From contig SVAS01000002.1 of assembly GCA_015059285.1 (NCBI GenBank), positions 2,572 to 66,571 on the forward strand: a stretch of 64,000 bases of DNA, read 5' to 3'. Every line of letters starts with the position of its first letter. Positions within the stretch are counted from its first letter, which is position 1. The DNA comes from Bacillota bacterium (lineage in GTDB: Bacteria > Bacillota_I > Bacilli_A > RF39 > UBA660). Below the pieces are notes generated by a model, which saw nothing but the letters and a program-made list of their open reading frames with translations, was not told the DNA's origin and made no database searches. Positions 1-64,000 of the stretch are shown here, piece after piece. Position numbers and translations under genes: made by a program.

Positions 1-56
1 AAAGGCATTTTTATATGAATATAAAGAAAAGAGGTTTATTTTAAAACCTCTTGAAA

Positions 57-1436
57 TTATGAAATTACAATTCTAAACGAATATTCACTATTTGAATCAC
101 CATTTCCTGTTGAAAAACTAAACATACCTGCTTTAGTTGTTGATTTAAAGTCTCCACCTCGTATAACCCAAGGACCACTTGTATTTGGGAAAATAGCCAA
201 GTCATTATACCATGAACTATAATAATCTGTACTATAACTAAAAGGCCCCATTTCTCCAGTAGCATCTCCTAGTATTCTTTTACTGTATTGCGTTAAATTG
301 GTAGAAGAATACTTGTTAATATATTTATCCTGTGGAAAAGTAGTAGTTGTAAATCCACTTAAATCATAAGCAGAAGTTGTTTCTTCTGAATAACCCATCA
401 CATATTCCCAGGCTCCACCACTCATATCAAATATTCCACTAATATTTCCAGTTGTACTTTGTTTATAAGTAGTAACTGTTCCATAAGCATTATGACAAGT
501 AGTACTATTTGCTTCATCCATAGAATTACTTCCACAACCTGTTTTATAATAGCTAGAATTATTTATAGCTACTTCATCACCTTTTCCATACATAGAATGC
601 GATAAATACGCTACTGCTCCCCATTCTGTATTTTTCATCAAATGTGAATTAACATCATTAGCTAGACTAAAAATATTTTCATCTGCATTCATATTAGTAA
701 CCATAGAGTGTATATTGCTTACTGACATCATTCTCCAAGCATAATTATTTGGCTTAATAATTATTTTATTTGTATCAATACTAGAAACTAATGCTTGTTC
801 TAAACTTGTAGCACCACTATATCCTGTTTCAAATTTTCCTACCCAAAATCCATTTAATTCTTCTGTTCCAAACGTAAATGCCGGATGTGTTAAATATTCC
901 TCTACTATTGTTGAGCTTGATTTTGTTGTATTTTTTGTTTCAAAAATAATATCAATACTATGAACTTTACTTACATCTTGAGTAGTAGAAGTATCAGTTG
1001 CTTCCGTATACCATAGTTTATATCTAAAACGAGGAACCCATACTAAATAAGTTAAAATATCTTCTTCACTTATTACAGTCCCAGCTGAAGCATTTTCATA
1101 ATTAGCCTTCGTATCATTAGTAACAGTAACTACATTAGCCCATTTTTTTTGACTATAATTATACCATTCTCTTGTTAAATCTGCTTTCTTAACTGTTCCA
1201 TTATTTTCAATAACAACAGGTATCATTCCTGATTTTATTTTTGGATCTGCACCATTTAATCTATCTTCTTTATATAAAGAATTCTCCATTTTGTTTATAA
1301 TATCATTTTTTATTTTGTCAAATGAGAACTTAGTTGTTCCTAAAATAGTTAAAATTCCCATAAAAAGAGTTACAAATAAAATTAATAATGAATATAATAC
1401 CCCTGAAATTGCGAACCCCTTATTATTCAGTTTCAT
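57..1436 (-). CDS. Secreted/membrane-anchored protein with pilin-like N-terminal hydrophobic segment (KGFAISGVLYSLLIL) and C-terminal FGE-sulfatase / C-type-lectin-like fold (GGAWEYV...VIRGGDF...SFRIV)
   Basis: ORF track. N-terminus resembles a class III (prepilin) signal but lacks Glu at +5. C-terminal motifs resemble the formylglycine-generating-enzyme-like lectin fold typical of DGR targets. No TR match found. Confidence 0.45.
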   Translation of the reverse strand: MKLNNKGFAISGVLYSLLILFVTLFMGILTILGTTKFSFDKIKNDIINKMENSLYKEDRLNGADPKIKSGMIPVVIENNGTVKKADLTREWYNYSQKKWANVVTVTNDTKANYENASAGTVISEEDILTYLVWVPRFRYKLWYTEATDTSTTQDVSKVHSIDIIFETKNTTKSSSTIVEEYLTHPAFTFGTEELNGFWVGKFETGYSGATSLEQALVSSIDTNKIIIKPNNYAWRMMSVSNIHSMVTNMNADENIFSLANDVNSHLMKNTEWGAVAYLSHSMYGKGDEVAINNSSYYKTGCGSNSMDEANSTTCHNAYGTVTTYKQSTTGNISGIFDMSGGAWEYVMGYSEETTSAYDLSGFTTTTFPQDKYINKYSSTNLTQYSKRILGDATGEMGPFSYSTDYYSSWYNDLAIFPNTSGPWVIRGGDFKSTTKAGMFSFSTGNGDSNSEYSFRIVIS

Positions 1437-1543
1437 ATTTCACCTTCTTAACTAACTTTTATCTTTTTACTATCCTAGATATATCTTATAACAAAAAAAC
1501 CTTGTAGTCAATTTATAAATAAAAAATAAGAGAAAAATTTCTC

Positions 1544-2077
1544 TTATTTGGTTTCAATAATTCCATAATTGCCATCTTTTCTTTTATATAATATGCATAT
1601 ATTTTCATGTTCTGCATCTTTATACACAAAGAATTCATGACCTAATAATTCCATTTGAAGAATAGCTTCTTCTTCGTTCATTGGCTTCATTTCTATTAAT
1701 TTTCTTTTAACTACTACAGTATCTGTTTCATCTTCACTATCAATATTAAAATCAATTATAAAATTATCTACATTTTTTCTATTATTTTTTGAACTCATAC
1801 GAGTTTTATTCTTACGAATTTGTCTTTCAATTTTATCTGATACTAAATCTATAGAAGCATATAAATCACTATTAGCTTCCTCACCTCTTAAAATTAGTCT
1901 TGGCGCTGGTATAGTAACTTCTACTACTTGATCACGACCGCGCATTTTAATAACAACATTTGCTGTTAATTCAGATGGATTTTCAAAATATTTTTCTAAT
2001 CTACCTATCTTTTCTTCAATATAATTTCTTATTGCATCAGTTACTTCTAACTTCTGACCACGAATATTAAATTTCAT
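1544..2077 (-). CDS. hpf: Ribosome hibernation promoting factor (long HPF, YfiA/RaiA family)
   Basis: 177 aa. MKFNIRGQKLEVTDAIRNYIEEKIGRLEKYF and the C-terminal dimerisation domain are typical of long-form HPF. Confidence 0.85.
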   Translation of the reverse strand: MKFNIRGQKLEVTDAIRNYIEEKIGRLEKYFENPSELTANVVIKMRGRDQVVEVTIPAPRLILRGEEANSDLYASIDLVSDKIERQIRKNKTRMSSKNNRKNVDNFIIDFNIDSEDETDTVVVKRKLIEMKPMNEEEAILQMELLGHEFFVYKDAEHENICILYKRKDGNYGIIETK

Positions 2078-2155
2078 ATAATCCCTCCTATAATTATTAT
2101 ATCACAATTATATTTAAATCAACATGCAAATTCATCCAAAAAACAAAAAAACCAC

Positions 2156-2368
2156 TTACACTAAAGCAGTTTTTATTTCAACTACATTTTTTGCTTGTAA
2201 ACCTTTGTCTGTTCTAACTAATTCAAATTCTACGTATTGACCTTCAACTAACGTTTTATAGCCTTCTGATAGAATTGAAGAGTAGTGAATAAAAATATCT
2301 TCTCCTTCTTTATATTCAATGAATCCATAACCTTTTTCGTTATTGAACCATTTTACTTTTCCCTTCAT
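2156..2368 (-). CDS. Cold shock protein (CspA family)
   Basis: MKGKVKWFNNEKGYGFI... RNP motifs. Start moved to an internal ATG preceded by AGGGAGA; the upstream part of the track ORF is non-homologous. Confidence 0.85.
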   Translation of the reverse strand: MKGKVKWFNNEKGYGFIEYKEGEDIFIHYSSILSEGYKTLVEGQYVEFELVRTDKGLQAKNVVEIKTALV

Positions 2369-2536
2369 AGTCAAAAATCTCCCTTCTAGTAATTTGTTTA
2401 CAATACCAATATACCCCTTATTACCCTTACATTTCAAGAAATTAAAGCCATCAAAATTCGACAAAATGTTTTCTTTTGGAATATAGCGGGCAGATGTATT
2501 TTATAACAAACTACTCCCTATAGTTTTGTTTTTGTC

Positions 2537-2566
2537 TGAAACTGCCAATTATATGCTTGAAATCAT
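2537..2566 (+). promoter_or_regulatory. Candidate LytTR (AgrA-type) binding site: 9-bp direct repeats TGAAACTGC-N12-TGAAATCAT
   Basis: Two imperfect 9-mers (7/9 identical) spaced exactly 12 bp apart, upstream of agrB. This architecture matches LytTR regulators, but the distance to the -10 (about 95 bp) is longer than usual. Confidence 0.2.
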
Positions 2567-2655
2567 TATTTTTTCAATATCTATAATTTTATTTTTTGGA
2601 AATAAACTTAAAAATTCAGAACTTAACCTTTTTTTGTTTTTTTTATAAAAACGTT

Positions 2656-2664
2656 TGTTATAAT
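2656..2664 (+). promoter_or_regulatory. Extended -10 element (TGTTATAAT) of the agrB-agrD promoter
   Basis: TGnTATAAT about 27 bp upstream of the agrB ATG. AAAGGAG RBS at 2675-2681. Confidence 0.4.
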
Positions 2665-2690
2665 TTGTTCAGCATAAAGGAGCAGATATT

Positions 2691-3296
2691 ATGCGAGATG
2701 TAATTATTAACAATTCATTAAGTTTTATAAAAAAGAATAATCCAGATTTCTCTAATGAAAAACTTGCAGAAATAGAATATGGATTAGTATCTATATATCT
2801 TCTTATAAGTAAACTAATTATCATAATTATATTAGCTTATATACTAGGAATAGTTAAAGAAATGCTAATATTTTCATGTTTATATAATGTAATTAGAATA
2901 CCTTCTTTTGGACTACATGCTACCAAAAGTTGGATATGTTTATTAGTATCTAGCATTATGTTTTTAGGTCTTCCTATTCTTTGTAAATATATAGTTATTA
3001 TACCTATAATCAAATTTATTTTAGGTATGATAGTAACTTTATTTATTTTTAAAAATAGTCCTGCTGATACACATAAAAGACCTATTGTTAGTCCTATGAG
3101 AAGAAAAGTGTTTAAAACTATTTCAACTATAATTTCTATCATATTTGTAATAGTTTCACTTTACATAAAGAATAATTTTATAAGCAATAGTTTAATAATT
3201 TCATTAGTATTACAATCATTATTTATATCACCAACTGTTTATAAAATTTTTAAATTACCTTATAACAACTATAAAAATTACAACTTAGAAAACTAA
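2691..3296 (+). CDS. agrB: AgrB-like accessory gene regulator B (AgrD-processing membrane cysteine endopeptidase)
   Basis: 201 aa polytopic membrane protein. It carries the conserved RIPSFGLHATKSWIC His...Cys catalytic pair spaced 7 residues apart as in AgrB, and lies immediately upstream of an AgrD-like peptide gene. Confidence 0.75.
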   Translation: MRDVIINNSLSFIKKNNPDFSNEKLAEIEYGLVSIYLLISKLIIIIILAYILGIVKEMLIFSCLYNVIRIPSFGLHATKSWICLLVSSIMFLGLPILCKYIVIIPIIKFILGMIVTLFIFKNSPADTHKRPIVSPMRRKVFKTISTIISIIFVIVSLYIKNNFISNSLIISLVLQSLFISPTVYKIFKLPYNNYKNYNLEN

Positions 3297-3349
3297 TGAT
3301 GGTTTAAATTTAATTTAAACATAGATAAAAGAAAAAAGGAGGAAATATC

Positions 3350-3472
3350 ATGTCAAAATTATTTTCAAACATTTTAGCAGCTTTAGGATTAGGAGCTGCT
3401 GGTACAGGTAGTCAAGCTTGTTTTGTTTGGTTTGCTGATGAACCTGAATGTCCAAAAAGCTTAGTTAAATAA
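3350..3472 (+). CDS. agrD: AgrD autoinducing peptide precursor (MSKLFSNILAALGLGAAGTGSQACFVWFADEPECPKSLVK)
   Basis: 40-aa ORF not in the track. Strong RBS AAAAAGGAGG 7 nt upstream. N-terminal amphipathic leader, a central Cys-containing core (CFVWF) and the conserved acidic C-terminal DEPE-PK-L recognition tail of AgrD. Confidence 0.8.
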   Translation: MSKLFSNILAALGLGAAGTGSQACFVWFADEPECPKSLVK

Positions 3473-3482
3473 TTAAGCTATG

Positions 3483-3531
3483 AAAAAAGCATATAGACAT
3501 ATGTTAACCATATGTTTATATGCTTATTTTT
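3483..3531. terminator. Bidirectional rho-independent terminator between convergent agrD and agrC
   Basis: A-run, then 15-bp stem GCATATAGACATATG / CATATGTTTATATGC (one mismatch) with loop TTAAC, then T-run. The agrC stop codon lies within the 3' arm. Confidence 0.6.
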
Positions 3532-4817
3532 AATATTTGAATAAATACGTTATCATTAATCATTCTAACATTTTCAAGATTAGAATTTTTATTAATAATT
3601 TCTTTAACTAAAGCAAGTCCATAACCATGTTCATTTCCTTTAGTGGTATATTTTACCATATCAATTTTATCTAAATCAATAGAACCTTCAAATGTATTAG
3701 CTATTGATATGTGAAATTTATCATCCATCATATAAAGTTCTATGCTGAGACTACCACTTTTTATTTTTTTACACTCTTCAATAGCATTATCTAAAAACAC
3801 ACCTACAATTTTACAAATATCTAAAATAAGATTTTCATTTAAATCTACCAAATGAACACTTCTTATTTTTCTGTCTATTTTTAGTTCAAAAAGAATATCA
3901 TTATTTTTCATATATAAAAGTTTAGAATAAATTAACGCTCTTAAACCACCGGCTGGAATTTTAGAGGTTTCCATAATTAAATTTTCATCATCTTGATATT
4001 CATTCTTAACAATATTATCTATATATTTGCTAACATCGCCTTTGGTATCTTTACCAAGCATATTTCTAATCATTAATAATTGATTTTTATTTTCATGATT
4101 AGAAACTTTATATTTATCTAATATATCTTCATAAGATTTTAGAGTTTCTAAAGTATTATTATATTTAACAGACATCTTTAGGTAATTATTGTTTGTAGCC
4201 ATAGTTCTAATAACCATTATAAAGCAACCTATGGTTAAAACTGTACATACAAGTACAAAATTTACTAAGTCTGTTTTAAAATACAAACAATAAAATAACA
4301 TACTTGAGCAAAGAATTAACACAATCACAATAGTAAATATTTTAACCACTTTTTCATTTTGTGATATAGTTTTTAATTTTTTATATAATGAATATATTAT
4401 TTTCAATCTCCCAACAAATAACACTAAAAACGAAACCAGTAAATTAGCATATATTGTTCCAAAAAACACATCAATCAGTTCATTTTGTTTGTTGATATTT
4501 AATAATAATACAACCAAAACAACTACTATTGATTCTGCTAAAATATATAAAAATTGTGTTATTATTGAAATTAATACTGCATCTTTCCAATTTGTTTTAA
4601 AAATTATTTTTAAAGTTAATATATATAGTATTATAACCAATAATAAAGAAAGTATTTTATTATTAAAAAAGTAATTTATAATTATTAATCCTATTAAAAC
4701 TATACTAATTAAATATAATTTATAATCCTTGAAGTTCAAATGCTTTTTTAACAATTTAGACCATATATAAAAATTAGTTAACACAATTGCTGTAGCTCCT
4801 ATAATATGATTTAACAT
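3516..4817 (-). CDS. agrC: AgrC-like sensor histidine kinase (HPK10 family, GHKL ATPase)
   Basis: 433 aa. N-terminal half has 6-7 TM helices. C-terminal HATPase with GHGYGLALVKEII G2 box. Adjacent and co-oriented with a LytTR response regulator. Confidence 0.8.
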   Translation of the reverse strand: MLNHIIGATAIVLTNFYIWSKLLKKHLNFKDYKLYLISIVLIGLIIINYFFNNKILSLLLVIILYILTLKIIFKTNWKDAVLISIITQFLYILAESIVVVLVVLLLNINKQNELIDVFFGTIYANLLVSFLVLFVGRLKIIYSLYKKLKTISQNEKVVKIFTIVIVLILCSSMLFYCLYFKTDLVNFVLVCTVLTIGCFIMVIRTMATNNNYLKMSVKYNNTLETLKSYEDILDKYKVSNHENKNQLLMIRNMLGKDTKGDVSKYIDNIVKNEYQDDENLIMETSKIPAGGLRALIYSKLLYMKNNDILFELKIDRKIRSVHLVDLNENLILDICKIVGVFLDNAIEECKKIKSGSLSIELYMMDDKFHISIANTFEGSIDLDKIDMVKYTTKGNEHGYGLALVKEIINKNSNLENVRMINDNVFIQILKISI

Positions 4818-5521
4818 TTACTCTTCAACTCCTTTTTATATTTATCAGATAGTAAGTCAATTGTAAGACCACTATCAAATAAAATCTTTTTTTTCATACT
4901 ATTAATAATCGCAACTCTTTCTTTATTTACAATGCAAGCTCTATGTGTTTGAACAAAACGTTCATCTAACATTGAAGATAATTCTAATAATGTTTTATAA
5001 GTTTTATATTCGTTTTTTTCAGTTTTAATAATACTTTTTCTTTCAATACTATCTCTTGTTATATATAAAATATCATTTAATGAAATATTATATATAACAC
5101 CTCTTTCTTCAAAATGTAATTTAGTTTGAATATTTAATATTTGTAAGGCTTTTAAAATAGATTTTTTCAATCTTTCATCAGAGTTTTCAAATTTATTAAT
5201 AAATGATAAAAACCATAGTTCTTTTTTCAAAACAGCAGGCCCAAGTTCATCATGACCTGTCATAAAAATAATAATACTTTCCATATCTTTTTCTCGTATA
5301 ACTCTAGCTATATCAATTCCAGATCTAGAAGGGGTTTCAATATCTAAAATATATATTCTAATACATTCTTTATTATTAATTAGTTTAATAAATTCATCAT
5401 TGTAATCATAAAAAGAAATTGTTTTATAAATAATTTTATTTTTCATCATAATATCATCTATTGTTTTTTCTACTTTTTCTGTAATTATTTTATCATCATC
5501 ACATATTATAAACTCTAGCAT
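4811..5521 (-). CDS. agrA: AgrA-like LytTR-family response regulator
   Basis: 236 aa. N-terminal receiver (IICDDD...) and C-terminal LytTR DNA-binding domain (FVQTHRACIVN). 7-nt overlap with agrC. Confidence 0.8.
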   Translation of the reverse strand: MLEFIICDDDKIITEKVEKTIDDIMMKNKIIYKTISFYDYNDEFIKLINNKECIRIYILDIETPSRSGIDIARVIREKDMESIIIFMTGHDELGPAVLKKELWFLSFINKFENSDERLKKSILKALQILNIQTKLHFEERGVIYNISLNDILYITRDSIERKSIIKTEKNEYKTYKTLLELSSMLDERFVQTHRACIVNKERVAIINSMKKKILFDSGLTIDLLSDKYKKELKSKC

Positions 5522-5647
5522 AATGAATTCACCTCACTAACAAACGGTTGCTATCAGTTAATTATCTATCGTATAAAATATTAGCATAAAAATGATGAAA
5601 AAGCAATGAATTTATAATAAGTTTATATAAAAAACAAAAGATAAATT

Positions 5648-6385
5648 TTATCTTTTGTTTGTTTTTTCCTCATACCAATTTTTAATCTTAGACCAACCAT
5701 TACTTGCAGCATCTTGAATTTGATTAGTAGCATCCTTAGTACTTTCTTTTATATCTTGTGTTACCTCTTTAGTTTTATCTTTTACGTCTTGATATTTATC
5801 ACCATATTGTTCAAGTAATTTATCGTCTGCATAATTTAAACCTTCTTGAAGTTTTGTCTTAACATAATCATATCCTTGCGTAAATTTTTCTTTAATAGTT
5901 TCTTTATAACCAGGAATTTTACTTTCTACTTTATTATCAATTCTAGATACTATAGCCATTATTTTATTTTTAGCATTATCACTTAATTGTTCAAAAGTTA
6001 CACCTTTAATTTCAGTTCCATAAAAAATAAAATCAATCCCTGTTATAGCTATCTCTTTAGCTTTTTCTTTAAATTTAGAAAAACTATCTTCATTAATTGC
6101 TTTGTCAACTTCTTGTTCTAGGTTTTCAAAATATGAAACAATTTCTATTTCTTTATCATCATTAATGATAACATTGCTATTTACATTTGCATTACTTTTT
6201 GGAGTTTGGGATTGGTTATTTTTTGAATTTGTTACTTTTTCTTCTTGATAATTACTACTTTGTTCATATACTATTTTTTTAGTATCATCATTTATAGTGG
6301 TTTTTTTTTGACACCCACTCACTGAAACTAACACAAAACCTGCACATATAACTGCCACTATTTTATTAATATTTATGTATTTCAT
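5648..6385 (-). CDS. Lipoprotein of unknown function (lipobox VSGC)
   Basis: Signal peptide MKYININKIVAVICAGFVLVSVSGC followed by a low-complexity Asn/Ser-rich linker and a Lys/Glu-rich helical domain. Confidence 0.5.
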   Translation of the reverse strand: MKYININKIVAVICAGFVLVSVSGCQKKTTINDDTKKIVYEQSSNYQEEKVTNSKNNQSQTPKSNANVNSNVIINDDKEIEIVSYFENLEQEVDKAINEDSFSKFKEKAKEIAITGIDFIFYGTEIKGVTFEQLSDNAKNKIMAIVSRIDNKVESKIPGYKETIKEKFTQGYDYVKTKLQEGLNYADDKLLEQYGDKYQDVKDKTKEVTQDIKESTKDATNQIQDAASNGWSKIKNWYEEKTNKR

Positions 6386-6444
6386 AAAAATCACCTCTTA
6401 AGTAATCAACTATTATAAAGTTTTACTTTATTTTTGTCAAAATA

Positions 6445-7200
6445 TTATTCATTTCTATTATATTGCATAGCTTCTTTAGGAAAATCATCTTTTATATCAA
6501 GTAATGTTCCTTTTAATTTTTGACTATAAAATTCATTAGCAAAATCCCTTATAGTATTAACTATTTTATCAGCATCTACTCTACTAATATTATACTTACT
6601 ACATTCATCATCGGTAATTTCAATAGCCTGCATATGAAATTCAAAGAAAATATCAGCCAAATCTTTTCCTTCAGCTATTTTTTCTACTACAAAAGGATGA
6701 TATCTTAATTCTTTAATAATACTAGAATCATCCATATCAACATTTTTTTCACTTTGATATTTTATAAAAGTAGTAGAAGAGTGGACTTTATCTATCATAT
6801 GGACTACCTTAGCCTCAATATCTATTCTATTTTCATAATTATTTAATATAGTATTAAAATCAATTACATTATTAAATTTATCAATCAAGTAGTCAATGGC
6901 TATCTTAGTTACTCTTTTTATCTCTTCACCAGATACGCCTTCAAATTTAGTTATGTCTCCAGTAATTGCTTCAGGTAGATCATGGCATAATATATAATCT
7001 ATAATTTTATTTTCATCTAAAAAATCAGGCATATGTTTTTTTAAAATTCTAAATATTAATAATAAATCTAAAACATGATTTTTAACATCTTCAAGTCTTG
7101 ACCTTTCTATTTTCCAAAGTAAGGGTCCTGTCCTTTCTGTATCTCCTAATATATCAAAAATCATAAATAGCTTCACATCTTTATTAAAATTATAAGGCAT
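6445..7200 (-). CDS. HD-domain phosphohydrolase (YfbR-like 5'-deoxynucleotidase family)
   Basis: Motifs EDVKNH...HDLPEAITGDI...HMIDK match the HD metal-binding residues arranged as in YfbR. Confidence 0.6.
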   Translation of the reverse strand: MPYNFNKDVKLFMIFDILGDTERTGPLLWKIERSRLEDVKNHVLDLLLIFRILKKHMPDFLDENKIIDYILCHDLPEAITGDITKFEGVSGEEIKRVTKIAIDYLIDKFNNVIDFNTILNNYENRIDIEAKVVHMIDKVHSSTTFIKYQSEKNVDMDDSSIIKELRYHPFVVEKIAEGKDLADIFFEFHMQAIEITDDECSKYNISRVDADKIVNTIRDFANEFYSQKLKGTLLDIKDDFPKEAMQYNRNE

Positions 7201-7469
7201 ATTATTCCTCTTTTCTTTTTCATCATTTTGTATTTAGTAATCTATTACATGGTTTATCAAATTTATTTATCATAATGTCCTTTGATACATTCATACCACA
7301 TTTATTATCTAAATGAACCAATGCTTAGAATTATAGTTATGGTAAAAATCAAAACAATATGAATGTTTTAAAAAATTAACATTATACCATTAACTAGTTT
7401 ATTATAAAAAAACTTAATACTTTCGTACCAAGTCTCATATTAACGAACCATTGGTTCGAATCATACTAA

Positions 7470-7543
7470 TGGCAGGGGTGGCAGGAGTCGAACCCACATG
7501 AACGGTTTTGGAGACCGTCATTCTACCATTGAATTACACCCCT
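7470..7543 (-). tRNA. trnW: tRNA-Trp (anticodon CCA)
   Basis: 74-nt cloverleaf read on the minus strand: AGGGGTG acceptor pairing with CACCCCT, anticodon loop CUCCAAA, T-arm GGGTTCGACTCC, 3' CCA encoded. A GC-rich hairpin lies just downstream at 7443-7462. Confidence 0.85.
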
Positions 7544-7620
7544 ATGTCAGAAATTATACCATATATTATCAATTTATTCAATAAAATTATGTAAATTCAT
7601 ATAATTTAATGGGTGATATT

Positions 7621-8049
7621 ATGTCTTTAATTAAATATACTGATAAAGAAAGAGATTTGCTTGCTAGGTTAATGAGAGCAGAAGCGGTTGGTGAAGGTGA
7701 TTTAGGTATGCTAATGGTTGGAAATGTAGGTATAAATAGAATTTTAGCTAATTGTTTGACATTTAAAAATATTAGAACTATTCCTGATATGATATATCAA
7801 AATCCAGGGGGATTTGTTGGAAAAGACAGTCCTTTGTTTTTTAGTAATCCTACTACAGCACAAAGAAATTTAGCCGATAGAGTAATCAAAGGACATTATT
7901 TTTTTCCAGCTACTAACGCTTTATGGTTTTATGCTCCTTCAAGCGGCGCTAGTTGTCAAAGTACTTGGTGGGAACAAGAATTAGCAGGAAGATATAAAAA
8001 CCATTGTTTTTATAAACCTGATAGAGGAGTATGTCAAGAATTGTACTAA
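7621..8049 (+). CDS. Cell wall hydrolase, Hydrolase_2 family (CwlJ/SleB catalytic domain only; germination-type cortex lytic enzyme)
   Basis: DLLARLMRAEAVGEG...GMLMVGNVGINRI...IYQNPGGF...ALWFY match SleB/CwlJ domain motifs. Size (142 aa) is like B. subtilis CwlJ. Start moved to the second ATG preceded by GGTGA. Confidence 0.65.
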   Translation: MSLIKYTDKERDLLARLMRAEAVGEGDLGMLMVGNVGINRILANCLTFKNIRTIPDMIYQNPGGFVGKDSPLFFSNPTTAQRNLADRVIKGHYFFPATNALWFYAPSSGASCQSTWWEQELAGRYKNHCFYKPDRGVCQELY

Positions 8050-8086
8050 AAAAGATATTTGGTGAACTAAGTTCATTAAATATCTT

Positions 8087-9022
8087 TTATATTTTCAATA
8101 TTTGCCCTGGATTTAATAAATTACTATCTAAATTATTTTTTTCTCTCAATTGGTCTATTGTTACATTAAATTGTTTGGCAATCTTGTATAAATTGTCCCC
8201 ACTTCTAACTACATATGTTATATCATTATTAGTTGGAATTTTTAATACTTGGCCTATATTTAATAAATTTGTGTTTAAACTATTAAATTGCATTAACTCT
8301 TCTACTGATAAACCATATGTACGAGCTATGGCATACAAATTATCTCCGCCCTTAACAACATAACTGATATAATTTTCCAAATTATCCTCCATACTCATCG
8401 GTATTAAAATAATTTGTCCTGGAGTAATAATTGAGGATTCTAAATTATTATATTCTATTAATTTATCAGTACTAATATTATTATTGCTAGCAATTCTATA
8501 CAAAGTATCCCCTAGTTTTACAGTATAAGATATATAATTATTATTAGGAATAATATTTTGTGTTACTGGTAGTTTTAATACCTGATTAATACTAATCAAA
8601 TTACTATTTAAATTATTAGTATTTTTAAGTTCTTCTACTGATACATTTAATTTTTTAGCTATACTCCAAAGACTATCTCCACTTTTTACTATGTATGTAT
8701 TATTTTGAGATTCTGAAGGATAAGAATAGCCTATATATTCTAAAATTGCTCTCACTACTGCTTCCGCATAGTTTTCATAATTATTTTTAAGTTGTTCTAT
8801 ATCATCCTTAGTACTATCTAAAAAGCCATATTCAATAATTACCGGCTCTGTAATCCCTGTATCTCTTAAAATATAATAATAATCTTTAGTAGGATTAGAT
8901 GGTAGTTTTTTTTGATATGCTTTACGAATATTTTGCCCTTCTTTACTTAATTCATTTAAGATAAGATTAGCTAGTGTATTGTTATTACGAAGAGCATAAA
9001 TTACCTCAGCACCATCGCCACC
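8087..9022 (-). pseudogene. C-terminal fragment of a split N-acetylmuramoyl-L-alanine amidase (Amidase_3 C-terminal half + 4 LysM repeats); intact only after excision of the 9023..17730 element
   Basis: The frame is open from 9022 downward with no start codon. It encodes GGDGAEVIYALRNNNTLANLILNEL...PVIIEYGFLDS...AEAVVRAILEY (second half of Amidase_3) followed by four LysM repeats (YTVKLGDTLYRIA etc.). It continues the N-terminal fragment at 17731..17993 exactly in frame. Confidence 0.65.
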
Positions 9023-9025
9023 TCA

Positions 9026-9044
9026 AGAGCCCATTTGCCACTAT
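9026..9044. repeat. Left terminal inverted repeat of intervening element (agagcCCATTTGCCACTat)
   Basis: Inverted match to 17711..17729, with 11-bp perfect core CATTTGCCACT. Confidence 0.6.
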
Positions 9045-9052
9045 TAATAAAT

Positions 9053-9853
9053 TTATTTAATCTCTACCTCTTCAAATTCTTTTAATTCACTATAAATACC
9101 TATATTATTTATTTTTGTTTGAGCTCCTTTATATAGAACTAATTTGTTTTCTATTATTTCACATTTCAATGTTAAATAATAATCATTGCTAGTATATACT
9201 ATTGCCTTATTTTCATCTATAATTCTATATTGATTCTTCAAAGATAAATTAAGAGTTGTTTTAATTGTTAGGCAAAAAATTATTGCTATAAAAATTAATG
9301 GAAGTGGTTTAAGAAAATCAAATAATATTTTTTGTTTACTCATATTATTCATATCATCTTGTTTATTTTCTCTAAACAAAAAATATGAAATAAGTACTTC
9401 TACAAAAACAAAAATAACAAAACTTACTAAACTTGATATAAAATTATTATTAGAATTTTCTATAAAAACAAAAAATACATTTAATGTAATTATTTTTAAA
9501 ATATTGCATAAATTGCTCTTACATAAATAATTTTTGTTTTTAAAGTTATCACTTAGTTGTTTATAATATATTAATATAATTCCAAAACAAAACACAAAAA
9601 TAACCGATAAACATAGTTCATATAAAAAATTTTGATCATGATATTTATACAAATTAATATTCAACCCATAATAATAAAAATATGCATTTGCTATAATATA
9701 TTCAACAAATTTAAACGCATTTAAAATTACTACACCAAGTGCAGTAATAACTGCAATGCTCCAAGCATAATTATTTTTAATTAACTCTACTAAAGTTTTT
9801 GTGAGATTTGTTTCCTTTTGTTTTAATTCTTTTTTTACCATAATAACCTCCAT
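9053..9853 (-). CDS. Polytopic membrane protein of unknown function (element cargo)
   Basis: 266 aa with at least 5 predicted TM helices and no recognisable motifs. It lies between the element end and the recombinase. Confidence 0.4.
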   Translation of the reverse strand: MEVIMVKKELKQKETNLTKTLVELIKNNYAWSIAVITALGVVILNAFKFVEYIIANAYFYYYGLNINLYKYHDQNFLYELCLSVIFVFCFGIILIYYKQLSDNFKNKNYLCKSNLCNILKIITLNVFFVFIENSNNNFISSLVSFVIFVFVEVLISYFLFRENKQDDMNNMSKQKILFDFLKPLPLIFIAIIFCLTIKTTLNLSLKNQYRIIDENKAIVYTSNDYYLTLKCEIIENKLVLYKGAQTKINNIGIYSELKEFEEVEIK

Positions 9854-9890
9854 AATTAAATCTATTGTTATATATTATAACACTATTTAA

Positions 9891-11567
9891 TTATAGATTT
9901 GATTTTTTTTGATATTTTTTTACATTTTTGTCATAAGGATTTCTTGATAAATTTCTATTCTCATACTTAAAATTTATTTCTGGTATAACCTCATATTTGA
10001 ATTTAATATTTATATTTCTATTTTCATCTATTACAATTTTATCTATTAATGCATCAATTAGTTCTTTTTTGGGTTTATTTAAATCTAATAATTTTTTGAT
10101 TTTTTTAGTATAATCTGGCAAAATATTTGCTTTATTTTTTATGTTTTCAATTTTATTCTTTTCTGTTTCAATACTATTATTAATTTTCTTTAATTTCTTT
10201 TCTGATTGTACAGATAGTTCCTTATAAAGTTCAGCTGTTATTATTCCATCACATCTATCATTATATAAATTAGATAATCTATTAATTATTTGTTCTTTTT
10301 CTAAAGTTAATTTATCAATAATTTTATCAATACTTTCTGTTTCTTTATGTATATTTTTAACAACTTCTCTATTTAATTCTTGCAAATCTAATTCATTAAT
10401 AAATATAGATACAGCTGATTCAAATTGTTCTAATAATTGTTGTTCTAAATAATCATATGGATAAAAATGAGAAGAACATCTACCCCTTTTTGGATCTCTA
10501 GAGTATCTATTACAATTAATTGACCAGTAATCAAGTTTCTTTCTATAATAAACTGATAATCTATTACCACACTCTTTGCAATATATTTTTCCTTCAAATA
10601 TTCTTTTTGGTCTAGTCGTCTTTAAAGCATAATTTCTAGAATGTCTATTCTTTAAAGTTTGTACATATTCAAATGTTTTTTTATCTACTAATGGTTCGTG
10701 AGTATTTTCTACTATTATCCATAAGCTTTTATCTAATGTTATTTTCTTCTTTGATTTATAATTAACTTTTGATTGAGTGTGTTGTACCATATCACCTGTA
10801 TAAATTCTATTTGTAAGAATCTTTTTTACTGAAGATATATTCCACTCATCTCTAATAATTATTCTTGAAGAAAATTTAATATTCTTATATTGACTTGGAG
10901 TTGGTATATTTTCATTATTAAGTCTAGTTGCTATTTCTGTAGGACCAATACCATCTACTCGCCATTTAAATATTTTTTTTACTGCAGGAGCTGTTTTAGG
11001 ATCTGGTATTAAATGTCCCTTATCTTCTGGATCTCTCATATATCCATAACTCGGTTTACTACCTATAAATTTTCCATTACGTCTCTTGTCATTAAGTACA
11101 TTTTTTATCTTAATAGAATTTTGTTTACTATAATAATCATTACAAGCAATAATAAATGTTGATGAATCATTGCTTGCTTGATTTTTAAAACTATCGTATG
11201 ATTCTAGAATTGAAATAAATCTAATACTGTTTTCTGGAAAAAATGTTTCTATGTAATATCCTGTCATAACATGATCTCTACCAAATCTTGATAAATCTTT
11301 AACTATCACACAATTAATTTTTTTCTTTTTAATATCTTCTAACATTTTTTGAAATCCGGGTCTATCAAAATTTGTTCCTGAATATCCATCATCAACATAT
11401 TCTCCAGATAAATTAAAATTATTATTTTTAACATAACTTTTTAATAATTCTTTTTGATTAATAACACTCTCACTATCAGATTCATATTTTTTATCTTTAT
11501 CTTCTTGAGATAACCTAATATATATTCCTACATTAAATTCTTGTTCAATCAAGTAATTATTGTACAT
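9891..11567 (-). CDS. Large serine recombinase (resolvase/invertase catalytic domain + recombinase domain + zinc ribbon/coiled coil)
   Basis: 558 aa. N-terminal VGIYIRLSQEDKD with catalytic Ser, ...VIVKDLSRFGRD. The large C-terminal extension with Cys cluster (CKECGNRL...CNRY...C) and coiled coil is typical of SpoIVCA/phiC31-type integrases. Confidence 0.85.
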   Translation of the reverse strand: MYNNYLIEQEFNVGIYIRLSQEDKDKKYESDSESVINQKELLKSYVKNNNFNLSGEYVDDGYSGTNFDRPGFQKMLEDIKKKKINCVIVKDLSRFGRDHVMTGYYIETFFPENSIRFISILESYDSFKNQASNDSSTFIIACNDYYSKQNSIKIKNVLNDKRRNGKFIGSKPSYGYMRDPEDKGHLIPDPKTAPAVKKIFKWRVDGIGPTEIATRLNNENIPTPSQYKNIKFSSRIIIRDEWNISSVKKILTNRIYTGDMVQHTQSKVNYKSKKKITLDKSLWIIVENTHEPLVDKKTFEYVQTLKNRHSRNYALKTTRPKRIFEGKIYCKECGNRLSVYYRKKLDYWSINCNRYSRDPKRGRCSSHFYPYDYLEQQLLEQFESAVSIFINELDLQELNREVVKNIHKETESIDKIIDKLTLEKEQIINRLSNLYNDRCDGIITAELYKELSVQSEKKLKKINNSIETEKNKIENIKNKANILPDYTKKIKKLLDLNKPKKELIDALIDKIVIDENRNINIKFKYEVIPEINFKYENRNLSRNPYDKNVKKYQKKSNL

Positions 11568-12323
11568 TTAATCCTCCTTTTCTTTTACTTGATTGGATAT
11601 TAAGACAATTTAATAATAACGCGCTATTTAGAAAAATACAGCCCATTATTTTCACTTTCTTCATTTTCTTTTGTTATCTCTTCAATAAGATATTTTAATA
11701 TTAAATCTTTAAAAGTTATATTATTATTCATAGCAACACCTATTTAAAGTTATGTTTTGTTTATTTACTTTATTATTTTTTAAACACATTAAAATCCCCC
11801 TTTTTAATTATTAAAAAGTCCCTATGCTTTGGACATAAGAACTATTTTTCAGCTGTAAGTATTACTATAAGATTGTCATAAACATAATCTTTTAATAGAT
11901 TTTCTAGAACAGATTGAATTGTAATTTTTTTATTTTTAGTATTTGTCTAAATGCACCATTAAGATTAGAATCAATAACAAATTTAATTTGAATATTTTTT
12001 TCATTGTTCATTTTTTCATCTCCTTTCTTTAAATTTTGGTATCAGATTTATGTACCTAAAATTGCTAATTTTCAAATCTTGTTTCAATTAAAAAAAGCAG
12101 GATAACCCCTGTTTACAAACAACTCACCAGCGGTGAGTTTACCATTATTTTATAAGGCATTAGTAAAATTGTAAGTATATACATTTTAGTAAAGTGTTAT
12201 ACAATCGTACACACTTTTTCGCGTTTTTTTGAGCTTGTTTTCGTACCTAAAAATATAACTTTTTTAATATTTTTGGTACTTTAATTTTTATATTATTTAT
12301 TTTTAAAGGGGGTATGGTAGAAT

Positions 12324-12527
12324 ATGAAAAAAGCACTGACTTTATTTTTAAAATCAGCGCTAGATACACTCTTATGTACAGTTATTTCATATTCTACCGT
12401 AATTATAACACGTATTTTCCTTATATCAATATGGAACTTTTGTCTGAAAAAATGTCTGACGAAAACTCTAAGAGCCATTGAAAATACTGGTATTTTTTTA
12501 ATAGGTAAAAGCTTATCTAAAAAGTGA
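12324..12527 (+). CDS. Small hydrophobic protein (67 aa) with very strong RBS; function unknown (toxin-like or regulatory?)
   Basis: AAAGGGGGT RBS 7 nt upstream of ATG. Cys-rich hydrophobic peptide inside the element's 1-kb non-coding stretch. Weakly supported. Confidence 0.2.
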   Translation: MKKALTLFLKSALDTLLCTVISYSTVIITRIFLISIWNFCLKKCLTKTLRAIENTGIFLIGKSLSKK

Positions 12528-12563
12528 TTGACAGGGGTAGGTATTTTTTTGTTTTAAATTTTT

Positions 12564-13655
12564 TTATATTCCTGATTTTCTTCTATTACATTCTCTGCAT
12601 AACATTTGACAATTTTCTGGTGTTGTTTTACCACCTAAATGCCATGGAGTTATATGATCAGCTTCCATTTCCTCTATTTCAAAATGTTCTTTACAATTAG
12701 AACAAATACCTTTTTGTCTTTGATAAGCTTCTCTTTTTTGATTATCTGTAAAAGACCTAATACTTAAATATTTTTCTTTGCCAGTTATCAAATAATAATA
12801 TATCCCTGATTTTTTAGTTACATCATCATCTTTTAATAATTTTTGAATTTGCATTTCTAGTTTATCAGAATTATATTTTTGATCTTTATATTGGTTAAAT
12901 AAATTGCCCCAATCTAACCCTTTCATCTCTTTTCGATAAACTGGAAATAACCTCTTAACCCAATCTATAACATCTTGATAATACATCCATAATTCATTGG
13001 CATCATTATCATGTTGATGTTCTGACATATAGTCTTCAATTGTTTTACTATCTTTAGCAGAAATCCAATATAAAACTTTCTCTAAATAATCTTGTCTAAT
13101 AGTTGAACCACTCATGTATTTTTCACCAATTTGATAGGCAGGACAAGCAGTTTTACTAAAATGTCTTTTAGCATCAGTTAACCATTCTCCAGTATAAATT
13201 GCATTTCTTAATTCTTGATCTGTTAATTTTTCTCCAGCAATATTTATTATCTTAAACCAATCTTGTATTTCTTTATCATTACCTTTGCAAAAATAAATTA
13301 ATAATTTATAATTTAAAATATGATTTCTTTCAGTCTCTGTTAAATTGTGGAAAGCTCTACTATTGATAGAATAACTACCATCTACATATTCACAAATACT
13401 TATTGTTCTTTGTTGTCCATCTAATACTTCATATGTACCATCATCATTGCATATCCAGTACATAACATTCAACGGAAAATCACTATTAACACTATTAATA
13501 ACTTCATTTCTTTGTTTTTCATTATAAACAAATTCTCTTTGATATTTAGGTCTTATATTTAATTTACCACCATATCCTACAACACCATTCTCATCATCAT
13601 TAACATAATCTTTCACAACCTCACTAACAGGTATTTCTTTTAATTTAATTTCCAT
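12564..13655 (-). CDS. DUF262 (ParB-like nuclease, DGQQR motif) + C-terminal HNH endonuclease; GmrSD-like restriction nuclease
   Basis: YQREFVY ... LDGQQRTISI in the N-terminal DUF262. C-terminus DHITPWHLGGKTTPENCQMLCRECNRRK is a canonical HNH. 11-nt overlap with the upstream methyltransferase gene suggests an operon. Confidence 0.75.
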   Translation of the reverse strand: MEIKLKEIPVSEVVKDYVNDDENGVVGYGGKLNIRPKYQREFVYNEKQRNEVINSVNSDFPLNVMYWICNDDGTYEVLDGQQRTISICEYVDGSYSINSRAFHNLTETERNHILNYKLLIYFCKGNDKEIQDWFKIINIAGEKLTDQELRNAIYTGEWLTDAKRHFSKTACPAYQIGEKYMSGSTIRQDYLEKVLYWISAKDSKTIEDYMSEHQHDNDANELWMYYQDVIDWVKRLFPVYRKEMKGLDWGNLFNQYKDQKYNSDKLEMQIQKLLKDDDVTKKSGIYYYLITGKEKYLSIRSFTDNQKREAYQRQKGICSNCKEHFEIEEMEADHITPWHLGGKTTPENCQMLCRECNRRKSGI

Positions 13656-14751
13656 AATTTTTCTCCTCTTCTGTTTTTATTAATATTATTCTTGCATAAG
13701 GGACAACAGGATGCCCCTGTGAATCTAGCATATATAAATCTCCATCCACAGCTCCTTTGTGTTGAACTTCTTTACGATATTTTTTATGTTCCGGTTTATA
13801 GGGCTTTACTCCTATCTCCAAACCAGAGTTTGATATTCCTAAACCTAACAAATTAAATTGTTGAGGATTGTATTTATCAAGAAAAGTAATAGGAACTCCC
13901 ATATATCCATTGTAATCTTTAGGAATTTCTGTATATGAATTAATATTTATTGCATCAAAATTTTCATATTTTTGATATTTTTCTTTTGAATAAACTTCAT
14001 ATAATATCAATCTTTCATTATGCCTTTTCACTGGTAAATTCGTAAACCAACAAGATGTAGCAACTCTTACCATTTTTTTACCATCAATAATTTTATGGAA
14101 TTTTTCTGTACTTTCTGGAACAAAGAAATACATACCAACATTAAAATTTGTATATCCCGTTCTTATATTATCTTCTTTAAATAATTTAAAAATTTCTTTG
14201 TATGATAATGCATTTGTGTTGCCCATAATTATAAATTGTTTATTATATTCAATTAATTGTGCAACATACTCTCTAAATAAACTAAAAGGAGGATTGGTTA
14301 CAACAATATCAGATTCTTTTAATAATTCTATACATTCATCTGATCTAAAATCACCATCTTCTTTTAAATATGTTAATGTGTTTTTTTTGTTTTTAATTAA
14401 ATATTCAACATCCAACAAATCAGTAGCACCATCTTCATTATTGTCATCAACTTCTGTTATTTCTATCTTATAAGCTTTCTTATTGTCAGATAAAAGTAAT
14501 TGTGTATTTGCTACTGGCGATGTTGCATAACAAGTTGCGATTAGCTTTTTTAAGCCAAGAAAATTAAAATTCATTGCAAAGTATTTAAAAAAATTACTTT
14601 CATATGGATCATCACAATTACAAAATACAACTTTATCTTTAAATTCTTTCCTATAATTATTTAATTCTTTTTCTATATCTGATAATTGAGTGTAAAATTC
14701 ATCATTTTTTGCTTTATTTGCATTCCTTAAATCCTTATTTTTATTTGCCAT
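13645..14751 (-). CDS. N6-adenine DNA methyltransferase (NPPF motif IV; resembles EcoRI-methylase-like family)
   Basis: VVTNPPFSLFREY catalytic motif. N-terminal NDEFYTQ...VVFCNCDDP...SNFFKYF resembles M.EcoRI-family proteins (from memory, unverified). Confidence 0.65.
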   Translation of the reverse strand: MANKNKDLRNANKAKNDEFYTQLSDIEKELNNYRKEFKDKVVFCNCDDPYESNFFKYFAMNFNFLGLKKLIATCYATSPVANTQLLLSDNKKAYKIEITEVDDNNEDGATDLLDVEYLIKNKKNTLTYLKEDGDFRSDECIELLKESDIVVTNPPFSLFREYVAQLIEYNKQFIIMGNTNALSYKEIFKLFKEDNIRTGYTNFNVGMYFFVPESTEKFHKIIDGKKMVRVATSCWFTNLPVKRHNERLILYEVYSKEKYQKYENFDAININSYTEIPKDYNGYMGVPITFLDKYNPQQFNLLGLGISNSGLEIGVKPYKPEHKKYRKEVQHKGAVDGDLYMLDSQGHPVVPYARIILIKTEEEKNYGN

Positions 14752-14860
14752 ACTCGCACTTCCTAATAATTAAATTATATCATAAAAAAGCATCTTTTTT
14801 TGAATTTTGGTAATATTTTCCTTATAAAAATTAAATTTTAGCAAATAAAAAGAAAGAATT

Positions 14861-15715
14861 TTATCTTTCTTGTCTATTTTTTGATAATTCACTCACGATT
14901 AAATCTTCAGAATGCAAATTGTTATTTTTTCCTAATAATAAATTTTCATAAAACTTAACCAAATAACTTTTATCTTCTTTTACACCTAATTTATTATTAA
15001 AATAATTACTTCTAACTAAGGCATTTCTAAAATACACAGATTTCTCTTTAAATAAACTATTATCTACATTATACCCTAAACTAATTAAATATTTTTCTAT
15101 AAATAAAGCTGTTGTTCTTGTATTACCTTCTCTGAATGGATGTACTTGCCATATATTAGAAGAAAATTTAGTTATATTATTTATAACTTCCACTATATTC
15201 ATATCTTTATAATTTTTTTCTTTTTCTAAAGATATATCATATTCCAAAGATTCTTCTAAAGTTCTACAATCTCCATATGCTACAGAATCTTTATTTAAAA
15301 TAATTTCCGGTTTAGAAAAATCAACTACTCTAAAATTACCAGCAAACTCATAAACATCTTGAAATAGATATTTATGTACATATTTTAAATAATCTACAGA
15401 CAATTCAAATTTATCTTCTTGTAATAATTCTACAATTCTGGTTGAAACAAAATCACATTCTAATTCATTATAGTTTACTTCATTTTTCTTTTCTTTTTCT
15501 ACATAATAATTTCTTAATTCTTCTTTTACTTGATCTAAACTTAATTTACCAACAATATTTTCTTCTAAAAGTTCTTCAAGTTGTTTAGAAGGTTTTAAGT
15601 TATCAACTTCTTGCAAACCAATAGCCATATCCCATTGAATCTGTTTTATATAATTATTAGTTTGATATACTTCTTCATATTCATTAACACTTGAATCAAA
15701 TTCTTTTTCATTCAT
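14861..15715 (-). CDS. Fic/DOC family protein (putative AMPylator/toxin)
   Basis: HPFREGNTRTTALF matches the Fic active-site motif HPFx[DE]GNGRxxR. Confidence 0.75.
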   Translation of the reverse strand: MNEKEFDSSVNEYEEVYQTNNYIKQIQWDMAIGLQEVDNLKPSKQLEELLEENIVGKLSLDQVKEELRNYYVEKEKKNEVNYNELECDFVSTRIVELLQEDKFELSVDYLKYVHKYLFQDVYEFAGNFRVVDFSKPEIILNKDSVAYGDCRTLEESLEYDISLEKEKNYKDMNIVEVINNITKFSSNIWQVHPFREGNTRTTALFIEKYLISLGYNVDNSLFKEKSVYFRNALVRSNYFNNKLGVKEDKSYLVKFYENLLLGKNNNLHSEDLIVSELSKNRQER

Positions 15716-15779
15716 AAGATAACCTCCTTAATTAAAAAATTATATTTCTAATATCACTTTAACATTAAAAATAAATATT

Positions 15780-17633
15780 TTAAATTTTTCTTACAGAATC
15801 ATATGCAATTGATATTTTCTCAAATATATTATCTGTTTCATTAATTAATATTTTTTTAACTTTATCTATATTTTTTATAAAATTAAACAAAGAGTATGTA
15901 TTTTTTTCGGAATCTCTATATACATCTATATAATCAATATAAAATGAAATTGTATCATTTACAATATCGTACAAAAAACCTACAGTTGTTTCCATTTGCA
16001 AATTTTTATTTCCATGAAATTGTTTGTTTCTTAAATAATACGAATTCATTAACAATTCTTTTGCTTCATTATGAAACTTTTGAAAATATAATTCGTATTG
16101 AGATACTAGTTTTATAACTTGTTCATATTTCCAAGTCAAAAAATCACAATTATTTGGATTTCTTTTATCAAAATTTAAAAAAATATTTTCTACAAAATTA
16201 TTACTTAATTTATTAAACCCTTTATACATTTTATTAATTTGCACTGCGGTTAAATATATATATCCTGATATCATTCTATCTGCTACCAAATAACTTCCAT
16301 ATTCCTCTAATGATTTAGAAATATTATCCCCTGCATTTCTAAATAAAGTTTCCAAAGCAAACCAAGTATTAGTAAACTTAGTTAATGTTGATTCTGAATT
16401 CTTATAATACGGCAACAATTGGACTGCCTCATCTATAATTTTATTGATATCATTATCACTATTATCAATAATATATCTTTTAAATACGTCTGAATACGCA
16501 ATTCTATCTTGTGTTAATGGTTTAAAAATATCATCATAAAAATTATAATAATTTATAAATTTTTTCTGCTCTTTGTGTTCTATTAAAAGATAATCTCCTA
16601 CAGCTCCCACTTTTATTCCAGAATATAGCATTGAACCAATAAACGGTTGAAGTACTTTCTGTTTAAATTTACGAATTGCTTGCCATATATCTTTACTATA
16701 AATTTCTGATGATAAATAATAATTATTATCATCCTTTATTTTTAAATTACTGATAATTTCTGTTAAAATTTTTTTATTATTAATTTTTGAGTCCTCTAAA
16801 AATTTAACTAATCCAGACTTACTATATATAATATAATTATTATTTCCAGATTGTTTTAATGCATTTAATAATTTTTCATCAAAATCTTTATCCATTTTTA
16901 TAAATATCGTATACTTATTGTCTGTACCATATTGTTCTGCAAACTTAATAAACATATCACTAAAAGAAGAAAAAGACTTTCTCTTAAAAAAATTTCTATA
17001 CGCATCACGTATTATTTTTTTAATTTCAAAAATACTTATTCCTATATAATCTATCAATAAAGCAAAATATTCATTAGACAATTCTGCTATTTTATCAAAA
17101 TTATCATATTTAATCTCTTTATTTGTTACTAAATCATATAAGTTATCTGATATAGTATCAAAATACTTATTATTAATTAAACTTATATAAATTAATTTTA
17201 AATTTTCTATTAAATTTAAATCATCATTTTCATTAATAAATTGAATATATCTTTTTTTATGATCTTCATTTATAAATTTATTGGTTTTTATAGCATCTCT
17301 TATATAATCTATTTTGTATTTTGGAATTTTAGCCATTTTTTCTTTAGTTTCAAATTGTTTATTTATATCCTCATAATAAGAAATTATTTTATTTATTTTT
17401 CCTAATAATGAATTGTTCAAGTTTCTACTTCCCAACATAGAAATACTACTTAAATTTTCTATAATATAGTTTAAAAAGAACATCATATTTCTATTCTTTA
17501 ATCCAATTTTTTCAAAATCATTATTACAGACAATATTTTTACTAGAAAAAAGCAATTGTTTAATAAATCTTTCTTTATTTTCCAAAACCTTACTACTTGT
17601 TAACAAATACTCTTCCTTAACCATATTACACAT
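15780..17633 (-). CDS. Large (617 aa) uncharacterised protein with C-terminal HEPN-like Rx4H motif (LRNKQFHG); putative abortive-infection/defense effector
   Basis: No NTPase motifs. The C-terminal helical region ...TWFALETLFRNAGD...YYLRNKQFHGNKN is suggestive of a HEPN RNase fold. Located in the defense cargo. Confidence 0.35.
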   Translation of the reverse strand: MCNMVKEEYLLTSSKVLENKERFIKQLLFSSKNIVCNNDFEKIGLKNRNMMFFLNYIIENLSSISMLGSRNLNNSLLGKINKIISYYEDINKQFETKEKMAKIPKYKIDYIRDAIKTNKFINEDHKKRYIQFINENDDLNLIENLKLIYISLINNKYFDTISDNLYDLVTNKEIKYDNFDKIAELSNEYFALLIDYIGISIFEIKKIIRDAYRNFFKRKSFSSFSDMFIKFAEQYGTDNKYTIFIKMDKDFDEKLLNALKQSGNNNYIIYSKSGLVKFLEDSKINNKKILTEIISNLKIKDDNNYYLSSEIYSKDIWQAIRKFKQKVLQPFIGSMLYSGIKVGAVGDYLLIEHKEQKKFINYYNFYDDIFKPLTQDRIAYSDVFKRYIIDNSDNDINKIIDEAVQLLPYYKNSESTLTKFTNTWFALETLFRNAGDNISKSLEEYGSYLVADRMISGYIYLTAVQINKMYKGFNKLSNNFVENIFLNFDKRNPNNCDFLTWKYEQVIKLVSQYELYFQKFHNEAKELLMNSYYLRNKQFHGNKNLQMETTVGFLYDIVNDTISFYIDYIDVYRDSEKNTYSLFNFIKNIDKVKKILINETDNIFEKISIAYDSVRKI

Positions 17634-17710
17634 CCTTTATACATCTATATTATATCATAACAAGATATATTTTTATAATTAAATATAGATCTTAATACCC
17701 AATCCTCAGT

Positions 17711-17729
17711 TACAGTGGCAAATGCACTC
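17711..17729. repeat. Right terminal inverted repeat of intervening element (tacAGTGGCAAATGcactc)
   Basis: Reverse complement of the left IR core CATTTGCCACT. Confidence 0.6.
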
Positions 17730-17730
17730 C

Positions 17731-17993
17731 CCACCTCCCGCATTTATGTGATTAGATATAACTATAACATCACTATTATTCCCATAGGCATCCAAAACTC
17801 TTCTAACTCTTTCATTAGGATTAACAGTTTCATCCATCATTCTAGTCATTTTTACTGGTATCCCCAATTCATTTAAGCGATTATAAATATAATTGGATAT
17901 TTTTAAAGTTAATTCTTTTTCTATTATTCCGCCACCTACAGCACCACCGTCAGTTCCTCCATGTCCCGCATCAATTACAATTTTATAATTCAT
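17731..17993 (-). pseudogene. N-terminal fragment of the split Amidase_3 gene (MNYKIVIDAGHGG...SNHINAGGG), terminated by element-derived codons ECICHCN*
   Basis: DAGHGG, EK..L.I, MTR, and SNHINAGGG motifs of the MurNAc-LAA (Amidase_3) N-terminal half. The reading frame runs into the element and stops after 7 codons. Confidence 0.65.
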
Positions 17994-18068
17994 GAAATAT
18001 TCCTCCTCAAAATATTTTATGATAAATGTCTACATATGTTCAAATTTAGAGCCAACAAAAAAAGAGTA

Positions 18069-19184
18069 TTATTCAATACTCTTAGTTAATTCAACTTTCA
18101 CATCTTTAATTTTACCACTACGGTAATACTTAATTTCTACTTTATCACCAACTTGATGTTTATAAAGCAAGAAACGGAAATGAGCAATGCTTTTAATTTC
18201 AGTTCCATCAAATTGTAAAAGTATATCTCCTTTTTTTAAGCCTGCATTAAAAGCAGGGCTTCCTTTTTCTACTTCAACAACAGCAATACCATTAGTAACA
18301 TCATCTGGAATAATTATATTGTTTCTATATAAAGCAAAAGTATCGCTTATATCTAACATACTAACACCAAGTAATGGTCTTTGAACTTCTTCTCCAGCTT
18401 CTAACTGATCTACAGTAGCCATAACTAATTCAATCGGAATAGCAAATCCCATACCTTCTATTTCATCTTTTACTAATTTTAAAGAATTAACCCCAATTAC
18501 TTCACCATTGATATTACAAAGAGGTCCGCCACTATTCCCCGGATTAATCGCTGCATCAGTTTGAAGAACTTGCATCATAAATTCACCATTAGATAAACTA
18601 ACTTCTACAGTTCTATCTTTTCCAGATAAGATACCTTTAGTAACTGTACCCATATACTCTAGACCAAGTGGGGAACCAACTGTAAATAATGTATCCCCTA
18701 GTTCTAACGCATCACTATTTCCAATTTCAGCGACTGAAATAACTGCATCAGAAGAAATTGATAAAACTGCTATATCAGCATATGTGTCACTCCCTAATAC
18801 TGATGCCTCTACTGTTTGTCCAGAAGTATTAGTTATCTGAACATTATCAGCATCCTCTATAACATGATTATTAGTTATAATGTATCCATTTTTATCTTCT
18901 TTTTTGTAAACAAAACCTGTCCCACTACTAATTGTTTTACCATTTTTGTAAGATTCTATATACATAACAGCATCATACACTTTATCTAGAGAACTTTTAA
19001 TAGTATCTGTTTCTGTAATTGAAACTTCTTTAATAGTTCTTTCAGTCAACTCATTTTCAGGTATATATTTTATAACTACAATTGTACCTGTTACTCCTAC
19101 AAAAAGAGTTATAATAATTGTTAATAAATAAATTAATTTTTCTCTCATAAGTCCTCCTAAGCTAAATCTACTATATCGTGCCAA
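18069..19184 (-). CDS. htrA: HtrA/DegP-family serine protease (trypsin-like domain + PDZ), membrane-anchored
   Basis: N-terminal TM, catalytic TDAAINPGNSGGPL serine motif, C-terminal PDZ. Confidence 0.8.
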   Translation of the reverse strand: MARYSRFSLGGLMREKLIYLLTIIITLFVGVTGTIVVIKYIPENELTERTIKEVSITETDTIKSSLDKVYDAVMYIESYKNGKTISSGTGFVYKKEDKNGYIITNNHVIEDADNVQITNTSGQTVEASVLGSDTYADIAVLSISSDAVISVAEIGNSDALELGDTLFTVGSPLGLEYMGTVTKGILSGKDRTVEVSLSNGEFMMQVLQTDAAINPGNSGGPLCNINGEVIGVNSLKLVKDEIEGMGFAIPIELVMATVDQLEAGEEVQRPLLGVSMLDISDTFALYRNNIIIPDDVTNGIAVVEVEKGSPAFNAGLKKGDILLQFDGTEIKSIAHFRFLLYKHQVGDKVEIKYYRSGKIKDVKVELTKSIE

Positions 19185-20089
19185 TTATCTGGAAATCCAA
19201 TTCTATTTAAAATTCTATTTAATGGCACAACATCTACAATTCCATCTAAATGATCTACTTCATAACTAACTTCTCCTATTAAGTCATGGAATTCTTCTTC
19301 ACTTATCATTTGCTTTAACATGATAATAAGTGCGAATAAATCATTTTTACCAAAGATATATTCACCATCTGTCTTATCAATATCTAACATACGATGATAC
19401 TTATTATCTGGTATTTGTCTTTGCGTTCTATAATCGTATAAAATATCTTCATGAGCACATATATTTCTATAGTTTGCTAGTAAAGATATATATATTCCAA
19501 GTGTTTCCGCATCCATCTTATATAATTCAGCAATAAACATCCTATCATCTGATTTTAGTATGCTATAAAGTTCTGAAATAATTCCTAAAGATAAAACTTT
19601 TACTAAAATCCACATTGGAATATAACCATAATTATCAATATAATGCATTGTCGCAGTATGTTTACGACCATTCACTCTAATTTGCCTTTTCATCTTATTT
19701 AAAACATCTTTGACTTGACGAGTTTTAATAGCATCTTGAGTAAAATTTTTAGGATCTAAATAATCTTTTTCTTTATAACCATATTTTCTTGATAATTCAT
19801 AACTAATAATAGATTTTAAATTATTTTCTACTACTAATATATACTTAAACATAATATTTCTAACTTTGCGATCAAATAAAAACATACCATATAATTCTTC
19901 AAAAGTGGTTCCCTTAATAAAAGTATTGTCTTTATCTGAGCGCATAAAAAGATGACGATATCCACTAACAAAGAAGTAGTTTTCTCTAATAAGAACTTCT
20001 TTTGCTTTTCTAATATCGTTTATCATTAACCCCTTAGATGATAGAATTTCAATTTGTTCGTCTAACGTTTTAAATATCTTACTTTTCAT
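19157..20089 (-). CDS. Abi_2 (AbiD/AbiF-like) abortive infection family protein
   Basis: N-terminus MKSKIFKTLDEQIEILSSKGLMI...YFFVSGYRHLF matches Abi_2 family conserved start. 310 aa. Confidence 0.6.
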   Translation of the reverse strand: MKSKIFKTLDEQIEILSSKGLMINDIRKAKEVLIRENYFFVSGYRHLFMRSDKDNTFIKGTTFEELYGMFLFDRKVRNIMFKYILVVENNLKSIISYELSRKYGYKEKDYLDPKNFTQDAIKTRQVKDVLNKMKRQIRVNGRKHTATMHYIDNYGYIPMWILVKVLSLGIISELYSILKSDDRMFIAELYKMDAETLGIYISLLANYRNICAHEDILYDYRTQRQIPDNKYHRMLDIDKTDGEYIFGKNDLFALIIMLKQMISEEEFHDLIGEVSYEVDHLDGIVDVVPLNRILNRIGFPDNWHDIVDLA

Positions 20090-20162
20090 CTTACCACCTA
20101 TTATTAATTATATCATATTAACCCTAAAATAAATATGTTTTTTTAGGTAATATTATAATAAA

Positions 20163-20825
20163 CTAATTATCATAAAAGTAATTTGTCGTTGCTTCTAAAA
20201 TGATATTTGCGACTTTTTGCTGATAAGAATTTTGTTTCAACAAATATCTTTCATTAGGATTAGAAATAAAACCAACTTCTATTAAAATACCAGGTCTTTC
20301 TACCCTTTTACTCAAATACAATGTTTGTTTTTTCTTATATTCTCTTTTAGTAGAAAGATGCTTTTTAAATGTTTCTTGAAATATTTTAGCAATTTCTTCA
20401 TTCTCATTGTTTGTATCACTATAAAACATCTGCGCACCTTTCCAAGTACTTGAGGTTTCTGCATTTAAGTGAATAGATAAATATAAATCACAATTAGAAC
20501 GATTAATGATATTTCCTCTTCTTGATAAATCACTTCTTTTTCTATTAATTGTATTTGGAACAGCTAAATCATAATCACCATATCTAGTTAAATAAACAAT
20601 TGCTCCATTCTGTTCTAATACTTGCTGTGTTTTTTTAGCAATCTCCAAATTAATATCTGATTCCTTTAAATCCTTATAAATAGCTCCCGGATCAACACCA
20701 CCATGACCAGGATCTAAATATATTACCTTTCCTAATAATATTATATCATTTGTTTTAGCATCTACAAAACTAACTATACTTATACTTACAAGAAACATAA
20801 TCAAAATAAATAATCTATGTTTCAT
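20163..20825 (-). CDS. cwlD: N-acetylmuramoyl-L-alanine amidase, Amidase_3 with N-terminal signal/anchor (CwlD-like germination-specific amidase)
   Basis: Signal peptide then IYLDPGHGGVDPGA...ESDINLEIAKK...IVYLTRYGD...SIHLNA...GILIEVGFISNPNE. Size and architecture are like CwlD. Confidence 0.7.
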   Translation of the reverse strand: MKHRLFILIMFLVSISIVSFVDAKTNDIILLGKVIYLDPGHGGVDPGAIYKDLKESDINLEIAKKTQQVLEQNGAIVYLTRYGDYDLAVPNTINRKRSDLSRRGNIINRSNCDLYLSIHLNAETSSTWKGAQMFYSDTNNENEEIAKIFQETFKKHLSTKREYKKKQTLYLSKRVERPGILIEVGFISNPNERYLLKQNSYQQKVANIILEATTNYFYDN

Positions 20826-20928
20826 ATCATCACCTATTTAAATATATGAATAATTTAAATATCTTTTTCATTTATTTTCATATTCATAATCTAAAAGATT
20901 ACCTTTAGTTATTACTAGTTCCTTCATC

Positions 20929-21349
20929 TTATCCTTTTATACGATATGTATCAATTGTTCTTTGTACTGCTAGTGATGGATCAAACACTTCATCAATTCT
21001 TTCTTTTCCTAATCTAGCAAGCCATAATTTTATTGGTTCCGCATTCTTACTAGGTATAGCCTCTATTATTCTAAACATTCCTTCTATATCAACTACATCT
21101 GTTAATCTATATTTACCATCCTGAGATTTCAATTTCAATTAGTCACAATTTGTGACCAGTTCATTTACTTCTTTTTGAAAGTCTTGATTTCAACACATTC
21201 CAATAATGTCTAGCATCTTTACTTTCAGTTAAAGCTCCAACAATATCAACAACACTAATATAATATTTATCTTCATTCTTATCCCATATAGTTCTTATGG
21301 TTTTATTATGAAACAATTTATTTATTAAGTGCTTATTTTCTTCTTTCAT
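20929..21349 (-). pseudogene. Disrupted gene (two adjacent same-strand ORFs, 62 + 69 aa) resembling a Bro-N/DinD-like DNA-damage-inducible protein
   Basis: ORF 21161..21349 (IRTIWDKNEDKYYISVVDIVGALTES) and ORF 20929..21138 (...EPIKLWLARLGKERIDE...) are separated by 22 bp. Together they resemble an N- and C-terminal half of one protein, consistent with a frameshift or stop disruption. Family assignment is weak. Confidence 0.3.
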
Positions 21350-21410
21350 ATAATCACCTTCCTACTTATATTATTCGACGTAAGGAAAGCTTTTTCCTTT
21401 TTTATTTGTT

Positions 21411-21452
21411 TAAAAAAACAAAAAACTAATTCAAAAAATTGAATTAGTTTTT
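21411..21452. terminator. Bidirectional rho-independent terminator downstream of DGR target gene
   Basis: A-run, 9-bp stem CTAATTCAA/TTGAATTAG with loop AAAA, then T-run. Confidence 0.45.
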
Positions 21453-21631
21453 ATCTCAAATAATTCTAAGTAGCAAGATTGGCGAAATAAATTTCGCTAT
21501 CTAGCTACTATAGGACAAGACAAGCTTGCCCTCAACAAGAAATCAAAGATTTCTTACATACGTGCTCTTATTATCATTCTTTTCAAAACCTTATTTCTAA
21601 CTTCGTATTACATTACTACAAATACTTAAGT

Positions 21632-22693
21632 CTAGATGACAGATTTTGAGATTTCGATAACTGGGCGCACACCGTAGTAGAAACCATCGTTGACGTTGAA
21701 GTAGTCAACGTAACCGTCGTAGCCCACGTACCAAGCGCTGCCCGCATAGTCCGCATAAGCAGAGCTTAGCCAGAAGCCATATGGTGGGTTGGATAAATTT
21801 CCATACAACCATGCTGGACATCCAACGTCATATTCTACACATCCTAACAAATCTATTGCTTCATCATGTGTTAACATTCGAGCTCTTGCATTTGTTCTTT
21901 CTATTGCGTATTGTCCTTGATCGTCTGCTAATGTATATGTTTTTGCTGGGATGTTTGTCCAACTACTTGTTTTACTTTCTAAGTAATTTAACGCTGTTAG
22001 TGGACCTTTTTCGTTTGTTGAACAATAATCTCCGGCTTCTCCACATCCATAGTCTTTTTCACTAATCCATGCTACTGTTTCTTCATCTACGTTTCTATCC
22101 ATGATTAATGTTAATGTCCCTGTTGTAGCATCGTCTTTTACTACGTAGAATGTCTTCGCGTCTTCTTTATCGTTTACTTTAACTTGTACTGCTATTCCTG
22201 CTTTTATCGCATCTTCACTACATGTTTCGTTTGCATTTGTGATACATGTTGCTGTTGATGTAATTATTGGGTTTGCTGCTTTTTTATATTCACAGCTTCC
22301 TTCATATTTTGTTGTTGTGATTGCACTTTCGCTTGTTGCTTTTGTTACACAATGTGCTCCATTATTTACAGCAATAGCAACTTTTCCATCTTTTGTTACT
22401 GTTATTTTTCCATTTGTTGGAAGTGCCCCCTTAACTTCTAGTTTGTTTTCTCCAACAAATTCTCCGTTTGTTATTGTAAACTCTACATCTGAAGCCATTC
22501 CATTTTCTAATAGTGAACTTGCATAATACATCTCTCCTGCATCAATAAGTCCATATGCAGTATCTTCAAATGCACTTTCTCTTGCACTACTGATAATGTT
22601 CATTATTACTGGTACTGCAATAAGCGCTATAATTGCTAGTATCACTATTACTGCTAGTAACTCGATCAATGTAAACCCTTTATCTTTTCTCAT
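21632..22693 (-). CDS. DGR target protein: type IV pilin-like (class III signal peptide MRKDKG|FTLIELLAVIVIL, Glu+5) N-terminus with C-terminal C-type-lectin-fold variable domain
   Basis: Canonical prepilin cleavage and methylation motif. C-terminal ...AWLYGNLSNPPYGFWLSSAYADYAGSAWYVGYDGYVDYFNVNDGFYYGVRPVI carries the VR. Start moved to the ATG at 22693, 5 nt after GGTGGTGA (track used an upstream GTG). Confidence 0.8.
   Translation of the reverse strand: MRKDKGFTLIELLAVIVILAIIALIAVPVIMNIISSARESAFEDTAYGLIDAGEMYYASSLLENGMASDVEFTITNGEFVGENKLEVKGALPTNGKITVTKDGKVAIAVNNGAHCVTKATSESAITTTKYEGSCEYKKAANPIITSTATCITNANETCSEDAIKAGIAVQVKVNDKEDAKTFYVVKDDATTGTLTLIMDRNVDEETVAWISEKDYGCGEAGDYCSTNEKGPLTALNYLESKTSSWTNIPAKTYTLADDQGQYAIERTNARARMLTHDEAIDLLGCVEYDVGCPAWLYGNLSNPPYGFWLSSAYADYAGSAWYVGYDGYVDYFNVNDGFYYGVRPVIEISKSVI
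21661..21765 (-). repeat. DGR variable region (VR) at 3' end of target gene
   Basis: 105-bp region about 80% identical to TR 23054..23158. 19 of 21 differences fall at TR adenine positions (AAC/AAT codons in TR vs TAC/GGC/TTC/GAC/AGC/GAT etc. in VR). The 3' boundary is a GC-rich CTGGGCGCACACCG block (IMH-like) in a 27% GC context. Confidence 0.8.
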
Positions 22694-23053
22694 ATCTATC
22701 ACCACCTATCGTTTCATTCTATTATCAGTTTAGCAGTTTTTTATTATTTTCTTTTGTTGTATTACTATTTGTTTTATACTTTTTTCTTTTTTCGACTTTT
22801 TTCTCTCTCTTTTTTACTGCTACTCTGACTTTATTTATTATACATTTTTATCTATCTTCAATTTGTTTTATAACATAAATATTTCAACAAAAAAATCGTA
22901 GTGAACAGACTACTTCATTTTCAATTTCTTTACTAGTGAATTCATCATCTACGATATAGTATTCCTTAAAGTTACCTTTAAGAGGAAAAACACTTGTTTT
23001 CTTTAGCTTTTATTTACTAACCTTAGTCCAGTAAAACGTAGTTTTAAAGAAAT

Positions 23054-23158
23054 CTGGGCGCACACCGTAGTTGTTGTCATTGTTGACGTTGTTGTTGTTA
23101 ACGTTACCGTCGTTGTTCACGTTCCAAGCGTTGTTAGCATTGTCCGCATTAGCAGAGC
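23054..23158 (-). repeat. DGR template region (TR), AAC-rich (13 AAC + 3 AAT codons)
   Basis: Lies in the non-coding gap between the RT gene and the target. On the coding (minus) strand it reads ...AAT GCG GAC AAT GCT AAC AAC GCT TGG AAC GTG AAC AAC GAC GGT AAC GTT AAC AAC AAC AAC GTC AAC AAT GAC AAC AAC TAC GGT GTG CGC CCA G. Confidence 0.8.
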
Positions 23159-23240
23159 AACAATAAACAAAAACCCGAGTAAATACATTACAGCATTTTC
23201 CCTATAATATATAACTAATATAGTTATATATGAAGTTATA

Positions 23241-24443
23241 TTAAGTTTTATACATTATTTTTTTATCTATTATCATAACTTCTGAACCAATAAGGTCATA
23301 TTTTTTTTCATATTTATTTAAAGTATTAGCGACTAGTTTTTTAGTATGCCCATAACTTAAATGTCCCAAATAACTACCCTTGACTTGTAGAAATTTTTCA
23401 TATGGAATAACATTTTGTTCAACTAAACTATTTAACTTTTTAATTTTTCTTTTAAATCTTTTTTTTGTTTGATTTTTTACTTTCATAATCACTTTATTGT
23501 TTTTTATCATATATTTAAAACCTAAGAATTCAAAAGGTTCTTTATGATTATAAATGCGTGTTTTTTTGTTTAACTCTAGTTTATATTTATCAAGTATTTT
23601 TTCTATTTCTTGTAAACAATATTCTAAATATTTTTTATCTTCATGAATTAAAATTCCATCATCCATATATCTTATATAATACTTAATTTTTAATTTTTCT
23701 TTTATATAGTGATCTAATTCATTTAAATATGTAATTGCGAAAACTTGACTAGACATATTTCCTATTGGAAGCCCTTTCCCTTTTTTGTATTCAGGAAGGC
23801 TATTTATTTCTTCAATTAGTTTTTCTTTATCCTGGGCCTTACTATTTAAAATTTTATTGATTTCATGCTGTTTTACTTTTTGTATAGTCTTATTAACATA
23901 TTCTTCATTAGTACTATCAATTATTAAATCAAATATGTTAATTACTTCCTTATCTTTGATTTTTGTTCTAACAAGTTTTTTTATAATATCATGATCTAAA
24001 TTAAAAAAATATTTAGAAATATCAAATTTTAAAACATAAAAAGGTTTGTTTTTTACTTCATTTAAATATTTTTTTAAAAGTTGTATTCCATAATGCGTTC
24101 CTTTTCCTTTTCTGGTTGCTATATTTTGATCAATTAATGATTTATCAAAAACATTTATCATAAAATATTCACTTACAACATGATTAATAATTTTATCAAT
24201 AATATTTTGTGACATTATTAATCTAAGTTTTGGTTCTTTTATTAAAAATACATTATATCTGCCTGGTACATACTCTCTACGTTCTAGAAGCGTTTTAATA
24301 TAAATCATATTAGATACATAATAATTATCAAATTTTTCTAATTTCTTTTTATTTTTAGTATTAATTCTAACTCTATGGTCATATACTTTTTGAATTTTTT
24401 GGATATCAATTATCTGATTGTATAGATTGTTTTTCCTTTTCAT
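23241..24443 (-). CDS. DGR reverse transcriptase
   Basis: 400 aa. RT motifs including LPIGNMSSQ (the DGR-specific I/LGxxxSQ motif 4) and IRYMDDGIL (YxDD). Adjacent to the TR. Confidence 0.9.
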   Translation of the reverse strand: MKRKNNLYNQIIDIQKIQKVYDHRVRINTKNKKKLEKFDNYYVSNMIYIKTLLERREYVPGRYNVFLIKEPKLRLIMSQNIIDKIINHVVSEYFMINVFDKSLIDQNIATRKGKGTHYGIQLLKKYLNEVKNKPFYVLKFDISKYFFNLDHDIIKKLVRTKIKDKEVINIFDLIIDSTNEEYVNKTIQKVKQHEINKILNSKAQDKEKLIEEINSLPEYKKGKGLPIGNMSSQVFAITYLNELDHYIKEKLKIKYYIRYMDDGILIHEDKKYLEYCLQEIEKILDKYKLELNKKTRIYNHKEPFEFLGFKYMIKNNKVIMKVKNQTKKRFKRKIKKLNSLVEQNVIPYEKFLQVKGSYLGHLSYGHTKKLVANTLNKYEKKYDLIGSEVMIIDKKIMYKT

Positions 24444-24762
24444 TTTTCATCCAAGTATTTGTCATTTTATTAATTTCTAATAAATGTCTTCCTACTACTT
24501 CATACTTTTTAAAACTTATTAATTTCTTATCTAAACTTACTTTTATATAATAATTGATCATGCGTATTCTAACTATTAAATCTTTCATATATTTATCATT
24601 TTTATGGACATTTGCTTTATAAACTAATTCCAATAAATCATAACAACTATCCATAATTTTGTTTTTTAATATTACTTCTGTATGTGGATAATTACAAATA
24701 GCCTTTTCAATATATTCAATAGTCTTTTTTATTCGTGTTGCAATTAATAATTTATCTTGCAC
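24406..24762 (-). CDS. avd: Accessory variability determinant (Avd-like four-helix-bundle protein)
   Basis: 118-aa basic helical protein. It overlaps the RT start by 38 nt. Its position and size match Avd. Sequence similarity to Avd was not verified. Confidence 0.55.
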   Translation of the reverse strand: MQDKLLIATRIKKTIEYIEKAICNYPHTEVILKNKIMDSCYDLLELVYKANVHKNDKYMKDLIVRIRMINYYIKVSLDKKLISFKKYEVVGRHLLEINKMTNTWMKNEKEKQSIQSDN

Positions 24763-25169
24763 AAAAGTTCCTCAATTTCATTTAAGACTGTTTTTAAATT
24801 AGAATTACCTAAATTAGCTTTTAACACTTCATATATTTTATTAATCCTATTTACAAAAATATCATAGTTATCTAATCTAAAACTATATTTACTATAAGAG
24901 TTATTCTTATATTTATATTTCTGTATATTATCATCATTAACAATCAGATAATTTATATGTTTGTTTTCTAATGCTTTTTCAATTTTTGAAAGACTTGTAA
25001 TAGGAAAACCAACTTTAATTAAGTTGGTTGTTTCTTTTATTTTATAATTAAATAATCTATTCATAACAATAGCATCATCATTTAAAGATAAATAGAAGCT
25101 CCCACATTTGATAAGAATTATGTAATCCTTATAAATTTCTTTATAAGTATTGTATTTTTCTTTTAACAC
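24744..25169 (-). CDS. Standalone MutS domain I (mismatch-binding domain)-like protein, first gene of the DGR operon
   Basis: YKEIYKDYIILIKCGSFYLSLNDDAIVMNRLFNYKI...KVGFPITSLSKIEKALENKHINYLIVND aligns with the MutS N-terminus (Y..iK..yPd.lLffr.GdFYElf.dDA...s.lL.i.Lt...PmaGvP.ha...Yl.kLv..G..VaIceQ). The Glu of the Phe-x-Glu motif is replaced (FYL). 19-nt overlap with the avd start. Confidence 0.5.
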   Translation of the reverse strand: MLKEKYNTYKEIYKDYIILIKCGSFYLSLNDDAIVMNRLFNYKIKETTNLIKVGFPITSLSKIEKALENKHINYLIVNDDNIQKYKYKNNSYSKYSFRLDNYDIFVNRINKIYEVLKANLGNSNLKTVLNEIEELLCKINY

Positions 25170-25302
25170 TATATAACCTCCAACTTAAAATAAAACATAC
25201 AACATACTACTTAATCTAAAATGCTTACTTCTATCACCTTCCTACTCTTTATATATATTATCACAAAAGTTCACTAATTGCTACCGTTTTAACAAATATT
25301 TG

Positions 25303-25340
25303 TACAAAAAAACGATTTGATTTTTATTTCAAATCGTTTT
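25303..25340 (-). terminator. Rho-independent terminator after the 25339..25857 gene
   Basis: Stem AACGATTTGA/TCAAATCGTT with a 9-nt loop, followed by a T-run on the minus strand. Confidence 0.55.
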
Positions 25341-25857
25341 AAGGAGTAGTACATTTGCTTCCATCACTTATCATACAATCAACGCAGTTTAATAAAGTCG
25401 GACTTTCATCAGGGGCCACTATACCAACTACAAATTGAACAACAGTAACAACTAGAAAAACAACAGCACCAGCAATCAATCTTTTAATAAATTTACCTTT
25501 GGCATCCGCCATTTTCTTTTCATCACTTGCGATAGTTGCTTGTAACATGTCTATCATACCCATAACTATTAAAACAAGAGGGACTGCAATTTTTATTAAT
25601 GTCACAATCGATCTAGTGATAACTGGCAATTGACTTGGAATGTTAGAATTACCACATTTTACAAGATCATTCGGATCTAAACAACCCCAAAATTCATCCT
25701 CTATATAAGAACTATTTGCACAAGCCAGTGTTGAAATAGAGTTCAATTGCATTTGCTTGTGCTGATTTAAATCAACTTCTTTTGCTGAAACACTTTCCAC
25801 AAATAATATAGTTAACATCAATGTCATTATCATAAATATCTTTTTCATACTTTTCAC
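25339..25857 (-). CDS. Secreted/membrane protein with signal peptide, Cys-rich N-terminal domain and C-terminal TM helices; unknown function
   Basis: Signal peptide MKSMKKIFMIMTLMLTILFVESVSA. 9 Cys. Two C-terminal hydrophobic helices. Confidence 0.4.
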   Translation of the reverse strand: MKSMKKIFMIMTLMLTILFVESVSAKEVDLNQHKQMQLNSISTLACANSSYIEDEFWGCLDPNDLVKCGNSNIPSQLPVITRSIVTLIKIAVPLVLIVMGMIDMLQATIASDEKKMADAKGKFIKRLIAGAVVFLVVTVVQFVVGIVAPDESPTLLNCVDCMISDGSKCTTP

Positions 25858-25904
25858 CTATTAAAATTATATCACATTTATATTTATTTTAAAATAAAGT
25901 TTTA

Positions 25905-26555
25905 TTATTTAAATATAGTAAATGGATACCTATTAGGAATTTTTATTTCAAAAGTAAGTTTTTCATTAGTAATAGGATGATAAAATGCTAATTTTGTTGC
26001 ATATAAAGCAATTTGTACTTTTTTAGCATTTTTATTATATCTTTGATCTCCATATAAAGGATATCCTCTAGAAGAAAACTGTACCCTAATCTGATGTGAT
26101 CTTCCAGTAATTAAGTTTACTTTTACCAGTGATAAATTATTTTTTGAAGATACTAATTCATATTCTAAAACCGCTTCTTTACCATTTTTATCTACTTTAG
26201 TGGTATTAGTTTTAGAATTCTTTAATAATTTATCTTTTAAAATTCCTTTTTCTTGCACTATATTACCTTCTAAAACCGCAAAGTATTCTTTTTCAAACAC
26301 TTGATTTCTTATTTGTTTACTTAATCTAGACGATGCTTTACATGTTTTAGCAAATACCATCACTCCACCAACAGGTCTATCCAAGCGATGAACTAAACCT
26401 AAATACACATTACCTGGTTTTTGATACTTTTCTTTTAAATACTTTTTTAAAATTGATAATAAATCTTCATCATTACTATCATCTAGTTGAACTGGAATAT
26501 TAGGTTTCTTTTCTACTACTAACAAATGATTATCTTCATATAAAATATTAATCAT
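25905..26555 (-). CDS. RluA-family pseudouridine synthase
   Basis: HRLDRPVGGVMVFAKT catalytic Asp motif. Start placed at MINILYEDNHLLVV, the typical RluA N-terminus. Confidence 0.75.
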   Translation of the reverse strand: MINILYEDNHLLVVEKKPNIPVQLDDSNDEDLLSILKKYLKEKYQKPGNVYLGLVHRLDRPVGGVMVFAKTCKASSRLSKQIRNQVFEKEYFAVLEGNIVQEKGILKDKLLKNSKTNTTKVDKNGKEAVLEYELVSSKNNLSLVKVNLITGRSHQIRVQFSSRGYPLYGDQRYNKNAKKVQIALYATKLAFYHPITNEKLTFEIKIPNRYPFTIFK

Positions 26556-27420
26556 TAGCTTCCCATCTTCCATAGATACCACATGGTAAAACTAAATTAT
26601 TATCCGTAATTGGAAGTCCAATTTCACCAGCCTCAATAAGTCCTGCATATTTAGGCTCTAGTGTTGTTTTTAATATATTTAATAAAACAGTACTAGATAT
26701 ACCTGTAGTATAAGCATTAATTAAGAAAAACAATGGTTTATCACTTAAAATTTTAAGACAAGCATTAATTAAATTATATAAATTATGTTCAAATTTCCAA
26801 ACTTCACCATTTGGTCCACGTCCATAACTTGGAGGATCCATAATAATAACATCATATTTATTTCCTCTTCTTGCTTCTCTTTCTACAAATTTTAAGCAAT
26901 CATCAACAATAAATCTAATTTTATTATTTTCAAGACCACAAAGACGCATATTCTCTTTAGCCCATTCAGTCATTCCTTTAGATGCATCTACATGCACTAC
27001 TTCAATTGCTCCTGCTTTAGATGCTGCCATTGTAGCCCCACCAGTATATGCAAATAAATTTAAAACTTTAATTGGTCTATTAGCATTTTTTATTTTATTC
27101 ATAGAAAAATCCCAATTAGCGGCTTGTTCGGGAAATAATCCAGTATGTTTAAAATTTGTTGGACTTACTTTAAAAGTTAAGTCTTTATATTTTATAGTCC
27201 AAAACTCTGGTAATTTAGTTTTAAAATCCCAATAACCTCCACCTTTAATAGAACGATGATAAAAGCCATCGGGATTTTTCCAAAGTTCATTATATTCAAT
27301 AGGCCACATAGCTTGTGGGTCTGGTCTTCTAAAAACTACATTTCCCCAGCGTTCTAATTTTTCACCATTACCTGCGGATATACACTCATATTCTTGCCAT
27401 TCATTACTTATTTTTATCAT
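26548..27420 (-). CDS. Class I SAM-dependent (rRNA large-subunit-type) methyltransferase
   Basis: LNLFAYTGGATMAASKAGAIEVVHVDAS SAM-binding motif and IIMDPPSYGRG. Resembles the RlmI/YwbD catalytic domain without PUA. Confidence 0.7.
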   Translation of the reverse strand: MIKISNEWQEYECISAGNGEKLERWGNVVFRRPDPQAMWPIEYNELWKNPDGFYHRSIKGGGYWDFKTKLPEFWTIKYKDLTFKVSPTNFKHTGLFPEQAANWDFSMNKIKNANRPIKVLNLFAYTGGATMAASKAGAIEVVHVDASKGMTEWAKENMRLCGLENNKIRFIVDDCLKFVEREARRGNKYDVIIMDPPSYGRGPNGEVWKFEHNLYNLINACLKILSDKPLFFLINAYTTGISSTVLLNILKTTLEPKYAGLIEAGEIGLPITDNNLVLPCGIYGRWEAND

Positions 27421-27469
27421 ATAATCACATCCAAATTTATTATATCAAAAAAACATAGTTTTAACTACG

Positions 27470-28375
27470 TTATATTTTATTTATAGCATCTTTTATTATA
27501 TCAATAGATTTTTGAAGACGTCCTTCTTCTGATTTATTTAATTTGACGTATACTTTTTCACGGACTCCATTTGCATTAATAATAGCAGGAAGACCCACAA
27601 AAACATTATTGGTCTCATCATAAGTAGAAACTGTAATAATACTATTTTCATCACCTAATATAGCATTAGTAATTCTAACTAAACACATACCAATACCATA
27701 GTAAGTGGCTCCTTTTCTATTTATAATATCATAAGCTGCATCTCTTACATCTACATATATTTTATCTAGTTCTTCTTCTGTTAAAAATTCTTTAATATTT
27801 TGTAAACCTACACTAGCATTACTCCAAGGAACAAATTCACTATCACCATGTTCTCCTATTACATATGCATGAATATTTTTTGGATTTACATTAAGTTTAT
27901 CTCCTATCATATATCTAAGTCTGGCTGTATCTAAACTAGTTCCAGAACCAATAATTTGATTATGAGGAAGATTAGAGTATTTCCAAGTTAAATAAGTCAT
28001 GATATCTAAAGGGTTTGTTGCAACTAAAAAAATACCATTAAAACCACTATTCATAACTTCAGTTATAATACTTTTAAATATTTTACTATTTTTATGAATT
28101 AAATCCATTCTTGTTTCTCCAGGATTTTGATTAGCTCCAGCTGCAATACAAACTATTTTAGCGTCTTTACAATCACTATAATCCCCTGCTTTTATTTGCA
28201 TTTTAGTAGGAGCAAAAGCTAAACAATGATTTAAATCCATAGCTTCACCTATAATTCGTTCTTTATTTAAATCAATTAAAACTAATTCCTGTACGTTACT
28301 TCTTTGATTTAAGAGTGCATAAGCATAACTCATTCCTACATTACCACAACCTATTATTACTACTTTATTATTCAT
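27470..28375 (-). CDS. ldh: L-lactate dehydrogenase
   Basis: VVIIGCGNVGMSYAYAL Rossmann motif, IGEHGDSEFVPWS catalytic His motif, LDTARLRY. Confidence 0.85.
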   Translation of the reverse strand: MNNKVVIIGCGNVGMSYAYALLNQRSNVQELVLIDLNKERIIGEAMDLNHCLAFAPTKMQIKAGDYSDCKDAKIVCIAAGANQNPGETRMDLIHKNSKIFKSIITEVMNSGFNGIFLVATNPLDIMTYLTWKYSNLPHNQIIGSGTSLDTARLRYMIGDKLNVNPKNIHAYVIGEHGDSEFVPWSNASVGLQNIKEFLTEEELDKIYVDVRDAAYDIINRKGATYYGIGMCLVRITNAILGDENSIITVSTYDETNNVFVGLPAIINANGVREKVYVKLNKSEEGRLQKSIDIIKDAINKI

Positions 28376-28480
28376 ATTATCACCATTTTTATTATATCCT
28401 ATTATTTTATTTAATACAATTATTCAAAAAAAATAAAAAAGTATAATCAATGGATTATACACTTATATATATTAATTTGA

Positions 28481-28822
28481 CTATTTCATAGCTATAAATA
28501 TAATAAAAGAAATTAAATCTATTACCAATATTATAACAAAGCATACCCCAAGCCATTTTGATGCATTAAGAACTGATCCAGTTAGTTTTTCAGTGTTACT
28601 AACTTTTTGTATAACTAAGTTAGTTATATCATTATCAGTTAAATTATCTAAACTAATTTTAAATATTTTAGATAGTTCTTTAGCTTGTTTTATATCTGGT
28701 GATGTTTCATTAAGTTCCCATTTTGATATTGTTTGCCTTGTAACCCCCAATTTTTCTGCAAGTTGTTCCTGTGAAAGATTTGCCTTTTTTCTTAATTCTA
28801 AAATTTTATGACCTATTTCCAT
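28481..28822 (-). CDS. XRE-family HTH regulator with C-terminal transmembrane anchor
   Basis: LSQEQLAEKLGVTRQTISKWE HTH. C-terminal hydrophobic helix. Confidence 0.6.
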   Translation of the reverse strand: MEIGHKILELRKKANLSQEQLAEKLGVTRQTISKWELNETSPDIKQAKELSKIFKISLDNLTDNDITNLVIQKVSNTEKLTGSVLNASKWLGVCFVIILVIDLISFIIFIAMK

Positions 28823-28926
28823 AATATATCTCCTTTCACTACAATCTTACATTTAAAACTTTCATACTTCTACCAATTATAGTTTGAACATACGCAAATT
28901 TTTTTAACATTTTAAAAAATTATTTG

Positions 28927-29826
28927 TTAGGGGTTGTATATTTTACCATTGGTGTCTTTTTGTATTTCATATCCATATTCAAAAATATATGACATACTAA
29001 ATATAATTAATATTTCTAAAATGCTTATTAATTCTATTGGATTTTCTGAAGAAGATATTCCAACTGCTAAATTAAAAATAATTCCCGAAATAGGTGAAAT
29101 AATAATTAAAGCAATAATTAAATAAGAAATTTTTTTGATAAAAGCCACATTATCTAAAGTAAAGGGGGTTATATTATTTTTGATATTATTGAATAATTTT
29201 TCAACGTAACTTAGTATAATTATCATAAGAATAATATCAACTAGTAGAAAAATCATACCTATTTCAACATAACATACTATCTTAAAATTAGAATTATCCA
29301 AAAACATTTGAACAACTTCATTTTCTAAAATATCACCATCAAATTCACCAATTATTACATCATATATTTTTATCTTGTTTTTATCAATTATTTTGATATT
29401 TTCTGTTTTAAAAATTATTTCATTATTTTTAACTTCTACATTATTAACTATATAAGGAACTAATAACATTGTTAATATAATAAATGGTATTGCAACTTTT
29501 AAAATAATAGAGCCTATTTTCCCTATCATTTCAATTATAGTACTTAATATCTTTACTTCTTTTTGTTTTTTTTCATTAAACTTAACTGCCTTCATAATTA
29601 TTTCTTCATCTAACGAAGTAATATCGCTCATATCATTATGAACCAAATCATTTATTTTACAATTAAAAATTTTGCACAATTCTAAAATATTATTCATTTC
29701 AGGATATGATTCACCATTCTCCCATTTTGAAACTGATTGTCTTGTAACATTTACTTTTTCAGCTAATTGTTCTTGTGACATTTTTTTATTTTTTCTTATT
29801 TTTCTTAAATTATCTCCAAACTTCAT
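28927..29826 (-). CDS. XRE-family HTH regulator fused to multi-TM membrane domain
   Basis: MSQEQLAEKVNVTRQSVSKWENGESYP HTH, followed by several TM helices. Confidence 0.55.
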   Translation of the reverse strand: MKFGDNLRKIRKNKKMSQEQLAEKVNVTRQSVSKWENGESYPEMNNILELCKIFNCKINDLVHNDMSDITSLDEEIIMKAVKFNEKKQKEVKILSTIIEMIGKIGSIILKVAIPFIILTMLLVPYIVNNVEVKNNEIIFKTENIKIIDKNKIKIYDVIIGEFDGDILENEVVQMFLDNSNFKIVCYVEIGMIFLLVDIILMIIILSYVEKLFNNIKNNITPFTLDNVAFIKKISYLIIALIIISPISGIIFNLAVGISSSENPIELISILEILIIFSMSYIFEYGYEIQKDTNGKIYNP

Positions 29827-29981
29827 TAGACTTTCTCCTTTCTTACTTTAAGTTTAGTAATCTATTTAATTATTGACAACCTATTTTGTGTTGCTTTTTA
29901 TATTTGCAACTAAAACATTACATTAATATTATAACACGAAAAAAACCAAATCTATTTATAGACTTGATTTATAAAAACAAA

Positions 29982-30650
29982 TTAATTATTACTAATTTTT
30001 TTCTTTCTAATCACTATAACACTTATTAATCCAATTAAAGAAATTACTAACAAGATAATACTTGTTCCTACATTATCATTCGTTTGTGGATTTTCAGGTG
30101 AGGAAATAGACGATGAAATTATTTCCCACTGTGCATAAAATGTCCTATTGCTATCAATTCCTGATTCAGCTAAAATAAGTTCTAATTTTGTGCCACCAGT
30201 CTTTTCTGTATAATAACCCAAAAATTTATAACCTTCTCTAGTAGGTGTTTCTAATGCACTTTCCATTCCTATTTCCCATTTTTCAATAGTTAAAGTATCA
30301 CCAGTTGTAAAATTCCCACCATTTGCATCAAATATAACTTTATATTTTTCATTGTTAAAAACTAAAATTGTGCTGCCTATTGAAACATTATAATCCCCTA
30401 AAGTCCTTCCGTTTTCCATTTCGTTATCGTCAAATATTAATTTTTGATTTTCAGGTAAAAAACTATTATCTAATTGATAGATTTTTTCTTTTACCGCTTC
30501 TATTGTATCAGATGATTCCACTTCTAAAGTTATTTGTCCTATAGATGGTTTTTGTACAACTATTTGCATAGCACTTATTTTTGGTATATAAATAAATACA
30601 AAGAAGAATATAATAAATGGGATTATTTTATATTTTTTCACATTAATCAC
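29982..30650 (-). CDS. Secreted protein predicted to be anchored by sortase B (NPQTN motif): signal peptide + ubiquitin-like domain (about 45% identical to eukaryotic ubiquitin) + Listeria/Bacteroides (Flg_new) repeat + NPQTN sorting signal
   Basis: The mature N-terminus MQIVVQKPSIGQITLEVESSDTIEAVKEKI...QKLIF...ENGRTLGDYN...ST aligns with ubiquitin [30 protein letters not shown]...QRLIF...EDGRTLSDYN...ST. Then KVIFDANGGNFTTGDT...YKFLGYYTEKTGG. C-terminus ENPQTN + hydrophobic stretch + RKKK. Confidence 0.55.
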   Translation of the reverse strand: MINVKKYKIIPFIIFFFVFIYIPKISAMQIVVQKPSIGQITLEVESSDTIEAVKEKIYQLDNSFLPENQKLIFDDNEMENGRTLGDYNVSIGSTILVFNNEKYKVIFDANGGNFTTGDTLTIEKWEIGMESALETPTREGYKFLGYYTEKTGGTKLELILAESGIDSNRTFYAQWEIISSSISSPENPQTNDNVGTSIILLVISLIGLISVIVIRKKKISNN

Positions 30651-30793
30651 ATCCTTATTCTGTTTATATTATAACACAAAAAATCAAATCTATAATAACT
30701 CTATTTGAAAACATTAATTTTATCTTTATTTTTTATAATATTAAATATAAATACTTGATAGTACTTAAAAGTCTAAGCTAACTTTTAAAATCA

Positions 30794-32137
30794 TTAATAC
30801 TCAAATAAGGTATATCCATCTGAACTATAATATTGAATTGTATCATTATATTTACAATACTTACCATTATGTGGCTCAATAATAACTTTATATATTTTCC
30901 CGTCAACTATTTCAGCTCTAAATTCACATTCTTGAACATCATTCATAAATACACCAAGATCAACATTAAAATCATCATATTCTGCTTTTGTTACTTCTTT
31001 GCTATAAGAACCATCTACACGATAAATTATGTAAATACCTTCTTGTTTGTCTTCTTTAATAGTATTATTTTCACAAAAACTTCTAGTCTTCACAATCTGT
31101 TTTTTGCCATAAATATCACTACTAAGAGCATCAACTATATTTTCAACAGTTGTTTCTTCAAAAACAAATCCATTTTTATCTAAATATATGAGATTTGGAA
31201 TTTCATCTACTTTTAATAAATTTATAGAAGTTAAATCAAACCTATAATCATTACAATTCATTGTGGTACTATAATAAATATTTTTTGAAAGGTATTCATC
31301 ACCATCTATAAATTCTAAATACTCAACCCCATTTACATACATATAATATGTAGGATTTCTAAATAATCCTAATTCTACCTCACTTTTTGTTTTTAAACCA
31401 AACTTATTTAGTACTCTAGCAATTCCATCTAAATTAGGAATTATATTATCATATTTTGTTAAATATTTAGCCATGCCTTTTGAGGTAATAGAAAATCCTA
31501 CCAACAAATTTTTTTTAATATAACATTCAAGTTCTTCGCCAACTAATACACACTCATATATTTTTCCATAATCTTTATCTTGTTTTAATTCATTCCATAA
31601 TTTTATACTATATTTTTCCTTAGAACTTTGTTTTTTTATTTTGTCGTTATTAATAACTTCATTTAATAATTTCTCGCCTTCCTGTTTATCAATTACCTCT
31701 ACTAAAATATGTTTTTTATCACTAACAAAAGAAAAATTCTTATACACTTTCACTTTAGCTTTATTAACATTATATTTATGTTCTTTTAAATAATTATAAA
31801 TATAATCAACAGAATCAATTAAATTCTTACCAATTACATTCAATTCATCATATACTTTTATACAATCATCATTTAAACAGCCCACTGATATAACTTTATT
31901 GTCTCTTACTTCTAACACAAATTTAGGATTTATTTCTAAAAAAACATAGTTAATTTCTTCTGTTTTTAATTCTTCTAATTTACTAGTTATTTTTTCATCA
32001 TTAATCTTCATTAATTGTTTATTTATTAGATTAAATATGATAATAGCACTTATTATACCAACTATTAAAAGAAAAACATATTTTTTTGAATTCTTTTTTT
32101 GATTGGTGTTATTATTTTTTTTCACAAACCAACACAC
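30794..32137 (-). CDS. Membrane-anchored (N-terminal TM) large extracytoplasmic protein of unknown function
   Basis: 447 aa, single N-terminal TM, no recognisable motifs. Confidence 0.35.
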   Translation of the reverse strand: MCWFVKKNNNTNQKKNSKKYVFLLIVGIISAIIIFNLINKQLMKINDEKITSKLEELKTEEINYVFLEINPKFVLEVRDNKVISVGCLNDDCIKVYDELNVIGKNLIDSVDYIYNYLKEHKYNVNKAKVKVYKNFSFVSDKKHILVEVIDKQEGEKLLNEVINNDKIKKQSSKEKYSIKLWNELKQDKDYGKIYECVLVGEELECYIKKNLLVGFSITSKGMAKYLTKYDNIIPNLDGIARVLNKFGLKTKSEVELGLFRNPTYYMYVNGVEYLEFIDGDEYLSKNIYYSTTMNCNDYRFDLTSINLLKVDEIPNLIYLDKNGFVFEETTVENIVDALSSDIYGKKQIVKTRSFCENNTIKEDKQEGIYIIYRVDGSYSKEVTKAEYDDFNVDLGVFMNDVQECEFRAEIVDGKIYKVIIEPHNGKYCKYNDTIQYYSSDGYTLFEY

Positions 32138-32290
32138 TCACTTTCAAATTATGATTTATCTATCAGTTACATTATAACATATATTTTGAAAAAAATTAGA
32201 GTATTGCAATGACAAGCTTCTAGGTTATATAAAAGTTTGAGCAACACTGTATATGGCTTATGATAAAAGTTAAAAACTAAATTTAGACAA

Positions 32291-32316
32291 GCAAAAAAGC
32301 CTATTTATAGGCTTTT
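32291..32316 (-). terminator. Rho-independent terminator after rpsI
   Basis: AAGCCTAT-TTA-TAGGCTT hairpin followed by a T-run on the minus strand. Confidence 0.5.
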
Positions 32317-32338
32317 GAAACATTGAAATATGTAATTC

Positions 32339-32749
32339 TTAACGTTTTGAGAATTGTGGTGCTCTACGAGCTGCTTTAAGTCCTGGTTTTTTACGTTCTT
32401 TCATACGTGCATCTCTAGTAATAAATCCAGCTCTTTTTAAAATTGTTCTAAAGCTATTTTCACTACCAGCATTTGGTGCATCATATTCAAGTAAAGCTCT
32501 AGCAATACCTAAACGAATAGCTCCTGCTTGACCAGAGAACCCACCACCGTTAACTTTTACTTCAATATCAAATGTATTTTCTGTATTTGTTGCTACTAAA
32601 GGTTGTTTTAAATCCATTACATTAGTTTCATATGGGAAGAATTCATTTACATCTACACCATTAACAGTTATTTTACCTTTTCCAGGTACCATTCTAACTT
32701 GTGCTACAGAAGATTTTCTTCTACCAGTTCCAATATATAATTTTTCCAT
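32339..32749 (-). CDS. rpsI: 30S ribosomal protein S9
   Basis: [26 protein letters not shown] ... C-terminal KR-rich tail ending RAPQFSKR. Confidence 0.9.
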
Positions 32750-32760
32750 TTAAAACCCTC

Positions 32761-33195
32761 CTAGTCCATCTTTAGCTCAGTTGGTTTTTGAGCCATATGT
32801 GGATGATTTTCTCCTTCATAAACAAATAATTTTTTATACATTTGACGTCCTAAACGACCTTTTGGAAGCATTCCTTTAACGGCTCTTTCAACCATTTCAA
32901 CAGGATAATTTTCCTTCATAACACGTGCTGTTCTTTCTCTTAATCCACCAGTGTATCCACTATGATTGTAGTAGATTTTTTTGTCTAATTTGTCACCAGT
33001 TAAATTAACTTTTGAAGCATTAACTATAATTACATTATCACCACAATCAATATGAGGTGTAAATGTAGCTTTATGCTTCCCGCGAAGAATATGTGCAACT
33101 TTACTAGCTAAACGACCTAATGCAATACCATCAGCATCGATAACATACCAGTTACGTACAACTTCTTCTTTTTTTTGCATATAAGTATTTTTCAT
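32761..33195 (-). CDS. rplM: 50S ribosomal protein L13
   Basis: [21 protein letters not shown] matches the L13 N-terminus. Start moved to the internal ATG with GAAAGGG RBS. Confidence 0.85.
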
Positions 33196-33350
33196 ATTTT
33201 TTTCCCTTTCTTTTTTATATTTTAAGTAGATTTTCCCAGGATCCACTTAATGGGATTTATAAAATGTACCAGTTAAAATTGTACTAAAAAACTCAAAAAA
33301 AGTCAATGTTTTTTATATCTTTTCTTAAGTTTATGCAGTTATTTTGTCAA

Positions 33351-34148
33351 TTAATCTAATATTTCATACTTAATCAAAATAAATTTATTATTTTTCTTTT
33401 CAAAAGTATAAGAATATTTGATTGACTTTTCAGAATATTCTTCATAATTGGCTTCATATTTTTTAATTATATCATCAATAGATAGTTCTGGTTCATTTTC
33501 AAACAAAACTGTACTCTCATCAGACATTACAGAACTGTAAGCTGTATTTAAATTATTAATAAATAATTTGTTTACTGTTAATTTATATTGATTATTACTG
33601 ATGGTTAAAGACAAAGGTTTATTATAAGCAGCCCCATAAGCGAAAGTTGACCCACCATGTCCTGGATGATTAACTTTTTGATATATTCCAGTCTCTTTAT
33701 TATAAGATATAAGTGTTTTTCCACAATCACAAATAATATCTTGATGGTCTACTTCCTCATCGCCAAAAACTTTTAAAAACAACTTCTCAATCTTTTGCTT
33801 AGATACTCCTTTAGAAAAATCATTAGTATCATTTAAATGAAAGTAAGCATACGTTAGCTTTTTTTGAATATCTATTTCTTTAAAATCTAAAGTCATTTTA
33901 AATTGATCAAAAATGTTCAACTGATAATCACTAATAATAGTAAGTAAATAATCGGTTGTTATTTGATTATTCTCCTTTGAAACACTTTCTAATTCTTGTT
34001 CCAAAGTACTATTGTTATCCATGGTTTCATGTGTCTTTAAAAATGATTTTATTAACAAAAAACTTTCTACACCTATAATTATTACACAACAAATACTAAT
34101 TATCATTTTACTTACTTTATTCATACTACTCTCCTTTATAATATACAT
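33351..34148 (-). CDS. Membrane-anchored hypothetical protein
   Basis: N-terminal TM (MIISICCVIIIGVESFLLI). The true start is likely the internal MNKVSK. No motifs. Confidence 0.35.
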   Translation of the reverse strand: MYIIKESSMNKVSKMIISICCVIIIGVESFLLIKSFLKTHETMDNNSTLEQELESVSKENNQITTDYLLTIISDYQLNIFDQFKMTLDFKEIDIQKKLTYAYFHLNDTNDFSKGVSKQKIEKLFLKVFGDEEVDHQDIICDCGKTLISYNKETGIYQKVNHPGHGGSTFAYGAAYNKPLSLTISNNQYKLTVNKLFINNLNTAYSSVMSDESTVLFENEPELSIDDIIKKYEANYEEYSEKSIKYSYTFEKKNNKFILIKYEILD

Positions 34149-34866
34149 TACTTAAATATAGACCATTAGGTAAAGCTGTTATTCCCGCTTCTTTTCTATC
34201 TTTTACTTCAAATAACCTTAATACTTCTGATGGTTCTTTTTTTGATAATCCTATTTCAATTAATAAACCAACCATATTTCTAACCATATATCTTAAGAAG
34301 CCATTACCAACAAATTTAATAATTAATATATCATCTTGTTTATTAATTTCTGTTTTATATATAGTTCTAACATAAGTTTCTTTATTATCTTCTGGTGTAG
34401 TAAAAGAACTAAAATCATGTTGACCTTCTAACAAATACAAAGTTTCTTTTATTTTGTCTATGTTTAAAGGCTGATTACATTGATAAACATAATTTACTTC
34501 TAATGGATTATATTCTCCAATATTAATTTTATAAATATATTCTTTTTTTATAACATCAAAACGAGCATGAAAATTTTCATCTACTTCTTCAACAGATTTA
34601 ATATATATATCTTGAGGTAATAATGAATTTAGTGAATGCTTAATTTTAGAACATTCTAATCTATTATTTAAATCAAAGTGGGCTTTTTGATTTAAAGCAT
34701 GTACTTTGCTATCTGTTCTTCCAGAGGCATGTATTAACACTTTATTATTACTATTAATTTTAGTTAAAGCATCTTCTATAACACTTTGAACAGTAATTAA
34801 ATTAGGTTGTTTTTGATAACCATTATAGTTAGTTCCATCATATGAAAATGTCATTAAATATCTCAT
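34126..34866 (-). CDS. truA: tRNA pseudouridine(38-40) synthase
   Basis: FSYDGTNYNGYQKQ...HASGRTDSKVHA catalytic Asp motif. Confidence 0.85.
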   Translation of the reverse strand: MRYLMTFSYDGTNYNGYQKQPNLITVQSVIEDALTKINSNNKVLIHASGRTDSKVHALNQKAHFDLNNRLECSKIKHSLNSLLPQDIYIKSVEEVDENFHARFDVIKKEYIYKINIGEYNPLEVNYVYQCNQPLNIDKIKETLYLLEGQHDFSSFTTPEDNKETYVRTIYKTEINKQDDILIIKFVGNGFLRYMVRNMVGLLIEIGLSKKEPSEVLRLFEVKDRKEAGITALPNGLYLSNVYYKGE

Positions 34867-34879
34867 ATATACCTCTTTT

Positions 34880-35629
34880 CTATAAGTATCTATAAATAAC
34901 TAACACTAATATAGTTAAATGAATTAAAACCATATAACTATCAAAGAAATGCCATTTATTAATTCTAAAATTTGTTCTTTTAGCATTAACACTATAAAGA
35001 CGTACTGTCATAGCATCTGCTAAATTATCAGCTTTTTTTAAAGTAATAATAAACATAGGTATAATCATTGCTTTAATTGCAATAAATTTTCCTTTTAAAT
35101 TAGAATTATAATAATCAATACCTCTACTAGCTTGAGATTTTAAAATTTTATTTCCTTGATCAATAATAGTAGGAATAAAACGAAGCGCTAAAGAGATAGA
35201 TAGAGCCATTTTATTAACTGGAATTCTAATTATTTTAAGTGGCGCTAATAACAATTCTAAACCATATGTGATTTCTGTTGGTGGTGTTGTTAATGTTAAT
35301 AAAGTTGTATAAATGACTATTAATATTAATCGTAACATAGTCATAATTGTAGTAATTTTATCTATTTGAAAAATTAAGTTTATAATTAATATAAATAACA
35401 AAATATATTTTAAGCTAAATATACTTTTAAAATATATTCTTCTAGGTACCTTAGACATTTCTGCCATTAAAATAGCAATTAAACCTAACAAAATCATTAG
35501 TTTTATATCATTACATATAAATATCATAATAATAAATGATAGAGTACAAATTATTTTGGATAAAGGATGCATCAAATGAATTTTAGATTTTTGTTTATAA
35601 TATCTACCTAATACAAAATTATTTAGCAT
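34880..35629 (-). CDS. ecfT: ECF transporter T (transmembrane) component
   Basis: Polytopic membrane protein in the conserved ecfA1-ecfA2-ecfT-truA arrangement downstream of rplQ. Confidence 0.8.
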   Translation of the reverse strand: MLNNFVLGRYYKQKSKIHLMHPLSKIICTLSFIIMIFICNDIKLMILLGLIAILMAEMSKVPRRIYFKSIFSLKYILLFILIINLIFQIDKITTIMTMLRLILIVIYTTLLTLTTPPTEITYGLELLLAPLKIIRIPVNKMALSISLALRFIPTIIDQGNKILKSQASRGIDYYNSNLKGKFIAIKAMIIPMFIITLKKADNLADAMTVRLYSVNAKRTNFRINKWHFFDSYMVLIHLTILVLVIYRYL

Positions 35630-36467
35630 ATCTATATATATCCTTTATCAAGTCATTTATATCATCACGATATCCAATTTTTATATTTTTATTTTCTAAA
35701 ACTAATTTTTCAAATTCAATGATTTTTGGTGGAATTAAACCATAATTTAACAGTTCTTCACTCGTAAATACTTGATATTTATCTCCTTCTAAGACTAGTT
35801 TACCATTATCTAAAACAAAGATATAGTCACTAATTTGGTGCAATAAATCAACATCATGAGTAATAACAATAATTGTTTTATCATACTTTACTTTTAATAA
35901 TCTAATTAAATTAATAAGATTTTTTTTACTTGAACTATCTAAACCAATTGTAGGTTCATCTAAAATAACTACCTTAGGATTAAAGGCCAAGACAGAAGCG
36001 ATTGCTACTTTACGCATCTCACCACTACTTAGTTTAAAGGTATCACGATTTAAGTAGCTGTCATCTAATCCTACCATATTTAAAGCTTCAATACATCTAT
36101 TATCAATTTCATCTGCTTTAATATCAAAATACTTCATTCCAAATTTTATTTCATCTTTAACCTTTAAATTAAAAAATTGTTCTTCAGGAAACTGAAATAC
36201 TAATCCAATATTAACTCTTAAATTATTAACATTTACAATTTTTTTATCTTTTTGAATGATAAATTCGTCCACTTTAATATTTCCACTTGTTGGTATTAAT
36301 AAAGCATTTAAAAGTTCTACTAGAGTAGTTTTTCCACTTCCACTTCTACCAATAATACCATTTATTTGCTTTTCTTTAATAGCTAAATCAATATTACTTA
36401 ATGCTTTTTTCTTTATTGGTGAATTAGGATTATAGGTATAACTAACATTATTAAATTTTATTTCCAT
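35619..36467 (-). CDS. ecfA2: ECF transporter ATPase A2
   Basis: Walker A GRSGSGKTT, ABC signature LSSGEMRK, Walker B ILDEPT. Confidence 0.8.
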   Translation of the reverse strand: MEIKFNNVSYTYNPNSPIKKKALSNIDLAIKEKQINGIIGRSGSGKTTLVELLNALLIPTSGNIKVDEFIIQKDKKIVNVNNLRVNIGLVFQFPEEQFFNLKVKDEIKFGMKYFDIKADEIDNRCIEALNMVGLDDSYLNRDTFKLSSGEMRKVAIASVLAFNPKVVILDEPTIGLDSSSKKNLINLIRLLKVKYDKTIIVITHDVDLLHQISDYIFVLDNGKLVLEGDKYQVFTSEELLNYGLIPPKIIEFEKLVLENKNIKIGYRDDINDLIKDIYRYAK

Positions 36468-37264
36468 ATTTCATTCACCATCTCATTCATATCAAATATT
36501 AAATGGTCTATTAAACCATAATACATTAGTTTTATTGATAGAGAAACCATAAAAGGTAATTCTAAATTTAGTTTATTAAACGTTTTTTCTTCTAATAAAA
36601 CTTCTTCTTTAGGCCCTTTTAATATGATTTTTCCATCATCTAACAAAAGAATTTCTTCTCCATATAATATTTCATCCATATCATGTGTAATATTAATAAT
36701 AGTCATATTTTTGTTTTCATGAATATCATCTAAGATATTATATATTTGTTTCCTAACTCTTATATCAACCATAGTGAGTGCTTCGTCTAAAATTAAGATT
36801 TTAGGTTCATGAACTAAAGCAGAAGCAAGGGATACTAGTTGTTTTTCACCACCACTCAAACTATGAGGTTCTCTTTCTAATAAATGACTTATCCCTACAT
36901 AATTAGCTATTTCTTTTACTTTTCTTCTTATATCTCTTGGTTTCATTTTTAAGTTTTCTAATGAGAACGCAATATCATCCATAACTGTTTCAGCTATAAA
37001 TTGATTATCTGGATTTTCAAAAACTATTCCTATCTTTTTTCTTATTTCTTTCAAATTTTCTTTATTTAAAACTAAGTCATCAATTTTTATTTCACTATCA
37101 CATTTTAGTAACCCTAAAAGTATTTTTATTAAAGTGCTTTTACCACTACCATTTTGTCCAATAATACTTATAAAAGCGCCACTTTTAATTTGTAAATTAA
37201 AATTTTCAAAAATTATTTTATCATCATATTTGAAATTTAAACCTTTTATATCAATAATATTCAT
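36458..37264 (-). CDS. ecfA1: ECF transporter ATPase A1
   Basis: Walker A GQNGSGKST, signature LSGGEKQ, Walker B ILDEAL. Confidence 0.8.
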   Translation of the reverse strand: MNIIDIKGLNFKYDDKIIFENFNLQIKSGAFISIIGQNGSGKSTLIKILLGLLKCDSEIKIDDLVLNKENLKEIRKKIGIVFENPDNQFIAETVMDDIAFSLENLKMKPRDIRRKVKEIANYVGISHLLEREPHSLSGGEKQLVSLASALVHEPKILILDEALTMVDIRVRKQIYNILDDIHENKNMTIINITHDMDEILYGEEILLLDDGKIILKGPKEEVLLEEKTFNKLNLELPFMVSLSIKLMYYGLIDHLIFDMNEMVNEIWK

Positions 37265-37405
37265 AATATCGCCTCTACATTTATATTATATTGGTTTTTG
37301 AATGAAAAAACAAGACTAACATAAAACAGAAAGTACACCAATTAGGAGTAAAATTATATATTCACTTTTAAAATGCTTTAAAATATGAGAAGAAGTGAAT
37401 AGAAG

Positions 37406-37636
37406 GTGTATAGTAGTATGATGTTAAGAATTAAAGATTTACGTGAAGACCATGATTTAACACAACAAGAGGTTGCTAAAATATTAAATTGTGCCCAACA
37501 AACTTATTCAAAATATGAATTAGGACAATTAAAAATAGATATTACTAGTCTTATAAAACTTGCGGATTTTTACAATGTTAGTTTAGATTATATAGTAGGA
37601 ACAACAGATAAAAAGAAATTTAAAAATAAACAGTAA
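37406..37636 (+). CDS. Small XRE-family HTH transcriptional regulator
   Basis: LTQQEVAKILNCAQQTYSKYELG HTH. Confidence 0.55.
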   Translation: MYSSMMLRIKDLREDHDLTQQEVAKILNCAQQTYSKYELGQLKIDITSLIKLADFYNVSLDYIVGTTDKKKFKNKQ

Positions 37637-37645
37637 TTACACTGT

Positions 37646-38449
37646 TTATTTTTGTTTACTTTTTTGAATTTTATATGCAATCATTAATTTTAATTTAGTC
37701 GGACTTATGATACTTAAAAATCTAGTTATTTTCATAAACATAGATGGTACTATTATTAATTTACGTTTAAACATTTGTTTTATAGCATATGAAGCAACAT
37801 CATAACTTTGTAAACTTTTAACAGAAAAAGAAACATTTGCGACATTATTAAACTCAGTATCAACAGGTCCTGGACATAGAGCGCCTATATAAACATGGCT
37901 ATTTTTTCTTCTTAATTCTTCATAAATAGCTTCTGTTAAATGTAATACATAAACTTTTGTAGCATAATATGTAGCCATTAAAGGCCCTGGTTGAAAAGCA
38001 GCAGATGAAGCTACATTTAAAATATGTCCTTTATCCTTTTTCACAAAATCTTTTAAAAATAACTTTGTTAAAATATGAACTGCTTTAATATTTAAATCTA
38101 TCATATCTAGTTCTTTATCTAAATCAGTATCATCAAAAGACCCAAACAAACCAAAACCAGCATTATTTATAACAATGTCAATATCCTGTTTTTTTACTTT
38201 ATTATATAATTTCATACAATTAAAAGTACTAGAAATATCCATAGAAATAATTTCTACTTCTGTTTTTAATTCTTTTTTTAGTTTTTCTAAACGATCCTTT
38301 CTGCGAGCTACTAAAATTAAATCATACCCTCTATTACTAAGGATTCTAGCCATATCAGCGCCTATCCCAGAACTTGCACCTGTAATTAAAGCCTTCATTA
38401 AATCATCTCTTTCTATCAAAATTATATAATATTCTATTTTTTTATTCAA
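37646..38449 (-). CDS. Short-chain dehydrogenase/reductase (SDR) oxidoreductase
   Basis: ITGASSGIGADMARIL cofactor motif. NNAG, S...Y...K catalytic residues. Confidence 0.75.
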   Translation of the reverse strand: MNKKIEYYIILIERDDLMKALITGASSGIGADMARILSNRGYDLILVARRKDRLEKLKKELKTEVEIISMDISSTFNCMKLYNKVKKQDIDIVINNAGFGLFGSFDDTDLDKELDMIDLNIKAVHILTKLFLKDFVKKDKGHILNVASSAAFQPGPLMATYYATKVYVLHLTEAIYEELRRKNSHVYIGALCPGPVDTEFNNVANVSFSVKSLQSYDVASYAIKQMFKRKLIIVPSMFMKITRFLSIISPTKLKLMIAYKIQKSKQK

Positions 38450-38469
38450 GAAAAAAACACCTAAGTGTT

Positions 38470-39573
38470 TTAATCAATTACATATGGACTTTCTAATGTA
38501 CCATTTCCTTTTTTATAATTAACTTCACCAGATACGTTTAATACTAATCTAATGACAGAATATGTTCTAGCTTCTATTGATTGTGGTAAATAATCAATAT
38601 AATAAACATTTGAAGTGCTATCCATATCCGCAGTAAGTGTCCAAAAACTACGTTCATAACCATATAAATAGTTATAATTAGTACATTGTCTTGTTTTTAA
38701 ACTGGTACATCCATTATCTAAACTTGGCACTAAATATTCATTAACTTGAAGTAATCCAAGTGGTAAATATTCTTGAGTTTTTGTTTTACATTCAGTACTA
38801 CCATCTTTATTTGTATCAGAATCTTTTCTTTTTCCTATACATAACTGTTTAGGTATAATTTTTGCCTTATCAGTGGCAGAAAAAGTGTCTCCGTTATATA
38901 TTTCTTCTAAATCATCCTTAATTCTACTAACCTCAAAGTCATTAATTCCTGAAGAACTTTTGTTATCAGAATTATAACGATTATCCCAATCTCTTTGTTC
39001 AAAAAAATCTTCTTGAATTAATCTAATTTCATTATCTTTAGTGATTTTTAAAATTCTCCATGTTTTTCCAGCAAAAGAAACATAGTTATTTAACTTTTCT
39101 CCTCTATACACATATTCACCATTCATTTCATATAAACCATCACCAGTTGTAACAATATTACTTTTTGCAGTGATTTTTTTAACTAAATTTTTAGTAGTAT
39201 AGTCTCCACCACAATTTAACCTAGGAACAAAAGTATAATATTCTCCATTTTTTAAAACAACGATTTTTCCAGAACAATGAACATTATCATCAGTATATTT
39301 TTCAAGTTCTTTCATATGTCCTGTATTAATAAGTTCATCTACATCAAGTTCTTTAGTTGCTACATCATCATCAGGTAATAAATGGGGATTTTGTTTATAA
39401 TAAGCTTCAGCTGCACTAACCATTTTATCCTCTATTTTATCAAATGATAATTTATTACCGTTAATTAATTTTACTATCCATATTATTATAAAAATAAATA
39501 GTACTATAGCAATCCCTATGATAGCAAATTTAATTAATTTTTTTTGCATTTCTGTTAAATTCTTTAAATTCAT
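38470..39573 (-). CDS. Membrane-anchored extracytoplasmic protein of unknown function
   Basis: N-terminal TM then a Cys-containing domain ending ...SVIRLVLNVSGEV. Inserted between the ecf genes and rplQ. Confidence 0.35.
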   Translation of the reverse strand: MNLKNLTEMQKKLIKFAIIGIAIVLFIFIIIWIVKLINGNKLSFDKIEDKMVSAAEAYYKQNPHLLPDDDVATKELDVDELINTGHMKELEKYTDDNVHCSGKIVVLKNGEYYTFVPRLNCGGDYTTKNLVKKITAKSNIVTTGDGLYEMNGEYVYRGEKLNNYVSFAGKTWRILKITKDNEIRLIQEDFFEQRDWDNRYNSDNKSSSGINDFEVSRIKDDLEEIYNGDTFSATDKAKIIPKQLCIGKRKDSDTNKDGSTECKTKTQEYLPLGLLQVNEYLVPSLDNGCTSLKTRQCTNYNYLYGYERSFWTLTADMDSTSNVYYIDYLPQSIEARTYSVIRLVLNVSGEVNYKKGNGTLESPYVID

Positions 39574-39632
39574 ATTAACCCTCCAATTATTAATATTATA
39601 ACATTTTAATTATTTAGATACAATATGATTTA

Positions 39633-39660
39633 AATAAAAAAAGATGCTTACTTTGCATCT
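39633..39660 (-). terminator. Rho-independent terminator overlapping rplQ stop
   Basis: AGATGC-ttacttt-GCATCT hairpin followed by a T-run on the minus strand. Confidence 0.45.
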
Positions 39661-40004
39661 CCTTCTACGAATTCTATTATAGCCATTAACGCATCGTCTC
39701 CACGACGTTCGTCTAATTTTAAAATTCTAGTATATCCACCATTTCTATTTGCATAACGAGGAGCTAATTCATTAAATACTTTTTTAACTGCTTCGTTATC
39801 ATTTTGTAAGAATGCTAATGCATTTCTACGTGCAACTAAAGTTCCTTTTTTACCATATGAAATCATCTTTTCAGCGAATTTACGAACTTCTTTAGCTCTT
39901 GTTTCAGTTGTAGTGATTTTTTCATTCATGATAAGATCTTTAGTTAGATTGGCAAGCATACTTCTTCTATGTTTGTTAGTACGTCCTAATTTTCTATAAG
40001 CCAT
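39648..40004 (-). CDS. rplQ: 50S ribosomal protein L17
   Basis: [20 protein letters not shown]. Confidence 0.9.
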
Positions 40005-40022
40005 TATTTTTCCTCCTAACTA

Positions 40023-40973
40023 CTAGTCTTCATCACGGAATTTAAGTCCCATATCTTTAATTTTGTCCATAACTTCTTTTAAAGATTTTTTACCTAAATT
40101 ACGTATTTTCATCATTTCTAATTCAGATTTTTCAACTAAGTCTCCTAATGTATTAACATTAGCTCTTTTTAAACAATTATATGCTCTTACTGAAAAATCT
40201 AAATCTTCAATTGAAGTTTCTAATTTTTTAAGTTTACTATCTTCTTGTTTAGCAGACATAATACCTGTTGTATCAGCTAGTTCACTTAAATTAGTAACAA
40301 TATTTAAATGTTCTATTAATATTTTAGCACCTAAAGCCATTGCTTCTTCTGGTTTTAAAGAACCATTTGTGAATACTTCCATAATTAATTTATCATAGTT
40401 AGCATCTTGACCAACACGAGCATTATCTACTTCATAACTAATTCTTTCAATTGGAGAATATAATGCATCAATCGGAATAAATCCGATTTTTTCATTTTCA
40501 ACAAATTTTTTGTTATCGTGAGATGGAACATATCCACGACCACTTGCTACGATCATTTCCATGCTTAATTTTCCACCTTTAGCAACTGTTGCGATAACTT
40601 GATCTTTGTTAATAATTTCAACATCAGCATCTGTTTTAATATCTCCTGCTGTTACAACACCTTCTTTATCAGTTGATAAAGTAATTATTTTGTTTTCTTC
40701 AACATTTTTCTTTATAACAATACTTTTTAAATTTAAAACAATTGAAGTAACGTCTTCTACTATACCCTCCATTGCTTGGAATTCGTGCATAACACCGTCA
40801 ATTCTAACAGCAACAATAGCACTACCTGGCATATTTGATAACATTACTCTTCTAAGTGCATTACCAATAGTTGTTCCGAAACCTCTTTCTAAAGGTTCTA
40901 ATTCAAATTTTCCATAATTATTGTTTTCAATATATTCAGTTATTTTATACATTGGTTTTTCAAAGTTTAACAC
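40023..40973 (-). CDS. rpoA: DNA-directed RNA polymerase alpha subunit
   Basis: ...KFELEPLERGFGTTIGNALRRVMLS... Start placed at GTG (VLNFEKP), 9 nt after AAGGAG, by alignment to other RpoA N-termini. The track ATG upstream would overlap rpsK by 30 nt. Confidence 0.85.
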   Translation of the reverse strand: MLNFEKPMYKITEYIENNNYGKFELEPLERGFGTTIGNALRRVMLSNMPGSAIVAVRIDGVMHEFQAMEGIVEDVTSIVLNLKSIVIKKNVEENKIITLSTDKEGVVTAGDIKTDADVEIINKDQVIATVAKGGKLSMEMIVASGRGYVPSHDNKKFVENEKIGFIPIDALYSPIERISYEVDNARVGQDANYDKLIMEVFTNGSLKPEEAMALGAKILIEHLNIVTNLSELADTTGIMSAKQEDSKLKKLETSIEDLDFSVRAYNCLKRANVNTLGDLVEKSELEMMKIRNLGKKSLKEVMDKIKDMGLKFRDED

Positions 40974-40993
40974 TTTTCCACACTCCTTTTCTT

Positions 40994-41377
40994 TTATCCA
41001 CGAGGACGTTTTGGTGGACGACATCCATTATGTGGGATAGGCGTTACATCAGAAATTGAAGTAATTTCTAATCCTGCAGTTTGTAAAGAACGAATAGCTG
41101 TTTCACGTCCTGAACCTAAACCTTTAACAAAAACTTCTACTTTTTTCATACCCATATCACAAGCAGCTTTACCAGCAGCTTCTGCAGCCATACCAGCAGC
41201 AAATGGAGTAGATTTTTTACTTCCTTTAAATCCTAAAGTTCCAGCTGAAGCCCAACTAATAGCATTTCCTTCAGTATCACTAATTGTAACAATAGTGTTA
41301 TTGAATGTTGAATGAATATATGCTTGACCAACTGGTACATTCTTTTTAACTTTACGTTTTCTTGGTTTATAAGCCAT
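40994..41377 (-). CDS. rpsK: 30S ribosomal protein S11
   Basis: Conserved S11 sequence and position. Confidence 0.9.
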
Positions 41378-41402
41378 ATATATAACCTCCTTAATCTAAC
41401 GA

Positions 41403-41768
41403 TTATTTTTTCTTATTAGCAACTACTTTACCTTTACCTTTACGAGTTCTAGCATTACGACTAGTACGTTGTCCTCTTACAGGTAAACCTCTTTTGTGTC
41501 TAACACCTTGATAACAGTTGATTTCCATCTTAGTTTTAATATTCATTGTAACTTCACGACGTAAATCACCTTCAGTTAAATATTTGTTAACTTCATCACG
41601 AATACGACCTAATTCATCATTATCAAGTTCGCCAGCTTTTTTATTAACATCTACTTTAGCATCTTTTAAAATTTGATTTGAAAGACTTCTTCCTATACCA
41701 TAAATATAAGTTAAAGCTATTTCGATTCTTTTATTATTTGGTATATCTACACCCTTAATACGTGCCAT
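41403..41768 (-). CDS. rpsM: 30S ribosomal protein S13
   Basis: [26 protein letters not shown]. Confidence 0.9.
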
Positions 41769-41782
41769 ATGGTCACCTCCTA

Positions 41783-41896
41783 TTAACCTTGTCTTTGATT
41801 ATGTTTACGATTAACACATCTGATTTCTATTCTTCCGTTACGTTTAATTTTTTGACATTTGTCGCATATTTTTTTAACTGATGCTCTTACTTTCAT
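41783..41896 (-). CDS. rpmJ: 50S ribosomal protein L36
   Basis: 37-aa ORF not in the track: [37 protein letters not shown]. Lies between infA and rpsM. Confidence 0.8.
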
Positions 41897-41912
41897 ATTA
41901 TCCCTCCTACTA

Positions 41913-42128
41913 TTATTTTCGGTAAGTAATGCGCCCACGTGTTAAATCATATGGTGAGAGTTCAACAGTTACTGTATCACCTGGTAAGATGCGAATATAG
42001 TTCATTCGGATTTTACCAGAAACGTGAGCAAGTACAGTATGTTTATTTTCTAATTCAACTTTAAATTTTGAACCTGGTAAAACTTCTACTACTTTACCTT
42101 CTACTTCAATAACATCATCTTTTGCCAT
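41913..42128 (-). CDS. infA: Translation initiation factor IF-1
   Basis: [15 protein letters not shown]...[14 protein letters not shown]. Start at the internal ATG. Confidence 0.85.
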
Positions 42129-42132
42129 TATA

Positions 42133-42879
42133 TCACCTCTTTGTAAGTATCTCAAAACCATCTTTTAAAACAAGTACTGTGTGTTCAAAATGTGCGGATG
42201 GTTTATTATCAGCAGTTATAATTGTCCAATCATCATCTAATAAATAAATGTTTGCAGTTCCTAAATTCAGCATTGGTTCAATTGCAATGACCATTCCTTC
42301 TTTAAGAATTGGCCCAGTACCTCTTTTGCCATAGTTAGGAACATCTGGCATTTCATGAAGATTAGATCCTATACCATGACCAACTAGTTCTTTAACAACG
42401 CCTAGTTTATGTTCTTTGGCATAATTTTCTATAGCATTTCCAATATCACCAATTCTAGTTCCTTCTTTAACTTGGTTTAAACCAATAAACAAAGCTTTTT
42501 CAGTGTGTTCCATAAGATATTCACAATCTTTTGAAACTTTACCTACTTTATAAGTCCAAGCAGAATCACCATGATATCCTTTATAACATGCCCCTATATC
42601 TATAGAAATAATATCGCCTTCTTTTAATTTACGATTACTAGGTATTCCATGAACAACTTCTTCATTAATTGAAGTGCAAATTGATCCAGGATAACCATCA
42701 TAACCTTTAAAAGATGGGGTGGCATGTTTACTAATGATAAAGTTGTAAGCTATGTTGTCTAACTCCTTAGTAGTAATTCCTGGTCTAATATAAGGAATTA
42801 AATATTTATGAGTTTCTCCAACTATCGCTCCAGCTATTTTCATTAGTTCTATTTCACGAGATGTTTTAATATTTATCAT
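42133..42879 (-). CDS. map: Methionine aminopeptidase type I
   Basis: Conserved metal-binding motifs. Position between adk and infA. Confidence 0.85.
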
Positions 42880-43535
42880 TTTGAACTCCCAATTATACGT
42901 TCTATTTCACTAAACGTATAATTTGCACTTATACCACTATTAATGCGATATAAGTATCCTTTATTTTCATAATAGTCTATTAATGGTTGTGTTTCTTTTA
43001 AATAAGTATTATATCTTTCTTCAAATGTAACTTCATTATCATCACTACGTTTTGATAATTCTTGATTACACTTATCACAAATACCTTTAATTTTAGGTTT
43101 TGTCTCTTCTACAAATTCATTATAAACACTACCACAATTTTTACAAGATAATCTTCCAACTATACGAGCTTTTGCAATTTCTTTATCTAAATCTAATAAA
43201 ATCACATATCCTAAATCTTTATGTAACTTTTCAAGTAAAAGTTCATATTCTTTAGCTTGATTAGTATTTCTAGGAAATCCATCCAAAATATAACCAGAAT
43301 TACAATCATCTTGTTTTAGTCTCTCTTCTAGTAAGGCTAAAATGATTTCATCACTTACTAAATTACCTTTTTCCATAGTTTCTTTTATTTGTTTACTTAT
43401 ATCACTATTATCTGAAACAGCATTTCTAAGTAAATCTCCAGTAGAAATATGAGGTAAGTTGTATTTATCACTTACTAGTTTTGATTGTGTCCCTTTACCA
43501 GCAGCAGGAGGGGCTATGAAGATTATACTTTTCAT
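42876..43535 (-). CDS. adk: Adenylate kinase (zinc-binding lid)
   Basis: GPPAAGKGTQ P-loop. CKNCG...CDKC lid. Confidence 0.9.
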   Translation of the reverse strand: MKSIIFIAPPAAGKGTQSKLVSDKYNLPHISTGDLLRNAVSDNSDISKQIKETMEKGNLVSDEIILALLEERLKQDDCNSGYILDGFPRNTNQAKEYELLLEKLHKDLGYVILLDLDKEIAKARIVGRLSCKNCGSVYNEFVEETKPKIKGICDKCNQELSKRSDDNEVTFEERYNTYLKETQPLIDYYENKGYLYRINSGISANYTFSEIERIIGSSK

Positions 43536-43536
43536 A

Positions 43537-44799
43537 TTATCTCCTCCTTTTATAGTTTCTACTGATAAGTTGGCTTTCTATTTGTTTATAAGTTTCTAGG
43601 GCTACTCCAACTACAATTAATAATCCTGTTCCTCCAATAGTTACACTTGTAGGCATATTAGAGAAAAGGCCAAATATAATTGGTAAACCAGCTATTACTG
43701 ATAACGCTAATGAACCAACAAAAGTTATACGACGTAAAACTTTGTTAATATATGTAACGGTATCTTCTCCTGGTCTAATTCCTGGAATATATCCTCCGTT
43801 TTTATTTAAGTTATCCGCTAATTCTTTTGGTTTTAATTGAATAAAAGTATAAAAGTAAGCGAATGCAAAGATAAATATAATATAAAGGATAAATCCTGTA
43901 ACTGTAGTCATTGTTAAATATTTACTTACGAATAAAGTAAATCCCTCATTTTTTATAAATTGTGCAATTATTTGTGGAATAGAGATAAGTGCTGATGCAA
44001 AGATTACAGGCACTACTCCAGCAGAGTTAAGTTTAAATGGAATATAACTTTGTCTTCCACCATAACTGCTTGCAGATTTATTTGCATATTGAATAGGTAT
44101 TCTTCTTTCAGCTGTTTCTTCAAATATAATTCCTAATATGATTGCTACATAAACTAATACAAATAGAATAAATAAAACTATTCCTAATGTAGTAGCTTGA
44201 ATAGTACCACCAGTTACTAGTGCATTCCATGCATCCATAAACATAGTTGGTAAGCTTGCTATAATACCAGCCATAATGATTAATGAAATACCATTTCCAA
44301 CTCCTTTAGCTGTAATTTGATCTCCTAACCAAAGTAGGAATGCTGTTCCAGCTGTAAGAATAAGTGAAAATTGCATATAATCAATTGGGCTTCCACCTTG
44401 AACATATGTAAATGAATACATATATCCTTGAACGAATGCAAGTATAATACCAAGTACTCTAGTAATTTGATTTATTTTATTACGTCCAACTTGTCCTTGT
44501 TTAGTTAACTCTGATAAATAAGGTATTATATCCATTGATAATAGCTGAATAATAATAGATGCTGTGATATAAGGCATCACGCCTAAAGCAAAGATAGAAA
44601 ATTTTTCCATCGCGCCTCCACCCATAGCATTCATTATTTCTAAGAAACCTAAGTTTCCTGTTAAGGCTTCTTTATCAATTCCAGGAACGATAATAGTTGT
44701 TCCTAGTTTAAAGATAAATAGCACAAAGAATGTAAATAAAATCTTTTTTCTTAAATCTTTGTTTTTGGGATTAAATATTTGCTTAACTGTTGCAAACAT
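43537..44799 (-). CDS. secY: Protein translocase subunit SecY
   Basis: 420 aa, 10 TM, conserved position after rplO. Confidence 0.9.
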   Translation of the reverse strand: MFATVKQIFNPKNKDLRKKILFTFFVLFIFKLGTTIIVPGIDKEALTGNLGFLEIMNAMGGGAMEKFSIFALGVMPYITASIIIQLLSMDIIPYLSELTKQGQVGRNKINQITRVLGIILAFVQGYMYSFTYVQGGSPIDYMQFSLILTAGTAFLLWLGDQITAKGVGNGISLIIMAGIIASLPTMFMDAWNALVTGGTIQATTLGIVLFILFVLVYVAIILGIIFEETAERRIPIQYANKSASSYGGRQSYIPFKLNSAGVVPVIFASALISIPQIIAQFIKNEGFTLFVSKYLTMTTVTGFILYIIFIFAFAYFYTFIQLKPKELADNLNKNGGYIPGIRPGEDTVTYINKVLRRITFVGSLALSVIAGLPIIFGLFSNMPTSVTIGGTGLLIVVGVALETYKQIESQLISRNYKRRR

Positions 44800-44800
44800 T

Positions 44801-45244
44801 TTAAATCACCTCTGCTTTTCCACCTAATTTTTCTATTTGTTCTAAAGCTCTACTTGAAAATTTATGCGCTTTAACTGTTAATTTCTTTTCTAATGTACCA
44901 TTTCCTAATACTTTGATACCATCTAATTGATTTTTAACTAATCCCATTTCTTTTAATAATTCTGGAGTAACAATTGCTCCATCTTCAAATTTATTTAAAT
45001 CACTTAAATTAATTACTGCATATTCAGTTTTAAACATAGCATTTGAGAAACCTCTTTTTGGAAGTCTACGGAATAAAGGTAATTGTCCACCTTCAAATCC
45101 TGGTCTAACTCCACCACCACTACGAGCGTTTTGTCCTTTGTGACCTTTTCCACTAGTTTTTCCTAAACCACTACCTGGTCCACGTCCAACTATTTTACGA
45201 GTTTTAGTAGCTCCAACTGGAGTTTGAATATTATGTAATTTCAT
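44801..45244 (-). CDS. rplO: 50S ribosomal protein L15
   Basis: Conserved. It directly abuts rpsE, with no rpmD in between. Confidence 0.9.
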
Positions 45245-45747
45245 TATAATATTTCCTCTACTTTCTTACCACGTAATTTTGCTACTTCTTCAACTGTTTT
45301 TTGTGATTTTAATGCTTCTAATGTTGCAAATGCCATATTAATTTTTGTGTTTGATCCAAGTGATTTTGATAGGATGTTTTTAACGCCAGCTAATTCTAAC
45401 ACAGCACGAACTGGTCCACCAGCTTTAACTCCTGTACCTTTTGAAGCAGGTTTAAGCATAACTTTACTAGCTCCTCTTACACCAATTGCTTCATGTGGGA
45501 TTGTTCCATCAACGATTGATACTCTAACTACATTTTTTGCTGCAGCTTGGCTTGCTTTTTTAATTGCATCTGGTACTTCATTTGCTTTACCAGTTCCAAT
45601 TCCAACTACACCTTTTCTATCTCCAACAGCTACTGTAGCAGAGAAACGGAAATGACGACCACCTTTTGTTACTTTTGTAACACGACCAATATTGATGATT
45701 TCTTCTTCATATTGTTTTGGTCTTGGTTCTCTTCTTCTATTTTCCAT
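45244..45747 (-). CDS. rpsE: 30S ribosomal protein S5
   Basis: Conserved. Confidence 0.9.
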
Positions 45748-45760
45748 AAAAGTCCTCCTT

Positions 45761-46123
45761 TTAGAATTCTAAACCATTAGCACGAGCTGCATCTGCTAAG
45801 GCTTTTACACGACCATGATATAGGTATCCACCTCTATCAAAAGTTACTTTAGTTATTTTGGCTTTTTTAGCACGAGCTGCTAATAATTCACCAACTTTTG
45901 TTGCAGCTTCTACGTTTCCACCATTTTCTAGTTTCAACTCTTTATCGATTGAAGATGCACTAACTAATGTAACAGCTGATTCGTCATCAATGATTTGTGC
46001 GAAAATATTATTATTTGATCTAAACACATTTAATCTTGGTAATTCATGAGTACCAGATATTTTTTCTCTAATACGAGTATGTCTAGCTTTACGCATATCA
46101 TTACGAGCTACTTTTTTTATCAT
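45761..46123 (-). CDS. rplR: 50S ribosomal protein L18
   Basis: Conserved. Confidence 0.9.
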
Positions 46124-46148
46124 AAGTATTACTCTCCTTTACTCTTAA

Positions 46149-46682
46149 TTATTTAGAAGCTTTTTTACCTTCTTTACGACGAACAACTTCGTCTTTATAA
46201 CGAATACCTTTTCCTTTATAAGGTTCTGGTTTTCTAATCTTTCTTACATTAGCGGCAAATTCGCTAACCTTACATTTATCAATACCTTTGATTGTAAGTT
46301 CAGTATTACTTGGAGCTTCTACTGTAATTCCTGCAGGTATTTCTACATTAACTGGATGAGAGAAACCTGCTGTAACTACAAGTTCGTTTCCCTTTACAGC
46401 AAAACGATATCCAACACCTAATGTTTCAAGTTGTTTTGTGAAACCTTCAGTAACACCAATAATCATATTTTTAATATTTGCATTAGCAGTTCCATGAAAA
46501 TTCTTATAATTATCATTTTCTCTTGCAACTGTTAATTCATTACCATTAATATTTACAGTAATATGTTTGTTAATTTCAGTAGAAAGTTCTCCCTTAGGAC
46601 CATTTACTTTTACGATATTGCCTTCAACAGATACTGTAACATTATCTGGTACTAGAATTATTCTATTTCCAATACGACTCAT
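46149..46682 (-). CDS. rplF: 50S ribosomal protein L6
   Basis: Start at MSRIGNRII, the conserved L6 N-terminus. Confidence 0.85.
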   Translation of the reverse strand: MSRIGNRIILVPDNVTVSVEGNIVKVNGPKGELSTEINKHITVNINGNELTVARENDNYKNFHGTANANIKNMIIGVTEGFTKQLETLGVGYRFAVKGNELVVTAGFSHPVNVEIPAGITVEAPSNTELTIKGIDKCKVSEFAANVRKIRKPEPYKGKGIRYKDEVVRRKEGKKASK

Positions 46683-46696
46683 ATAAACATTCCTTT

Positions 46697-47095
46697 CTAC
46701 CAAATATAAGCTAAAACTTCGCCACCTAATGATTCTGTTCTTGCAGCCTTATCAGTCATAACACCTTTAGATGTTGAGATAATTGCAATTCCTAAACCAT
46801 TAAGAACTTTTGGCACTTCTGTAGCTTTAACATATTGACGTAATCCTGGTTTTGAAATTCTTTTTAATCCAGTGATTACTCTTTCTTTGTTTTGTCCGTA
46901 TTTTAAACTAAGAACGATAATATTTTGAATATTATTTTTCTTAACTTTATAATCGTTAATAAAACCTTCTTCTTTTAGAATTCTTGCGATTTCTAATTTC
47001 ATTTTTGAAGCGGGTACTTCAACTTCTTTATATCGCATTTGATTAGCATTACGAATACGTGTAAGCATATCTGCGATTGGGTCAGTTACTACCAT
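46697..47095 (-). CDS. rpsH: 30S ribosomal protein S8
   Basis: Conserved. Confidence 0.9.
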
Positions 47096-47113
47096 ATATA
47101 TCCTCCCTTCAAC

Positions 47114-47299
47114 TTACCAGCTTGATTTAGTAACACCTGGTATTTGTCCTTTATAAGCTAATTCTCTAAAACAAATACGGCAAATTCCATATTTTTTAAG
47201 TACGGCATGTGGACGTCCACATCTATTACATCTTGTATATTCACGTACTTTGTATTTAGGTTTACGACTAGCTTTAACAATCATGCTTTTTCTTGCCAT
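47114..47299 (-). CDS. rpsN: 30S ribosomal protein S14 type Z (zinc-binding, 61 aa)
   Basis: [10 protein letters not shown]...CRIC zinc ribbon. Confidence 0.85.
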
Positions 47300-47313
47300 A
47301 ATTTCCTCCTATA

Positions 47314-47853
47314 TTATTTCTTAAATGGCATACCGAAGCCTTTTAAGAGATCGTACGCTTCGTCATTAGTTTTGGCTGTTGTAACAATTACAATATCCAT
47401 ACCACGTACTTTTACAACGTCATCAAAATTTATTTCTGAGAAAATTAATTGTTCAGTTAATCCTAAAGTATAATTTCCTCTTCCATCAAATGATTTATTT
47501 GATATTCCTCTAAAGTCTCTTACACGTGGTAATGTAATACTAATTAATTTGTCTAAGAAGTTATACATATTTTCTCCACGTAATGTAACTTTACATCCAA
47601 TTGCTTGACCTTCTCTTAATTTAAATCCAGCAATCGCTTTTTTTGCTTTTGTAGCAACTGGTTTTTGTCCAGTTATTAATTCTAAGTCTTTCATAGCAGC
47701 TTCTAATAATTTAGCATTGTTTGTTGCATCACCAACACCCATATTAACTACTATTTTTTCTAATTTTGGAACTTCCATTAAGCTTTTATAGCCATATTTT
47801 TCTTTTAAACTCGATACAATTAAATTATTATATTTTTCTTTTAGGCGGTTCAT
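47314..47853 (-). CDS. rplE: 50S ribosomal protein L5
   Basis: Conserved. Confidence 0.9.
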
Positions 47854-47870
47854 ATTTACCCTCCTTCCAA

Positions 47871-48179
47871 TTAATCGATAACTTCGTTAGATTTTTTAGC
47901 AACTCTAACTTTTTTACCGTTTTTATCAATTTTATGTCCTATTCTGGTTCTTTTTTTAGTTTTAGGATCAATCATCATAGCATTTGAAGCATTAATTGGA
48001 GCTTCTAATTCGACGATGCTTCCGGCATTTTGTCCATTTGGTTTAACATGTTTTTTAACAACGTTTACACCTTCAATAACGATTTTATTTTCGTCACGTA
48101 GAACTTTAGTAATTTTGCCTTCTTTTCCTTTATCTTTTCCAGCAATAACGACTACTTTATCTCCTGTTTTAAAGTTCAT
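47871..48179 (-). CDS. rplX: 50S ribosomal protein L24
   Basis: KOW motif [14 protein letters not shown]. Confidence 0.9.
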
Positions 48180-48189
48180 AATTACCTCC

Positions 48190-48558
48190 TTATAACACTT
48201 CTTTAGCTAGTGATACAATTTTCATAAAATCTTTGTCACGTAATTCACGTGCTACTGGTCCAAATACACGAGTTCCAATAGGGCTTTTATCATCTTTAAT
48301 AATAACGCAAGCATTATCATCAAACTTAATATAAGATCCATCTTCTCTTCTTAGACCAAATTTACTTCTAACTACAACAGCTTTAACAACTTTACCTTTG
48401 CCAACTGTTCCGTTAGGAGTTGCTTTTTTGATAGTTCCAACAACTATATCTCCAATATTACCAGTTTTAACTGTGCTTCCTCCAAGTACTCGGATAACTG
48501 AAAGTTCTCTTGCACCTGAATTATCAGCAACTTTTAAACGGCTTTCTTGTTGAATCAT
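48190..48558 (-). CDS. rplN: 50S ribosomal protein L14
   Basis: [16 protein letters not shown]. Confidence 0.9.
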
Positions 48559-48587
48559 ATATTAATCCTCCTTATCAGATTAGCCAA

Positions 48588-48842
48588 TTATAAAATAATT
48601 GCTTTTTCTACAATTTCTACTAAACGGAAATGTTTAGTTTTTGATAGTGGTCTTGTTTCAACAATACGTACTGTATCGCCAACTTTTGCTTCATTTTTTT
48701 CATCGTGAGCAGCATATTTTTTAGAATATTTAATACGTTTTCCATATAAGCTATCTTTTTTATAAGTTTCTACTAAAACTGTAATAGTTTTATTGTTTGT
48801 AGAACTTACAACTTTACCAACTAATTCTTGTTTTCTTTCCAT
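48588..48842 (-). CDS. rpsQ: 30S ribosomal protein S17
   Basis: Conserved. Confidence 0.9.
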
Positions 48843-48858
48843 AAAATCCTCCCGTTAA

Positions 48859-49050
48859 TTAACTTAATTCACGTTCACGTAAGATAGTTTTCATACGTGC
48901 AACTAATTTTCTAAGTTCTCTAATGCGAGCTGGATTTTCAAGATTTCCAGTAGCTTGATTAAAACGTAAATTAAATAATTCTTCTTTATATTCTTCGATT
49001 TTCTTAGTGATTTCTTCGTTTGTTAATTCTCTGATTTCATTATTTTTCAC
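48859..49050 (-). CDS. rpmC: 50S ribosomal protein L29
   Basis: Start set to GTG ([10 protein letters not shown] aligns with MKANEIRDLT of B. subtilis L29), preceded by GGTGA. Confidence 0.8.
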
Positions 49051-49471
49051 AAGCGTCACCACTTTCTTTTTTTACAAATTTACATTTGATTGGAAGTTTG
49101 TGCATAGCAAGTCTTAAAGCTTCTCTTGCAACTTCTTCACTAACTCCATCTACTTCAAACATAATTTTTCCTTTTTTTACTACTGCTACCCATTTTTCAG
49201 GTTGACCTTTACCTTTACCCATACGAGTTTCTAAAGGAATTTTAGTTAATGAAAGGTGAGGGAAAATATTAATCCATACTTTACCACCACGTTTCATAAA
49301 ACGAGTCATAGCTACACGAGCTGCTTCAATTTGTTGTTGAGTAATCCAAGCACCTTCCATAGCCATTAATCCATAAGATCCAAAGTGTAATTCAGTATTA
49401 CCTTTGCTAACGCCATCATATCTTAAACGATGTGGACGACGATATTTAGTTCTTTTTGGAATTACTGCCAT
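49040..49471 (-). CDS. rplP: 50S ribosomal protein L16
   Basis: Start at [15 protein letters not shown]. The track ORF has a spurious upstream extension. Confidence 0.85.
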
Positions 49472-50126
49472 CGCTATTACCTCCCTTATTTTTCTTTTCA
49501 GGAAGAATTTCACCTTTATAAATCCATACTTTAACACCAATTTTTCCATAAGTAGTGTCTGCTTCTTTATGAGCATAATCAATATCTGCTCTTAAAGTAT
49601 GTAATGGAATATTTCCTTCAGTATATCCTTCAGTTCTTGCCATATCAGCACCACCTAAACGTCCTGATACTGCAGTTTTAATACCCTTAGCTCCTGCTTT
49701 CATAGTATTTCTAATAGCTCTTTTTTGAGCAATTCTAAATGAAACACGATTTTCAATTTGATGAGCTATATTTTCAGCAACGATTGCTGCATCAACATCT
49801 GGGTTTTTAATTTCTTTAATAGAAATTTGGATGTTTTCTTTTACTAATTTAGATAATTCTTTTTTTAACTTTTCAATTTCATCTCCACCGTGACCAATTA
49901 CAACACCAGGTTTTGCAGTATTGATAATTACTTCAGTCTTATCAGTGGTTCTTTCAATAAGAATACTTGAAACTGCTGCGTCTTTTAATTTTTTTGATAA
50001 GAATTCACGAATTTTAACGTCATTATCTAAGAACTTAGCGAAATCTTTATTACCAGCATACCATTTTGATTCCCAAGTTTTATTGATTCCAATTCTAAGT
50101 CCTATAGGACTAACTTTTTGACCCAT
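49446..50126 (-). CDS. rpsC: 30S ribosomal protein S3
   Basis: [15 protein letters not shown] domain. Confidence 0.9.
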
Positions 50127-50143
50127 CAGTTTACCTCCCTTTC

Positions 50144-50479
50144 TTAATTTTTTTCACTTACAACTACTGTAATATGACTTGTTCTTTTTTTGATTGGATC
50201 AACGTGACCACGAGATCCCATTCTTGCTCTTTTCATTGTTTGACCTTCATTAACATAAGCTTCTTTTACATATAAGTTAGCTTTATCTAGGCCTAAATTG
50301 TTTTCTGCGTTAGCTGTTGCAGAAGTTAATACTTTACGAATAATTCTTGCTGCTTCTTTATTTAAATTACTTAAAATATGATCAGCTTCAATAACGTCTT
50401 TGTTACGTATTAAATCTATAACTAAACGAGCTTTACGAGGTGCAATTCTAACTGTTTTTGCAATCGCTTTTGCTTCCAT
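50144..50479 (-). CDS. rplV: 50S ribosomal protein L22
   Basis: Conserved. Confidence 0.9.
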
Positions 50480-50500
50480 TTTCGTCCTCCTTACCTAATA

Positions 50501-50773
50501 CTATTTTTTACCTTTGTCGTCGCCATGTCCACCAAATTTACGTGTTGGAACGAATTCTCCTAATTTATGTCCAACCATATCTTCTGTTACATAAACTGGT
50601 ATAAATTCTTTACCATTATGAACAGCGAATGTAAGTCCGATGAAATCAGGATAAATTGTTGAACGGCGAGACCATGTTTTTATAACTTCTTTTTTTCCAG
50701 ATTCATTTACAGTTTTAACCTTTTTAGCTAAACTAGCATCAATAAAAGGTCCTTTTTTTAAACTTCTTGCCAT
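50501..50773 (-). CDS. rpsS: 30S ribosomal protein S19
   Basis: [12 protein letters not shown]. Confidence 0.9.
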
Positions 50774-50789
50774 TTAAACCATCCTTTCA

Positions 50790-51620
50790 CTATTTTTTAC
50801 GACGACGGACAATTAACTTGTCTGAAGCTTTTTTATTTTTACGAGTTTTGTAACCTAAAGCAGGTTTTCCCCAAGGAGTAACAGGTCCTTTACGACCGAT
50901 TGGTGCTCTACCTTCACCACCACCATGAGGGTGATCGTTAGGGTTCATTACAGAACCACGAACAGTTGGTCTAATACCCATATGTCTTTTACGACCAGCT
51001 TTACCAACTTTTACAAGTTCATGGTCAGCATTTCCAACTTCTCCAATTGTAGCTCTACAAGTACTTAGTACTTTACGAACTTCTCCACTAGTTAAACGAA
51101 GTAAAGTATATTTTCCTTCTCTACCTAGTATTTGTACACTAGATCCAGCAGTTCTTGCGATTTGTCCACCTTTTCCAGCTTTTAATTCTACATTGTGTAC
51201 CATTGTTCCTTCAGGAATGTTAGCAAGTGGTAATGTATTACCAACTTTAATGTCAGCTTTTTCTCCACTTTCAATTTTATCCCCAACTTTTAATCCTTTT
51301 GGAGCAATAATATATCTTTTTTCTCCATCAGCATAGTTAATTAAAGCAATGTTAGCAGTTCTGTTTGGATCATATTCGATTGATGCAACTGTTCCAATAA
51401 TACCATCTTTATCTCTTTTGAAATCAATAATACGATATTTTCTTTTAGCTCCACCACCGCGATGTCTAACAGTAATTCTACCTTGGTTATTACGTCCACC
51501 ATTTTTCTTTAAAGTTACAACTAATGATTTTTCTGGAGTAGTACTAGTAATCTCATCATTGATTAAAGTTGACATACCACGTTGACCATTAGTCATTGGT
51601 TTATAATTTTTTATCGCCAT
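50790..51620 (-). CDS. rplB: 50S ribosomal protein L2
   Basis: Start at [17 protein letters not shown]. Confidence 0.9.
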
Positions 51621-51635
51621 GATAATCACCTTCCA

Positions 51636-51911
51636 TTAGTTAAGTTCAATAGAACTTCCTTCTTTTAATTTAACAATTGCTTTTTTAACTTTATTTGTTT
51701 TACCAACGTATCTACCAACTCTTTTTTTCTTTGGTTTTACGTTAATTGTATTTACGCTTTCTACTTTAACATTAAAAATGTTTTCGATTGCTTGTTTGAT
51801 TTGAGTTTTATTTGCTTTAACATCTACACTAAATGTAATAACGTTATTTCCAGCTAAATCACTAGTTTTTTCAGTAATGATTGGCGCTTTAATAATATCT
51901 CTATAATTCAT
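51636..51911 (-). CDS. rplW: 50S ribosomal protein L23
   Basis: Conserved. Confidence 0.9.
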
Positions 51912-52534
51912 TAAACAAGCACCTCCTCAATTTGTTTAACTGCTTTTTCAGTAATAATCATATTATCTGCAGCTATAATATCATAAGTGTTTATTTCACT
52001 AGCTTCTAATAATACTACTTCTTTAATATTACGAGTTGCTAGAATAATGTTATCTGTAAGTTCATCAACAACTAATAATACTTTTTTAGTAGCTTTTAAG
52101 TTTTCTAATGCTTTTAAAGCATCTTTAGTTTTATTAGTTTCCATATTGAAATTATCAATAACGATTAATTCACTTTCAATAACTTTGTAAGATAAAGCTG
52201 ATTTTAAAGCTAATCTTCTTTCTTTTTTGTTCATTTTTTTAGCAAAGCTTCTTGGTGTTGGTCCAAACACAACTCCTCCACCTGGCCAATGTGGTGCTCT
52301 AGTAGATCCTTGTCTAGCTCTACCAGTACCTTTTTGTCTCCAAGGTTTTCTTCCACCACCAGATACTTCACTACGAGTTTTAGTACTAGCAGTACCTTGA
52401 CGAGCATTGTTGCGCGCTAATGTAATAGCATCATATAAAACAGCATCGTTTGGTTCAATTCCCCAAACTAATTCATTTAAAGTAATTTTCCCTACGTTTT
52501 CGCCTTTAATATTTAATACAGATAAATCTTTCAT
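51911..52534 (-). CDS. rplD: 50S ribosomal protein L4
   Basis: Conserved. Confidence 0.9.
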
Positions 52535-52546
52535 CTATATTCCTCC

Positions 52547-53332
52547 TTACTTACTTTCTTCCGCTGTTTCAACAGTTTCTTCAGTTGTTTCAACATTTTC
52601 AGTTTCTTCAACTTCTGCTTCAACAGTTTCTTCAGTAGTAACTACATCTTCTACGTGTTCTTCTACTACATAAGTAATTAATTCTTCGGCAACGTTTACT
52701 TTTCCTGGTTTTTTAGTAGCTGTTCTAATTAATACTAATGATTTTTTAGGCCCTGGTACATTACCTTTGATTAATAAACAATTGTTTTCTAAATCTACTG
52801 CTACTATTTCAAGATTTTGAATAGTTACAGTTAATGTACCCATATGCCCTGGTAATTTTTTACCTTTGAAAACACGCATTGGTCTCATAGTTCCCATTGA
52901 ACCTGGTCCTCTATGATAGTGAGATCCATGTCCCATAGGTCCACGACTTTGGTTATGTCTTTTGATAACCCCTTGGAACCCATGACCTTTTGTAGTTCCA
53001 GTAACATCAACAACTTCTCCTTCAGTAAACATTGTTACATTTAACTCTTGTCCTAAAGTATAGTCGTTAACATCTACACCCCTAATTTCTCTAAAGAAGC
53101 GCTTAGGTGTAGTATTAGCTTTATTGGTATGACCAATAGAAGCTTTTGTCGCTAATTTAGCTCTTTTAGTATCAAAACCTAATTGAATTGCTTCGTAACC
53201 ATCGTTTTCAATTGTTTTAATTTGTGTTACCACATTTGGTTCAACTTCAACAACAGTTACAGGAATTAATTTACCAGATTTTGTAAATACTTGAGTCATT
53301 CCAATTTTACGACCTAAGATTCCTTTTTTCAT
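52547..53332 (-). CDS. rplC: 50S ribosomal protein L3 with unusual about 50-aa acidic C-terminal extension
   Basis: Conserved L3 core through ...SLVLIRTA, then [51 protein letters not shown] encoded by short direct DNA repeats. Confidence 0.85.
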
Positions 53333-53349
53333 AACTTTTCCTCCTATAA

Positions 53350-53658
53350 TTATAATTTGATTTGAATATCAACACCGCTTGGAATTTCTAAATGAGTTAA
53401 AGCCTCAATAGTTTCCTTACTTGGGTTAGCGATATCAATAAGTCTTTTGTGAGTTCTTTTTTCAAATTGTTCACGTGAATCTTTGTATTTGTGAACAGCT
53501 CTTAAGATAGTGATTTTTTCAATTTCAGTTGGTAGCGGAATTGGACCACTTACTTCACCACCAGTTCTTTTAACTGTTTCTACAATTTTCGCACACGCAG
53601 TATCTAAACTTTTATGTTCAAACGCTTTTAATTTGATACGAACTTTAGTCTTAGACAT
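53350..53658 (-). CDS. rpsJ: 30S ribosomal protein S10
   Basis: [19 protein letters not shown]. Confidence 0.9.
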
Positions 53659-53819
53659 TGGTATCCTCCTTTCGCCTATATCCAGTATAGACTTGCTCCG
53701 TGTAAAAACCCGATTTAGATTTTATTGTTTTTAACAACTTAACCTGGTGTATCGGCAACCTCACACATCTACGCACGCCACACATTCATAATTTTACAAT
53801 AAAATACTATGAAAATCAA
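53659..53819 (-). promoter_or_regulatory. S10-operon promoter (-35 TTGATT / 17 bp / -10 TAAAAT) and about 135-nt GC-enriched structured 5' leader
   Basis: -35 = revcomp of 53814-53819, -10 = revcomp of 53791-53796. The leader contains GTGTGGCGTGCGTAGATGTGTGAGGTTGCCGATACACCAGG, strikingly GC-rich for this genome. Confidence 0.4.
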
Positions 53820-53934
53820 GCTTTTTTTATGATTTTTTTTAAAATTATTTTTTTAATTTATACACTTTATTAACACCATCCTTTATTCTTGCGCTTGAAA
53901 ATTTATAATGATATAATATTTCTGGTGATAAAAT

Positions 53935-54822
53935 ATGCCAAAAGTTGCTTTAAAGTTTGGAGAATCAATTCTTGTATTAGATATGTGGGTCGCAATTTTA
54001 TTATTTTTTTTAATTAATTTTATTATTTTCTTTACTATTATTTATTTAACTCAAAGAAGTAGTAGAAAAAAATTAAAGAAAGTTTCAATAGAAAATGAAC
54101 AAATAGATGATTTTTATTTTAGAGATATTCCATTTAAAGATCTTGAAACTGCTTTTTATGTAAGCACCTATTATGGTATTACTGATAATTTAAGTAATTT
54201 TATTGGAGCTATGTTATTAAAGTGGATTTGCGAAGATAAAATTGATGTCTATGAAATAGAAGATAAAACATTCATTGATATGAGAAAAATATTTAAAACA
54301 GAGATTGGTTTTGAATCTGCTATTTATGTTAGATTACTAGCGTGTGCTAACGCTAATAGAATATTAGAAGAAAATGAATTTAAAAAATTCTTTCAAGATA
54401 GTGAACAGATTATTAATAGTTTATTTTATAAATTAAAAAAAGAAGTAGAAGAAGAACTTTTACTCCAAGGATTAATTACTAAAAAAACTAATGAGTATGG
54501 ATATGAAGAAATAATACCAACCAAAGCTTTAGAACAAAAAGCAACTGAATTACAAGGTTTAAAAAATTTTTTAAATAATTTTTCTAGTATTGAAAAAAAA
54601 GACGCTATCCAAGTACATCTTTGGGATGACTATTTAATATATGCCCAATTGTTTGGAATTGCTGATAAAGTAGAAAACGAATTTAAAAAAATTTATCCTG
54701 ACTACAATAATTTAATTAAAATTGATATAGCTAAAGTAGCTATAGTTAATAGTTTAGCTATTTCATTAAGACTTACTATAAGAGCGTTTATTAGTATACT
54801 TAGTAGTAGTAACAAAGATTAA
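53935..54822 (+). CDS. Membrane-anchored hypothetical protein
   Basis: N-terminal TM (MWVAILLFFLINFIIFFTIIYL). No motifs recognised. Confidence 0.35.
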   Translation: MPKVALKFGESILVLDMWVAILLFFLINFIIFFTIIYLTQRSSRKKLKKVSIENEQIDDFYFRDIPFKDLETAFYVSTYYGITDNLSNFIGAMLLKWICEDKIDVYEIEDKTFIDMRKIFKTEIGFESAIYVRLLACANANRILEENEFKKFFQDSEQIINSLFYKLKKEVEEELLLQGLITKKTNEYGYEEIIPTKALEQKATELQGLKNFLNNFSSIEKKDAIQVHLWDDYLIYAQLFGIADKVENEFKKIYPDYNNLIKIDIAKVAIVNSLAISLRLTIRAFISILSSSNKD

Positions 54823-54833
54823 AGGAGAAAAGT

Positions 54834-55811
54834 ATGAAAATAACAATTTTAGGTACGGGAGCTTATGGTATTTCGCTAGCTCTTATGTTTAATAAAAATA
54901 CTAAAAATATTACAATGTGGACAAAATTTATAGATGAATTAGAAATGTTAAATAAGAAAAGAGAACACAAAAAAGTTTTGCCAGGTGTTAAAATACCTGA
55001 AAATATTTCTTTTACAGATAATATGAGGGAGGCTGTTTCTGGTTCTGATTTAATTGTAATTGCTATTCCTGCGGCTTTTTGTGACGATGTTTTTGCCGAA
55101 CTTAGACACTACATAACTAAAAAACAACACATATGTATAGCAACAAAAGGAATTGAACAAGATACTTGTTTATTTATTAACGATGTTTTAGAAAAATATA
55201 TAAAAACTAAAAATGTGGCAATAATATCTGGCCCTTCTTTTGCGATAGACATAGCATCACAAGTACCAATTGGCTTGACGCTTGCTACTAAAAGTAAAAA
55301 AACCGAAAGTATTCTAAAAGAGTATTTACAAAATGAAGTGTTAAAATTAAGAACTACCGATGATATTATTGGAACTGAAATATGTGGTTCAATTAAAAAT
55401 GTTATAGCTATTGCGGCTGGAATTTTAGATGGATTAAATATGCCAGAATCTACTCAAGCCATGTTTATCACGGAATCCTTGCATGATATTAAAGAACTAA
55501 TTAAAGCTTTAGGTGGAGATGGTAAAACAATTCTTTCATTTGCCGGATTTGGTGATTTACTTTTAACTTGTACCAGTACAAAAAGTAGAAACTTTAGATT
55601 TGGTCTTCTAATCGGACAAAACAAACCTAGAAAAGAAATTCAAGAATATATAGATAACACTACTATTGAAGGTCTATATACTTTAAAATCAATTCATAAA
55701 TTACTCCATAATAAAAAAGTAAATATTCCAATTATTGACTTAATCTATGATATTATTTTCAACGATGTAGATCCAAACTCACTTAAGACATTTTTGATTG
55801 AAAAAGTTTAA
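54834..55811 (+). CDS. gpsA: NAD(P)H-dependent glycerol-3-phosphate dehydrogenase
   Basis: MKITILGTGAYGISLA Rossmann fold. ...GSIKNVIAIAAGI... conserved GpsA core. Confidence 0.85.
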   Translation: MKITILGTGAYGISLALMFNKNTKNITMWTKFIDELEMLNKKREHKKVLPGVKIPENISFTDNMREAVSGSDLIVIAIPAAFCDDVFAELRHYITKKQHICIATKGIEQDTCLFINDVLEKYIKTKNVAIISGPSFAIDIASQVPIGLTLATKSKKTESILKEYLQNEVLKLRTTDDIIGTEICGSIKNVIAIAAGILDGLNMPESTQAMFITESLHDIKELIKALGGDGKTILSFAGFGDLLLTCTSTKSRNFRFGLLIGQNKPRKEIQEYIDNTTIEGLYTLKSIHKLLHNKKVNIPIIDLIYDIIFNDVDPNSLKTFLIEKV

Positions 55812-55980
55812 TTACTACTGTGGAAAACCTGTTTTTCCACCTACTTATATTAAAAAAATAAATAAAACACTGTGGATTATTCACTTTTCCACAGTGTTTT
55901 TGTAAATTTAAACTTTATGTTATAAATCTGTTAATTAATATGAGCAGCTGTATAATGAAAATGATTAGAAAGGAGATAAT

Positions 55981-56451
55981 ATGAAAAACTGCAAGTATTG
56001 TAAATCTCAAATGGATAATTCGGCTAAAATATGTCCAACTTGTCATAAAAAGCAAACAATGCCACTATGGTTAATTATTCTTTTAATAATTATTGGGATA
56101 AGTCTATTAAGTACATTTATTAGCAATGACAACGAGGTGGACAAACCATCAGGAAGTACAACTACTAAAGAAAATTTAACTTTAATGGAAGGTCATAGTG
56201 GTCGCATTAAAGATAATTGGACTTATGAAATTTCAGGAACTATTCAAAACAACACAGATAAAGATTATTCTTATGTTCAAATTGAATTCTACACATATGA
56301 TGCTGAAGGAAATCTATTAGACACTTGTTTTGCTAATAATAGTGGTTTAGAAGCTTTAGGAAAATGGAAATTTACTGCTGATTGTTGGTTTGCTAATGGC
56401 GAAGTAAATCAAGTGAGTTCTTACAAATTAAAAGAAATTACCAAATGGTAA
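55981..56451 (+). CDS. Zinc-ribbon (CxxC...CxxC) N-terminus + single TM + extracytoplasmic domain protein; unknown function
   Basis: CKYCKSQMDNSAKICPTCHKK then TM LWLIILLIIIGISLL. Confidence 0.4.
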   Translation: MKNCKYCKSQMDNSAKICPTCHKKQTMPLWLIILLIIIGISLLSTFISNDNEVDKPSGSTTTKENLTLMEGHSGRIKDNWTYEISGTIQNNTDKDYSYVQIEFYTYDAEGNLLDTCFANNSGLEALGKWKFTADCWFANGEVNQVSSYKLKEITKW

Positions 56452-56515
56452 TTTGTTGTCTATCAAAATCTATATGTTTTTAACGCATATAGATTTTTTA
56501 TAAAAAAACCATTTG

Positions 56516-56734
56516 TTATTTAACAAATGGAATTAAAGCCATAAAACGTGCTTTTTTAACTTCACCAGCTATATGTCTTTGGTGTTTTGAGCAAGCACCA
56601 GTAATTCTTCTTGGTAAAATTTTACCTTTATCAGCACTTATATATTTTTTGATGATATCAACATCTTTATAATCAACTGATTTTCCAGCACACATTTGAC
56701 ATATTTTTTTCTTTTTTCTATAAAATTCAGCCAT
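56516..56734 (-). CDS. rpsR: 30S ribosomal protein S18
   Basis: Conserved, in the rpsF-ssb-rpsR arrangement. Confidence 0.9.
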
Positions 56735-56751
56735 GAATATATCCTCCTTTT

Positions 56752-57210
56752 TTAATCTAGGAAGTCATCATCTATAGATACACTGTCACCAAAATCCGCA
56801 AATGGATCGTTTTCAATATTAACATCATTAACAGGTGCATCAGAAAACTCAAATGAATTTGCAGAAGTATTATTACTTCTTGCTTGACTTTGTCCTTTAC
56901 TTTCTAAGAATTGAACATTGTCAGCTACAACATCTGTTGTATATCTTTTACTACCATCTTGAGCATCATAACTTCCAGTTTGAATTCTTCCTTCTACAGA
57001 AACCAAAGATCCCTTATCCAAATAATTACAAATATTTTCAGCTTGTTTTCTCCATACCATAATACTTATAAAGTCAGTTTCTCTTTGACCTTGCGCATTA
57101 CTAAAATTACGATTAACAGCTAAAGAAAATCTTGTATATGGTAAATTTGAATTTGTATATCTTAATTCTGGTTTCGCAGTTAATCTTCCGATTAAGCAAA
57201 CTTTATTCAT
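56752..57210 (-). CDS. ssb: Single-stranded DNA-binding protein
   Basis: OB fold N-terminus and acidic C-terminal tail DDDFLD... (ends [14 protein letters not shown]). Confidence 0.85.
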
Positions 57211-57221
57211 AAATACACCTC

Positions 57222-57515
57222 TTAATCTTCTATTTTTGTAATCAAGTGACGAATTACATCACTACTAATTAAAGCTAAACGATCAAATTCCTTAATAGCT
57301 TTATCATCACTAGCTTCAATATTGATTAAAAAGTAATAACCACTTTTGAATTTTTTGATTTCATAAGCTAATTCTCTTTGACCCATTTCTTTAAAATTAG
57401 TAACCTTAGAACCATTATTAGTTAAAATGTCTTGGAAATTATTTGCTACTGCTTTAATTTCCTCTTCTGTTAATGTTGGTCTAACGATAAACATAATTTC
57501 ATAGTTTTTCATCAT
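57222..57515 (-). CDS. rpsF: 30S ribosomal protein S6
   Basis: MKNYEIMFIVRP. Confidence 0.85.
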   Translation of the reverse strand: MMKNYEIMFIVRPTLTEEEIKAVANNFQDILTNNGSKVTNFKEMGQRELAYEIKKFKSGYYFLINIEASDDKAIKEFDRLALISSDVIRHLITKIED

Positions 57516-57640
57516 TCCACCTCCTTATGGTCATTTCGGCAATTTCTTGCAAGGAGTAAATTTCTTACTCGCAATTGATTATAACAAACTTTATTTAGTT
57601 TGTAAACCTATTTAATTATATTTGTTTTTTTATTTTTTAT

Positions 57641-58741
57641 TTATACATTAAATCTAAAGTGACAAATGTCTCCATCTTGCATAATATATTCTTTTCCTTC
57701 AAGACGCATTTTACCTGCTTCCCTAACTGCCTTTTCATTTCCTAAAGCTTCTAAATCCGTATAACTCATTATTTCTGCCCTAATAAAACCTCTTTCAAAA
57801 TCACTATGGATAATTCCTGCACAAGCGGGAGCTTTCATTCCTTTTTTAAATGTCCAGGCTTTCACTTCATCACTACCCGATGTGAAGTAAGTTGCTAAAC
57901 CAAGCAAATCATATGTTGCCTTAATTAATTTATCTAATCCGCTTTCAGCAATTCCTAAATCATTTAAAAATGCCTCTTTATCCTCGTCATTTAATTCGCT
58001 TAGCTCAGATTCTATTTTAGCACACACTGTTATTACTGATGAATTTTCTTCCTTAGCATACTCTATTACTTCATCTACATATTTATTTTTCCCACTTATA
58101 AGGTCATCTTCACTAATATTTGCCATATATATAATTGGTTTTTGAGTTAAAAAGTTAAATGGTCTTAATATTTTTAATTCCTCTTCATCAAAATCTAGTT
58201 TTCTAATTGATATATTTTGTTCTAAAGCGGATTTTATTTTATTTAAAAGTTCAATTTCTTTTAAAGTTTCTTTGTCTTTACTCATACTAGCTTTTTTACC
58301 AATTTTTCCTATTCTATTATCAGCGATTTCTAAATCAGCTAAAATAAGTTCTACATTAATGATTTCTATGTCTCTAACAGGATCTACACTATTTTCAACG
58401 TGAATAATATTATTATCTTCAAAACATCTAACCACTTCAACAATCGCATCTACTTCTCTTATATGTGATAAAAATTTATTACCTAGACCTTCTCCAGCAG
58501 AAGCACCTTTAACTAGTCCTGCTATATCAGTAAATTCAAATGTTGTAGGAACTAAACTTTCAGGGACATACAACTTTTCTAAAAATTCTAAACGCTTATC
58601 TGGAACTGTTACAACACCAACATTTGGATCAATAGTTGCGAACGGATAATTAGCTGCTAAAATATTCTTTTTTGTAATTGCATTAAATAAAGTAGATTTT
58701 CCAACATTAGGAAGCCCTACTATTCCGGCTGTTAAACTCAT
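57641..58741 (-). CDS. ychF: Ribosome-binding ATPase YchF (Obg-family GTPase)
   Basis: GIVGLPNVGKSTLFNA P-loop, C-terminal TGS domain. Confidence 0.9.
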   Translation of the reverse strand: MSLTAGIVGLPNVGKSTLFNAITKKNILAANYPFATIDPNVGVVTVPDKRLEFLEKLYVPESLVPTTFEFTDIAGLVKGASAGEGLGNKFLSHIREVDAIVEVVRCFEDNNIIHVENSVDPVRDIEIINVELILADLEIADNRIGKIGKKASMSKDKETLKEIELLNKIKSALEQNISIRKLDFDEEELKILRPFNFLTQKPIIYMANISEDDLISGKNKYVDEVIEYAKEENSSVITVCAKIESELSELNDEDKEAFLNDLGIAESGLDKLIKATYDLLGLATYFTSGSDEVKAWTFKKGMKAPACAGIIHSDFERGFIRAEIMSYTDLEALGNEKAVREAGKMRLEGKEYIMQDGDICHFRFNV

Positions 58742-58850
58742 AAATACTCCTCCTAAATAAGTATTATATCATTATTTATTAATAAAAAAAAGAATAGTTG
58801 TTATATTTAAAAATATTAATTTATATGTTAAAATAAGTATTGGTGATAAT

Positions 58851-59141
58851 ATGGAGTTTAAAGAATTTAGTAATCCTCTTGAAAATGATTATGATATAAA
58901 TTCTAGTCATAGTCAAACAAGTAAACAAGATCAAGAATTAGTTCAAAGTGTTTATAACAAGCAAATGATGACTATTTTAAATGAAATAGGTCTTTTAGAA
59001 GATGACGATTTAAAAAAAGCTAACATTTCTTTTGAAGAATACTTAAATCCAACTAAAGAAACAATACTTAAATTAAAAACATATCGCGATAGTTTAGTTA
59101 AACCTATTAAAAATGGCGAAGAAATAGGCAGAAATAGATAA
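58851..59141 (+). CDS. Small hypothetical protein
   Basis: ORF only. No motifs. Confidence 0.3.
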   Translation: MEFKEFSNPLENDYDINSSHSQTSKQDQELVQSVYNKQMMTILNEIGLLEDDDLKKANISFEEYLNPTKETILKLKTYRDSLVKPIKNGEEIGRNR

Positions 59142-59188
59142 AAAACGTATTTGAATGAACCTTATTTAGTTCACAAATACGTCTTTTT

Positions 59189-60703
59189 TTATAATGTTGG
59201 ATAAGTTCCTGGGCCAATCGGAAGTCCGATTATATACCAACCAATTATAATGATTAACCATAAACCTGCAAATAGTAGTACACATGGTAAAATTAATTTT
59301 AAAGTACCAAATACAGTTATTTTATTATTTTCTTTTGTATTATATTTTTCTAAGAAAGCAAGCATTACTATAAAATAGACAAACATTGGTGTAATTGCTT
59401 TACCAATACCATCAGCAGCTTTAAATATAAATTGTGTAAAATCTGGAGTAATATTTGAACGCATGAATAAAGGAACAAATATTGGATATGCTAATAACCA
59501 TTTTGTTGATAAAGATGGAATTAATATACTCATTAAAATAACAACAATAAACATTGCTATAATTAAAGGAATTCCTGAAAAAGGTAGAACGCTTACTAAA
59601 TCTATTAGTTTTACAGCAAGAACTTCTCCTAAATTAGTCCATTCTAATAAACTGACCATTTGAGCTGTAAAAAACATTAAAACAAATACATATCCTAAGC
59701 CCTCAAAATTTTTAGAAAGACCTACACTATATTCATTACTATTTTTAATATTTTTAGAAATATATCCGTAGATAAAACCGCATACCATCATAATACCTAT
59801 AGATATAATTACGATGCCCTCTTTTAAAGGAGCTGTTTCACCGAATAATTTTTCAATATATGTCTTACCATCACCTAATAATAAACCTGATCCATATAAT
59901 CCTGGTATAAGCATATAAATTATTATTGCCACCATAGCTATAAATGCAAAATTACTGTAATATAAAGCTTTTTTTGAAACAACTAATTCATCTTCCTCAA
60001 CTTTACTTTTAGGTACTTTTTTATTTAAGGATTTTTCAATAATTATAGTTCCTACAATAGCTAAAATAATTGTGCTAGCAACCATGATATATGATGCATA
60101 TGAAAGATTAAAGATATAATCTTTATCAACATCAATAGTTGCTGAAATTTGTGTTAGGTTACCTAAAATTAGGTCATCATAATTAGCAACTAAACCTGTC
60201 CCATAACCAATTGTCATACCAAGGAATACAGTTAATATTCCAAGCATTGGTTTCCTTCCTATATAATGATATAAAACACCTACTAAAGGAAGTAATAAAG
60301 CATAATTATATTCTCCTATAAAAGTACTTATAATTCCTATAAATAACACAAAAAATGTAATGATTGCTGGTTTTACTTTTTTTAAAGGAGTAAAAGAGGC
60401 CTTAAATAAACCACTAGCTTCTCCAATACCAATAGCTATTAATGAAGCAATTATTAATAAAAGAGGTTTAAATAATTGCAAATTAGTAATAGCACTCGTT
60501 AAAATAAATTTCATTCCGGATACAGTTAAAACATTATTTACTGTTGTAAGAGAAGTTTCTATAGTACCATTAATAATTTCGGATTTTTGGCCTTCTAAAC
60601 CTATCAAAGAGAACACTGCACTTGATAAAATAATTAAGCCTATTAAAATTATAATAGCAATAACAGGTCCTAACAAAATATTTCTTTTTTTATTTTTTTT
60701 CAT
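59189..60703 (-). CDS. AbgT-family (p-aminobenzoyl-glutamate / antimetabolite) transporter
   Basis: 504 aa polytopic. Sequence pattern resembles AbgT/MtrF (…LLPLVGVLYHYIGRKPMLGIL…). Confidence 0.55.
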   Translation of the reverse strand: MKKNKKRNILLGPVIAIIILIGLIILSSAVFSLIGLEGQKSEIINGTIETSLTTVNNVLTVSGMKFILTSAITNLQLFKPLLLIIASLIAIGIGEASGLFKASFTPLKKVKPAIITFFVLFIGIISTFIGEYNYALLLPLVGVLYHYIGRKPMLGILTVFLGMTIGYGTGLVANYDDLILGNLTQISATIDVDKDYIFNLSYASYIMVASTIILAIVGTIIIEKSLNKKVPKSKVEEDELVVSKKALYYSNFAFIAMVAIIIYMLIPGLYGSGLLLGDGKTYIEKLFGETAPLKEGIVIISIGIMMVCGFIYGYISKNIKNSNEYSVGLSKNFEGLGYVFVLMFFTAQMVSLLEWTNLGEVLAVKLIDLVSVLPFSGIPLIIAMFIVVILMSILIPSLSTKWLLAYPIFVPLFMRSNITPDFTQFIFKAADGIGKAITPMFVYFIVMLAFLEKYNTKENNKITVFGTLKLILPCVLLFAGLWLIIIIGWYIIGLPIGPGTYPTL

Positions 60704-60897
60704 AAATCACCTTCTAACTTAGCGACTTTTTTTAGTTTTTTATTAAATTCAATTCTAGGAAGCATAATACTTCTACCACATTTTAAACATTTAATCTTTA
60801 TATCAGCACCAATCCTAGTAATTTCCCATTCATTGGTTCCACAAGGATGTGGTTTTTTCATAATAACAATACTTCCTAATTTATATTCTTTATCCAT
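60700..60897 (-). CDS. DUF951-family small protein (YyzM-like)
   Basis: 65 aa with CxxC...CxxC, in the conserved position near mscS/parB. Confidence 0.55.
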   Translation of the reverse strand: MDKEYKLGSIVIMKKPHPCGTNEWEITRIGADIKIKCLKCGRSIMLPRIEFNKKLKKVAKLEGDL

Positions 60898-61681
60898 TAT
60901 GTATCACCACTTGATTATACGGAATAACAATTTTTTGTTTATCTAATTCTAACTTTATAGCTCTAAGCATTTTTCTTTGAACTTCAAAGTGTTTCATAGA
61001 CTCTGTTGCAACAGTCATTCTAAAACGAATTGAAGATGCTTCTAATGAATTAATCCCCAAAAGTTCTACATTGCCTTTTAAATATGGTAGTTCACTTGAT
61101 AATCTTTCACTTAAAGATTTTAAAACACTTTCAACTTTTTCAATATCACTTTCATACGCAACATCAATATCCACAATAGCTAAAGAATTAGATAAATTAT
61201 AATTAATTACATCAGTTATTAAACGATTTGCTAAAATCATTATTTCTCCAGTATAAGCTTTTAATTTAGTTGATTTTAAACCAACTGCAATAACTTCTCC
61301 TTTAAAACCATTTATAGTTACAATATCTCCTACACGGTATTGCCCTTCAATTACAATAGAAATGCCAGCAATAAAATCTTTTAAAAGATCTTGAAATGCT
61401 AGTCCTAATACTACTCCTATAACGCTTAAAGATGCGATTAGTGTCTTAGTATCAATACCATATACTTCAAGAATAAATAAACTTGCTAATATAATAATTA
61501 ATATTCTTACTATATTTCTAGAAAGTTGTAATAAAGTCTTCTTTCTTTTTTCATCAATGCGATTAGCTTTTGAGTAAAAGAATTTTTTTAAAATACCGGA
61601 AGCAACATTATAAATCAAAATTGCTAAAAGGATAATTATTATAGGAGCAACTATTTCTTTAACCAAAATTTTATCTAACAT
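60890..61681 (-). CDS. mscS: Small-conductance mechanosensitive channel (MscS family)
   Basis: 3 TM helices + MscS beta domain (…GEVIAVGLKSTKL…). Confidence 0.75.
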   Translation of the reverse strand: MLDKILVKEIVAPIIIILLAILIYNVASGILKKFFYSKANRIDEKRKKTLLQLSRNIVRILIIILASLFILEVYGIDTKTLIASLSVIGVVLGLAFQDLLKDFIAGISIVIEGQYRVGDIVTINGFKGEVIAVGLKSTKLKAYTGEIMILANRLITDVINYNLSNSLAIVDIDVAYESDIEKVESVLKSLSERLSSELPYLKGNVELLGINSLEASSIRFRMTVATESMKHFEVQRKMLRAIKLELDKQKIVIPYNQVVIHNG

Positions 61682-61684
61682 AAA

Positions 61685-62575
61685 TTACTCCTTTATATTT
61701 ATTATTTCTAAAATTCTATTCAAATCAGCTGTATTATTAAAGCTAATTTCTATTTTTTTATCTTTAATTTTAACTTTTGTATCTAATTTATCACGCAATA
61801 AATCTTCTACATATTTATATTCTTTATTAATTTCTTTTGGTTTTCTATCTATTTTTACTTTACGCTCAAATGTTCTGTCTTCAGTTATATGTTCTAACTC
61901 ACGAACCGGAAGTTTATCATTAATAATTTTATCTGCTAGCATCATCATTTGTTCTATTGATTCAAGTTTACTAATAACACGGGCATGTCCCATTGTAAGT
62001 TTTCCTTCAACAATCATATCTTGTATTTCTTTTGGCAATCTAAGAATACCTAATATATTAGTTATATGACTTCTGCTTTTACCTACTCTTTTAGATAGTT
62101 GTTCTTGAGTAAGCATAAGTTTTTCTATCAAAGATTTATATGCTAAAGCTTCTTCTATAACATTTAAATTTTCACGTTGTAAGTTTTCAAGTAAAGCTAT
62201 TTCCATCATTTGTTCATCAGAAAAATCACGAACGATTGCCGGTATTTTCTCAAGTCCGGCTAATTTTGAAGCACGAACTCTTCTTTCACCAGCAATTATT
62301 TCATAGCCTTTTATACTCTTTTTGACAATAATTGGTTGAAATACACCATGTTCTTTTATTGAAGAACTTAATTCTTGTAAAGCCTCATCATTAAAAGTTT
62401 TTCTAGGTTGATAAGGGTTTGCTCTAAGTTCATTTAAATTTACTTCTATAATTTCATCTTTAGAAGTATCTTCATATATTTGTCTTTCAATAGTATCAAG
62501 GTCTAAATTTTCTGTATTAAATAATTGTTCTAACCCACGCCCTAAAGCTCTTTTTTTATTTTCCATTTCGTTCAA
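61685..62575 (-). CDS. parB: Chromosome partitioning protein ParB/Spo0J
   Basis: GERRVRASKLAGLEKIPAIV ParB box. HTH. Confidence 0.85.
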   Translation of the reverse strand: MNEMENKKRALGRGLEQLFNTENLDLDTIERQIYEDTSKDEIIEVNLNELRANPYQPRKTFNDEALQELSSSIKEHGVFQPIIVKKSIKGYEIIAGERRVRASKLAGLEKIPAIVRDFSDEQMMEIALLENLQRENLNVIEEALAYKSLIEKLMLTQEQLSKRVGKSRSHITNILGILRLPKEIQDMIVEGKLTMGHARVISKLESIEQMMMLADKIINDKLPVRELEHITEDRTFERKVKIDRKPKEINKEYKYVEDLLRDKLDTKVKIKDKKIEISFNNTADLNRILEIINIKE

Positions 62576-63341
62576 TCACTTCCTTCGCTAAGTTAAGGTA
62601 AGCTTCTGTTCCTCTACTTTTTGGATCATAAGCAATAATTGGTTTGCCGTGACTTGGTGCTTCTGATAATCTAACTAATCTTGGGATAATTGTGTCATAT
62701 ACTCTTTCTTTAAAGTAACTACGAATATCTTCAACGACTTCCAAACCTAGGTTAGTTCTATTATCTAGCATTGTTAATAAAACACCTTCTATATCTAAAG
62801 TAGGATTTAAATTCTTTTGAGCTAACATAATTGTATTAATTAATTGCATAATCCCTTCAAGTGCAAAAAACTCACATTGAACAGGTATAATTACTGAATT
62901 CGCTGCTGTTAAAGCATTTGTTGTAAGAATTCCTAAACTTGGGGGACAGTCAATAATAATGTAATCAAATGTCTCTTTTGCAACATCCAAATATTTTTTT
63001 AGTTGACCGCCTTTTGAAAATGAAGGAATGTTTTTACTTAACTCCATCAGTTCTATATCAACACCTGCTAAATTAATTGTAGCTGGTATCATATATAAAT
63101 TTTTAAATTTAGTTTTAATTATTACATCTTTTAATTCTGCTTTATCAATTAATAATTCATATATACTTTGATTATATTCTCCTTTTGATATTCCTAAACC
63201 TGTAGTACTATTTCCTTGAGGATCTAAGTCCACTAATAATACTTTACGATTTAAAATACCTAATGAGGCCGCTAAATTAATACTAGAAGTAGTTTTTCCT
63301 ACTCCTCCTTTTTGGTTAACTAAGGCAATTACTTTTCCCAT
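62556..63341 (-). CDS. parA: Chromosome partitioning ATPase ParA/Soj
   Basis: Deviant Walker A KGGVGKTT. Confidence 0.85.
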   Translation of the reverse strand: MGKVIALVNQKGGVGKTTSSINLAASLGILNRKVLLVDLDPQGNSTTGLGISKGEYNQSIYELLIDKAELKDVIIKTKFKNLYMIPATINLAGVDIELMELSKNIPSFSKGGQLKKYLDVAKETFDYIIIDCPPSLGILTTNALTAANSVIIPVQCEFFALEGIMQLINTIMLAQKNLNPTLDIEGVLLTMLDNRTNLGLEVVEDIRSYFKERVYDTIIPRLVRLSEAPSHGKPIIAYDPKSRGTEAYLNLAKEVIERNGK

Positions 63342-63462
63342 TTTACCACCATTTTCTATTTCTCATTCATTTAATATTTTATCATATTTTTTTTTATAAA
63401 TCTATGACTATATATTAAAACTTGGAATTTATTAAACAAATTTTTATATTAAAAAAACTAGA

Positions 63463-64000
63463 TTATTTATCTAGCTCTTTAATTAAATCTTCTTTATTCA
63501 TTTTTGAATAACCTTTAATTCCTTTTTCTTTAGCTAAATCTTTAAGTTCTGCTAAAGTAAGATCATTTAAAGATAGTTCTTTAAAATCACTTTCATCTTT
63601 TTCCAAATCTTCATCAGGCATACATCCATGGTCTACTAAATAATCAATTTGTTCTTTAGTAATTGTTTCATATTCTAATAAAGTATTAGCAATTAAATTA
63701 AGTAAATCTTGGTTTTCGCTTAATATTTTTTTAGTGACTTCATATTGTTCTTTAATAATTTTTCTTACTTGTTCATCTATTTCATTAGCAACATGTGTGG
63801 AGAAATTTTGACTTTTATTATAATCTCTACCTAAGAAAACACTTGATTCTTGATGTTCAAATTGAACAGGGCCAAGATCACTCATACCATATTCTGTTAC
63901 CATAGACCTTGCAATTTTAGTGGCTTTTTCAAAATCGTTATGAGCGCCTGTTGTAACTTCATTAAAAATTAACTCTTCTGCTACACGGCCACCTAAAAGT
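63463..64000 (-). CDS. ftsH: ATP-dependent zinc metalloprotease FtsH (C-terminal part; gene continues beyond window end)
   Basis: The frame stays open to position 64000 and reads ...LGGRVAEELIFNEVTTGAHNDFEKATKIARSMVTEYGMSDLGP, the M41 peptidase C-terminal domain. Confidence 0.8.
   Translation of the reverse strand, partial: LLGGRVAEELIFNEVTTGAHNDFEKATKIARSMVTEYGMSDLGPVQFEHQESSVFLGRDYNKSQNFSTHVANEIDEQVRKIIKEQYEVTKKILSENQDLLNLIANTLLEYETITKEQIDYLVDHGCMPDEDLEKDESDFKELSLNDLTLAELKDLAKEKGIKGYSKMNKEDLIKELDK

Follow-up and report, generated by a model that had tools for sequence, protein, structure and literature searches.

An agr-type quorum-sensing locus of an uncultured gut bacterium with a small genome, and a direct-repeat dyad at the promoter of its divergent csp gene

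Described systems and the locus compared

Separate agrBD and agrCA operons have been published for Clostridium acetobutylicum (PMC10301443, PMC12312760), in which the agr system consists of four components and has no RNAIII, and in which the AgrD precursor carries Cys and five residues before a follower of the form x-E-P-x-x-P-x-x-L (PMC10301443, PMC12312760, PMC8251862). The locus described here, found in a stretch of 64,000 nucleotides (the whole of which we call the window), is alike in all these respects. It differs from that of C. acetobutylicum in that its two units are convergent and have one terminator in common, in that no LanM-like gene (homologue of CA_C0082) adjoins the four agr genes, on the side of agrCA or on the other, in the short leader (23 residues) of its AgrD with an invariant GSQA end, in its putative direct output, which is a csp gene, and in its host, an uncultured small-genome lineage of gut Bacilli and not a Clostridium.

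With the agrBDCA/RNAIII system of Staphylococcus aureus, the window shares an AgrB of the His/Cys peptidase type, an AgrC kinase of the HPK10 type, an AgrA composed of receiver and LytTR domains, an AgrD follower of the form D-E-x-E-x-P-K-x-L next to a hypervariable core of the autoinducing peptide (AIP), and, between divergent genes, two 9-bp direct repeats with 12 bp between them. In contrast to S. aureus, and in agreement with the initial annotation of this DNA, agr is not one operon in the window and agrBD and agrCA form separate convergent units; the predicted ring has six residues instead of five, the divergent gene encodes a cold-shock protein and not RNAIII, the half-site sequence is different and the agr promoters lack a box. 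Protein identity to S. aureus is also low, with NCBIfam equivalog scores of 47 bits for AgrA and 51 bits for AgrC against cutoffs of 400 and 500. ComDE of Streptococcus pneumoniae is likewise a LytTR two-component system, in which ComE binds a pair of direct repeats that precede promoters. The solved structures closest to the regulator in the window are ComE (4CBV, E=9e-9) and the AgrA LytTR domain (3BS1, 8e-4), and by sequence this regulator is no nearer to AgrA than to ComE. However, the signal exported by ComAB is ComC, a linear peptide of the double-glycine type, whereas the window has an AgrB/AgrD pair, which argues for a signal chemistry of the agr type, unlike that of ComDE.

Gene content, arrangement and transcription units

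To judge by homology, the window holds a complete system for peptide quorum sensing of the familiar agr type, as the initial annotation had claimed. An ORF check found all four agr genes where that annotation had placed them (Table 1), and their products all match family HMMs. AgrB matches PF04647, the model on which its assignment had been staked, at E=1.3e-31 (109.8 bits; cutoff 23); it has 1651 homologues at E<=1e-5, and His76 and Cys83 are invariant throughout a set of 28 homologues. The spacing of 7 between these residues equals that between H77 and C84 in S. aureus AgrB. A sequence search of the PDB with AgrB gave no match. AgrD scores 28 bits with TIGR04223, over the cutoff of 19, and agrD starts 54 nt past agrB with a strong AAGGAGG ribosome-binding site shortly upstream of its ATG. 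In AgrC, about 6-7 hydrophobic segments within residues 1-205, spread over residues 29-203, accompany a HATPase_c_5 domain (E=3.3e-14); the protein matches the AgrC structures 4BXI and 6E52 in the PDB at 1e-6 and 1e-5, respectively, and the NCBIfam AgrC model at 1.2e-13 over residues 16-427, which is a weak match under the equivalog cutoff. AgrA contains Response_reg and LytTR domains (E=2.4e-15), and agrA overlaps agrC by 7 nt. As in other members of these families, the membrane kinase AgrC would sense the peptide and then phosphorylate the LytTR regulator AgrA.

Table 1. Features of the agr locus and the divergent csp gene (window coordinates)
Feature	Position	Strand	Description
csp	2156..2368	-	70-aa cold-shock-domain protein, divergent from agrB; putative direct target; Pfam CSD E=2.6e-26
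csp promoter -10 region	2498..2508	-	TGtTATAAAAT, read as TATAAA or TAAAAT
Direct-repeat dyad, putative AgrA/LytTR box	2530..2563	+	half-sites TGTCTGAAA (2533..2541) and TGCTTGAAA (2554..2562)
Proximal agrBD promoter, extended -10	2656..2664	+	TGTTATAAT; 27 nt before agrB ATG; read from sequence
agrB	2691..3296	+	201 aa; contains GLHATKSWIC; putative membrane peptidase cleaving the AgrD follower and cyclising the peptide
agrD	3350..3472	+	40-aa AIP precursor; predicted mature core Cys24-Ala29 (CFVWFA) encoded at 3419..3436
Bidirectional intrinsic terminator common to agrBD and agrCA	3487..3525		17-bp stem; overlaps agrC stop codon
agrC	3516..4817	-	433 aa; polytopic sensor histidine kinase (HPK10, GHKL); candidate phospho-acceptor His241
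agrA	4811..5521	-	236 aa; receiver + LytTR response regulator; candidate phospho-acceptor Asp60
agrCA promoter	5578..5606	-	TTGCTT, 17-nt spacer, TGCTAATAT (extended -10); read from sequence

The agrBD (plus strand) and agrCA (minus strand) units meet at one strong hairpin, and the shared bidirectional terminator proposed earlier is well supported: the stem is preceded by an A-run and followed by a T-run, which yields a hairpin plus U-run on either strand, and its folding energy is -22.8 kcal/mol for the plus strand and -18.6 kcal/mol for the minus strand (z = -6.8 and -6.2). No second terminator-like site was found in 2300..5800. The convergent arrangement highlighted in the initial annotation is thus real but not special to this locus, since it occurs in 65 of the 67 related loci long enough to judge, all of them from uncultured gut 'Bacilli/Tenericutes' genomes, and is the norm across the lineage. 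An identical locus is present in 13 metagenome contigs. The host, a relative of 'Tenericutes-like' Bacilli, has DNA low in GC (~25%) and a reduced genome, a related circular MAG being 1.26 Mb in size; one relative is filed by NCBI under Mycoplasmatota incertae sedis. On the agrB side the locus is flanked by csp and HPF and on the agrA side by an HD_3 protein and a 248-aa putative lipoprotein, which had no match in Pfam. In the literature searched we found no report of agr in RF39/RFN20-type bacteria.

Each unit appears to have its own extended -10 promoter. In 56 of 77 loci the combination of TGn and a -10 hexamer is found between -70 and -15 relative to the agrB ATG, compared with 19% of random windows, and TATGGTA-type extended -10 words are ~10-fold enriched upstream of agrA in relatives. 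In the window, the dyad described below is absent from both of these positions: the best score is 0.8 bits at the proximal agrB promoter and -5.4 bits upstream of agrA. AgrA boxes at the agr promoters, the mark of autoinduction, are common in characterised agr systems and not family-defining; they are lacking here and occur in some relatives. We infer that agrBD and agrCA would be two transcription units that end at one bidirectional terminator, with no positive feedback evident in the window though it is probably present in some relatives.

The AgrD precursor and the predicted peptide

AgrD follows the family pattern GSQAC-x5-DEPECPKSLIK, in which near-invariant flanks enclose exactly five hydrophobic, hypervariable positions after the Cys (2.35-3.2 bits each), and 66 distinct cores occur among 72 loci. 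Such a pattern is the mark that selection leaves on a mature peptide which determines specificity. In the window the leader ends in the invariant GSQA and the follower reads DEPECPKSLVK. The C. acetobutylicum precursor reads ...GKCVLVTL|YEPKMPEEL and gives rise to a detected AIP, [CVLVTL] (PMC10301443 supplement, PMC12312760, PMC8251862), and alignment of YEPKMPEEL with DEPECPKSL places the cut before Asp30. Both precursors then have Cys and five residues before an x-E-P follower (C-FVWFA-DEPECP and C-VLVTL-YEPKMP), which predicts a six-membered and probably tail-less ring. By this analogy CFVWFA is the most likely AIP ring; alternatively, the follower may begin with Ala29 and the ring be a five-membered CFVWF, and the predicted ring size depends on alignment to few characterised precursors. 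The computed [M+H]+ values for the six-membered ring are 754.338 without a tail, 825.375 with an A-tail, 953.434 with a QA-tail and 1040.466 with an SQA-tail, and that for the five-membered CFVWF ring is 683.301. The initial annotation had described the core as hydrophobic and aromatic, which holds, and also as novel, which needs tempering: the family is hypervariable and has at least 66 different cores, of which this is one, and the predicted six-membered ring is of a known type (PMC8251862).

From what is known of the family, AgrB would use His76 and Cys83 to remove the follower from AgrD and would then join Cys24 to the new C-terminus at Ala29 as a thiolactone, producing a six-residue macrocycle. 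Were the leader fully removed, the free amine may allow the thiolactone to convert into a peptide cyclised head to tail, a rearrangement demonstrated for tail-less AIPs of clostridia.

Since agr systems are well known, the locus itself is unsurprising and its value is practical and ecological. For a gut lineage without cultured members it provides a concrete candidate signal, cyclo/thiolactone-CFVWFA, that can be synthesised, and in this AgrD family the invariant processing motifs are set off with unusual clarity from a hypervariable core of five residues, which makes AIP prediction straightforward across some 70 species. If the prediction is true, the 66 cores in 72 species amount to a lineage-wide set of private chemical channels.

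The direct-repeat dyad, the csp gene and alternative readings

The initial annotation had placed candidate LytTR direct repeats upstream of agrB. A LytTR-style site is indeed present there, but the conserved register lies 4 nt to the left of the one proposed, whose repeats (TGAAACTGC and TGAAATCAT) agree at just 5/9, and the geometry of the site fits the csp promoter. In the conserved register the half-sites are 8/9 identical, with a 12-bp spacer and a 21-bp period. With a 34-nt weight matrix built from 77 related loci, the window dyad scored 30.3 bits and the runner-up on both strands of the 64 kb scored 13.1 bits; shuffled loci (684 kb) contained one match at >=16 bits, and the total for the motif search was 1474 bits compared to about 640 in shuffles. 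The architecture is that of LytTR-regulated promoters, namely two ~9-bp direct repeats ~12 bp apart that abut the -35 region, with the proximal half-site ending ~29 nt before the conserved -10. The likeness is limited to architecture, since the half-site, TGyyTrAA, differs from the staphylococcal LytTR consensus, (TA)(AC)(CA)GTTN(AG)(TG) (PMC8826819).

Several lines of comparative evidence connect the dyad with csp. In 59 of 71 loci the csp strand has a hexamer matching TATAAT at >=5/6 positions at a distance of 26-27 nt from the edge of the dyad (0-8 loci at each other offset), and this fixed distance on the opposite strand indicates that the dyad belongs to the divergent csp promoter, in which a -35 is not recognisable in the window. 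In 11 loci with a second csp gene that does not adjoin agrB, that copy has no dyad (<=6.9 bits) and the adjacent copy has one in 10 of the 11. An Rfam search of the csp-agrB intergenic region (E<=1) found no cspA thermoregulator or other known RNA. The same dyad also occurs at agr promoters of some relatives, which makes AgrA its likely binder: five loci carry it with the same geometry upstream of agrA, between feoB and agrA and with no csp nearby, and 15 of 76 carry it upstream of the proximal agrB promoter at >=12 bits, against 0.2% of control windows, an enrichment of ~100-fold. Three loci have an agrA-upstream dyad in the opposite orientation, so that rules of orientation are not strict, and the dyad may also affect agrBD. 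From this comparative footprinting, phosphorylated AgrA most likely binds the dyad next to the -35 position of csp, which would make a cold-shock-domain RNA-binding protein the density-dependent output, in the position that RNAIII/P3 holds in S. aureus.

Overall, we favour a functional agr system with separate agrBD and agrCA units, phosphorylated AgrA acting on the csp dyad as output and no evident agr feedback, a reading deduced from sequence comparison to which we give a probability of about 0.8; the role of csp as agr output is, by itself, speculative. Whether it extends to the lineage as a whole is a more tentative matter, and we would put at slightly short of an even chance the wider proposal that divergent csp is the conserved direct output of agr in this widespread lineage, in place of a regulatory RNA or toxins, that the agr operons of the window are constitutive and free of positive feedback and that each species has a private six-residue cyclic peptide. 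If the csp link is true, it represents a new type of agr output with a simple regulon, in which one dyad serves one gene. With constitutive agr operons, density sensing in the organism of the window would run without positive feedback. In the literature searched there was no report of direct control of csp by AgrA. Separately, CspC and FeoB are over-produced in an agrA mutant of S. lugdunensis (PMC8826819), a coincidence worth remembering and not evidence.

The wiring implied in the initial annotation was different: the repeats would be the AgrA box of an autoinduced, P2-like agrBD promoter with positive feedback, acting through TTGAAA (2557..2562), a 19-nt spacer and TATAAT (2582..2587) and leaving a ~100-nt leader before agrB. 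Both hexamers exist in the window and the long spacer fits an activator-dependent promoter; moreover, agr systems that have been characterised autoinduce agrBD as a rule, a dyad of >=8 bits is present at the proximal agrB promoter in about a third of the relatives (26/76), and sense-oriented dyads upstream of agrA in L052, L064 and L021 demonstrate that the box can face the gene. We nevertheless regard this wiring as unlikely, though not negligibly so, because across 72 loci no -10 offset is preferred on the agrB side (<=9 loci per offset), in marked contrast to the csp side, because the half-site centre lies ~24 nt from TATAAT, as opposed to the ~33 nt conserved at the promoters of csp and agrA, and because the extended -10 of agrB itself lies ~95 nt further downstream. 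It is quite unlikely, in turn, that the dyad is not an AgrA site at all and belongs to some other regulator or is intrinsic to the csp promoter, its closeness to agr being inherited synteny. In 75 of 76 related loci less than 700 nt separate agrB from a divergent csp, an adjacency so general that co-location by itself proves nothing; the half-site is unlike known LytTR consensus sequences, and co-variation of half-sites between csp-side and agr-side dyads of one genome was not significant (P=0.18). Against this stand the dyads at the canonical distance upstream of agrA where csp is absent, the enrichment at the proximal agrB promoter and the lack of a dyad at csp paralogues away from agrB; furthermore, two 9-mers with a 12-bp spacer are a LytTR hallmark, and the cluster encodes no DNA-binding regulator but AgrA.

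A decaying or orphan system that has ceased to signal would be in keeping with the reduced host genome and with the autoinduction box not being visible at agrBD or agrCA in the window, and we judge this reading very improbable: none of the four ORFs is disrupted, the catalytic and phospho-acceptor residues are present, as are ribosome-binding sites, promoters and terminator, and the diversification of the AgrD core between flanks that do not vary over 72 species requires continued selection. Furthermore, the identical AIP core is found in a sister lineage (L088 and L089) whose entire locus has 86% nucleotide identity to that of the window. These two loci were also considered as a case of S. 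aureus-style allelic specificity groups within species, for which there was no support: their divergence is not concentrated in AgrB-C/AgrD/AgrC-N, and their AgrB variants, 89% identical, belong to the sister lineage.

The agr genes and their arrangement

All four genes of the agr locus lie where the initial annotation had placed them, and AgrB matched PF04647, the family against which it was to be checked. His76 and Cys83 of AgrB (within GLHATKSWIC) were invariant in the 28 homologues compared, and the reading frames of agrA and agrC share 7 nt. By its components and inferred mechanism, the locus is an agr system; the name 'AgrA' for its regulator is based on genomic context, and the protein is about equally close to the solved structures of ComE (4CBV; 9e-9) and AgrA (8e-4). 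The proposed bidirectional terminator, the sole terminator-like site of the agr region, was confirmed as a hairpin of high predicted stability on either strand (-22.8 and -18.6 kcal/mol; z-scores -6.8 and -6.2), and, since an A-run lies 5' and a T-run 3' of it, termination is expected in both directions.

Coordinates of the agr genes and associated regulatory features in the window
Feature	Position	Strand	Details
csp promoter -10	2498..2508	-	without -35
dyad	2530..2563		30.3 bits, highest-scoring site of all
agrBD extended -10	2656..2664	+	TGTTATAAT
agrB	2691..3296	+	PF04647, E=1.3e-31
agrD	3350..3472	+	MSKLFSNILAALGLGAAGTGSQACFVWFADEPECPKSLVK, 40 aa; NCBIfam TIGR04223, 28 bits (cutoff 19)
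17-bp hairpin terminator	3487..3525	both	between 3' ends of agrBD and agrCA
agrC	3516..4817	-	HATPase_c_5 GHKL domain, 3.3e-14
agrA	4811..5521	-	receiver and LytTR domains, 2.4e-15
agrCA promoter	5606..5578	-	TTGCTT, 17-nt spacer, TGCTAATAT

The window has a GC content of ~25%, and 13 metagenome contigs carry the identical agr locus; gene callers predicted the 40-aa agrD ORF on all six such contigs among the matches listed. AgrB had 1651 homologues at E<=1e-5, nearly all unnamed metagenome proteins, and a scan of species-representative genomes gave 207 related loci. The best 80 of these 207, which were used here, all come from MAGs of uncultured gut bacteria under the labels Bacilli, Tenericutes, Mollicutes or Erysipelotrichaceae (rabbit, ruminants, chicken, mouse and humans are among the hosts), with one from a circular 1.26-Mb genome and one from 'Candidatus Faecisoma merdavium', placed by NCBI in Mycoplasmatota incertae sedis. 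The convergent layout of agrBD and agrCA, previously noted as different from the staphylococcal operon, is present but not special: agrC lies downstream of agrBD on the opposite strand in 65 of 67 related loci with enough sequence (3' ends <150 nt apart in 57 of those 65), and convergence is thus the norm of the lineage. Separate agrBD and agrCA operons have already been described in C. acetobutylicum and relatives (PMC10301443; PMC12312760), from which the window locus departs by the small variation of convergent orientation with a shared terminator. The C. acetobutylicum type is also the closest design overall, with split operons, a predicted six-membered ring and no RNAIII in common, although the LanM-like neighbour of that group is missing here. 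The locus is ordinary in kind, a new member of a known family in an uncultured lineage.

Two variants were seen among the relatives. Only in the circular MAG (OZ006994.1; L060:8453-10535) do agrA and agrC share the strand of agrBD, ~2.9 kb downstream of it. The closest species-representative locus (CANSFI010000012.1; L002:5845-8494) has two tandem full-length agrC paralogues, both of 433 aa, in the interval from agrD to agrA, and loci L004 and L026 have a comparable gap (about 1.4-1.6 kb). Such an arrangement suggests two receptors per one agrBD.

AgrD and the predicted signal

Among the AgrD precursors of 72 loci, a nearly invariant G-S-Q-A-C is followed by a stretch of exactly five residues that are hypervariable and hydrophobic or aromatic (entropy 2.35-3.2 bits), and then by a nearly invariant follower, D-E-P-E-C-P-K-S-L-I-K. 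The CFVWFA core, earlier put forward as a novel AIP, is indeed restricted among these loci to the window organism and a sister lineage (86% nucleotide identity), but is one of 66 distinct Cys+5 cores. The C. acetobutylicum precursor (...GKCVLVTL|YEPKMPEEL) yields a detected AIP that is six-membered and tail-less, [CVLVTL] (PMC10301443 supplement; PMC12312760; PMC8251862). Because alignment of the followers puts the AgrB cut before Asp30, and because the fifth position varies as much as the other four, the AIP is probably a six-membered ring, CFVWFA, and not CFVWF. In the absence of an exocyclic tail, the thiolactone would be expected to convert by S-to-N acyl shift into a homodetic cyclopeptide (PMC8251862).

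The direct-repeat dyad and the promoter it probably serves

Motif discovery in 77 agrB-upstream regions returned a dyad, TTTTG[TC]nT[GA]AA, N13, TG[TC]nT[GA]AA, with a 21-bp period (1474 bits in total against ~640 in shuffled sets); the second-best match across the 64 kb scored 13.1 bits. The candidate LytTR repeats annotated upstream of agrB are thus real, two 9-mers 12 bp apart as in LytTR architecture, but the conserved register, with half-sites TGTCTGAAA and TGCTTGAAA, lies 4 nt to the left. They probably serve the csp promoter rather than that of agrB. Across related loci no preferred -10 position was found on the agrB side, whereas in 59/71 loci the csp strand has a TAAAAT or TGnTATAAT box exactly 26-27 nt away from the edge of the dyad. 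Since a divergent cold-shock gene is also next in 75/76 loci (CSD match 2.6e-26 in the window), the dyad is positioned as an activator site of the csp promoter. On balance we favour csp as a direct quorum-sensing output, and the one lead beyond the ordinary is this conserved, inferred dyad-csp promoter.

We put the probability that the dyad is an AgrA box at roughly 0.7. In a clade of five loci (L018:7873-7906 and the corresponding position in L017, L035, L066 and L071) the dyad lies between feoB, a ferrous iron transporter gene, and agrA, with unchanged spacing to a TGGTATAAT box, where it would drive agrCA. A second, inverted dyad stands at the canonical distance from the proximal agrB extended -10 in 15/76 loci (at least 12 bits; control 0.2%). 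Where a second csp paralogue lies away from agrB (11 loci), that paralogue is without a dyad, while the agrB-adjacent copy has one in 10/11. Together these observations tie the dyad to agr and not to csp as such. Three others weaken this reading: the half-site departs from the consensus of staphylococci (PMC8826819), co-variation of dyads within genomes was not significant, and in three loci the box upstream of agrA has the other orientation. By coincidence, an S. lugdunensis agrA mutant is reported to over-produce both FeoB and CspC (PMC8826819). The circular MAG OZ006994.1 has an extra dyad (19.8 bits) directly after agrC, whose target would lie outside the sequence of that locus.

Positive feedback is typical of characterised agr systems and is apparently present in some relatives. 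It is not visible in the window, as neither agr promoter has a dyad (best score 0.8 bits upstream of the agrBD extended -10, -5.4 bits at the agrCA promoter). A TTGAAA, 19-nt spacer, TATAAT promoter facing agrB (2557..2587) might still provide it, but its distance to the dyad is non-conserved. A near-consensus sigma-70 promoter facing csp (2548-2577, minus strand; TTGAAA, 18-nt spacer, TATAAT; 11/12 matches) overlaps the dyad, binding to which could occlude it; this promoter is not obviously conserved in other loci. The csp leader (2369-2497, minus strand; ~125 nt) matched no Rfam family and contains a motif, TTTGTCGAA(A/T)TTTG, that is conserved in many loci, often duplicated, and may be a cold-box-like autoregulatory element.

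Neighbourhood of the locus

Directly upstream of agrA, and in the same orientation, is the gene of a predicted 248-aa lipoprotein (5648-6394, minus strand; signal ...VLVSVSGC) with no Pfam match, kept at this position in close relatives. A large serine recombinase of 558 aa (9891-11567, minus strand; Resolvase, Recombinase and Zn_ribbon_recom domains), 4.4 kb from agrA, is possibly the boundary of an integrated element. A 459-aa protein without a Pfam match (57-1436, minus strand), whose N-terminus resembles a prepilin/pseudopilin signal (MKLNNKGFAISGVLYSLLILFV...), adjoins secA in the longer contig L081. An S10-Clostridia ribosomal protein leader (RF03136; 53672-53779, minus strand; 35.7 bits, barely over the gathering score) precedes the ribosomal protein cluster, which is consistent with a Firmicutes-type chromosome.

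Follow-up and report, generated by a model that had tools for sequence, protein, structure and literature searches.

Two variable defence slots around a Fic gene in a serine-recombinase element that interrupts a Bacillota amidase gene

Introduction

The intervening elements of spore formers, such as skin (sigK), SPbeta (spsM) and gin (gerE), are the closest described relatives of the element examined here. The resemblance lies in the large serine recombinase and in the format of a small non-phage element. It extends to a cell-envelope gene split inside a codon run, a short crossover core, inverted-repeat ends and restriction-modification (RM) cargo. The gin element in gerE also bears an RM system (PMC5595907).

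The cargo proteins have described counterparts as well. Fic2 of Campylobacter fetus is toxic in a histidine-dependent manner and disturbs ribosome assembly (PMC5651007); its active-site loop, HPFREGNTRTxA, recurs unchanged in the Fic protein considered below. The class I toxin-antitoxin system VbhT-VbhA of Bartonella is similar in that VbhT and Bep proteins are the closest structures to our Fic protein, which has a weak VbhA-like segment. GmrSD, BrxU and SspE combine DUF262 with DUF1524, and they share with the nuclease studied here an N-terminal DUF262 domain with DGQQR, a C-terminal His-Me finger nuclease and the organization of a single-chain enzyme of defence islands.

We analyzed a window of 64,000 nucleotides from a Bacillota bacterium (GCA_015059285.1, SVAS01000002.1:2572-66571). 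The initial annotation had assigned positions 12564-17633 to the defence cargo of an intervening element, and this assignment is supported. With a probability of roughly 70%, we read the cargo as three independent modules, namely an RM pair, a backbone Fic gene and the 617-aa protein P617, and not as two operons; this estimate includes P617 being a new anti-phage protein. The content would thus be genuine defence cargo, mostly of known kind, plus one promising new candidate, P617.

Results

The mobile element is ~8.7 kb long (about 9025-17730) and splits the gene of an Amidase_3/LysM cell-wall amidase. Loci used for comparison are cited by their L numbers. The ends, the target gene and the backbone comprise the following features:

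17706..17993, minus strand, amidase 5' fragment, 95 aa (Pfam Amidase_3 3.8e-19; matches residues 11-96 of the uninterrupted 452-aa L096 amidase)
17731..17737, minus strand, attL crossover core GAGGTGG, common to attR (direct reading of the sequence)
17714..17724, minus strand, left terminal inverted repeat CATTTGCCACT, 6 nt inward of the core (reverse complement of 9032-9042 without mismatch)
11869..12208, no strand, conserved non-coding backbone block upstream of the recombinase gene (73-80% identity to L115/L116 and L095)
9891..11567, minus strand, large serine recombinase, 558 aa (Resolvase, Recombinase and Zn_ribbon_recom domains)
9053..9853, minus strand, predicted membrane protein, 266 aa, last gene of the element (ORF call)
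9032..9042, minus strand, right terminal inverted repeat AGTGGCAAATG, counterpart of the left repeat
9018..9024, minus strand, attR crossover core GAGGTGG (direct reading of the sequence)
8087..9022, minus strand, amidase 3' remainder, GGDGAEVIYALRN... followed by four LysM repeats (tblastn with the intact L096 amidase; LysM x4)

The insertion point lies within the codons for NAGGG and DGAEV of the Amidase_3-LysM gene. The 5' fragment ends in ...SNHINAGGG, after which element DNA begins, and the uninterrupted site in L096 reads ...GCTGGGGGTGGTGATGGTGCTGAGG. In a tblastn comparison, residues 94-429 of the L096 amidase matched the 3' remainder with 48% identity (3e-94). Placed on the intact L096 protein, the two halves meet perfectly, and precise excision would rebuild the ORF. 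The split ORF, the crossover cores and the 11-bp terminal inverted repeats identify a serine-recombinase gene-intervening element, known here from its sequence.

The recombinase is 75-92% identical to its copies in sister elements, where an HTH_36 gene and a 32-aa ORF lie in the area preceding the recombinase gene. The element also carries about 1 kb of conserved non-coding DNA. No family match to the membrane protein was found in Pfam, PADLOC, NCBIfam or PHROGs, and other small genes take its place in L095 and L121.

The cargo consists of four minus-strand ORFs followed by a terminator-like site:

15780..17633, minus strand, P617, orphan protein of 617 aa in slot 1 (ORF call; AF2 model; family search)
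14861..15715, minus strand, Fic protein, 284 aa, backbone gene between the two slots (Pfam Fic, PF02661, 4.9e-11; PADLOC PDC-S72 2e-79)
13645..14751, minus strand, EcoRI-family N6-adenine DNA methyltransferase, 368 aa, opening gene of the RM operon (EcoRI_methylase 3.9e-128; PADLOC MTase_II 1.4e-106)
12564..13655, minus strand, restriction nuclease, 363 aa (Pfam GmrSD_N, PF03235, 7.5e-20; HNH, PF01844, 2e-14)
12332..12361, minus strand, strong intrinsic-terminator-like hairpin with a 13-bp stem and a T-run (the first one 3' of the four genes)

The initial annotation is right about the four co-oriented ORFs, the 11-nt overlap and the motifs, and no terminator-like site was seen between the genes. 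The description of four genes filling the element holds for their presence but not for their extent: they occupy only 5.07 kb of ~8.7 kb, the rest being the recombinase, the membrane protein and non-coding DNA.

The methyltransferase carries NPPF (motif IV) at residue 153. The nuclease is built from a DUF262/ParB-like N-domain with DGQQR at residue 79, an uncharacterised middle region and a C-terminal HNH domain with CxxC...CxxC, whose DH...N...N core spans residues 333-357. D333, H334, N348, N357 and the four cysteines are invariant in the alignment. The "GmrSD-type" label originally given to this protein is appropriate for the N-terminal DUF262 domain but not for the C-terminus, which is a classical HNH (PF01844) and gave no match to DUF1524 (GmrD) in Pfam.

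The stop of the methyltransferase gene and the start of the nuclease gene overlap by 11 nt (13645-13655). Of 80 genome loci from bacteria, CPR and archaea, 75 have a methyltransferase match of at least 200 aa linked to the nuclease; in about 71 of these 75 it is directly upstream, and in 4 it is 0.7-3.7 kb away. The other five loci end at contig edges within 900 nt, so that the two genes are linked wherever enough sequence is available. They are annotated side by side on plasmids too. The nuclease matches the REBASE-derived PADLOC model REase_II (PDLC03418) over residues 1-361 of 363 (4.4e-139), and the methyltransferase model matched is MTase_II (PDLC03297). Because both proteins match Type II models, the pair is of a known kind. 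Linkage and profile matches thus bear out the proposed RM-like pairing, and, judged from sequence, the two genes form a widespread, conserved operon of the ordinary Type II RM kind.

Could the nuclease instead be a Type IV, modification-dependent enzyme like GmrSD, BrxU or SspE, with an unrelated or orphan methyltransferase next to it? Its N-terminal domain is indeed Pfam GmrSD_N with DGQQR, and weak PADLOC matches to NsnA, PD-T4-2_A and mREase_IV point the same way. Against this stand the overlapping genes, the linkage across phyla, the HNH C-terminus in place of DUF1524 and the full-length match to a Type II model. Moreover, an obligatory methyltransferase partner is the opposite of Type IV logic, and an m6A-dependent nuclease beside an m6A methylase would be self-destructive. 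We regard the Type IV assignment as very improbable. The constant methyltransferase partner implies cutting that is blocked by methylation and not dependent on modification.

For the Type II pair, we propose that the EcoRI-family enzyme presumably N6-methylates adenine at a specific host DNA site, and that the translationally coupled DUF262-HNH protein presumably cuts the same site when it is unmethylated, via the HNH active site. By analogy with GmrSD, BrxU and SspE, the ParB-like DGQQR domain probably binds nucleotide and controls activation. A palindrome-avoidance scan for the recognition site gave no signal, and no biochemically characterised member of the family was found in the literature.

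The gene arrangement was compared with that of the sister elements, a family of serine-recombinase elements of ~8.7 kb that occupy the same codons of the amidase gene. Their order is an AmiN fragment, variable genes, Fic (83-87%), variable RM genes and the recombinase (75-92%). Only attL, Fic, the pre-recombinase region and the recombinase form conserved DNA blocks between elements. Two slots result: slot 1 (about 17678-15745), occupied here by P617, and slot 2 (about 14827-12209), occupied here by the RM operon. In sister elements, slot 1 contains PD-Lambda-4_A (2e-193), an LmuB-like protein of a Lamassu-like ATPase pair, DUF7017-RnlAB or QatABC. In most of the sister elements sampled, slot 2 is taken by an RM system, and four different RM-type gene sets were seen there. 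In L095, a P617 homologue (89%) occupies slot 1 and a C5-MTase RM system occupies slot 2, with only a remnant of Fic. This census covers about six distinct sister-element types and is not a systematic survey. The same position in homologous elements thus holds different known defence systems, which makes the element a mobile-element defence hotspot.

The Fic gene separates the two slots, and its DNA block (15744-14828) is conserved at 83% in sister elements. The active-site loop, HPFREGNTRTTA at residue 192, is non-canonical, with G8 replaced by T and R12 by A, and it does not match the canonical AMPylating motif HxFx(D/E)GNGRxxR. The closest solved relatives are VbhT and Bep structures (1e-11). 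The PDC-S72 match covers profile positions 7-276 of 377, the C-terminal ~100 positions being absent. Residues 31-68 resemble VbhA weakly (0.0034; 17.8 bits, below the Pfam cut-off of 25.9). Neither a regular-expression search for the inhibitory (S/T)xxxE(G/N) motif in Fic nor a search for a small neighbouring antitoxin ORF gave a hit. From its sequence, we assign Fic as a conserved backbone gene of the element family with a VbhT/Bep-like Fic domain. A fused, degenerate VbhA-like segment at the N-terminus probably restrains the enzyme, which may work on its own as a candidate toxin for defence or addiction, as its PDC-S72 match in PADLOC suggests.

It had also been suggested that Fic and the large protein could form one toxin or abortive-infection module. 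In such a module Fic might, for instance, modify or control P617, or one protein might neutralise the other. In favour of a pairing, the neighbouring genes run in the same direction, 64 nt apart, and the gap contains no terminator-like site. No small antitoxin gene is visible for either of them. In L095 the 89% P617 homologue is followed by a Fic remnant, and in L111 and L100 Fic-domain genes unrelated to this one are found at most about 3 kb from the P617 homologues. Conversely, most contexts of P617 homologues are without this Fic, and no adjacent Fic was found in L001, L003, L005, L014, L096, L097, L108 and L113. In place of P617, the same Fic (83-87%) may adjoin another slot-1 system: PD-Lambda-4, Qat, RnlAB or Lamassu-like genes. 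The boundary of the DNA homology blocks falls exactly between Fic and P617, and in L095 P617 is intact while Fic has decayed. The gene-neighbourhood comparison largely refutes a conserved two-gene module, and we consider such a pairing improbable.

P617 had no credible match in Pfam, PADLOC, NCBIfam or PHROGs, and in particular none to a housekeeping family. Its relatives amount to only 21 matches, all of one family, among 1.84 billion representatives. The AF2 model (pLDDT 85, pTM 0.86) predicts an N-terminal helical domain (1-235), a central alpha/beta domain (239-363) and a C-terminal helical domain (395-617); Foldseek found no match to it in the PDB or BFVD. A dN/dS of about 0.08 (0.07-0.09) reveals strong purifying selection, and the C-terminal domain is the most conserved. 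In the Fic-less contexts L096 and L097, the homology block stops within about 30 nt of the ORF. By these sequence boundaries, P617 moves as a self-contained single-gene cassette.

The C-terminal domain contains LRNKQFHG at residues 534-541, in which R535-N-K-Q-F-H540-G is invariant. R535 and H540 are retained in 23 sequences down to 45% identity, and H540 is the sole conserved histidine. In shuffles of P617, Rx4H arises in 10% and RNx3H in about 1%, so the bare match is weak; the motif gains its weight from its invariance, H540 being the only conserved His. None of the Pfam HEPN families matched the P617 family significantly, one member touching HEPN_Swt1 at E 0.63, and hhalign against Abi_2 and RnlA gave probabilities below 1%. 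The HEPN label given to P617 is thus a candidate assignment based only on the invariant RNxxxH(G) motif.

P617 is a good candidate for a new anti-phage protein of the abortive-infection type, because the same slot holds known anti-phage systems in sister elements. Genes for RM, DarTG, RnlAB, Abi_alpha, AIPR and SLFN-type helicases are frequent around it. It could also serve another selfish or accessory function, such as anti-defence, inter-element competition or regulation of element maintenance, with the R/H motif then being structural or of different chemistry. Consistent with such a role, P617 resembles no known defence protein or HEPN profile, and four of about twelve contexts (L003, L096, L097 and L100) have no recognisable defence island, the genes around P617 being ordinary ones. 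In the window and in L095, no gene lies between attL and P617, and this location would also suit a gene that serves the element itself. However, the slot holds validated defence systems in sister elements, and most of the other contexts are defence islands. Homologues also occur far from any recombinase; P617 is therefore not needed for element mobility. We judge a role outside anti-phage defence possible but unlikely. For an anti-phage P617, we envisage that the variable N-terminal and central domains would sense infection and release the conserved helical C-terminal domain as the effector, and that its invariant R535/H540 pair would cut RNA as HEPN enzymes do.

Discussion

The RM pair agrees with Type II systems of the M.EcoRI family (PF13651) in the full-length HMM matches of both proteins, in the methyltransferase-then-nuclease operon with overlapping genes and NPPF motif IV, and in a pairing kept across hundreds of genomes and plasmids. 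It differs from R.EcoRI in that the nuclease combines a ParB-like, putatively NTP-binding DUF262 domain with HNH and does not have the PD-(D/E)xK fold. Compared with GmrSD, BrxU and SspE, the nuclease is half the size, has a classical HNH with a zinc ribbon instead of DUF1524, and always has a methyltransferase partner.

In contrast to VbhT-VbhA, the putative inhibitor of Fic is fused in cis, is without the S/TxxxE(G/N) consensus and has no counterpart in a separate antitoxin gene. Fic also departs from both Fic2 and VbhT-VbhA in being a conserved mobile-element backbone gene, whose family figures in PADLOC only as a candidate.

P617 resembles the HEPN Abi RNases (Abi_2/AbiD, RnlA, AbiU2, AbiV and others) in its predicted all-alpha C-terminal domain, in the invariant R-N-x3-H, the commonest HEPN variant, and in being a stand-alone gene of defence islands that shares its slot with RnlA in sister elements. 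Unlike them, it has no HMM, profile-profile or Foldseek likeness to any HEPN family, and its N-terminal and central domains are without known relatives.

At the level of the whole element, conserved flanking genes around interchangeable, unrelated defence systems recall the P2/P4 hotspots, hotspot 5 of the SXT ICE and prophage cargo slots. Here, the carrier is an 8-12 kb recombinase-only element and not a phage, satellite or ICE, and there are two slots whose contents apparently differ, slot 1 being non-RM and slot 2 mostly RM. The skin, SPbeta and gin elements differ in their targets, the target here being an Amidase_3-LysM gene, and the present element is set apart from them by its constant backbone, in which a Fic gene lies between two exchangeable defence slots.

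An element with four co-oriented cargo genes

The window carries an insert of about 8.7 kb, delimited by a split amidase gene, the shared cores at its two junctions and an inverted repeat. Its features are as follows.

17706-17993: 5' half of the amidase, an Amidase_3 fragment of 95 aa
15780-17633, minus strand: gene of P617, an orphan protein of 617 aa
14861-15715, minus strand: Fic gene, 284 aa
13645-14751, minus strand: methyltransferase gene, 368 aa
12564-13655, minus strand: DUF262-HNH nuclease gene, 363 aa
9891-11567: large serine recombinase, within the element
9053-9853: membrane protein, within the element
From 9022: 3' half of the amidase, a frame with GGDGAEVIY... and then four LysM repeats
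17737-17731 and 9024-9018: core GAGGTGG, common to both junctions
6-7 nt inside each junction: perfect 11-bp inverted repeat, CATTTGCCACT / AGTGGCAAATG
Amidase junction expected on removal of the element: ...AATGCGGGAGGTGGCGATGGTGCT...

Both amidase pieces align back-to-back on the uninterrupted 452-aa amidase of a related metagenomic genome (L096); the 95-aa fragment and the frame from 9022 are, by this alignment, halves of one gene. The four consecutive minus-strand ORFs described in the initial annotation were recovered at the same coordinates by ORF listing and motif check (NPPF, DGQQR, a DH..N..N HNH core, HPFREGNTRTT and LRNKQFHG), and its general reading of them as the defence cargo of an intervening element is right. 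Pfam identifies an EcoRI_methylase (3.9e-128), GmrSD_N with HNH (7.5e-20 and 2e-14) and Fic (4.9e-11). The methyltransferase and nuclease ORFs overlap by 11 nt. A hairpin scan found no terminator-like structure between the four genes, the first (12361-12332) lying 3' of the nuclease gene. The promoter scan (65 sites against 60 expected) is meaningless at the 22-27% GC of this DNA.

The element further holds about 1 kb of non-coding DNA that is conserved in part. Rfam gave no match to the element, and a repeat search inside it returned AT-rich noise alone. The block at 12208-11869, upstream of the recombinase gene, is non-coding in the window and conserved among sister elements (relatives in other genomes). 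In the sisters this position has an HTH_36 gene and an ORF of 32 aa, so the block may hold an excision control or directionality factor. Two more terminator-like hairpins (12111-12098 and 11843-11817) lie in or near it.

Two exchangeable slots

The sister elements follow the layout of the window: a 5' piece of the amidase, then variable genes, Fic, variable restriction-modification (RM) genes, in some cases HTH_36, serine recombinase and LysM amidase half. This layout recurs in many host backgrounds, with Fic 83-87% and the recombinase 75-92% identical. Conserved DNA is confined by blastn to four regions, namely the attL region (to 17679), a Fic block (15744-14828), 12208-11869 and the recombinase. 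These blocks leave two variable positions, one on either side of Fic.

Cargo of the two slots in the window and in sister elements (L-numbers are genome loci with homologues of window genes)
Slot 1 (~17678-15745), window and L095: P617
Slot 1, L115: PD-Lambda-4_A homologue (2e-193)
Slot 1, L117: LmuB-like AAA_13 protein and a partner
Slot 1, L121-125: DUF7017 with RnlA and RnlB
Slot 1, L129-134: second Fic with QatA, QatB and QatC
Slot 2 (~14827-12209), window: EcoRI-family methyltransferase and DUF262-HNH nuclease
Slot 2, sister: Bpu10I and C5 MTase
Slot 2, sister: two C5 MTases and McrBC-like genes
Slot 2, sister: C5 MTase and a 378-aa protein
Slot 2, sister: Methylase_S (specificity-subunit) fragment and two unknown genes

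P617 of L095 is 89% identical to that of the window, whereas the host flanks are merely 48-56% identical; slot 2 of L095 differs from the window's, and its Fic has decayed to a remnant.

One sister element, which carries RnlAB next to Fic, a pair of C5 MTases with McrBC, and the recombinase, is found in identical form in at least five different chromosomal backgrounds (L121-L125), where the amidase fragments are 60-74% identical to the window's. These varied backgrounds and divergent fragments indicate recent horizontal spread between species. In another genome, L124 (183-2646), a different Amidase_3 gene directly adjoins a second and unrelated large serine recombinase (632 aa, 31% identical). 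Elements of this kind may repeatedly target genes for cell-wall amidases.

The restriction-modification pair

Full-length PADLOC matches assign the nuclease to REase_II (PDLC03418, 4.4e-139) and the methyltransferase to MTase_II (PDLC03297, 1.4e-106), both models deriving from REBASE. The nuclease family is very large and highly conserved, with more than 8000 clusters, the best 120 of which are at least 70% identical. Linkage was assessed by searching 80 genome loci with nuclease relatives, from Bacillota, Bacteroidota, Proteobacteria, CPR phyla and DPANN archaea, with the window proteins. An EcoRI-family methyltransferase match of at least 200 aa was present in 75 of the 80, directly upstream of the nuclease in about 71 of these and frequently abutting or overlapping it. 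In the other five, the sequence stops less than 900 nt upstream of the nuclease, and none of the 80 is a case of nuclease without methylase. Plasmid records hold the same pair, as "DUF262 domain-containing protein" and "adenine-specific methyltransferase EcoRI family protein". The proposed linkage of the two genes therefore holds in other genomes.

By these profile matches and this linkage, the two genes form a genuine RM operon, of a kind already known: an ordinary, Type II-like and biochemically unexplored system. The description of the nuclease as GmrSD-type has to be corrected: GmrSD has a DUF1524 C-terminus, whereas the window protein ends in a PF01844 HNH domain with a CxxC..CxxC zinc site and is not a member of that family. 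The obligatory methylase partner implies methylation-blocked rather than modification-dependent cutting. Literature searches returned no characterised enzyme of this very widespread architecture (EcoRI-type methylase with DUF262-HNH nuclease), no account of its enzymology or recognition site, and nothing specific on any Type II enzyme of the DUF262-HNH type with a name.

To find a recognition site, the window and 713 kb of DNA from the hosts (80 carrier genomes) were scanned for avoided palindromes. The scan was uninformative, showing only generic depletion of GATC, CATG and GGCC, and neither AATT nor GAATTC was depleted. Across the whole 64-kb window, TCGA, GATC and CATG are markedly under-represented (observed/expected 0.36, 0.55 and 0.59), which may reflect other restriction systems in the lineage.

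The Fic protein

Among solved structures, Fic is closest to VbhT and to the Fic domains of Bartonella Bep proteins (~1e-11). Its active-site loop, HPFREGNTRTTA, differs in two positions from the consensus for AMPylation and equals that of C. fetus Fic2, which is toxic in E. coli in a histidine-dependent manner and disturbs ribosome subunit joining (PMC5651007). A motif search found no S/TxxxE(G/N) helix in the protein, and the ORF listing contains no small ORF adjoining the gene. Pfam's top match to residues 31-68 is VbhA, below threshold (E 0.0034), and a PDB search with the N-terminus of Fic did not bring up VbhA. The sub-threshold match hints at a fused, degenerate inhibitor. Fic also matches PDC-S72 (2e-79), which PADLOC lists as a candidate system and on which literature searches gave nothing specific.

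That Fic stays constant while the slots on both sides of it vary suggests that it serves the backbone (in addiction or defence), that it anchors the exchange of cassettes via homologous recombination, or both. The idea that Fic and the large protein form an abortive-infection or toxin module found no support, as each occurs without the other across contexts.

P617 as a candidate defence protein

P617 has no match in Pfam, PADLOC, NCBIfam or PHROGs, and a Pfam scan of all 23 aligned family members gave nothing at E up to 10. A word-indexed search returned 46 clusters from Bacillota and Erysipelotrichales MAGs, none below 46% identity. Exhaustive phmmer against 1.84 billion representatives gave no more than 21 hits, each a full-length or fragmentary member of this one family. 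P617 is a genuine gene under constraint, with dN/dS of 0.07-0.09 among homologues 86-100% identical. AlphaFold2 on the family alignment gave a confident model (pLDDT 85, pTM 0.86) with three predicted domains:

1-235: helical N-terminal domain
239-363: alpha/beta middle domain
395-617: helical C-terminal domain

Foldseek against the PDB and BFVD found no relative of the whole model or of the separately predicted C-terminal domain, and a PDB sequence profile search gave nothing. Conservation rises from 0.61 in the N-terminal to 0.73 in the C-terminal domain, with cores above 0.8. A PD-(D/E)xK site in the central domain was considered and dropped, the candidate E-x-K not being conserved in the alignment.

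The protein had been described as carrying a HEPN motif. The motif itself stands: of four histidines, H540 is the sole conserved one and is invariant, five residues past the invariant R535 in R-N-K-Q-F-H-G, and RNx3H arises in about 1% of P617 shuffles. The two residues fit a HEPN-type catalytic dyad. HEPN profiles and folds give no match, so the assignment stays a hypothesis. Alignment with hhalign to small Abi_2 and RnlA alignments also gave nothing; since the alignments are shallow, this and the other profile-search negatives are weak evidence.

Genes near P617 homologues
L001: UvrD/MazG-like, Eco57I-like MTase, DarTG
L005: Abi_alpha, two-MTase NgoFVII RM, RnlAB
L014: N6-MTase and helicase set
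L108: DUF4420-AIPR-C5 MTase, MazG-like, SLFN-type helicase
L111: M78-Fic, AAA_11 helicase, DUF2726, HsdM
L113: AAA_11/DUF2726 helicase, C5 MTase with NOV_C, MazG-like
L003, L096, L097, L100: ordinary genes

In the contexts examined, the Fic of the window does not recur as a neighbour. The homology block in L096 and L097 extends no more than about 30 nt past either end of the ORF, so P617 travels as a cassette of one gene.

The more distant homologues are preceded at 9-10 nt by a 104-aa MazG-like gene in two contexts, and in a third such a gene is close by (L001 7678-7992; L113 7677-7991; L108 5021-5335). Some family members may form a two-gene unit with this nucleotide pyrophosphohydrolase; the window copy is without such a partner.

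A putative anti-phage role for the candidate P617 is suggested both by where it lies and by its neighbours. A more novel reading, with a probability of roughly 0.4, is that P617 founds a new single-gene anti-phage (abortive-infection) family: its three-domain architecture has no detectable sequence or solved-structure relatives, and its conserved C-terminal helical domain would act through the R-N-x3-H dyad as a HEPN-like or convergent RNase. If so, the amidase-inserted recombinase elements would be a two-slot hotspot for mining further unknown systems.

Other features of the window

A probable diversity-generating retroelement occupies 21632-24771. A 110-nt direct repeat (21656-21765 and 23049-23158, 79% identical) connects a prepilin-type (N_methyl) gene, at its 3' end, with a template region beside bAvd and reverse-transcriptase genes, which are annotated on the identical contig L008.

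An Abi_2/AbiD gene (19157-20089; PADLOC AbiD 6.5e-61) runs into the start of the next gene, for an HtrA-like protease (18069-19184), and overlaps it. The pair is syntenic in related species at just 45-57% identity (L095, L096, L122, L124), which makes the AbiD gene look chromosomal and vertically inherited, not mobile defence cargo.

Relation to known elements

What this analysis adds to the initial annotation is a hotspot architecture with two slots, and P617 as a nominated candidate for a new defence protein. The element family is compact and very abundant in gut and rumen Bacillota. Defence genes are nowadays found mainly by hotspot position, and the anchors (amidase fragment, Fic and recombinase) with their two exchangeable slots provide a simple rule for harvesting candidates from metagenomes. 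This rule at once nominates P617, an orphan with a confidently predicted fold. The window element matches the gene-intervening elements of spore formers, among which gin, inserted in gerE, likewise carries an RM system (PMC5595907).

Follow-up and report, generated by a model that had tools for sequence, protein, structure and literature searches.

Evidence for a complete and recently active diversity-generating retroelement with a type IV pilin-like target in an uncultured gut or rumen bacterium

Does the segment between positions 21632 and 25169 of the window (the whole 64,000-nucleotide stretch of DNA analysed here) hold a complete diversity-generating retroelement (DGR), has such an element recently been at work in nature, and what does it diversify? 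Based on the evidence set out below, the locus is very probably a complete chromosomal DGR that was active recently in natural populations. DGRs are a known class, of which this is a well-formed example; the system is not of a new kind, and its less familiar aspect is the little-described target. All five parts named in the first-pass annotation of this DNA, namely a MutS-I-like ORF, avd, the reverse transcriptase (RT), the template repeat (TR) and a target gene with its variable repeat (VR), are present in the sequence, each at the coordinates given below. What that annotation overlooked is the type IV pilin-like nature of the target and a conserved structured RNA that follows the TR. The host is an uncultured, AT-rich gut or rumen bacterium from an abundant, small-genome lineage of Bacilli/'Tenericutes'.

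Cassette layout and accessory genes

The cassette reads MSL (a MutS-domain-I protein), Avd, RT, TR and target, and all features discussed here lie on the minus strand. From MSL through avd, RT and TR to the structured RNA it is compact, occupying about 2.4 kb. The order avd-RT-TR-target had been annotated as less common than others. It is not unusual, since avd-RT-TR already figures as core organisation B2, and the cassette type that contains MSL as architecture D, in Wu et al. 2018 (PMC5758913); with a small MutS-like ORF next to avd and without HRDC, the locus has the composition of architecture D. Upstream, a hairpin with a T-run (25340..25309) ends the preceding gene, and downstream of this hairpin there is a promoter-like extended -10 element, TGTGATAAT (25257..25265), recognised by its match to the consensus. 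A single transcript starting from a promoter near 25260 would run through MSL, avd and RT and then through the 105-nt TR and the 168-nt structured RNA, ending at a stem plus U-tract near 22889.

The RT gene (23241..24443) encodes 400 aa, matches RVT_1 with an E-value of 1.6e-17 and carries the motifs IGNMSSQ (IGxxxSQ) and YMDD, which are of DGR type, as the earlier reading had it. Among solved structures, the closest relative is chain 8ub7_A, an RT of 328 aa that we take to be the bRT of Bordetella phage BPP-1; the match (E 9.6e-24) brings IGSLTSQ and YMDD into alignment. Matches to group II intron RTs are weaker (E 5e-12), and retron-type RTs also fall behind 8ub7_A. The outcome that the first-pass annotation had named as speaking against a DGR, a grouping with group II intron or retron RTs lacking the SQ motif, is therefore not what is seen: SQ is present and 8ub7_A ranks first. 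The NCBIfam models for group II intron RT/maturase and for Drt3a are matched too, but far under their cutoffs (99 versus 300 and 48 versus 200 bits). Rfam found neither intron RNA domains nor a retron msr/msd, and the SQ motif, Avd and an adenine-specific TR/VR pair are all present. The probability that the enzyme is a retron, group II intron or defence RT, and the TR/VR similarity incidental, is thus negligible. Related loci number 406 in gut and rumen Bacilli metagenome-assembled genomes (MAGs).

The avd gene (24406..24762) overlaps MSL by 19 nt and, in accord with the earlier annotation, the RT start by 38 nt. Its 118-aa product scores above threshold against Pfam bAvd (49.8 bits, cutoff 40); against NCBIfam DivGenRetAVD it reaches 58 bits, under the cutoff of 80, with an E-value of 7e-16. 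An Avd ORF adjoins the RT in nearly all of 80 related loci, and about 55 of them retain the complete MSL-avd-RT core. MSL itself (24744..25169) is a stand-alone mismatch-binding MutS domain I of 141 aa, and the assignment of this ORF as MutS-I-like is borne out by a match to Pfam MutS_I at 30.1 bits (gathering score 20.6). The domain I fold and the wedge Phe are kept; the Glu of the mismatch-contact motif Phe-X-Glu usually is not. In the window the motif is incomplete (F25-Y-L27), and among relatives Phe is found in 53/53 sequences, whereas the Glu position holds E in 10/53. MSL has been described before as an accessory gene of DGRs (PMC5758913; bioRxiv 10.1101/2024.11.15.621889), and the locus shares with other MSL-containing DGRs the encoding of a small MutS-like accessory protein together with avd and RT. 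Architecture D DGRs (PMC5758913) include the Legionella DGR and the Bacteroides Bfr, Bth and Bun DGRs (bioRxiv 10.1101/2024.11.15.621889). As an isolated MutS mismatch-binding domain, MSL probably binds the densely mismatched heteroduplex of cDNA and VR. The compact cassette and the invariant Phe of MSL offer a direct route to testing its role.

Adenine-specific variation between repeats and between populations

The TR (23054..23158) comprises 105 nt with 37 adenines and, in the target frame, contains 13 AAC and 3 AAT codons. The VR (21661..21765) covers target residues 310-345 and ends 9 codons short of the stop. Aligned without gaps (TR 23158..23054 against VR 21765..21661), the two repeats match at 84 of 105 positions (80%), and the 21 that differ comprise 11 A>T, 8 A>G, 1 T>G and 1 C>T. 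Our recount thus reproduces the earlier figures of about 80% identity and of 19 out of 21 mismatches at TR adenines, a concentration with P = 6.5e-9 (hypergeometric, at least 19 of 21, 37 A among 105 bases); the remaining 2/21 are at non-adenine positions. Tabulated by TR base, the substitutions are adenine-specific instead of being spread evenly over the four bases. The codon pattern likewise bears out the annotation: at sites of AAC/AAT in the TR, the VR has TAC, GGC, AGC, GAC or TTC, and also TAT or GAT. A scan of the 64-kb window at the non-A positions of the TR, both full-length and in 40-nt segments, revealed no second VR.

The GC-rich block GGTGTGCGCCCAG (plus strand CTGGGCGCACACC; 21661..21673 in the VR and 23054..23066 in the TR), an IMH-like homology boundary, closes the VR on its 3' side. 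Homology stops at this block in both copies, as noted in the first pass, and the TR and VR flanks diverge right after it. In the TR ends of relatives the block is conserved as GG(C/T)GT(C/G)CGCCCAG. No BPP-1-like hairpin or cruciform was found directly after the VR; strong stem-loops begin about 100 nt downstream. In the proposed mechanism, RT and Avd would copy TR RNA into cDNA, misincorporating opposite template adenines, and the cDNA would be substituted for the VR, which lies 1.4 kb downstream in the 3' end of the target gene. The exchange would be anchored at the shared block GGTGTGCGCCCAG and reach a variable distance in the 5' direction.

Whether the element has operated in nature can be judged from VR variation between assembled consensus sequences, for which the allele data came from exact-protein look-ups. 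The first-pass annotation had proposed looking for VR heterogeneity, and it does exist: four VR alleles from different metagenomes occur on otherwise identical DNA, and 33 of their 36 variable positions are TR adenines. Loci L094 and L095, from other metagenome samples, are the same as the window over 3994 bp save for 25 and 24 differences, respectively, all of them within the VR; for L093 and L096, compared over about 1470 bp, the VR differences number 11 and 24. Non-adenine differences account for 4/77 over the four alleles, and among proteins sharing one backbone, differences are confined to Asn-templated residues. All compared loci, including seven with the same RT as well as L094 and L095, carry an identical TR. 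The L093 allele departs from the window only in the 3'-terminal ~40 nt of the VR, which fits a replacement anchored at the 3' end. A separate metagenome scan with the target protein produced 117 pattern matches, none of which was confirmed as a relative; L092, the sole locus from the exact-pattern scan with the 3' end of the window's VR, turned out to be an unrelated chance match.

Two other explanations of these alleles have to be weighed. According to one of them, the strain differences would reflect gene conversion among pilin paralogs, similar to pilE/pilS, and not reverse transcription. The genome group does contain many paralogs with mosaic N-terminal domains, which have conserved 5' and 3' flanks in common. 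However, the variable positions are confined almost entirely to TR adenines while the non-A scaffold positions are all kept, there are zero differences immediately outside the VR over 4 kb, and the donor paralogs seen so far would import non-A changes or codon deletions, making gene conversion highly unlikely. The other explanation, that the cassette is a fossil, formerly active and now inactive, with alleles representing old polymorphisms, we regard as very unlikely. It could draw on the comparison being one of assembled consensus sequences, and on one remote VR being static across strains and another decayed. Yet the four alleles sit on backgrounds without substitutions in the ~4 kb of flanking DNA, intergenic DNA included, so the VR changes are younger than any neutral substitution there. 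In addition, the ORFs are all intact in every locus compared, as are the TR and the RNA, and none of these differs between the loci. Recent retroelement activity therefore remains the preferred reading, and the four alleles on identical 4-kb backgrounds, together with one partial, 3'-anchored replacement, constitute a natural record of DGR action.

A structured RNA adjoining the template repeat

Abutting the 3' end of the TR is a structured RNA of 168 nt (22889..23056) with five helices, a CUAAGG loop, a UAGUA...GAA element and a terminal stem followed by U7. Both its conservation and its covariation are evident from an alignment of 8 loci, in which 92% of cells are paired as compared with 38-53% when the partners are slid, and both partners change in 15 pairs, a number that 0/500 shuffles attained. 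With a covariance model we detected the RNA in 35 of 80 related loci, adjacent to the TR every time, and it keeps to the TR whether the latter precedes or follows the protein genes. At the gathering threshold, Rfam has no family for this region or for 15 related loci. Full-length, TR-adjacent matches to the Rfam family RT-14 (RF02921) are nonetheless found in the window (28 bits) and in L012 (43), L014 (38.8) and L030 (35.7); since none of the four reaches the gathering score of 48.1 bits, we describe the RNA as RT-14-like without assigning it to the family. The CUAAGG hairpin loop, the UAGUA...GAA element and an adjacent RT gene are common to RT-14 and the RNA of the locus.

The RT-10 motif corresponds to the spacer between TR and RT in BPP-1, while the other RT motifs were only speculated to belong to DGRs (Weinberg et al. 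2017, PMC5737381). Compared with that literature on RT-14, the position directly 3' of a TR is demonstrated at the present locus. The RNA probably corresponds to the spacer (Sp) RNA of BPP-1 and probably doubles as terminator of the operon; by analogy with the spacer RNA, it would position and prime cDNA synthesis. The location of an RT-14-like orphan RNA immediately 3' of the TR at dozens of loci lends support to the view that DGRs in general include a spacer-type priming RNA among their components.

The likeness to BPP-1 (mtd-avd-TR-brt) is broader than this RNA. Both systems have an RT with IGxxxSQ and YMDD, an Avd, an adenine-specific difference between TR and VR, a 3'-terminal VR in a gene whose product has the C-type-lectin fold, a GC-rich block at the 3' homology boundary and a structured RNA directly 3' of the TR, which in BPP-1 is Sp, or Rfam RT-10 (PMC5737381). 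In contrast to BPP-1, the present locus is cellular and not phage-borne, is ordered MSL-avd-RT-TR-target with MSL as an additional gene, has an RNA that is RT-14-like instead of RT-10-like, lacks a hairpin directly after the VR and diversifies a pilin-like protein instead of a tail fibre.

The pilin-like target and its paralogs

The target gene (21632..22693) encodes 353 aa from an ATG at 22693 preceded by the ribosome-binding site AGGTGG; the mechanical ORF start is a GTG at 22705. Upstream of it is a promoter-like region, TTTATGTTATA ... TGTATAAT (22837..22879), identified by the conservation of a motif common to the paralogous pilin genes. The protein is type IV pilin-like, and the VR falls within its C-terminal domain, which is C-type-lectin/DUF1566-like. 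Its N-terminus, MRKDKG/FTLIELLAVIVILAIIALIAVPVI, is a class III signal peptide in which G is followed by FxxxE and a hydrophobic alpha-1 helix, and it scores above the cutoffs for both Pfam N_methyl (36.8 bits, cutoff 21.2) and TIGR02532 (34 bits, cutoff 16.3). The fold is that of a pilin, a long N-terminal helix packed on a beta-sheet. The C-terminus adopts the CLec fold, of which the VR forms the C-terminal part, and resembles TvpA and Lcl. With its prepilin-type signal (KG/FTLIE), the target is presumably displayed on a type IV pilus or pseudopilus, and it may assemble into filaments. A search of the window and ~800 kb of related loci for the motif of a type IV pilus assembly ATPase (GspE/PilB-type Walker) hit ABC transporters only, which leaves display of the target on a pilus unproven. 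Diversification of the lectin/DUF1566 domain, with 16 AAY, 3 GAC and 1 TAC codons, would allow up to ~10^21 variants of a surface expected to bind ligands.

The nature of the target also bears on the question of whether the DGR might be carried by a phage or another mobile element and diversify a phage receptor-binding protein. Phage-borne DGRs are numerous, an island of recombinase and defence genes lies 1-13 kb from the cassette, and we found no synteny between its flanks and those of the closest RT relatives. Such an origin is nevertheless extremely unlikely, because the target combines a prepilin signal with a pilin fold, its paralogs have tig, greA and ABC transporter genes as neighbours, identity to the closest phage RTs does not exceed 37%, and no phage structural genes adjoin the cassette, which has the housekeeping genes rluA, a methyltransferase gene and ldh directly upstream.

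The family to which it belongs includes >6000 proteins, with many paralogs per genome. One remote paralog carries a VR that matches the same TR perfectly at non-A positions, and its GC-rich block is intact; the block is mutated in another paralog, the VR of which has decayed. The ~120 nt 3' of the VR (21540..21660) are nearly identical to the flank of the former paralog; this flank may contribute to target recognition or may merely have been duplicated along with the gene. The VR of this paralog is the same in five strain backgrounds, so diversification in trans is not currently evident.

It is tempting to combine these observations into one, rather doubtful, scenario, in which genome-reduced gut and rumen Bacilli would run a two-tier system of variation for a large modular family of lectin-headed type IV pilins. 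In the first tier the pilin gene adjacent to the retroelement would be hypermutated, and in the second, dispersed paralogs with 'archived' VRs would swap segments by gene conversion. The TR and the RT-14-like priming RNA would form a portable template module that shifted from a site before the protein genes to one after them, and MSL without the repair-signalling Glu would protect the mismatched cDNA:VR heteroduplex from mismatch repair.

TvpA and LdtA are lipoproteins, whereas the present target is anchored by the pilin alpha-1 helix; its C-terminus is comparable to the C-terminal (DUF1566) domains of Treponema denticola TvpA and Legionella Lcl. Streptococcus sanguinis PilB and PilC are modular Gram-positive type IV pilins, in which a pilin module is joined to a large C-terminal functional or lectin-type module. 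The target is built alike, as is Clostridioides difficile PilW, a weak Foldseek match of it. To our knowledge, no modular Gram-positive type IV pilin of this kind (PilB/PilC, PilW) is retroelement-diversified, and in the literature we found passing mentions only of DGRs in connection with pilins, type IV pili or RF39. A parallel is provided by the Bacteroides DGRs, through which a gut bacterium likewise varies the adhesive C-terminal part of a pilus-type protein; their targets belong to type V pili, whereas here the N-terminus is that of a type IV (class III signal) pilin. The locus thus connects type IV pilin-like adhesins of an abundant uncultured gut lineage with a retroelement, in parallel with the recent type V pilus finding in Bacteroides.

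Cassette organization and the adenine-biased repeats

The diversity-generating retroelement (DGR) runs in the order MSL-avd-RT-TR-target, with all of its features on the minus strand. The first gene (25169..24744) encodes a 141-aa stand-alone MutS domain I protein, MSL, which exceeds the gathering score of Pfam MutS_I. It is followed by avd (24762..24406), whose 118-aa product is above the threshold of Pfam bAvd and below the cutoff of NCBIfam DivGenRetAVD, and by a 400-aa RVT_1 reverse transcriptase (RT; 24443..23241). MSL overlaps avd by 19 nt, and avd overlaps RT by 38 nt. On the same strand these genes follow the hairpin and T-run belonging to the upstream gene (25340..25309) and a putative extended -10 motif, TGTGATAAT (25265..25257), read from the sequence. 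The closest solved relative of the RT is 8ub7_A (a 328-aa 'Reverse transcriptase', E 9.6e-24), which we take to be the Bordetella phage bRT; its IGSLTSQ and YMDD motifs align with IGNMSSQ and YMDD of our protein. Group II intron RTs match at E 5e-12 or worse, and the matches to NCBIfam group II maturase and Drt3a are far under the cutoffs. RTs from phages, among them Bordetella, Faecalibacterium and crAss-like phages, are no more than 37% identical.

The template repeat (TR, 23158..23054) and the variable repeat (VR, 21765..21661) align without gaps, with 84 of 105 positions matching. Nineteen of the 21 mismatches are at TR adenines (11 A>T and 8 A>G), the others being T>G and C>T; with A at 37 of the 105 positions, a bias at least this strong has a hypergeometric P of 6.5e-9. 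Read in frame with the target ORF, the TR contains 13 AAC and 3 AAT codons. The adenine bias, the codon counts and the DGR-type RT with IGxxxSQ and YMDD had all been proposed in the first-pass annotation and are borne out here. No VR besides the known one was found when both window strands were scanned at the TR non-A positions.

The target is a type IV pilin-like protein with a C-terminal C-type-lectin/DUF1566 domain. Its likely start is the ATG at 22693 (minus strand, RBS AGGTGG). The resulting protein has 353 aa and agrees with NCBI entry MBE6144531.1, whose sequence is identical. At the N-terminus (MRKDKG/FTLIELLAVIV...), the prepilin cleavage/methylation motif scores higher than the curated cutoffs, and the VR corresponds to residues 310-345, within the lectin-like domain of an AlphaFold model with pLDDT 92.5 (115 homologs used).

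MSL is a published DGR accessory gene; architecture D, described from 16 examples including the Legionella DGR (Wu et al. 2018, PMC5758913), is matched by our cassette, and the avd-RT-TR order corresponds to published B2. About 55 of 80 related loci have an MSL ORF together with avd and RT, in some cases placed after the RT. Across 53 relatives, G23 and F25 never change and Y26 rarely does; the residue at the Glu position of the MutS Phe-X-Glu motif differs between proteins, being L in the window and E in 10/53. Three Bacteroides DGRs also encode Msl, and host MutS reduces retrohoming in an all-or-nothing manner (bioRxiv 10.1101/2024.11.15.621889). Since host MutS has this effect, it is plausible that a mismatch-binding domain devoid of the Glu could shield the heteroduplex. 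At one related locus (L070:2349-3869) the MSL domain is fused to the RT C-terminus.

Recent VR variation, and the pilin paralogs

At least 23 metagenome contigs encode an RT identical to that of the window; samples with the locus include JGI 3300018475, 3300024269, 3300024270, 3300022660 and 3300032167 and ENA ERZ27248351. To collect VR alleles, proteins in the 90% cluster of the target were looked up and their contigs fetched. Two orthologous loci from other samples, L094 and L095, are identical to the window across 3994 bp (25293..21300) outside the VR; they have 25 and 24 differences, respectively, every one within the 105-bp VR. Two further loci covering about 1470 bp, L093 and L096, have 11 and 24 differences, again in the VR only. 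The TR is identical in every locus compared. Across the four VR alleles 36 positions vary, 33 of them at TR adenines. Thus, the VR heterogeneity that the first-pass annotation proposed to look for is present in metagenomes and limited to the VR. It might be argued that the cassette is a fossil, now inactive, and that the alleles are old; differences restricted to the VR on otherwise identical loci exclude this as the main source of variation and make it highly unlikely. Gene conversion among pilin paralogs is likewise excluded as the main source by the four-allele data, and we regard it as highly unlikely. In the L093 allele, the 5' part equals the window allele and the differences are confined to the 3' ~40 nt, the pattern to be expected if integration of the cDNA began at the GC-rich block at the shared 3' end of TR and VR and was resolved at varying distances upstream. 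The allele of L095 and L096 carries a 3-nt GTC duplication.

Many metagenome assemblies are interrupted, either at the VR, as in L002, or in the interval 22675..22784. The latter breaks, which recur in several independent assemblies (ends of L003-L006, starts of L093 and L096), affect the A-rich 5' UTR and the beginning of the target gene rather than the TR or VR, and could be due to strain variation, low complexity or paralog similarity.

The target family exceeds 6000 proteins at E <= 1e-5 (8000 candidates tested). The recorded contigs of 11 listed relatives (about 14 with cluster members) share one longest contig of 575,737 bp. On L008, a contig from the same samples as the RT locus, three target paralogs are found amid housekeeping genes. 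The VR of the first (L008:3822-4877) differs from the window TR at 24 A sites and 0 non-A sites; it has two codon deletions, an intact GC-rich block and the same 125-nt 3' flank as the target, and it is unchanged across five strain backgrounds. This VR was written from the window TR family in the past, with no current variation evident. The second paralog, with 12 non-A differences and a mutated GC-rich block, we read as a case of VR decay. In the third, the VR region is unrelated to the TR.

As a separate observation, pilin paralogs (L008:3822-4877, 10001-11059 and 12959-13942; proteins P0003, P0004, P0132 and P0133) have mosaic N-terminal domains, in which TITNGEF/TIEDGKF and ESAITTT/ESRVTTV segments are reassorted in combination with one common VR. 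Such mosaics suggest gene conversion among these paralogs, which also have in common a promoter-like motif, TTTATGTTATA ... TGTATAAT. A related DGR (L019:2501-9344) lies between four tandem pilin-like target paralogs, two per side, with at least two VRs matching one TR.

A structured RNA attached to the TR

The first-pass annotation described a complete DGR at 21632-25169; its parts stand, and to them conservation and covariation add a 168-nt structured RNA (23056..22889, minus strand) that abuts the TR 3' end and consists of five helices (P1-P5, 23052..22895) followed by U7. Its sequence is kept in the closest relatives. In an alignment of eight sequences, also examined with RNAalifold, 92% of cells are paired, compared to 38-53% with partners slid by 1-3 columns, and 15 pairs have changed on both sides, a value reached by 0 of 500 shuffles. 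The covariance model built from this alignment detects the RNA in 35 of 80 RT-related loci (E <= 0.01), always on the RT strand and beginning at the TR 3' end. The RNA adjoins the TR both upstream of MSL-avd-RT, as in most relatives, and downstream of the RT, as in the window, L012, L014-L017, L030 and L057. Because it stays with the TR in either position, the two behave as a single module.

No Rfam match at the gathering level was found for the window region and 15 related loci. Full-length matches to RT-14 (RF02921) do occur at the same TR-adjacent place (28 bits in the window, 43 in L012, 38.8 in L014 and 35.7 in L030), all below the gathering score of 48.1, with a CUAAGG loop and a UAGUA...GAA element in common. 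RNAs RT-1 to RT-19 were found near RT genes by Weinberg et al. 2017 (PMC5737381), who took RT-10 to be the BPP-1 TR-RT spacer and, as a speculation, gave others a DGR role. We infer that the present RNA is a counterpart of the BPP-1 spacer, in which case it would position and prime cDNA synthesis as that spacer does. Its last stem and U-tract probably also terminate the operon transcript.

Genomic context and standing among DGRs

The window is chromosomal DNA of about 25% GC. It includes a ribosomal protein operon that has an S10 leader, and the genes immediately upstream of the cassette are housekeeping genes. RT relatives are encoded by MAGs of human (Hadza), rabbit, chicken, mouse and rumen origin; these MAGs bear the labels uncultured Bacilli, Tenericutes or Firmicutes CAG, and one of them is a circular 1.26-Mb chromosome. 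Some small-genome MAGs have two or three separate RT loci of the same family (L023, L032 and L063 are from one MAG), and on one contig two such loci (L054 and L064) are 18 kb apart. No flank synteny with the closest RT relatives was found.

Several neighboring features are worth recording. Directly upstream of the DGR operon, separated by a terminator-like hairpin, is a 172-aa protein with a match to Pfam T4SS_pilin (PF18895) (25339..25857), a homolog of which is encoded elsewhere in L014. The 250-nt intergenic region after the target stop (21380..21631, minus strand) has five successive stem-loops, one an AT-rich terminator-like hairpin (DNA fold -51.6 kcal/mol, z = -8.1 against shuffles); it gave no Rfam match better than E ~1, and only its first ~120 nt are common to the 3' flank of a remote paralog. 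At 20929..21349, a pair of small ORFs on one strand (62 and 69 aa, 22 nt apart) has no Pfam match and looks like a single gene interrupted by a stop codon; how the pair is called varies by sample (62+67, 62+69 and 78+69 aa in L001, L093 and L096). A mobile or defence island (7470..20089) adjoins tRNA-Trp (7470..7543) and encodes a large serine recombinase (9891..11567), a GmrSD-N + HNH nuclease (12564..13655), an EcoRI-type adenine methylase (13645..14751), a Fic protein (14861..15715), a 617-aa protein without a Pfam match (15780..17633) and Abi_2 (19157..20089). Amidase_3 occurs twice, as a fragment (17706..17993) and as a full gene (20163..20825), which suggests insertion or duplication. 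Finally, in a 222-aa protein (29982..30650) a ubiquitin-family domain (Pfam E 1.2e-14) is found together with a Listeria-Bacteroides repeat, an unusual pairing in a bacterium.

As far as they can be assessed in silico, the features that define a DGR are present in the cassette. Pilin-type targets have previously been mentioned only in passing: 'putative pilin structures' are noted in PMC6642488, and the GspG-type pilin domain is among the scarcely represented VR-holding domains in a 2024 survey (PMC11661182). Our literature searches turned up no study of type IV pilin targets in these gut Bacilli. What the present locus adds is a population-level record of DGR activity, a pilin-lectin target family and an RT-14-like RNA attached to the TR.

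Follow-up and report, generated by a model that had tools for sequence, protein, structure and literature searches.

Apart from the diversity-generating retroelements (DGRs), no system is known, in bacteria, in archaea or in viruses of either, that can rewrite a protein binding site at will, and what a DGR can do is decided by the carrier of its variable protein. A hypervariable type IV pilin is found in Neisseria, where PilE is accompanied by many partial or silent paralogues in the genome. Type IV pilins may also be modular: the Streptococcus sanguinis pilins PilB and PilC bear a vWA module and a lectin module, respectively (PMC8179133, PMC9934059). Pilin-type proteins have been named among the targets of DGRs, where ‘putative pilin structures’ are cited among the DUF1566 targets of candidate-phyla bacteria (PMC6642488) and a ‘GspG-type pilin’ domain is listed among the rare domains that hold a variable repeat (VR) (PMC11661182). 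Adhesins of the type V pilus of Bacteroides are diversified by a DGR (bioRxiv 10.1101/2024.11.15.621889); type IV pili, prepilin and Firmicutes are not mentioned in that report. Pilin carriers are also unmentioned in the main text of two large DGR surveys (PMC5758913, PMC8144416) and in the supplementary files of the second (PMC8144416).

Here we describe a DGR from a Bacillota bacterium, found in a stretch of 64,000 nucleotides (GCA_015059285.1, SVAS01000002.1:2572-66571; called the window below), which has a G+C content of 27%. Our reading, which we consider likely to be correct, is that this is an active chromosomal DGR, composed of an MSL (MutS-like) gene, a bAvd gene, a reverse transcriptase (RT) and a template repeat (TR), and that the protein it varies, which is modular and type IV pilin-like, is made for a type IV filament.

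The window encodes an LPXTG-anchored protein and cell-wall amidases, and genes for LtaS, PBP5 and sporulation are present on other contigs of the same MAG. This gene content is consistent with the host, an uncultured low-GC gut Firmicute, being a walled monoderm, and it agrees with the Gram-positive organism that was assumed in an earlier note on this DNA.

Organization of the DGR cassette

The features of the locus are listed in Table 1. In addition to its Pfam match, the bAvd gene matches the PHROG family ‘Avd protein of DGR’ (E 1.5e-18), and it scores 58.4 bits against NCBIfam DivGenRetAVD, which is under the cut-off of 80 for that model. In the scheme of Wu et al. (PMC5758913), the cassette corresponds to architecture D and to the accessory class named MSL, and an MSL gene also precedes bAvd in the related DGR loci L109–L112, described below.

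Table 1. Features of the DGR locus, with positions counted from the first nucleotide of the window.
Feature	Position	Strand	Basis
MSL (MutS-like) accessory gene, 141 aa	24744..25169	-	Pfam MutS_I, 30.1 bits
bAvd accessory gene, 118 aa	24406..24762	-	Pfam bAvd, 49.8 bits (cut-off 40)
DGR reverse transcriptase, 400 aa	23241..24443	-	Pfam RVT_1, 64.3 bits; PHROG reverse transcriptase, E 1.4e-86
Template repeat (TR), 105 nt	23054..23158	-	Alignment to VR; 37 adenines, 16 AAY codons
Target gene for the variable protein (modular, type IV pilin-like), 353 aa	21632..22693	-	ORF; NCBI MBE6144531.1
Class III signal leader peptide MRKDKG	22676..22693	-	N_methyl and TIGR02532 matches, conservation of G-1; cleavage after Gly6 predicted
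Pilin module, residues 7–132	22298..22675	-	α1 helix (model residues 9–63), then antiparallel β-sheet
C-terminal DUF6273/DUF1566-like C-type-lectin-fold module, residues 138–353	21635..22282	-	
Variable repeat (VR), codons 310–345 (...SSAYADYAGSAWYVGYDGYVDYFNVNDGFYYGVRP)	21661..21765	-	19/21 TR mismatches at TR adenines
Conserved 3' flank of VR: last 9 codons, stop codon and ~95 nt beyond	21536..21660	-	Near-identity with remote target L003:3822-4877

The TR starts 82 nt past the stop codon of the RT gene, and the target ORF follows 360 nt after it. The TR reads SANADNANNAWNVNNDGNVNNNNVNNDNNYGVRP, and with these AAY codons and adenines the computed number of possible protein variants is approximately 1.7e21. 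The TR and the VR have GGTGTGCGCCCAG in common and part directly after it. Over the 105 nt the two repeats differ by 21 mismatches, and the two that are not at TR adenines are silent changes in the third codon position. The earlier note described the VR as the last 35 or so residues of the protein: a VR that matches the TR is indeed at the 3' end of the gene, but nine further residues (VIEISKSVI) lie between it and the end of the protein.

The window contains one gene of the GFTLIE type (see below) and one VR. The conserved flank on the 3' side of the VR is a candidate cis element for target recognition, as judged from the comparison with the remote target. A GC-rich hairpin 3' of the VR is predicted to fold no better than shuffled sequence (z -1.49), and a scan for promoters and terminators around the cassette found nothing above chance in this AT-rich DNA.

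The DGR is active

Further copies of the locus were recovered from metagenome samples by exact-protein look-ups. The TR is identical in the loci L001, L116 and L118. The window, L116 and L118, which come from different samples, were compared over about 4.4 kb, spanning part of a T4SS-pilin-like gene, MSL, Avd, RT, TR, the target and its 3' flank. They are identical except for 37 columns, all of which lie at 21675–21757, inside the VR. The VR of L118 departs from the TR at 20 positions, every one of them an adenine site, while that of L116 has adenine-site changes together with one non-adenine change and a 3-nt insertion.

Protein databases give a similar picture. Four proteins that are identical outside the VR bear four different VRs. 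A set of 12 database proteins, among which 10 distinct VRs are represented, agrees fully with mutagenesis of the window TR at adenines only. One of the four proteins, P0367, shares the first half of the VR of the window and differs in the half proximal to the 3' end, a pattern that may reflect partial replacement of the VR from its 3' end. Many contigs with an identical RT stop either just past the RT or within the target just before the VR; such ends are expected at points where reads disagree or repeats confuse the assembler.

A difference of up to 37 columns in the VR, in about 4.3 kb of surroundings that are 100% identical, is difficult to reconcile with the idea that the DGR is a fossil, in which case old events or the mixing of paralogues during assembly would have caused the VR to differ from the TR and from one sample to another. 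On that explanation one might indeed expect some non-adenine differences from the TR, of which there are two in the VR of the window, and it would also fit the presence of the same VR in three assemblies (window, L001 and L002) and the look of some database proteins, which resemble chimeras of paralogues. It does not explain why the VR of L118 has no non-adenine changes, nor why the VRs of L116 and L118 match none of the paralogue VRs in the set examined, and the RT, Avd and MSL genes are all intact. We consider a fossil DGR to be extremely improbable. The DGR is demonstrably real and active: errors specific to adenines are made when the TR is reverse-transcribed, and the product takes the place of the VR in the 3' end of the target gene. 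The changes are therefore limited to the last part of the C-type-lectin-fold module.

The target has an N-terminal pilin module

The target ORF has its ATG start at 22693 and its stop codon at 21632–21634. A ribosome-binding site, AGGTGGTGA, is located 6–7 nt 5' of this ATG, and there is an in-frame GTG at 22705. The protein begins with MRKDKG followed by FTLIELLAVIVILAIIALIA, and is of the GFTLIE type (MRKDKG/FTLIE, with the slash at the predicted cleavage site). The protein consists, at its N-terminal end, of a class III signal peptide and a pilin module, with a leader that is short and basic and ends in Gly, followed by approximately 20 hydrophobic residues.

The earlier note had identified this N-terminus as a class III signal, on the basis of MRKDKG, Gly-1, Phe+1 and Glu+5, and had suggested an HMM search with the N_methyl model as a check. 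The search bears it out, and it is one of three checks proposed there whose outcome favors the reading of the note. The target scores 36.8 bits (E 2.3e-9) against Pfam N_methyl, whose curated cut-off is 21.2, and 34 bits against TIGR02532 (IV_pilin_GFxxxE), whose cut-off is 16.3. In an alignment of 114 homologues, of 42–93% identity, every sequence matches N_methyl; there is no variation at F+1, T+2, L+3 or E+5, and at least 90% of the sequences keep G-1. A profile of the target family was then compared with 177,635 PDB sequences, and type IV pilins were the sole matches: MshA (E 2.8e-10), S. sanguinis PilE1 (8.7e-9), and then pilins of Geobacter and Thermus.

The AlphaFold2 model of the target, built on the alignment, is a confident one (pLDDT 92.5, pTM 0.78) and has two modules. 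It places a helix at residues 9–63 and β-strands at residues 70–129, and the fold of a pilin, in which a long α1 helix packs on an antiparallel β-sheet, is thus predicted to be present in full.

The C-terminal module has a C-type-lectin fold

Structure comparison shows a clear similarity in fold between the C-terminal module and C-type-lectin/DUF6273 proteins, in keeping with the lectin-like domain that the earlier note had placed here. In a library of viral structures, the module matches DUF6273 proteins of gut phages with E values down to 2.9e-6; the fold is also found in the IgA protease of T. ramosa. Against the Pfam models, the target has no match to Lcl_C (DUF1566) at E ≤0.01, and scores 17.3 bits against DUF6273, under the cut-off of 23.5. 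Among the 114 homologues, seven match Lcl_C and 14 match DUF6273 (E ≤0.01). The module is therefore a distant relative of DUF6273 and Lcl_C by fold, and is not a member of either family under the cut-offs of the models themselves. The NCBI name for MBE6144531.1 is ‘DUF1566 domain-containing protein’.

There are 836 representatives of the C-terminal module at the level of 50% identity. In the best 150 of these, the N-terminus has a class III motif with E+5 in 67 cases and a pilin-like ‘KGFA(I/V)S’ without E+5 in 13; a further 32 have other hydrophobic N-termini, and 38 have none, many of the latter being fragments. The module is not exclusive to pilins. The target thus has the composition of a modular pilin in the sense of Raynaud et al. 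2021, in which the N-terminal pilin module is accompanied by a second, functional module that also occurs outside pilus biology.

Pilus assembly genes in relatives

The earlier note reported no prepilin peptidase or pilus assembly ATPase in the window, and we come to the same result. The window was searched by tblastn with E. coli GspE, HofB, GspF, HofC and GspO, and with CpaE, CpaF, TadB, TadC, TadE, PilC and PilD from relatives; the sole match was to a ParA-like gene. In four other loci of the species, which together with the window make up approximately 145 kb, genes for a prepilin peptidase, a T2SSE ATPase or a T2SSF platform were likewise not found. A database search with the CpaF of a relative returned only matches of at least 78% identity, none of them on contigs of this MAG or on other DGR-bearing contigs.

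In relatives, the link between family members and Tad-like or PilC/PilD genes is direct. One locus (L074) contains an operon of two TadE genes, a CpaE-like gene, a T2SSE ATPase gene (206 bits) and two T2SSF genes, after which two family members follow within 2 nt. In a second (L083) a family member is located directly 3' of a CpaF gene, and in a third (L067) a PilC-like double T2SSF gene and a Peptidase_A24 gene with its N-terminal domain precede a family member by about 2.7 kb. The L074 and L067 sequences align to residues 6–134 and 5–129 of the window protein, respectively, which in both cases is the whole pilin module; the L083 sequence aligns to residues 1–88.

These observations bear on another explanation, in which the pilin-like N-terminus is a membrane anchor only. 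The protein, cleaved or uncleaved, would then remain in the cytoplasmic membrane in the manner of a pseudopilin that is not assembled, with the lectin module that the DGR varies exposed at the surface of the membrane, and would at no time be polymerized into a filament. Glu at +5 is important for the assembly of type IV filaments and is dispensable for anchoring in the membrane. Its presence in all of the 114 homologues, together with that of F+1 and the retention of G-1 in at least 90%, is not what would be expected for an anchor, and neither is the passing of N_methyl by all 114. The full globular fold of the pilin, which is retained in the model, and the position of family members directly after the T2SSE/T2SSF operons of L074 and L083 also argue for filament assembly. 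The anchor explanation does account for the failure to find assembly genes in the approximately 145 kb of the species, for the scattering of at least 12 paralogues singly among housekeeping genes, and for the occurrence of the C-terminal module on ordinary signal or transmembrane anchors in 32 of the best 150 representatives. On balance we think it unlikely, with perhaps one chance in several, and we prefer to regard the target as a protein made for a type IV filament.

Paralogues and further targets in the species

The species has at least 12 paralogues of the target, each approximately 330–370 residues long and with an identical α1N, scattered singly among housekeeping genes. Some paralogues are placed on a contig of 575,737 bp. 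Three additional paralogue loci were examined, and these have only housekeeping neighbors and no pilus operon.

One remote paralogue, at L003:3822-4877 (of the MBE6144073.1 type), was compared with the TR at the DNA level over a VR of 99 nt. Of the adenine positions 24 out of 33 are changed, and of the other positions none out of 66. Its 3' flank is near-identical to that of the window target for approximately 125 nt past the VR, at which point the similarity ends. One TR thus serves at least two genes in the species, the window target and the remote paralogue on L003. The VR of a further protein, MBE6143986.1, compared at the protein level only, can likewise be accounted for in full by mutagenesis of the window TR at adenines. 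MBE6144531.1 (the window protein), MBE6143986.1 and MBE6144073.1 (the L003a type) represent three TR-compatible backbones, and from their NCBI accession numbers they appear to belong to one MAG.

The other paralogues have 9–29 non-adenine mismatches to the TR and unrelated 3' flanks, and look like former targets or non-targets. We also considered as a second target the paralogue P0002, which is 90% identical, and ruled it out, since it differs from the TR at 12 positions that are not adenines, its GC-rich end is degenerate, and its 3' flank is unrelated.

Related DGRs and distribution of the family

Homologues of the RT form more than 120 clusters of 62–100% identity, all of them in contigs from cellular metagenomes. 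A scan of metagenomes with the RT alignment gave mostly contigs too short to include targets. Six related DGRs, with RTs that are 64–71% identical, have enough flanking DNA for analysis (L109, L110, L111, L112, L091 and L094), and each of these loci contains an MSL gene, bAvd, RT and a target of the GFTLIE type. For three of the six, the mismatches between TR and VR fall at adenines in 22 of 23 (L109), 14 of 15 (L110) and 22 of 22 (L112) cases. The association of the DGR with a pilin-like target is conserved across species. Conversely, none of the 78 GTDB loci with family members has a related RT within 10 kb, and the majority of the family is therefore encoded away from any DGR.

The variable protein of a DGR can also be the receptor-binding protein of a phage, as in Bordetella phage BPP-1, and we considered whether the locus might be part of a prophage or mobile element with such a function. 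The closest RTs among the 2.9 million contigs of IMG/VR are only 27–34% identical, and we therefore conclude that this is a cellular DGR lineage rather than one of phages. The cassette lies between housekeeping genes, and related cassettes are found in differing chromosomal contexts, for example ftsH/tilS and parAB; phage structural genes were not found nearby, and the N-terminus of the target is a class III signal, which is absent from tail fibers. What a phage origin does have in its favor is the resemblance of the C-terminal module to DUF6273 proteins of gut phages, and the presence downstream of an endolysin-like amidase, a split Bro-N-like gene, and Abi, Fic and restriction genes. We regard it as very remote, and the following discussion takes the locus to be a chromosomal DGR with a pilin-like target.

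A proposed mode of action

From the features described above we infer that the target is cleaved as a prepilin and incorporated into a pilus. The prepilin would be inserted into the membrane, where a prepilin peptidase would cut after Gly6; a peptidase of the PilD type would also N-methylate Phe7. The protein would then be lifted from the membrane by a type IV filament machine, and the machines of the relatives are of the Tad/CpaF or PilC/PilD type. Because the second module is bulky, the most likely position for the protein is the tip, either of a pilus or of a short pseudopilus, as has been proposed for modular pilins (PMC8179133). The hypervariable ligand-binding face would in this way be displayed beyond the wall of the cell, a monoderm of the gut, and its ligands would probably be glycans or proteins on the surfaces of host, food particles or microbes. 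Should the protein become part of a filament, then a repertoire in the order of 1e21 lectin-like binding sites could be pushed through the wall on a retractable or extendable fiber.

More tentatively, and with rather less than even confidence, we suggest that a single MSL-Avd-RT element rewrites, in cis and in trans, several of the lectin tips of at least 12 modular type IV pilins assembled by a Tad-like or PilC/PilD machine, and that the paralogues that do not match the TR are an archive of tips that were once diversified. If this is true, a clade of uncultured gut Bacilli possesses a programmable hypervariable adhesive pilus, which would be a third route to hypervariation of pilins, after gene conversion in Neisseria and the type V pilus DGRs of Bacteroides. 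Such a filament would bear on how these poorly known gut Bacilli, which have small genomes, attach to hosts, food particles or other microbes. For pilus biology, the locus provides a case from nature in which the functional module of a modular pilin is evolving in real time.

Comparison with known systems

The DGR itself is ordinary, and its variable fold is of the usual C-type-lectin type: the DGR variable proteins TvpA of Treponema denticola, LdtA of Legionella and Mtd of Bordetella phage have a C-type-lectin fold, as is the case here. The route to the surface is different. LdtA reaches it as a lipoprotein, and the others by means of other signals or at the tip of a phage tail fiber, whereas here the carrier is a module of type IV pilin origin, preceded by a signal peptide of class III. 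The C-terminal domain of Legionella Lcl (Pfam Lcl_C, formerly DUF1566; PDB 8q4e) belongs to a protein that is neither a pilin nor a DGR target.

The earlier note considered a pilus-incorporated protein with a hypervariable tip to be an unusual mode of DGR-driven diversification in a Gram-positive organism. This needs to be narrowed, since modular pilins, DGR targets of pilin type mentioned in passing, and the Bacteroides pilus DGR were already known (PMC8179133, PMC6642488, PMC11661182), while the pilin module as carrier is new. The novelty is therefore in the carrier: a conserved, active, multi-target lineage of DGRs, with modular type IV pilin-like targets, in uncultured gut Bacilli.

The modular pilins of S. 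sanguinis are like the target in having a small pilin module, a short linker and a bulky ligand-binding module, in being found in a monoderm host, and in their predicted position at the tip of the filament. They are, however, genetically fixed and encoded in a pil locus, whereas here the C-type-lectin/DUF6273 module is rewritten by a retroelement and the genes are scattered. The type V pilus DGR of Bacteroides resembles what we propose in that a gut commensal varies the adhesive component of a pilus by means of a DGR; it is nevertheless an unrelated system, in a diderm, which is built by strand exchange of lipoprotein precursors. In Neisseria the major pilin is varied, by RecA-dependent gene conversion from pilS cassettes, whereas here a reverse transcriptase rewrites a lectin module grafted onto a pilin.

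VR length and contig ends

The locus of the DGR target (window 21632-22693) was recovered from another metagenome sample with a natural VR variant (L116:3001-4065). Compared with the TR, this VR is altered at one non-adenine position and has gained 3 nt through duplication of a GTC codon. A 6-nt deletion is seen in the remote paralogue that matches the same TR (L003:3822-4877). We therefore conclude that the lengths of these VRs do change in-frame. Contigs from other samples with an identical RT (L086, L087 and L088) often stop right past the RT, or within the target just short of the VR, which is consistent with assembly breaks arising from VR heterogeneity, or from TR/VR and paralogue repeats.

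Genes around the cassette and its target

The neighboring features are collected in the table.

Features flanking the DGR cassette and its target
Feature	Window coordinates	Strand	Evidence
Defence-type island, past the target	12564-20089	-	Domain matches
Short ORFs just 3' of the target	20929-21138 and 21161-21349	-	Both match PHROG phrog_15286
T4SS_pilin-like protein, 172 aa	25339-25857	-	Pfam T4SS_pilin PF18895, 34.1 bits
Small surface protein, LPXTG anchor	29982-30650	-	TIGR01167, 18.4 bits vs 15.9

The two short ORFs match successive stretches (7-56 and 69-136) of phrog_15286, which is 274 long, and are therefore a single gene, broken by a frameshift or stop codon. The defence-type island encodes GmrSD_N+HNH, EcoRI_methylase, Fic, a truncated Amidase_3, an HtrA-like protease and Abi_2, together with a 617-aa protein that gave no family match. 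At L110, a related DGR is adjoined by a Bro-N gene.

On the other side, the T4SS_pilin-like gene lies immediately 5' of the DGR MSL gene in the window species, and is missing beside the related DGRs at L109-L112. It may be a leftover of a conjugative element. The LPXTG protein also contains a ubiquitin-like domain and Flg_new/Listeria-Bacteroides repeats, and its presence supports a cell-walled monoderm host.

Pilins in relatives and N-termini without Glu+5

Two loci from MAGs of related gut Bacilli (L074:4983-12795 and L083:7181-10510) contain a Tad-type operon, comprising two TadE genes, a CpaE-like gene and CpaF. In both, the operon is followed by large GFTLIE-type pilins rather than short Flp pilins; those of L074 are approximately 450 aa long, and are separated from CpaF by two T2SSF (TadB/TadC-like) genes. 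The pairing of Tad-like machinery with pilins having a type IVa-style signal is unusual.

The C-terminal module is also found on another kind of N-terminus: 13 of its 150 best representatives (from 836 at 50% identity), among them P0380, P0392, P0399, P0420, P0443, P0467 and P0488, start with MKNNKGFA(I/V)SS. This sequence is pilin-like except that it has no Glu+5, a residue likewise missing from tip pseudopilins like GspK.
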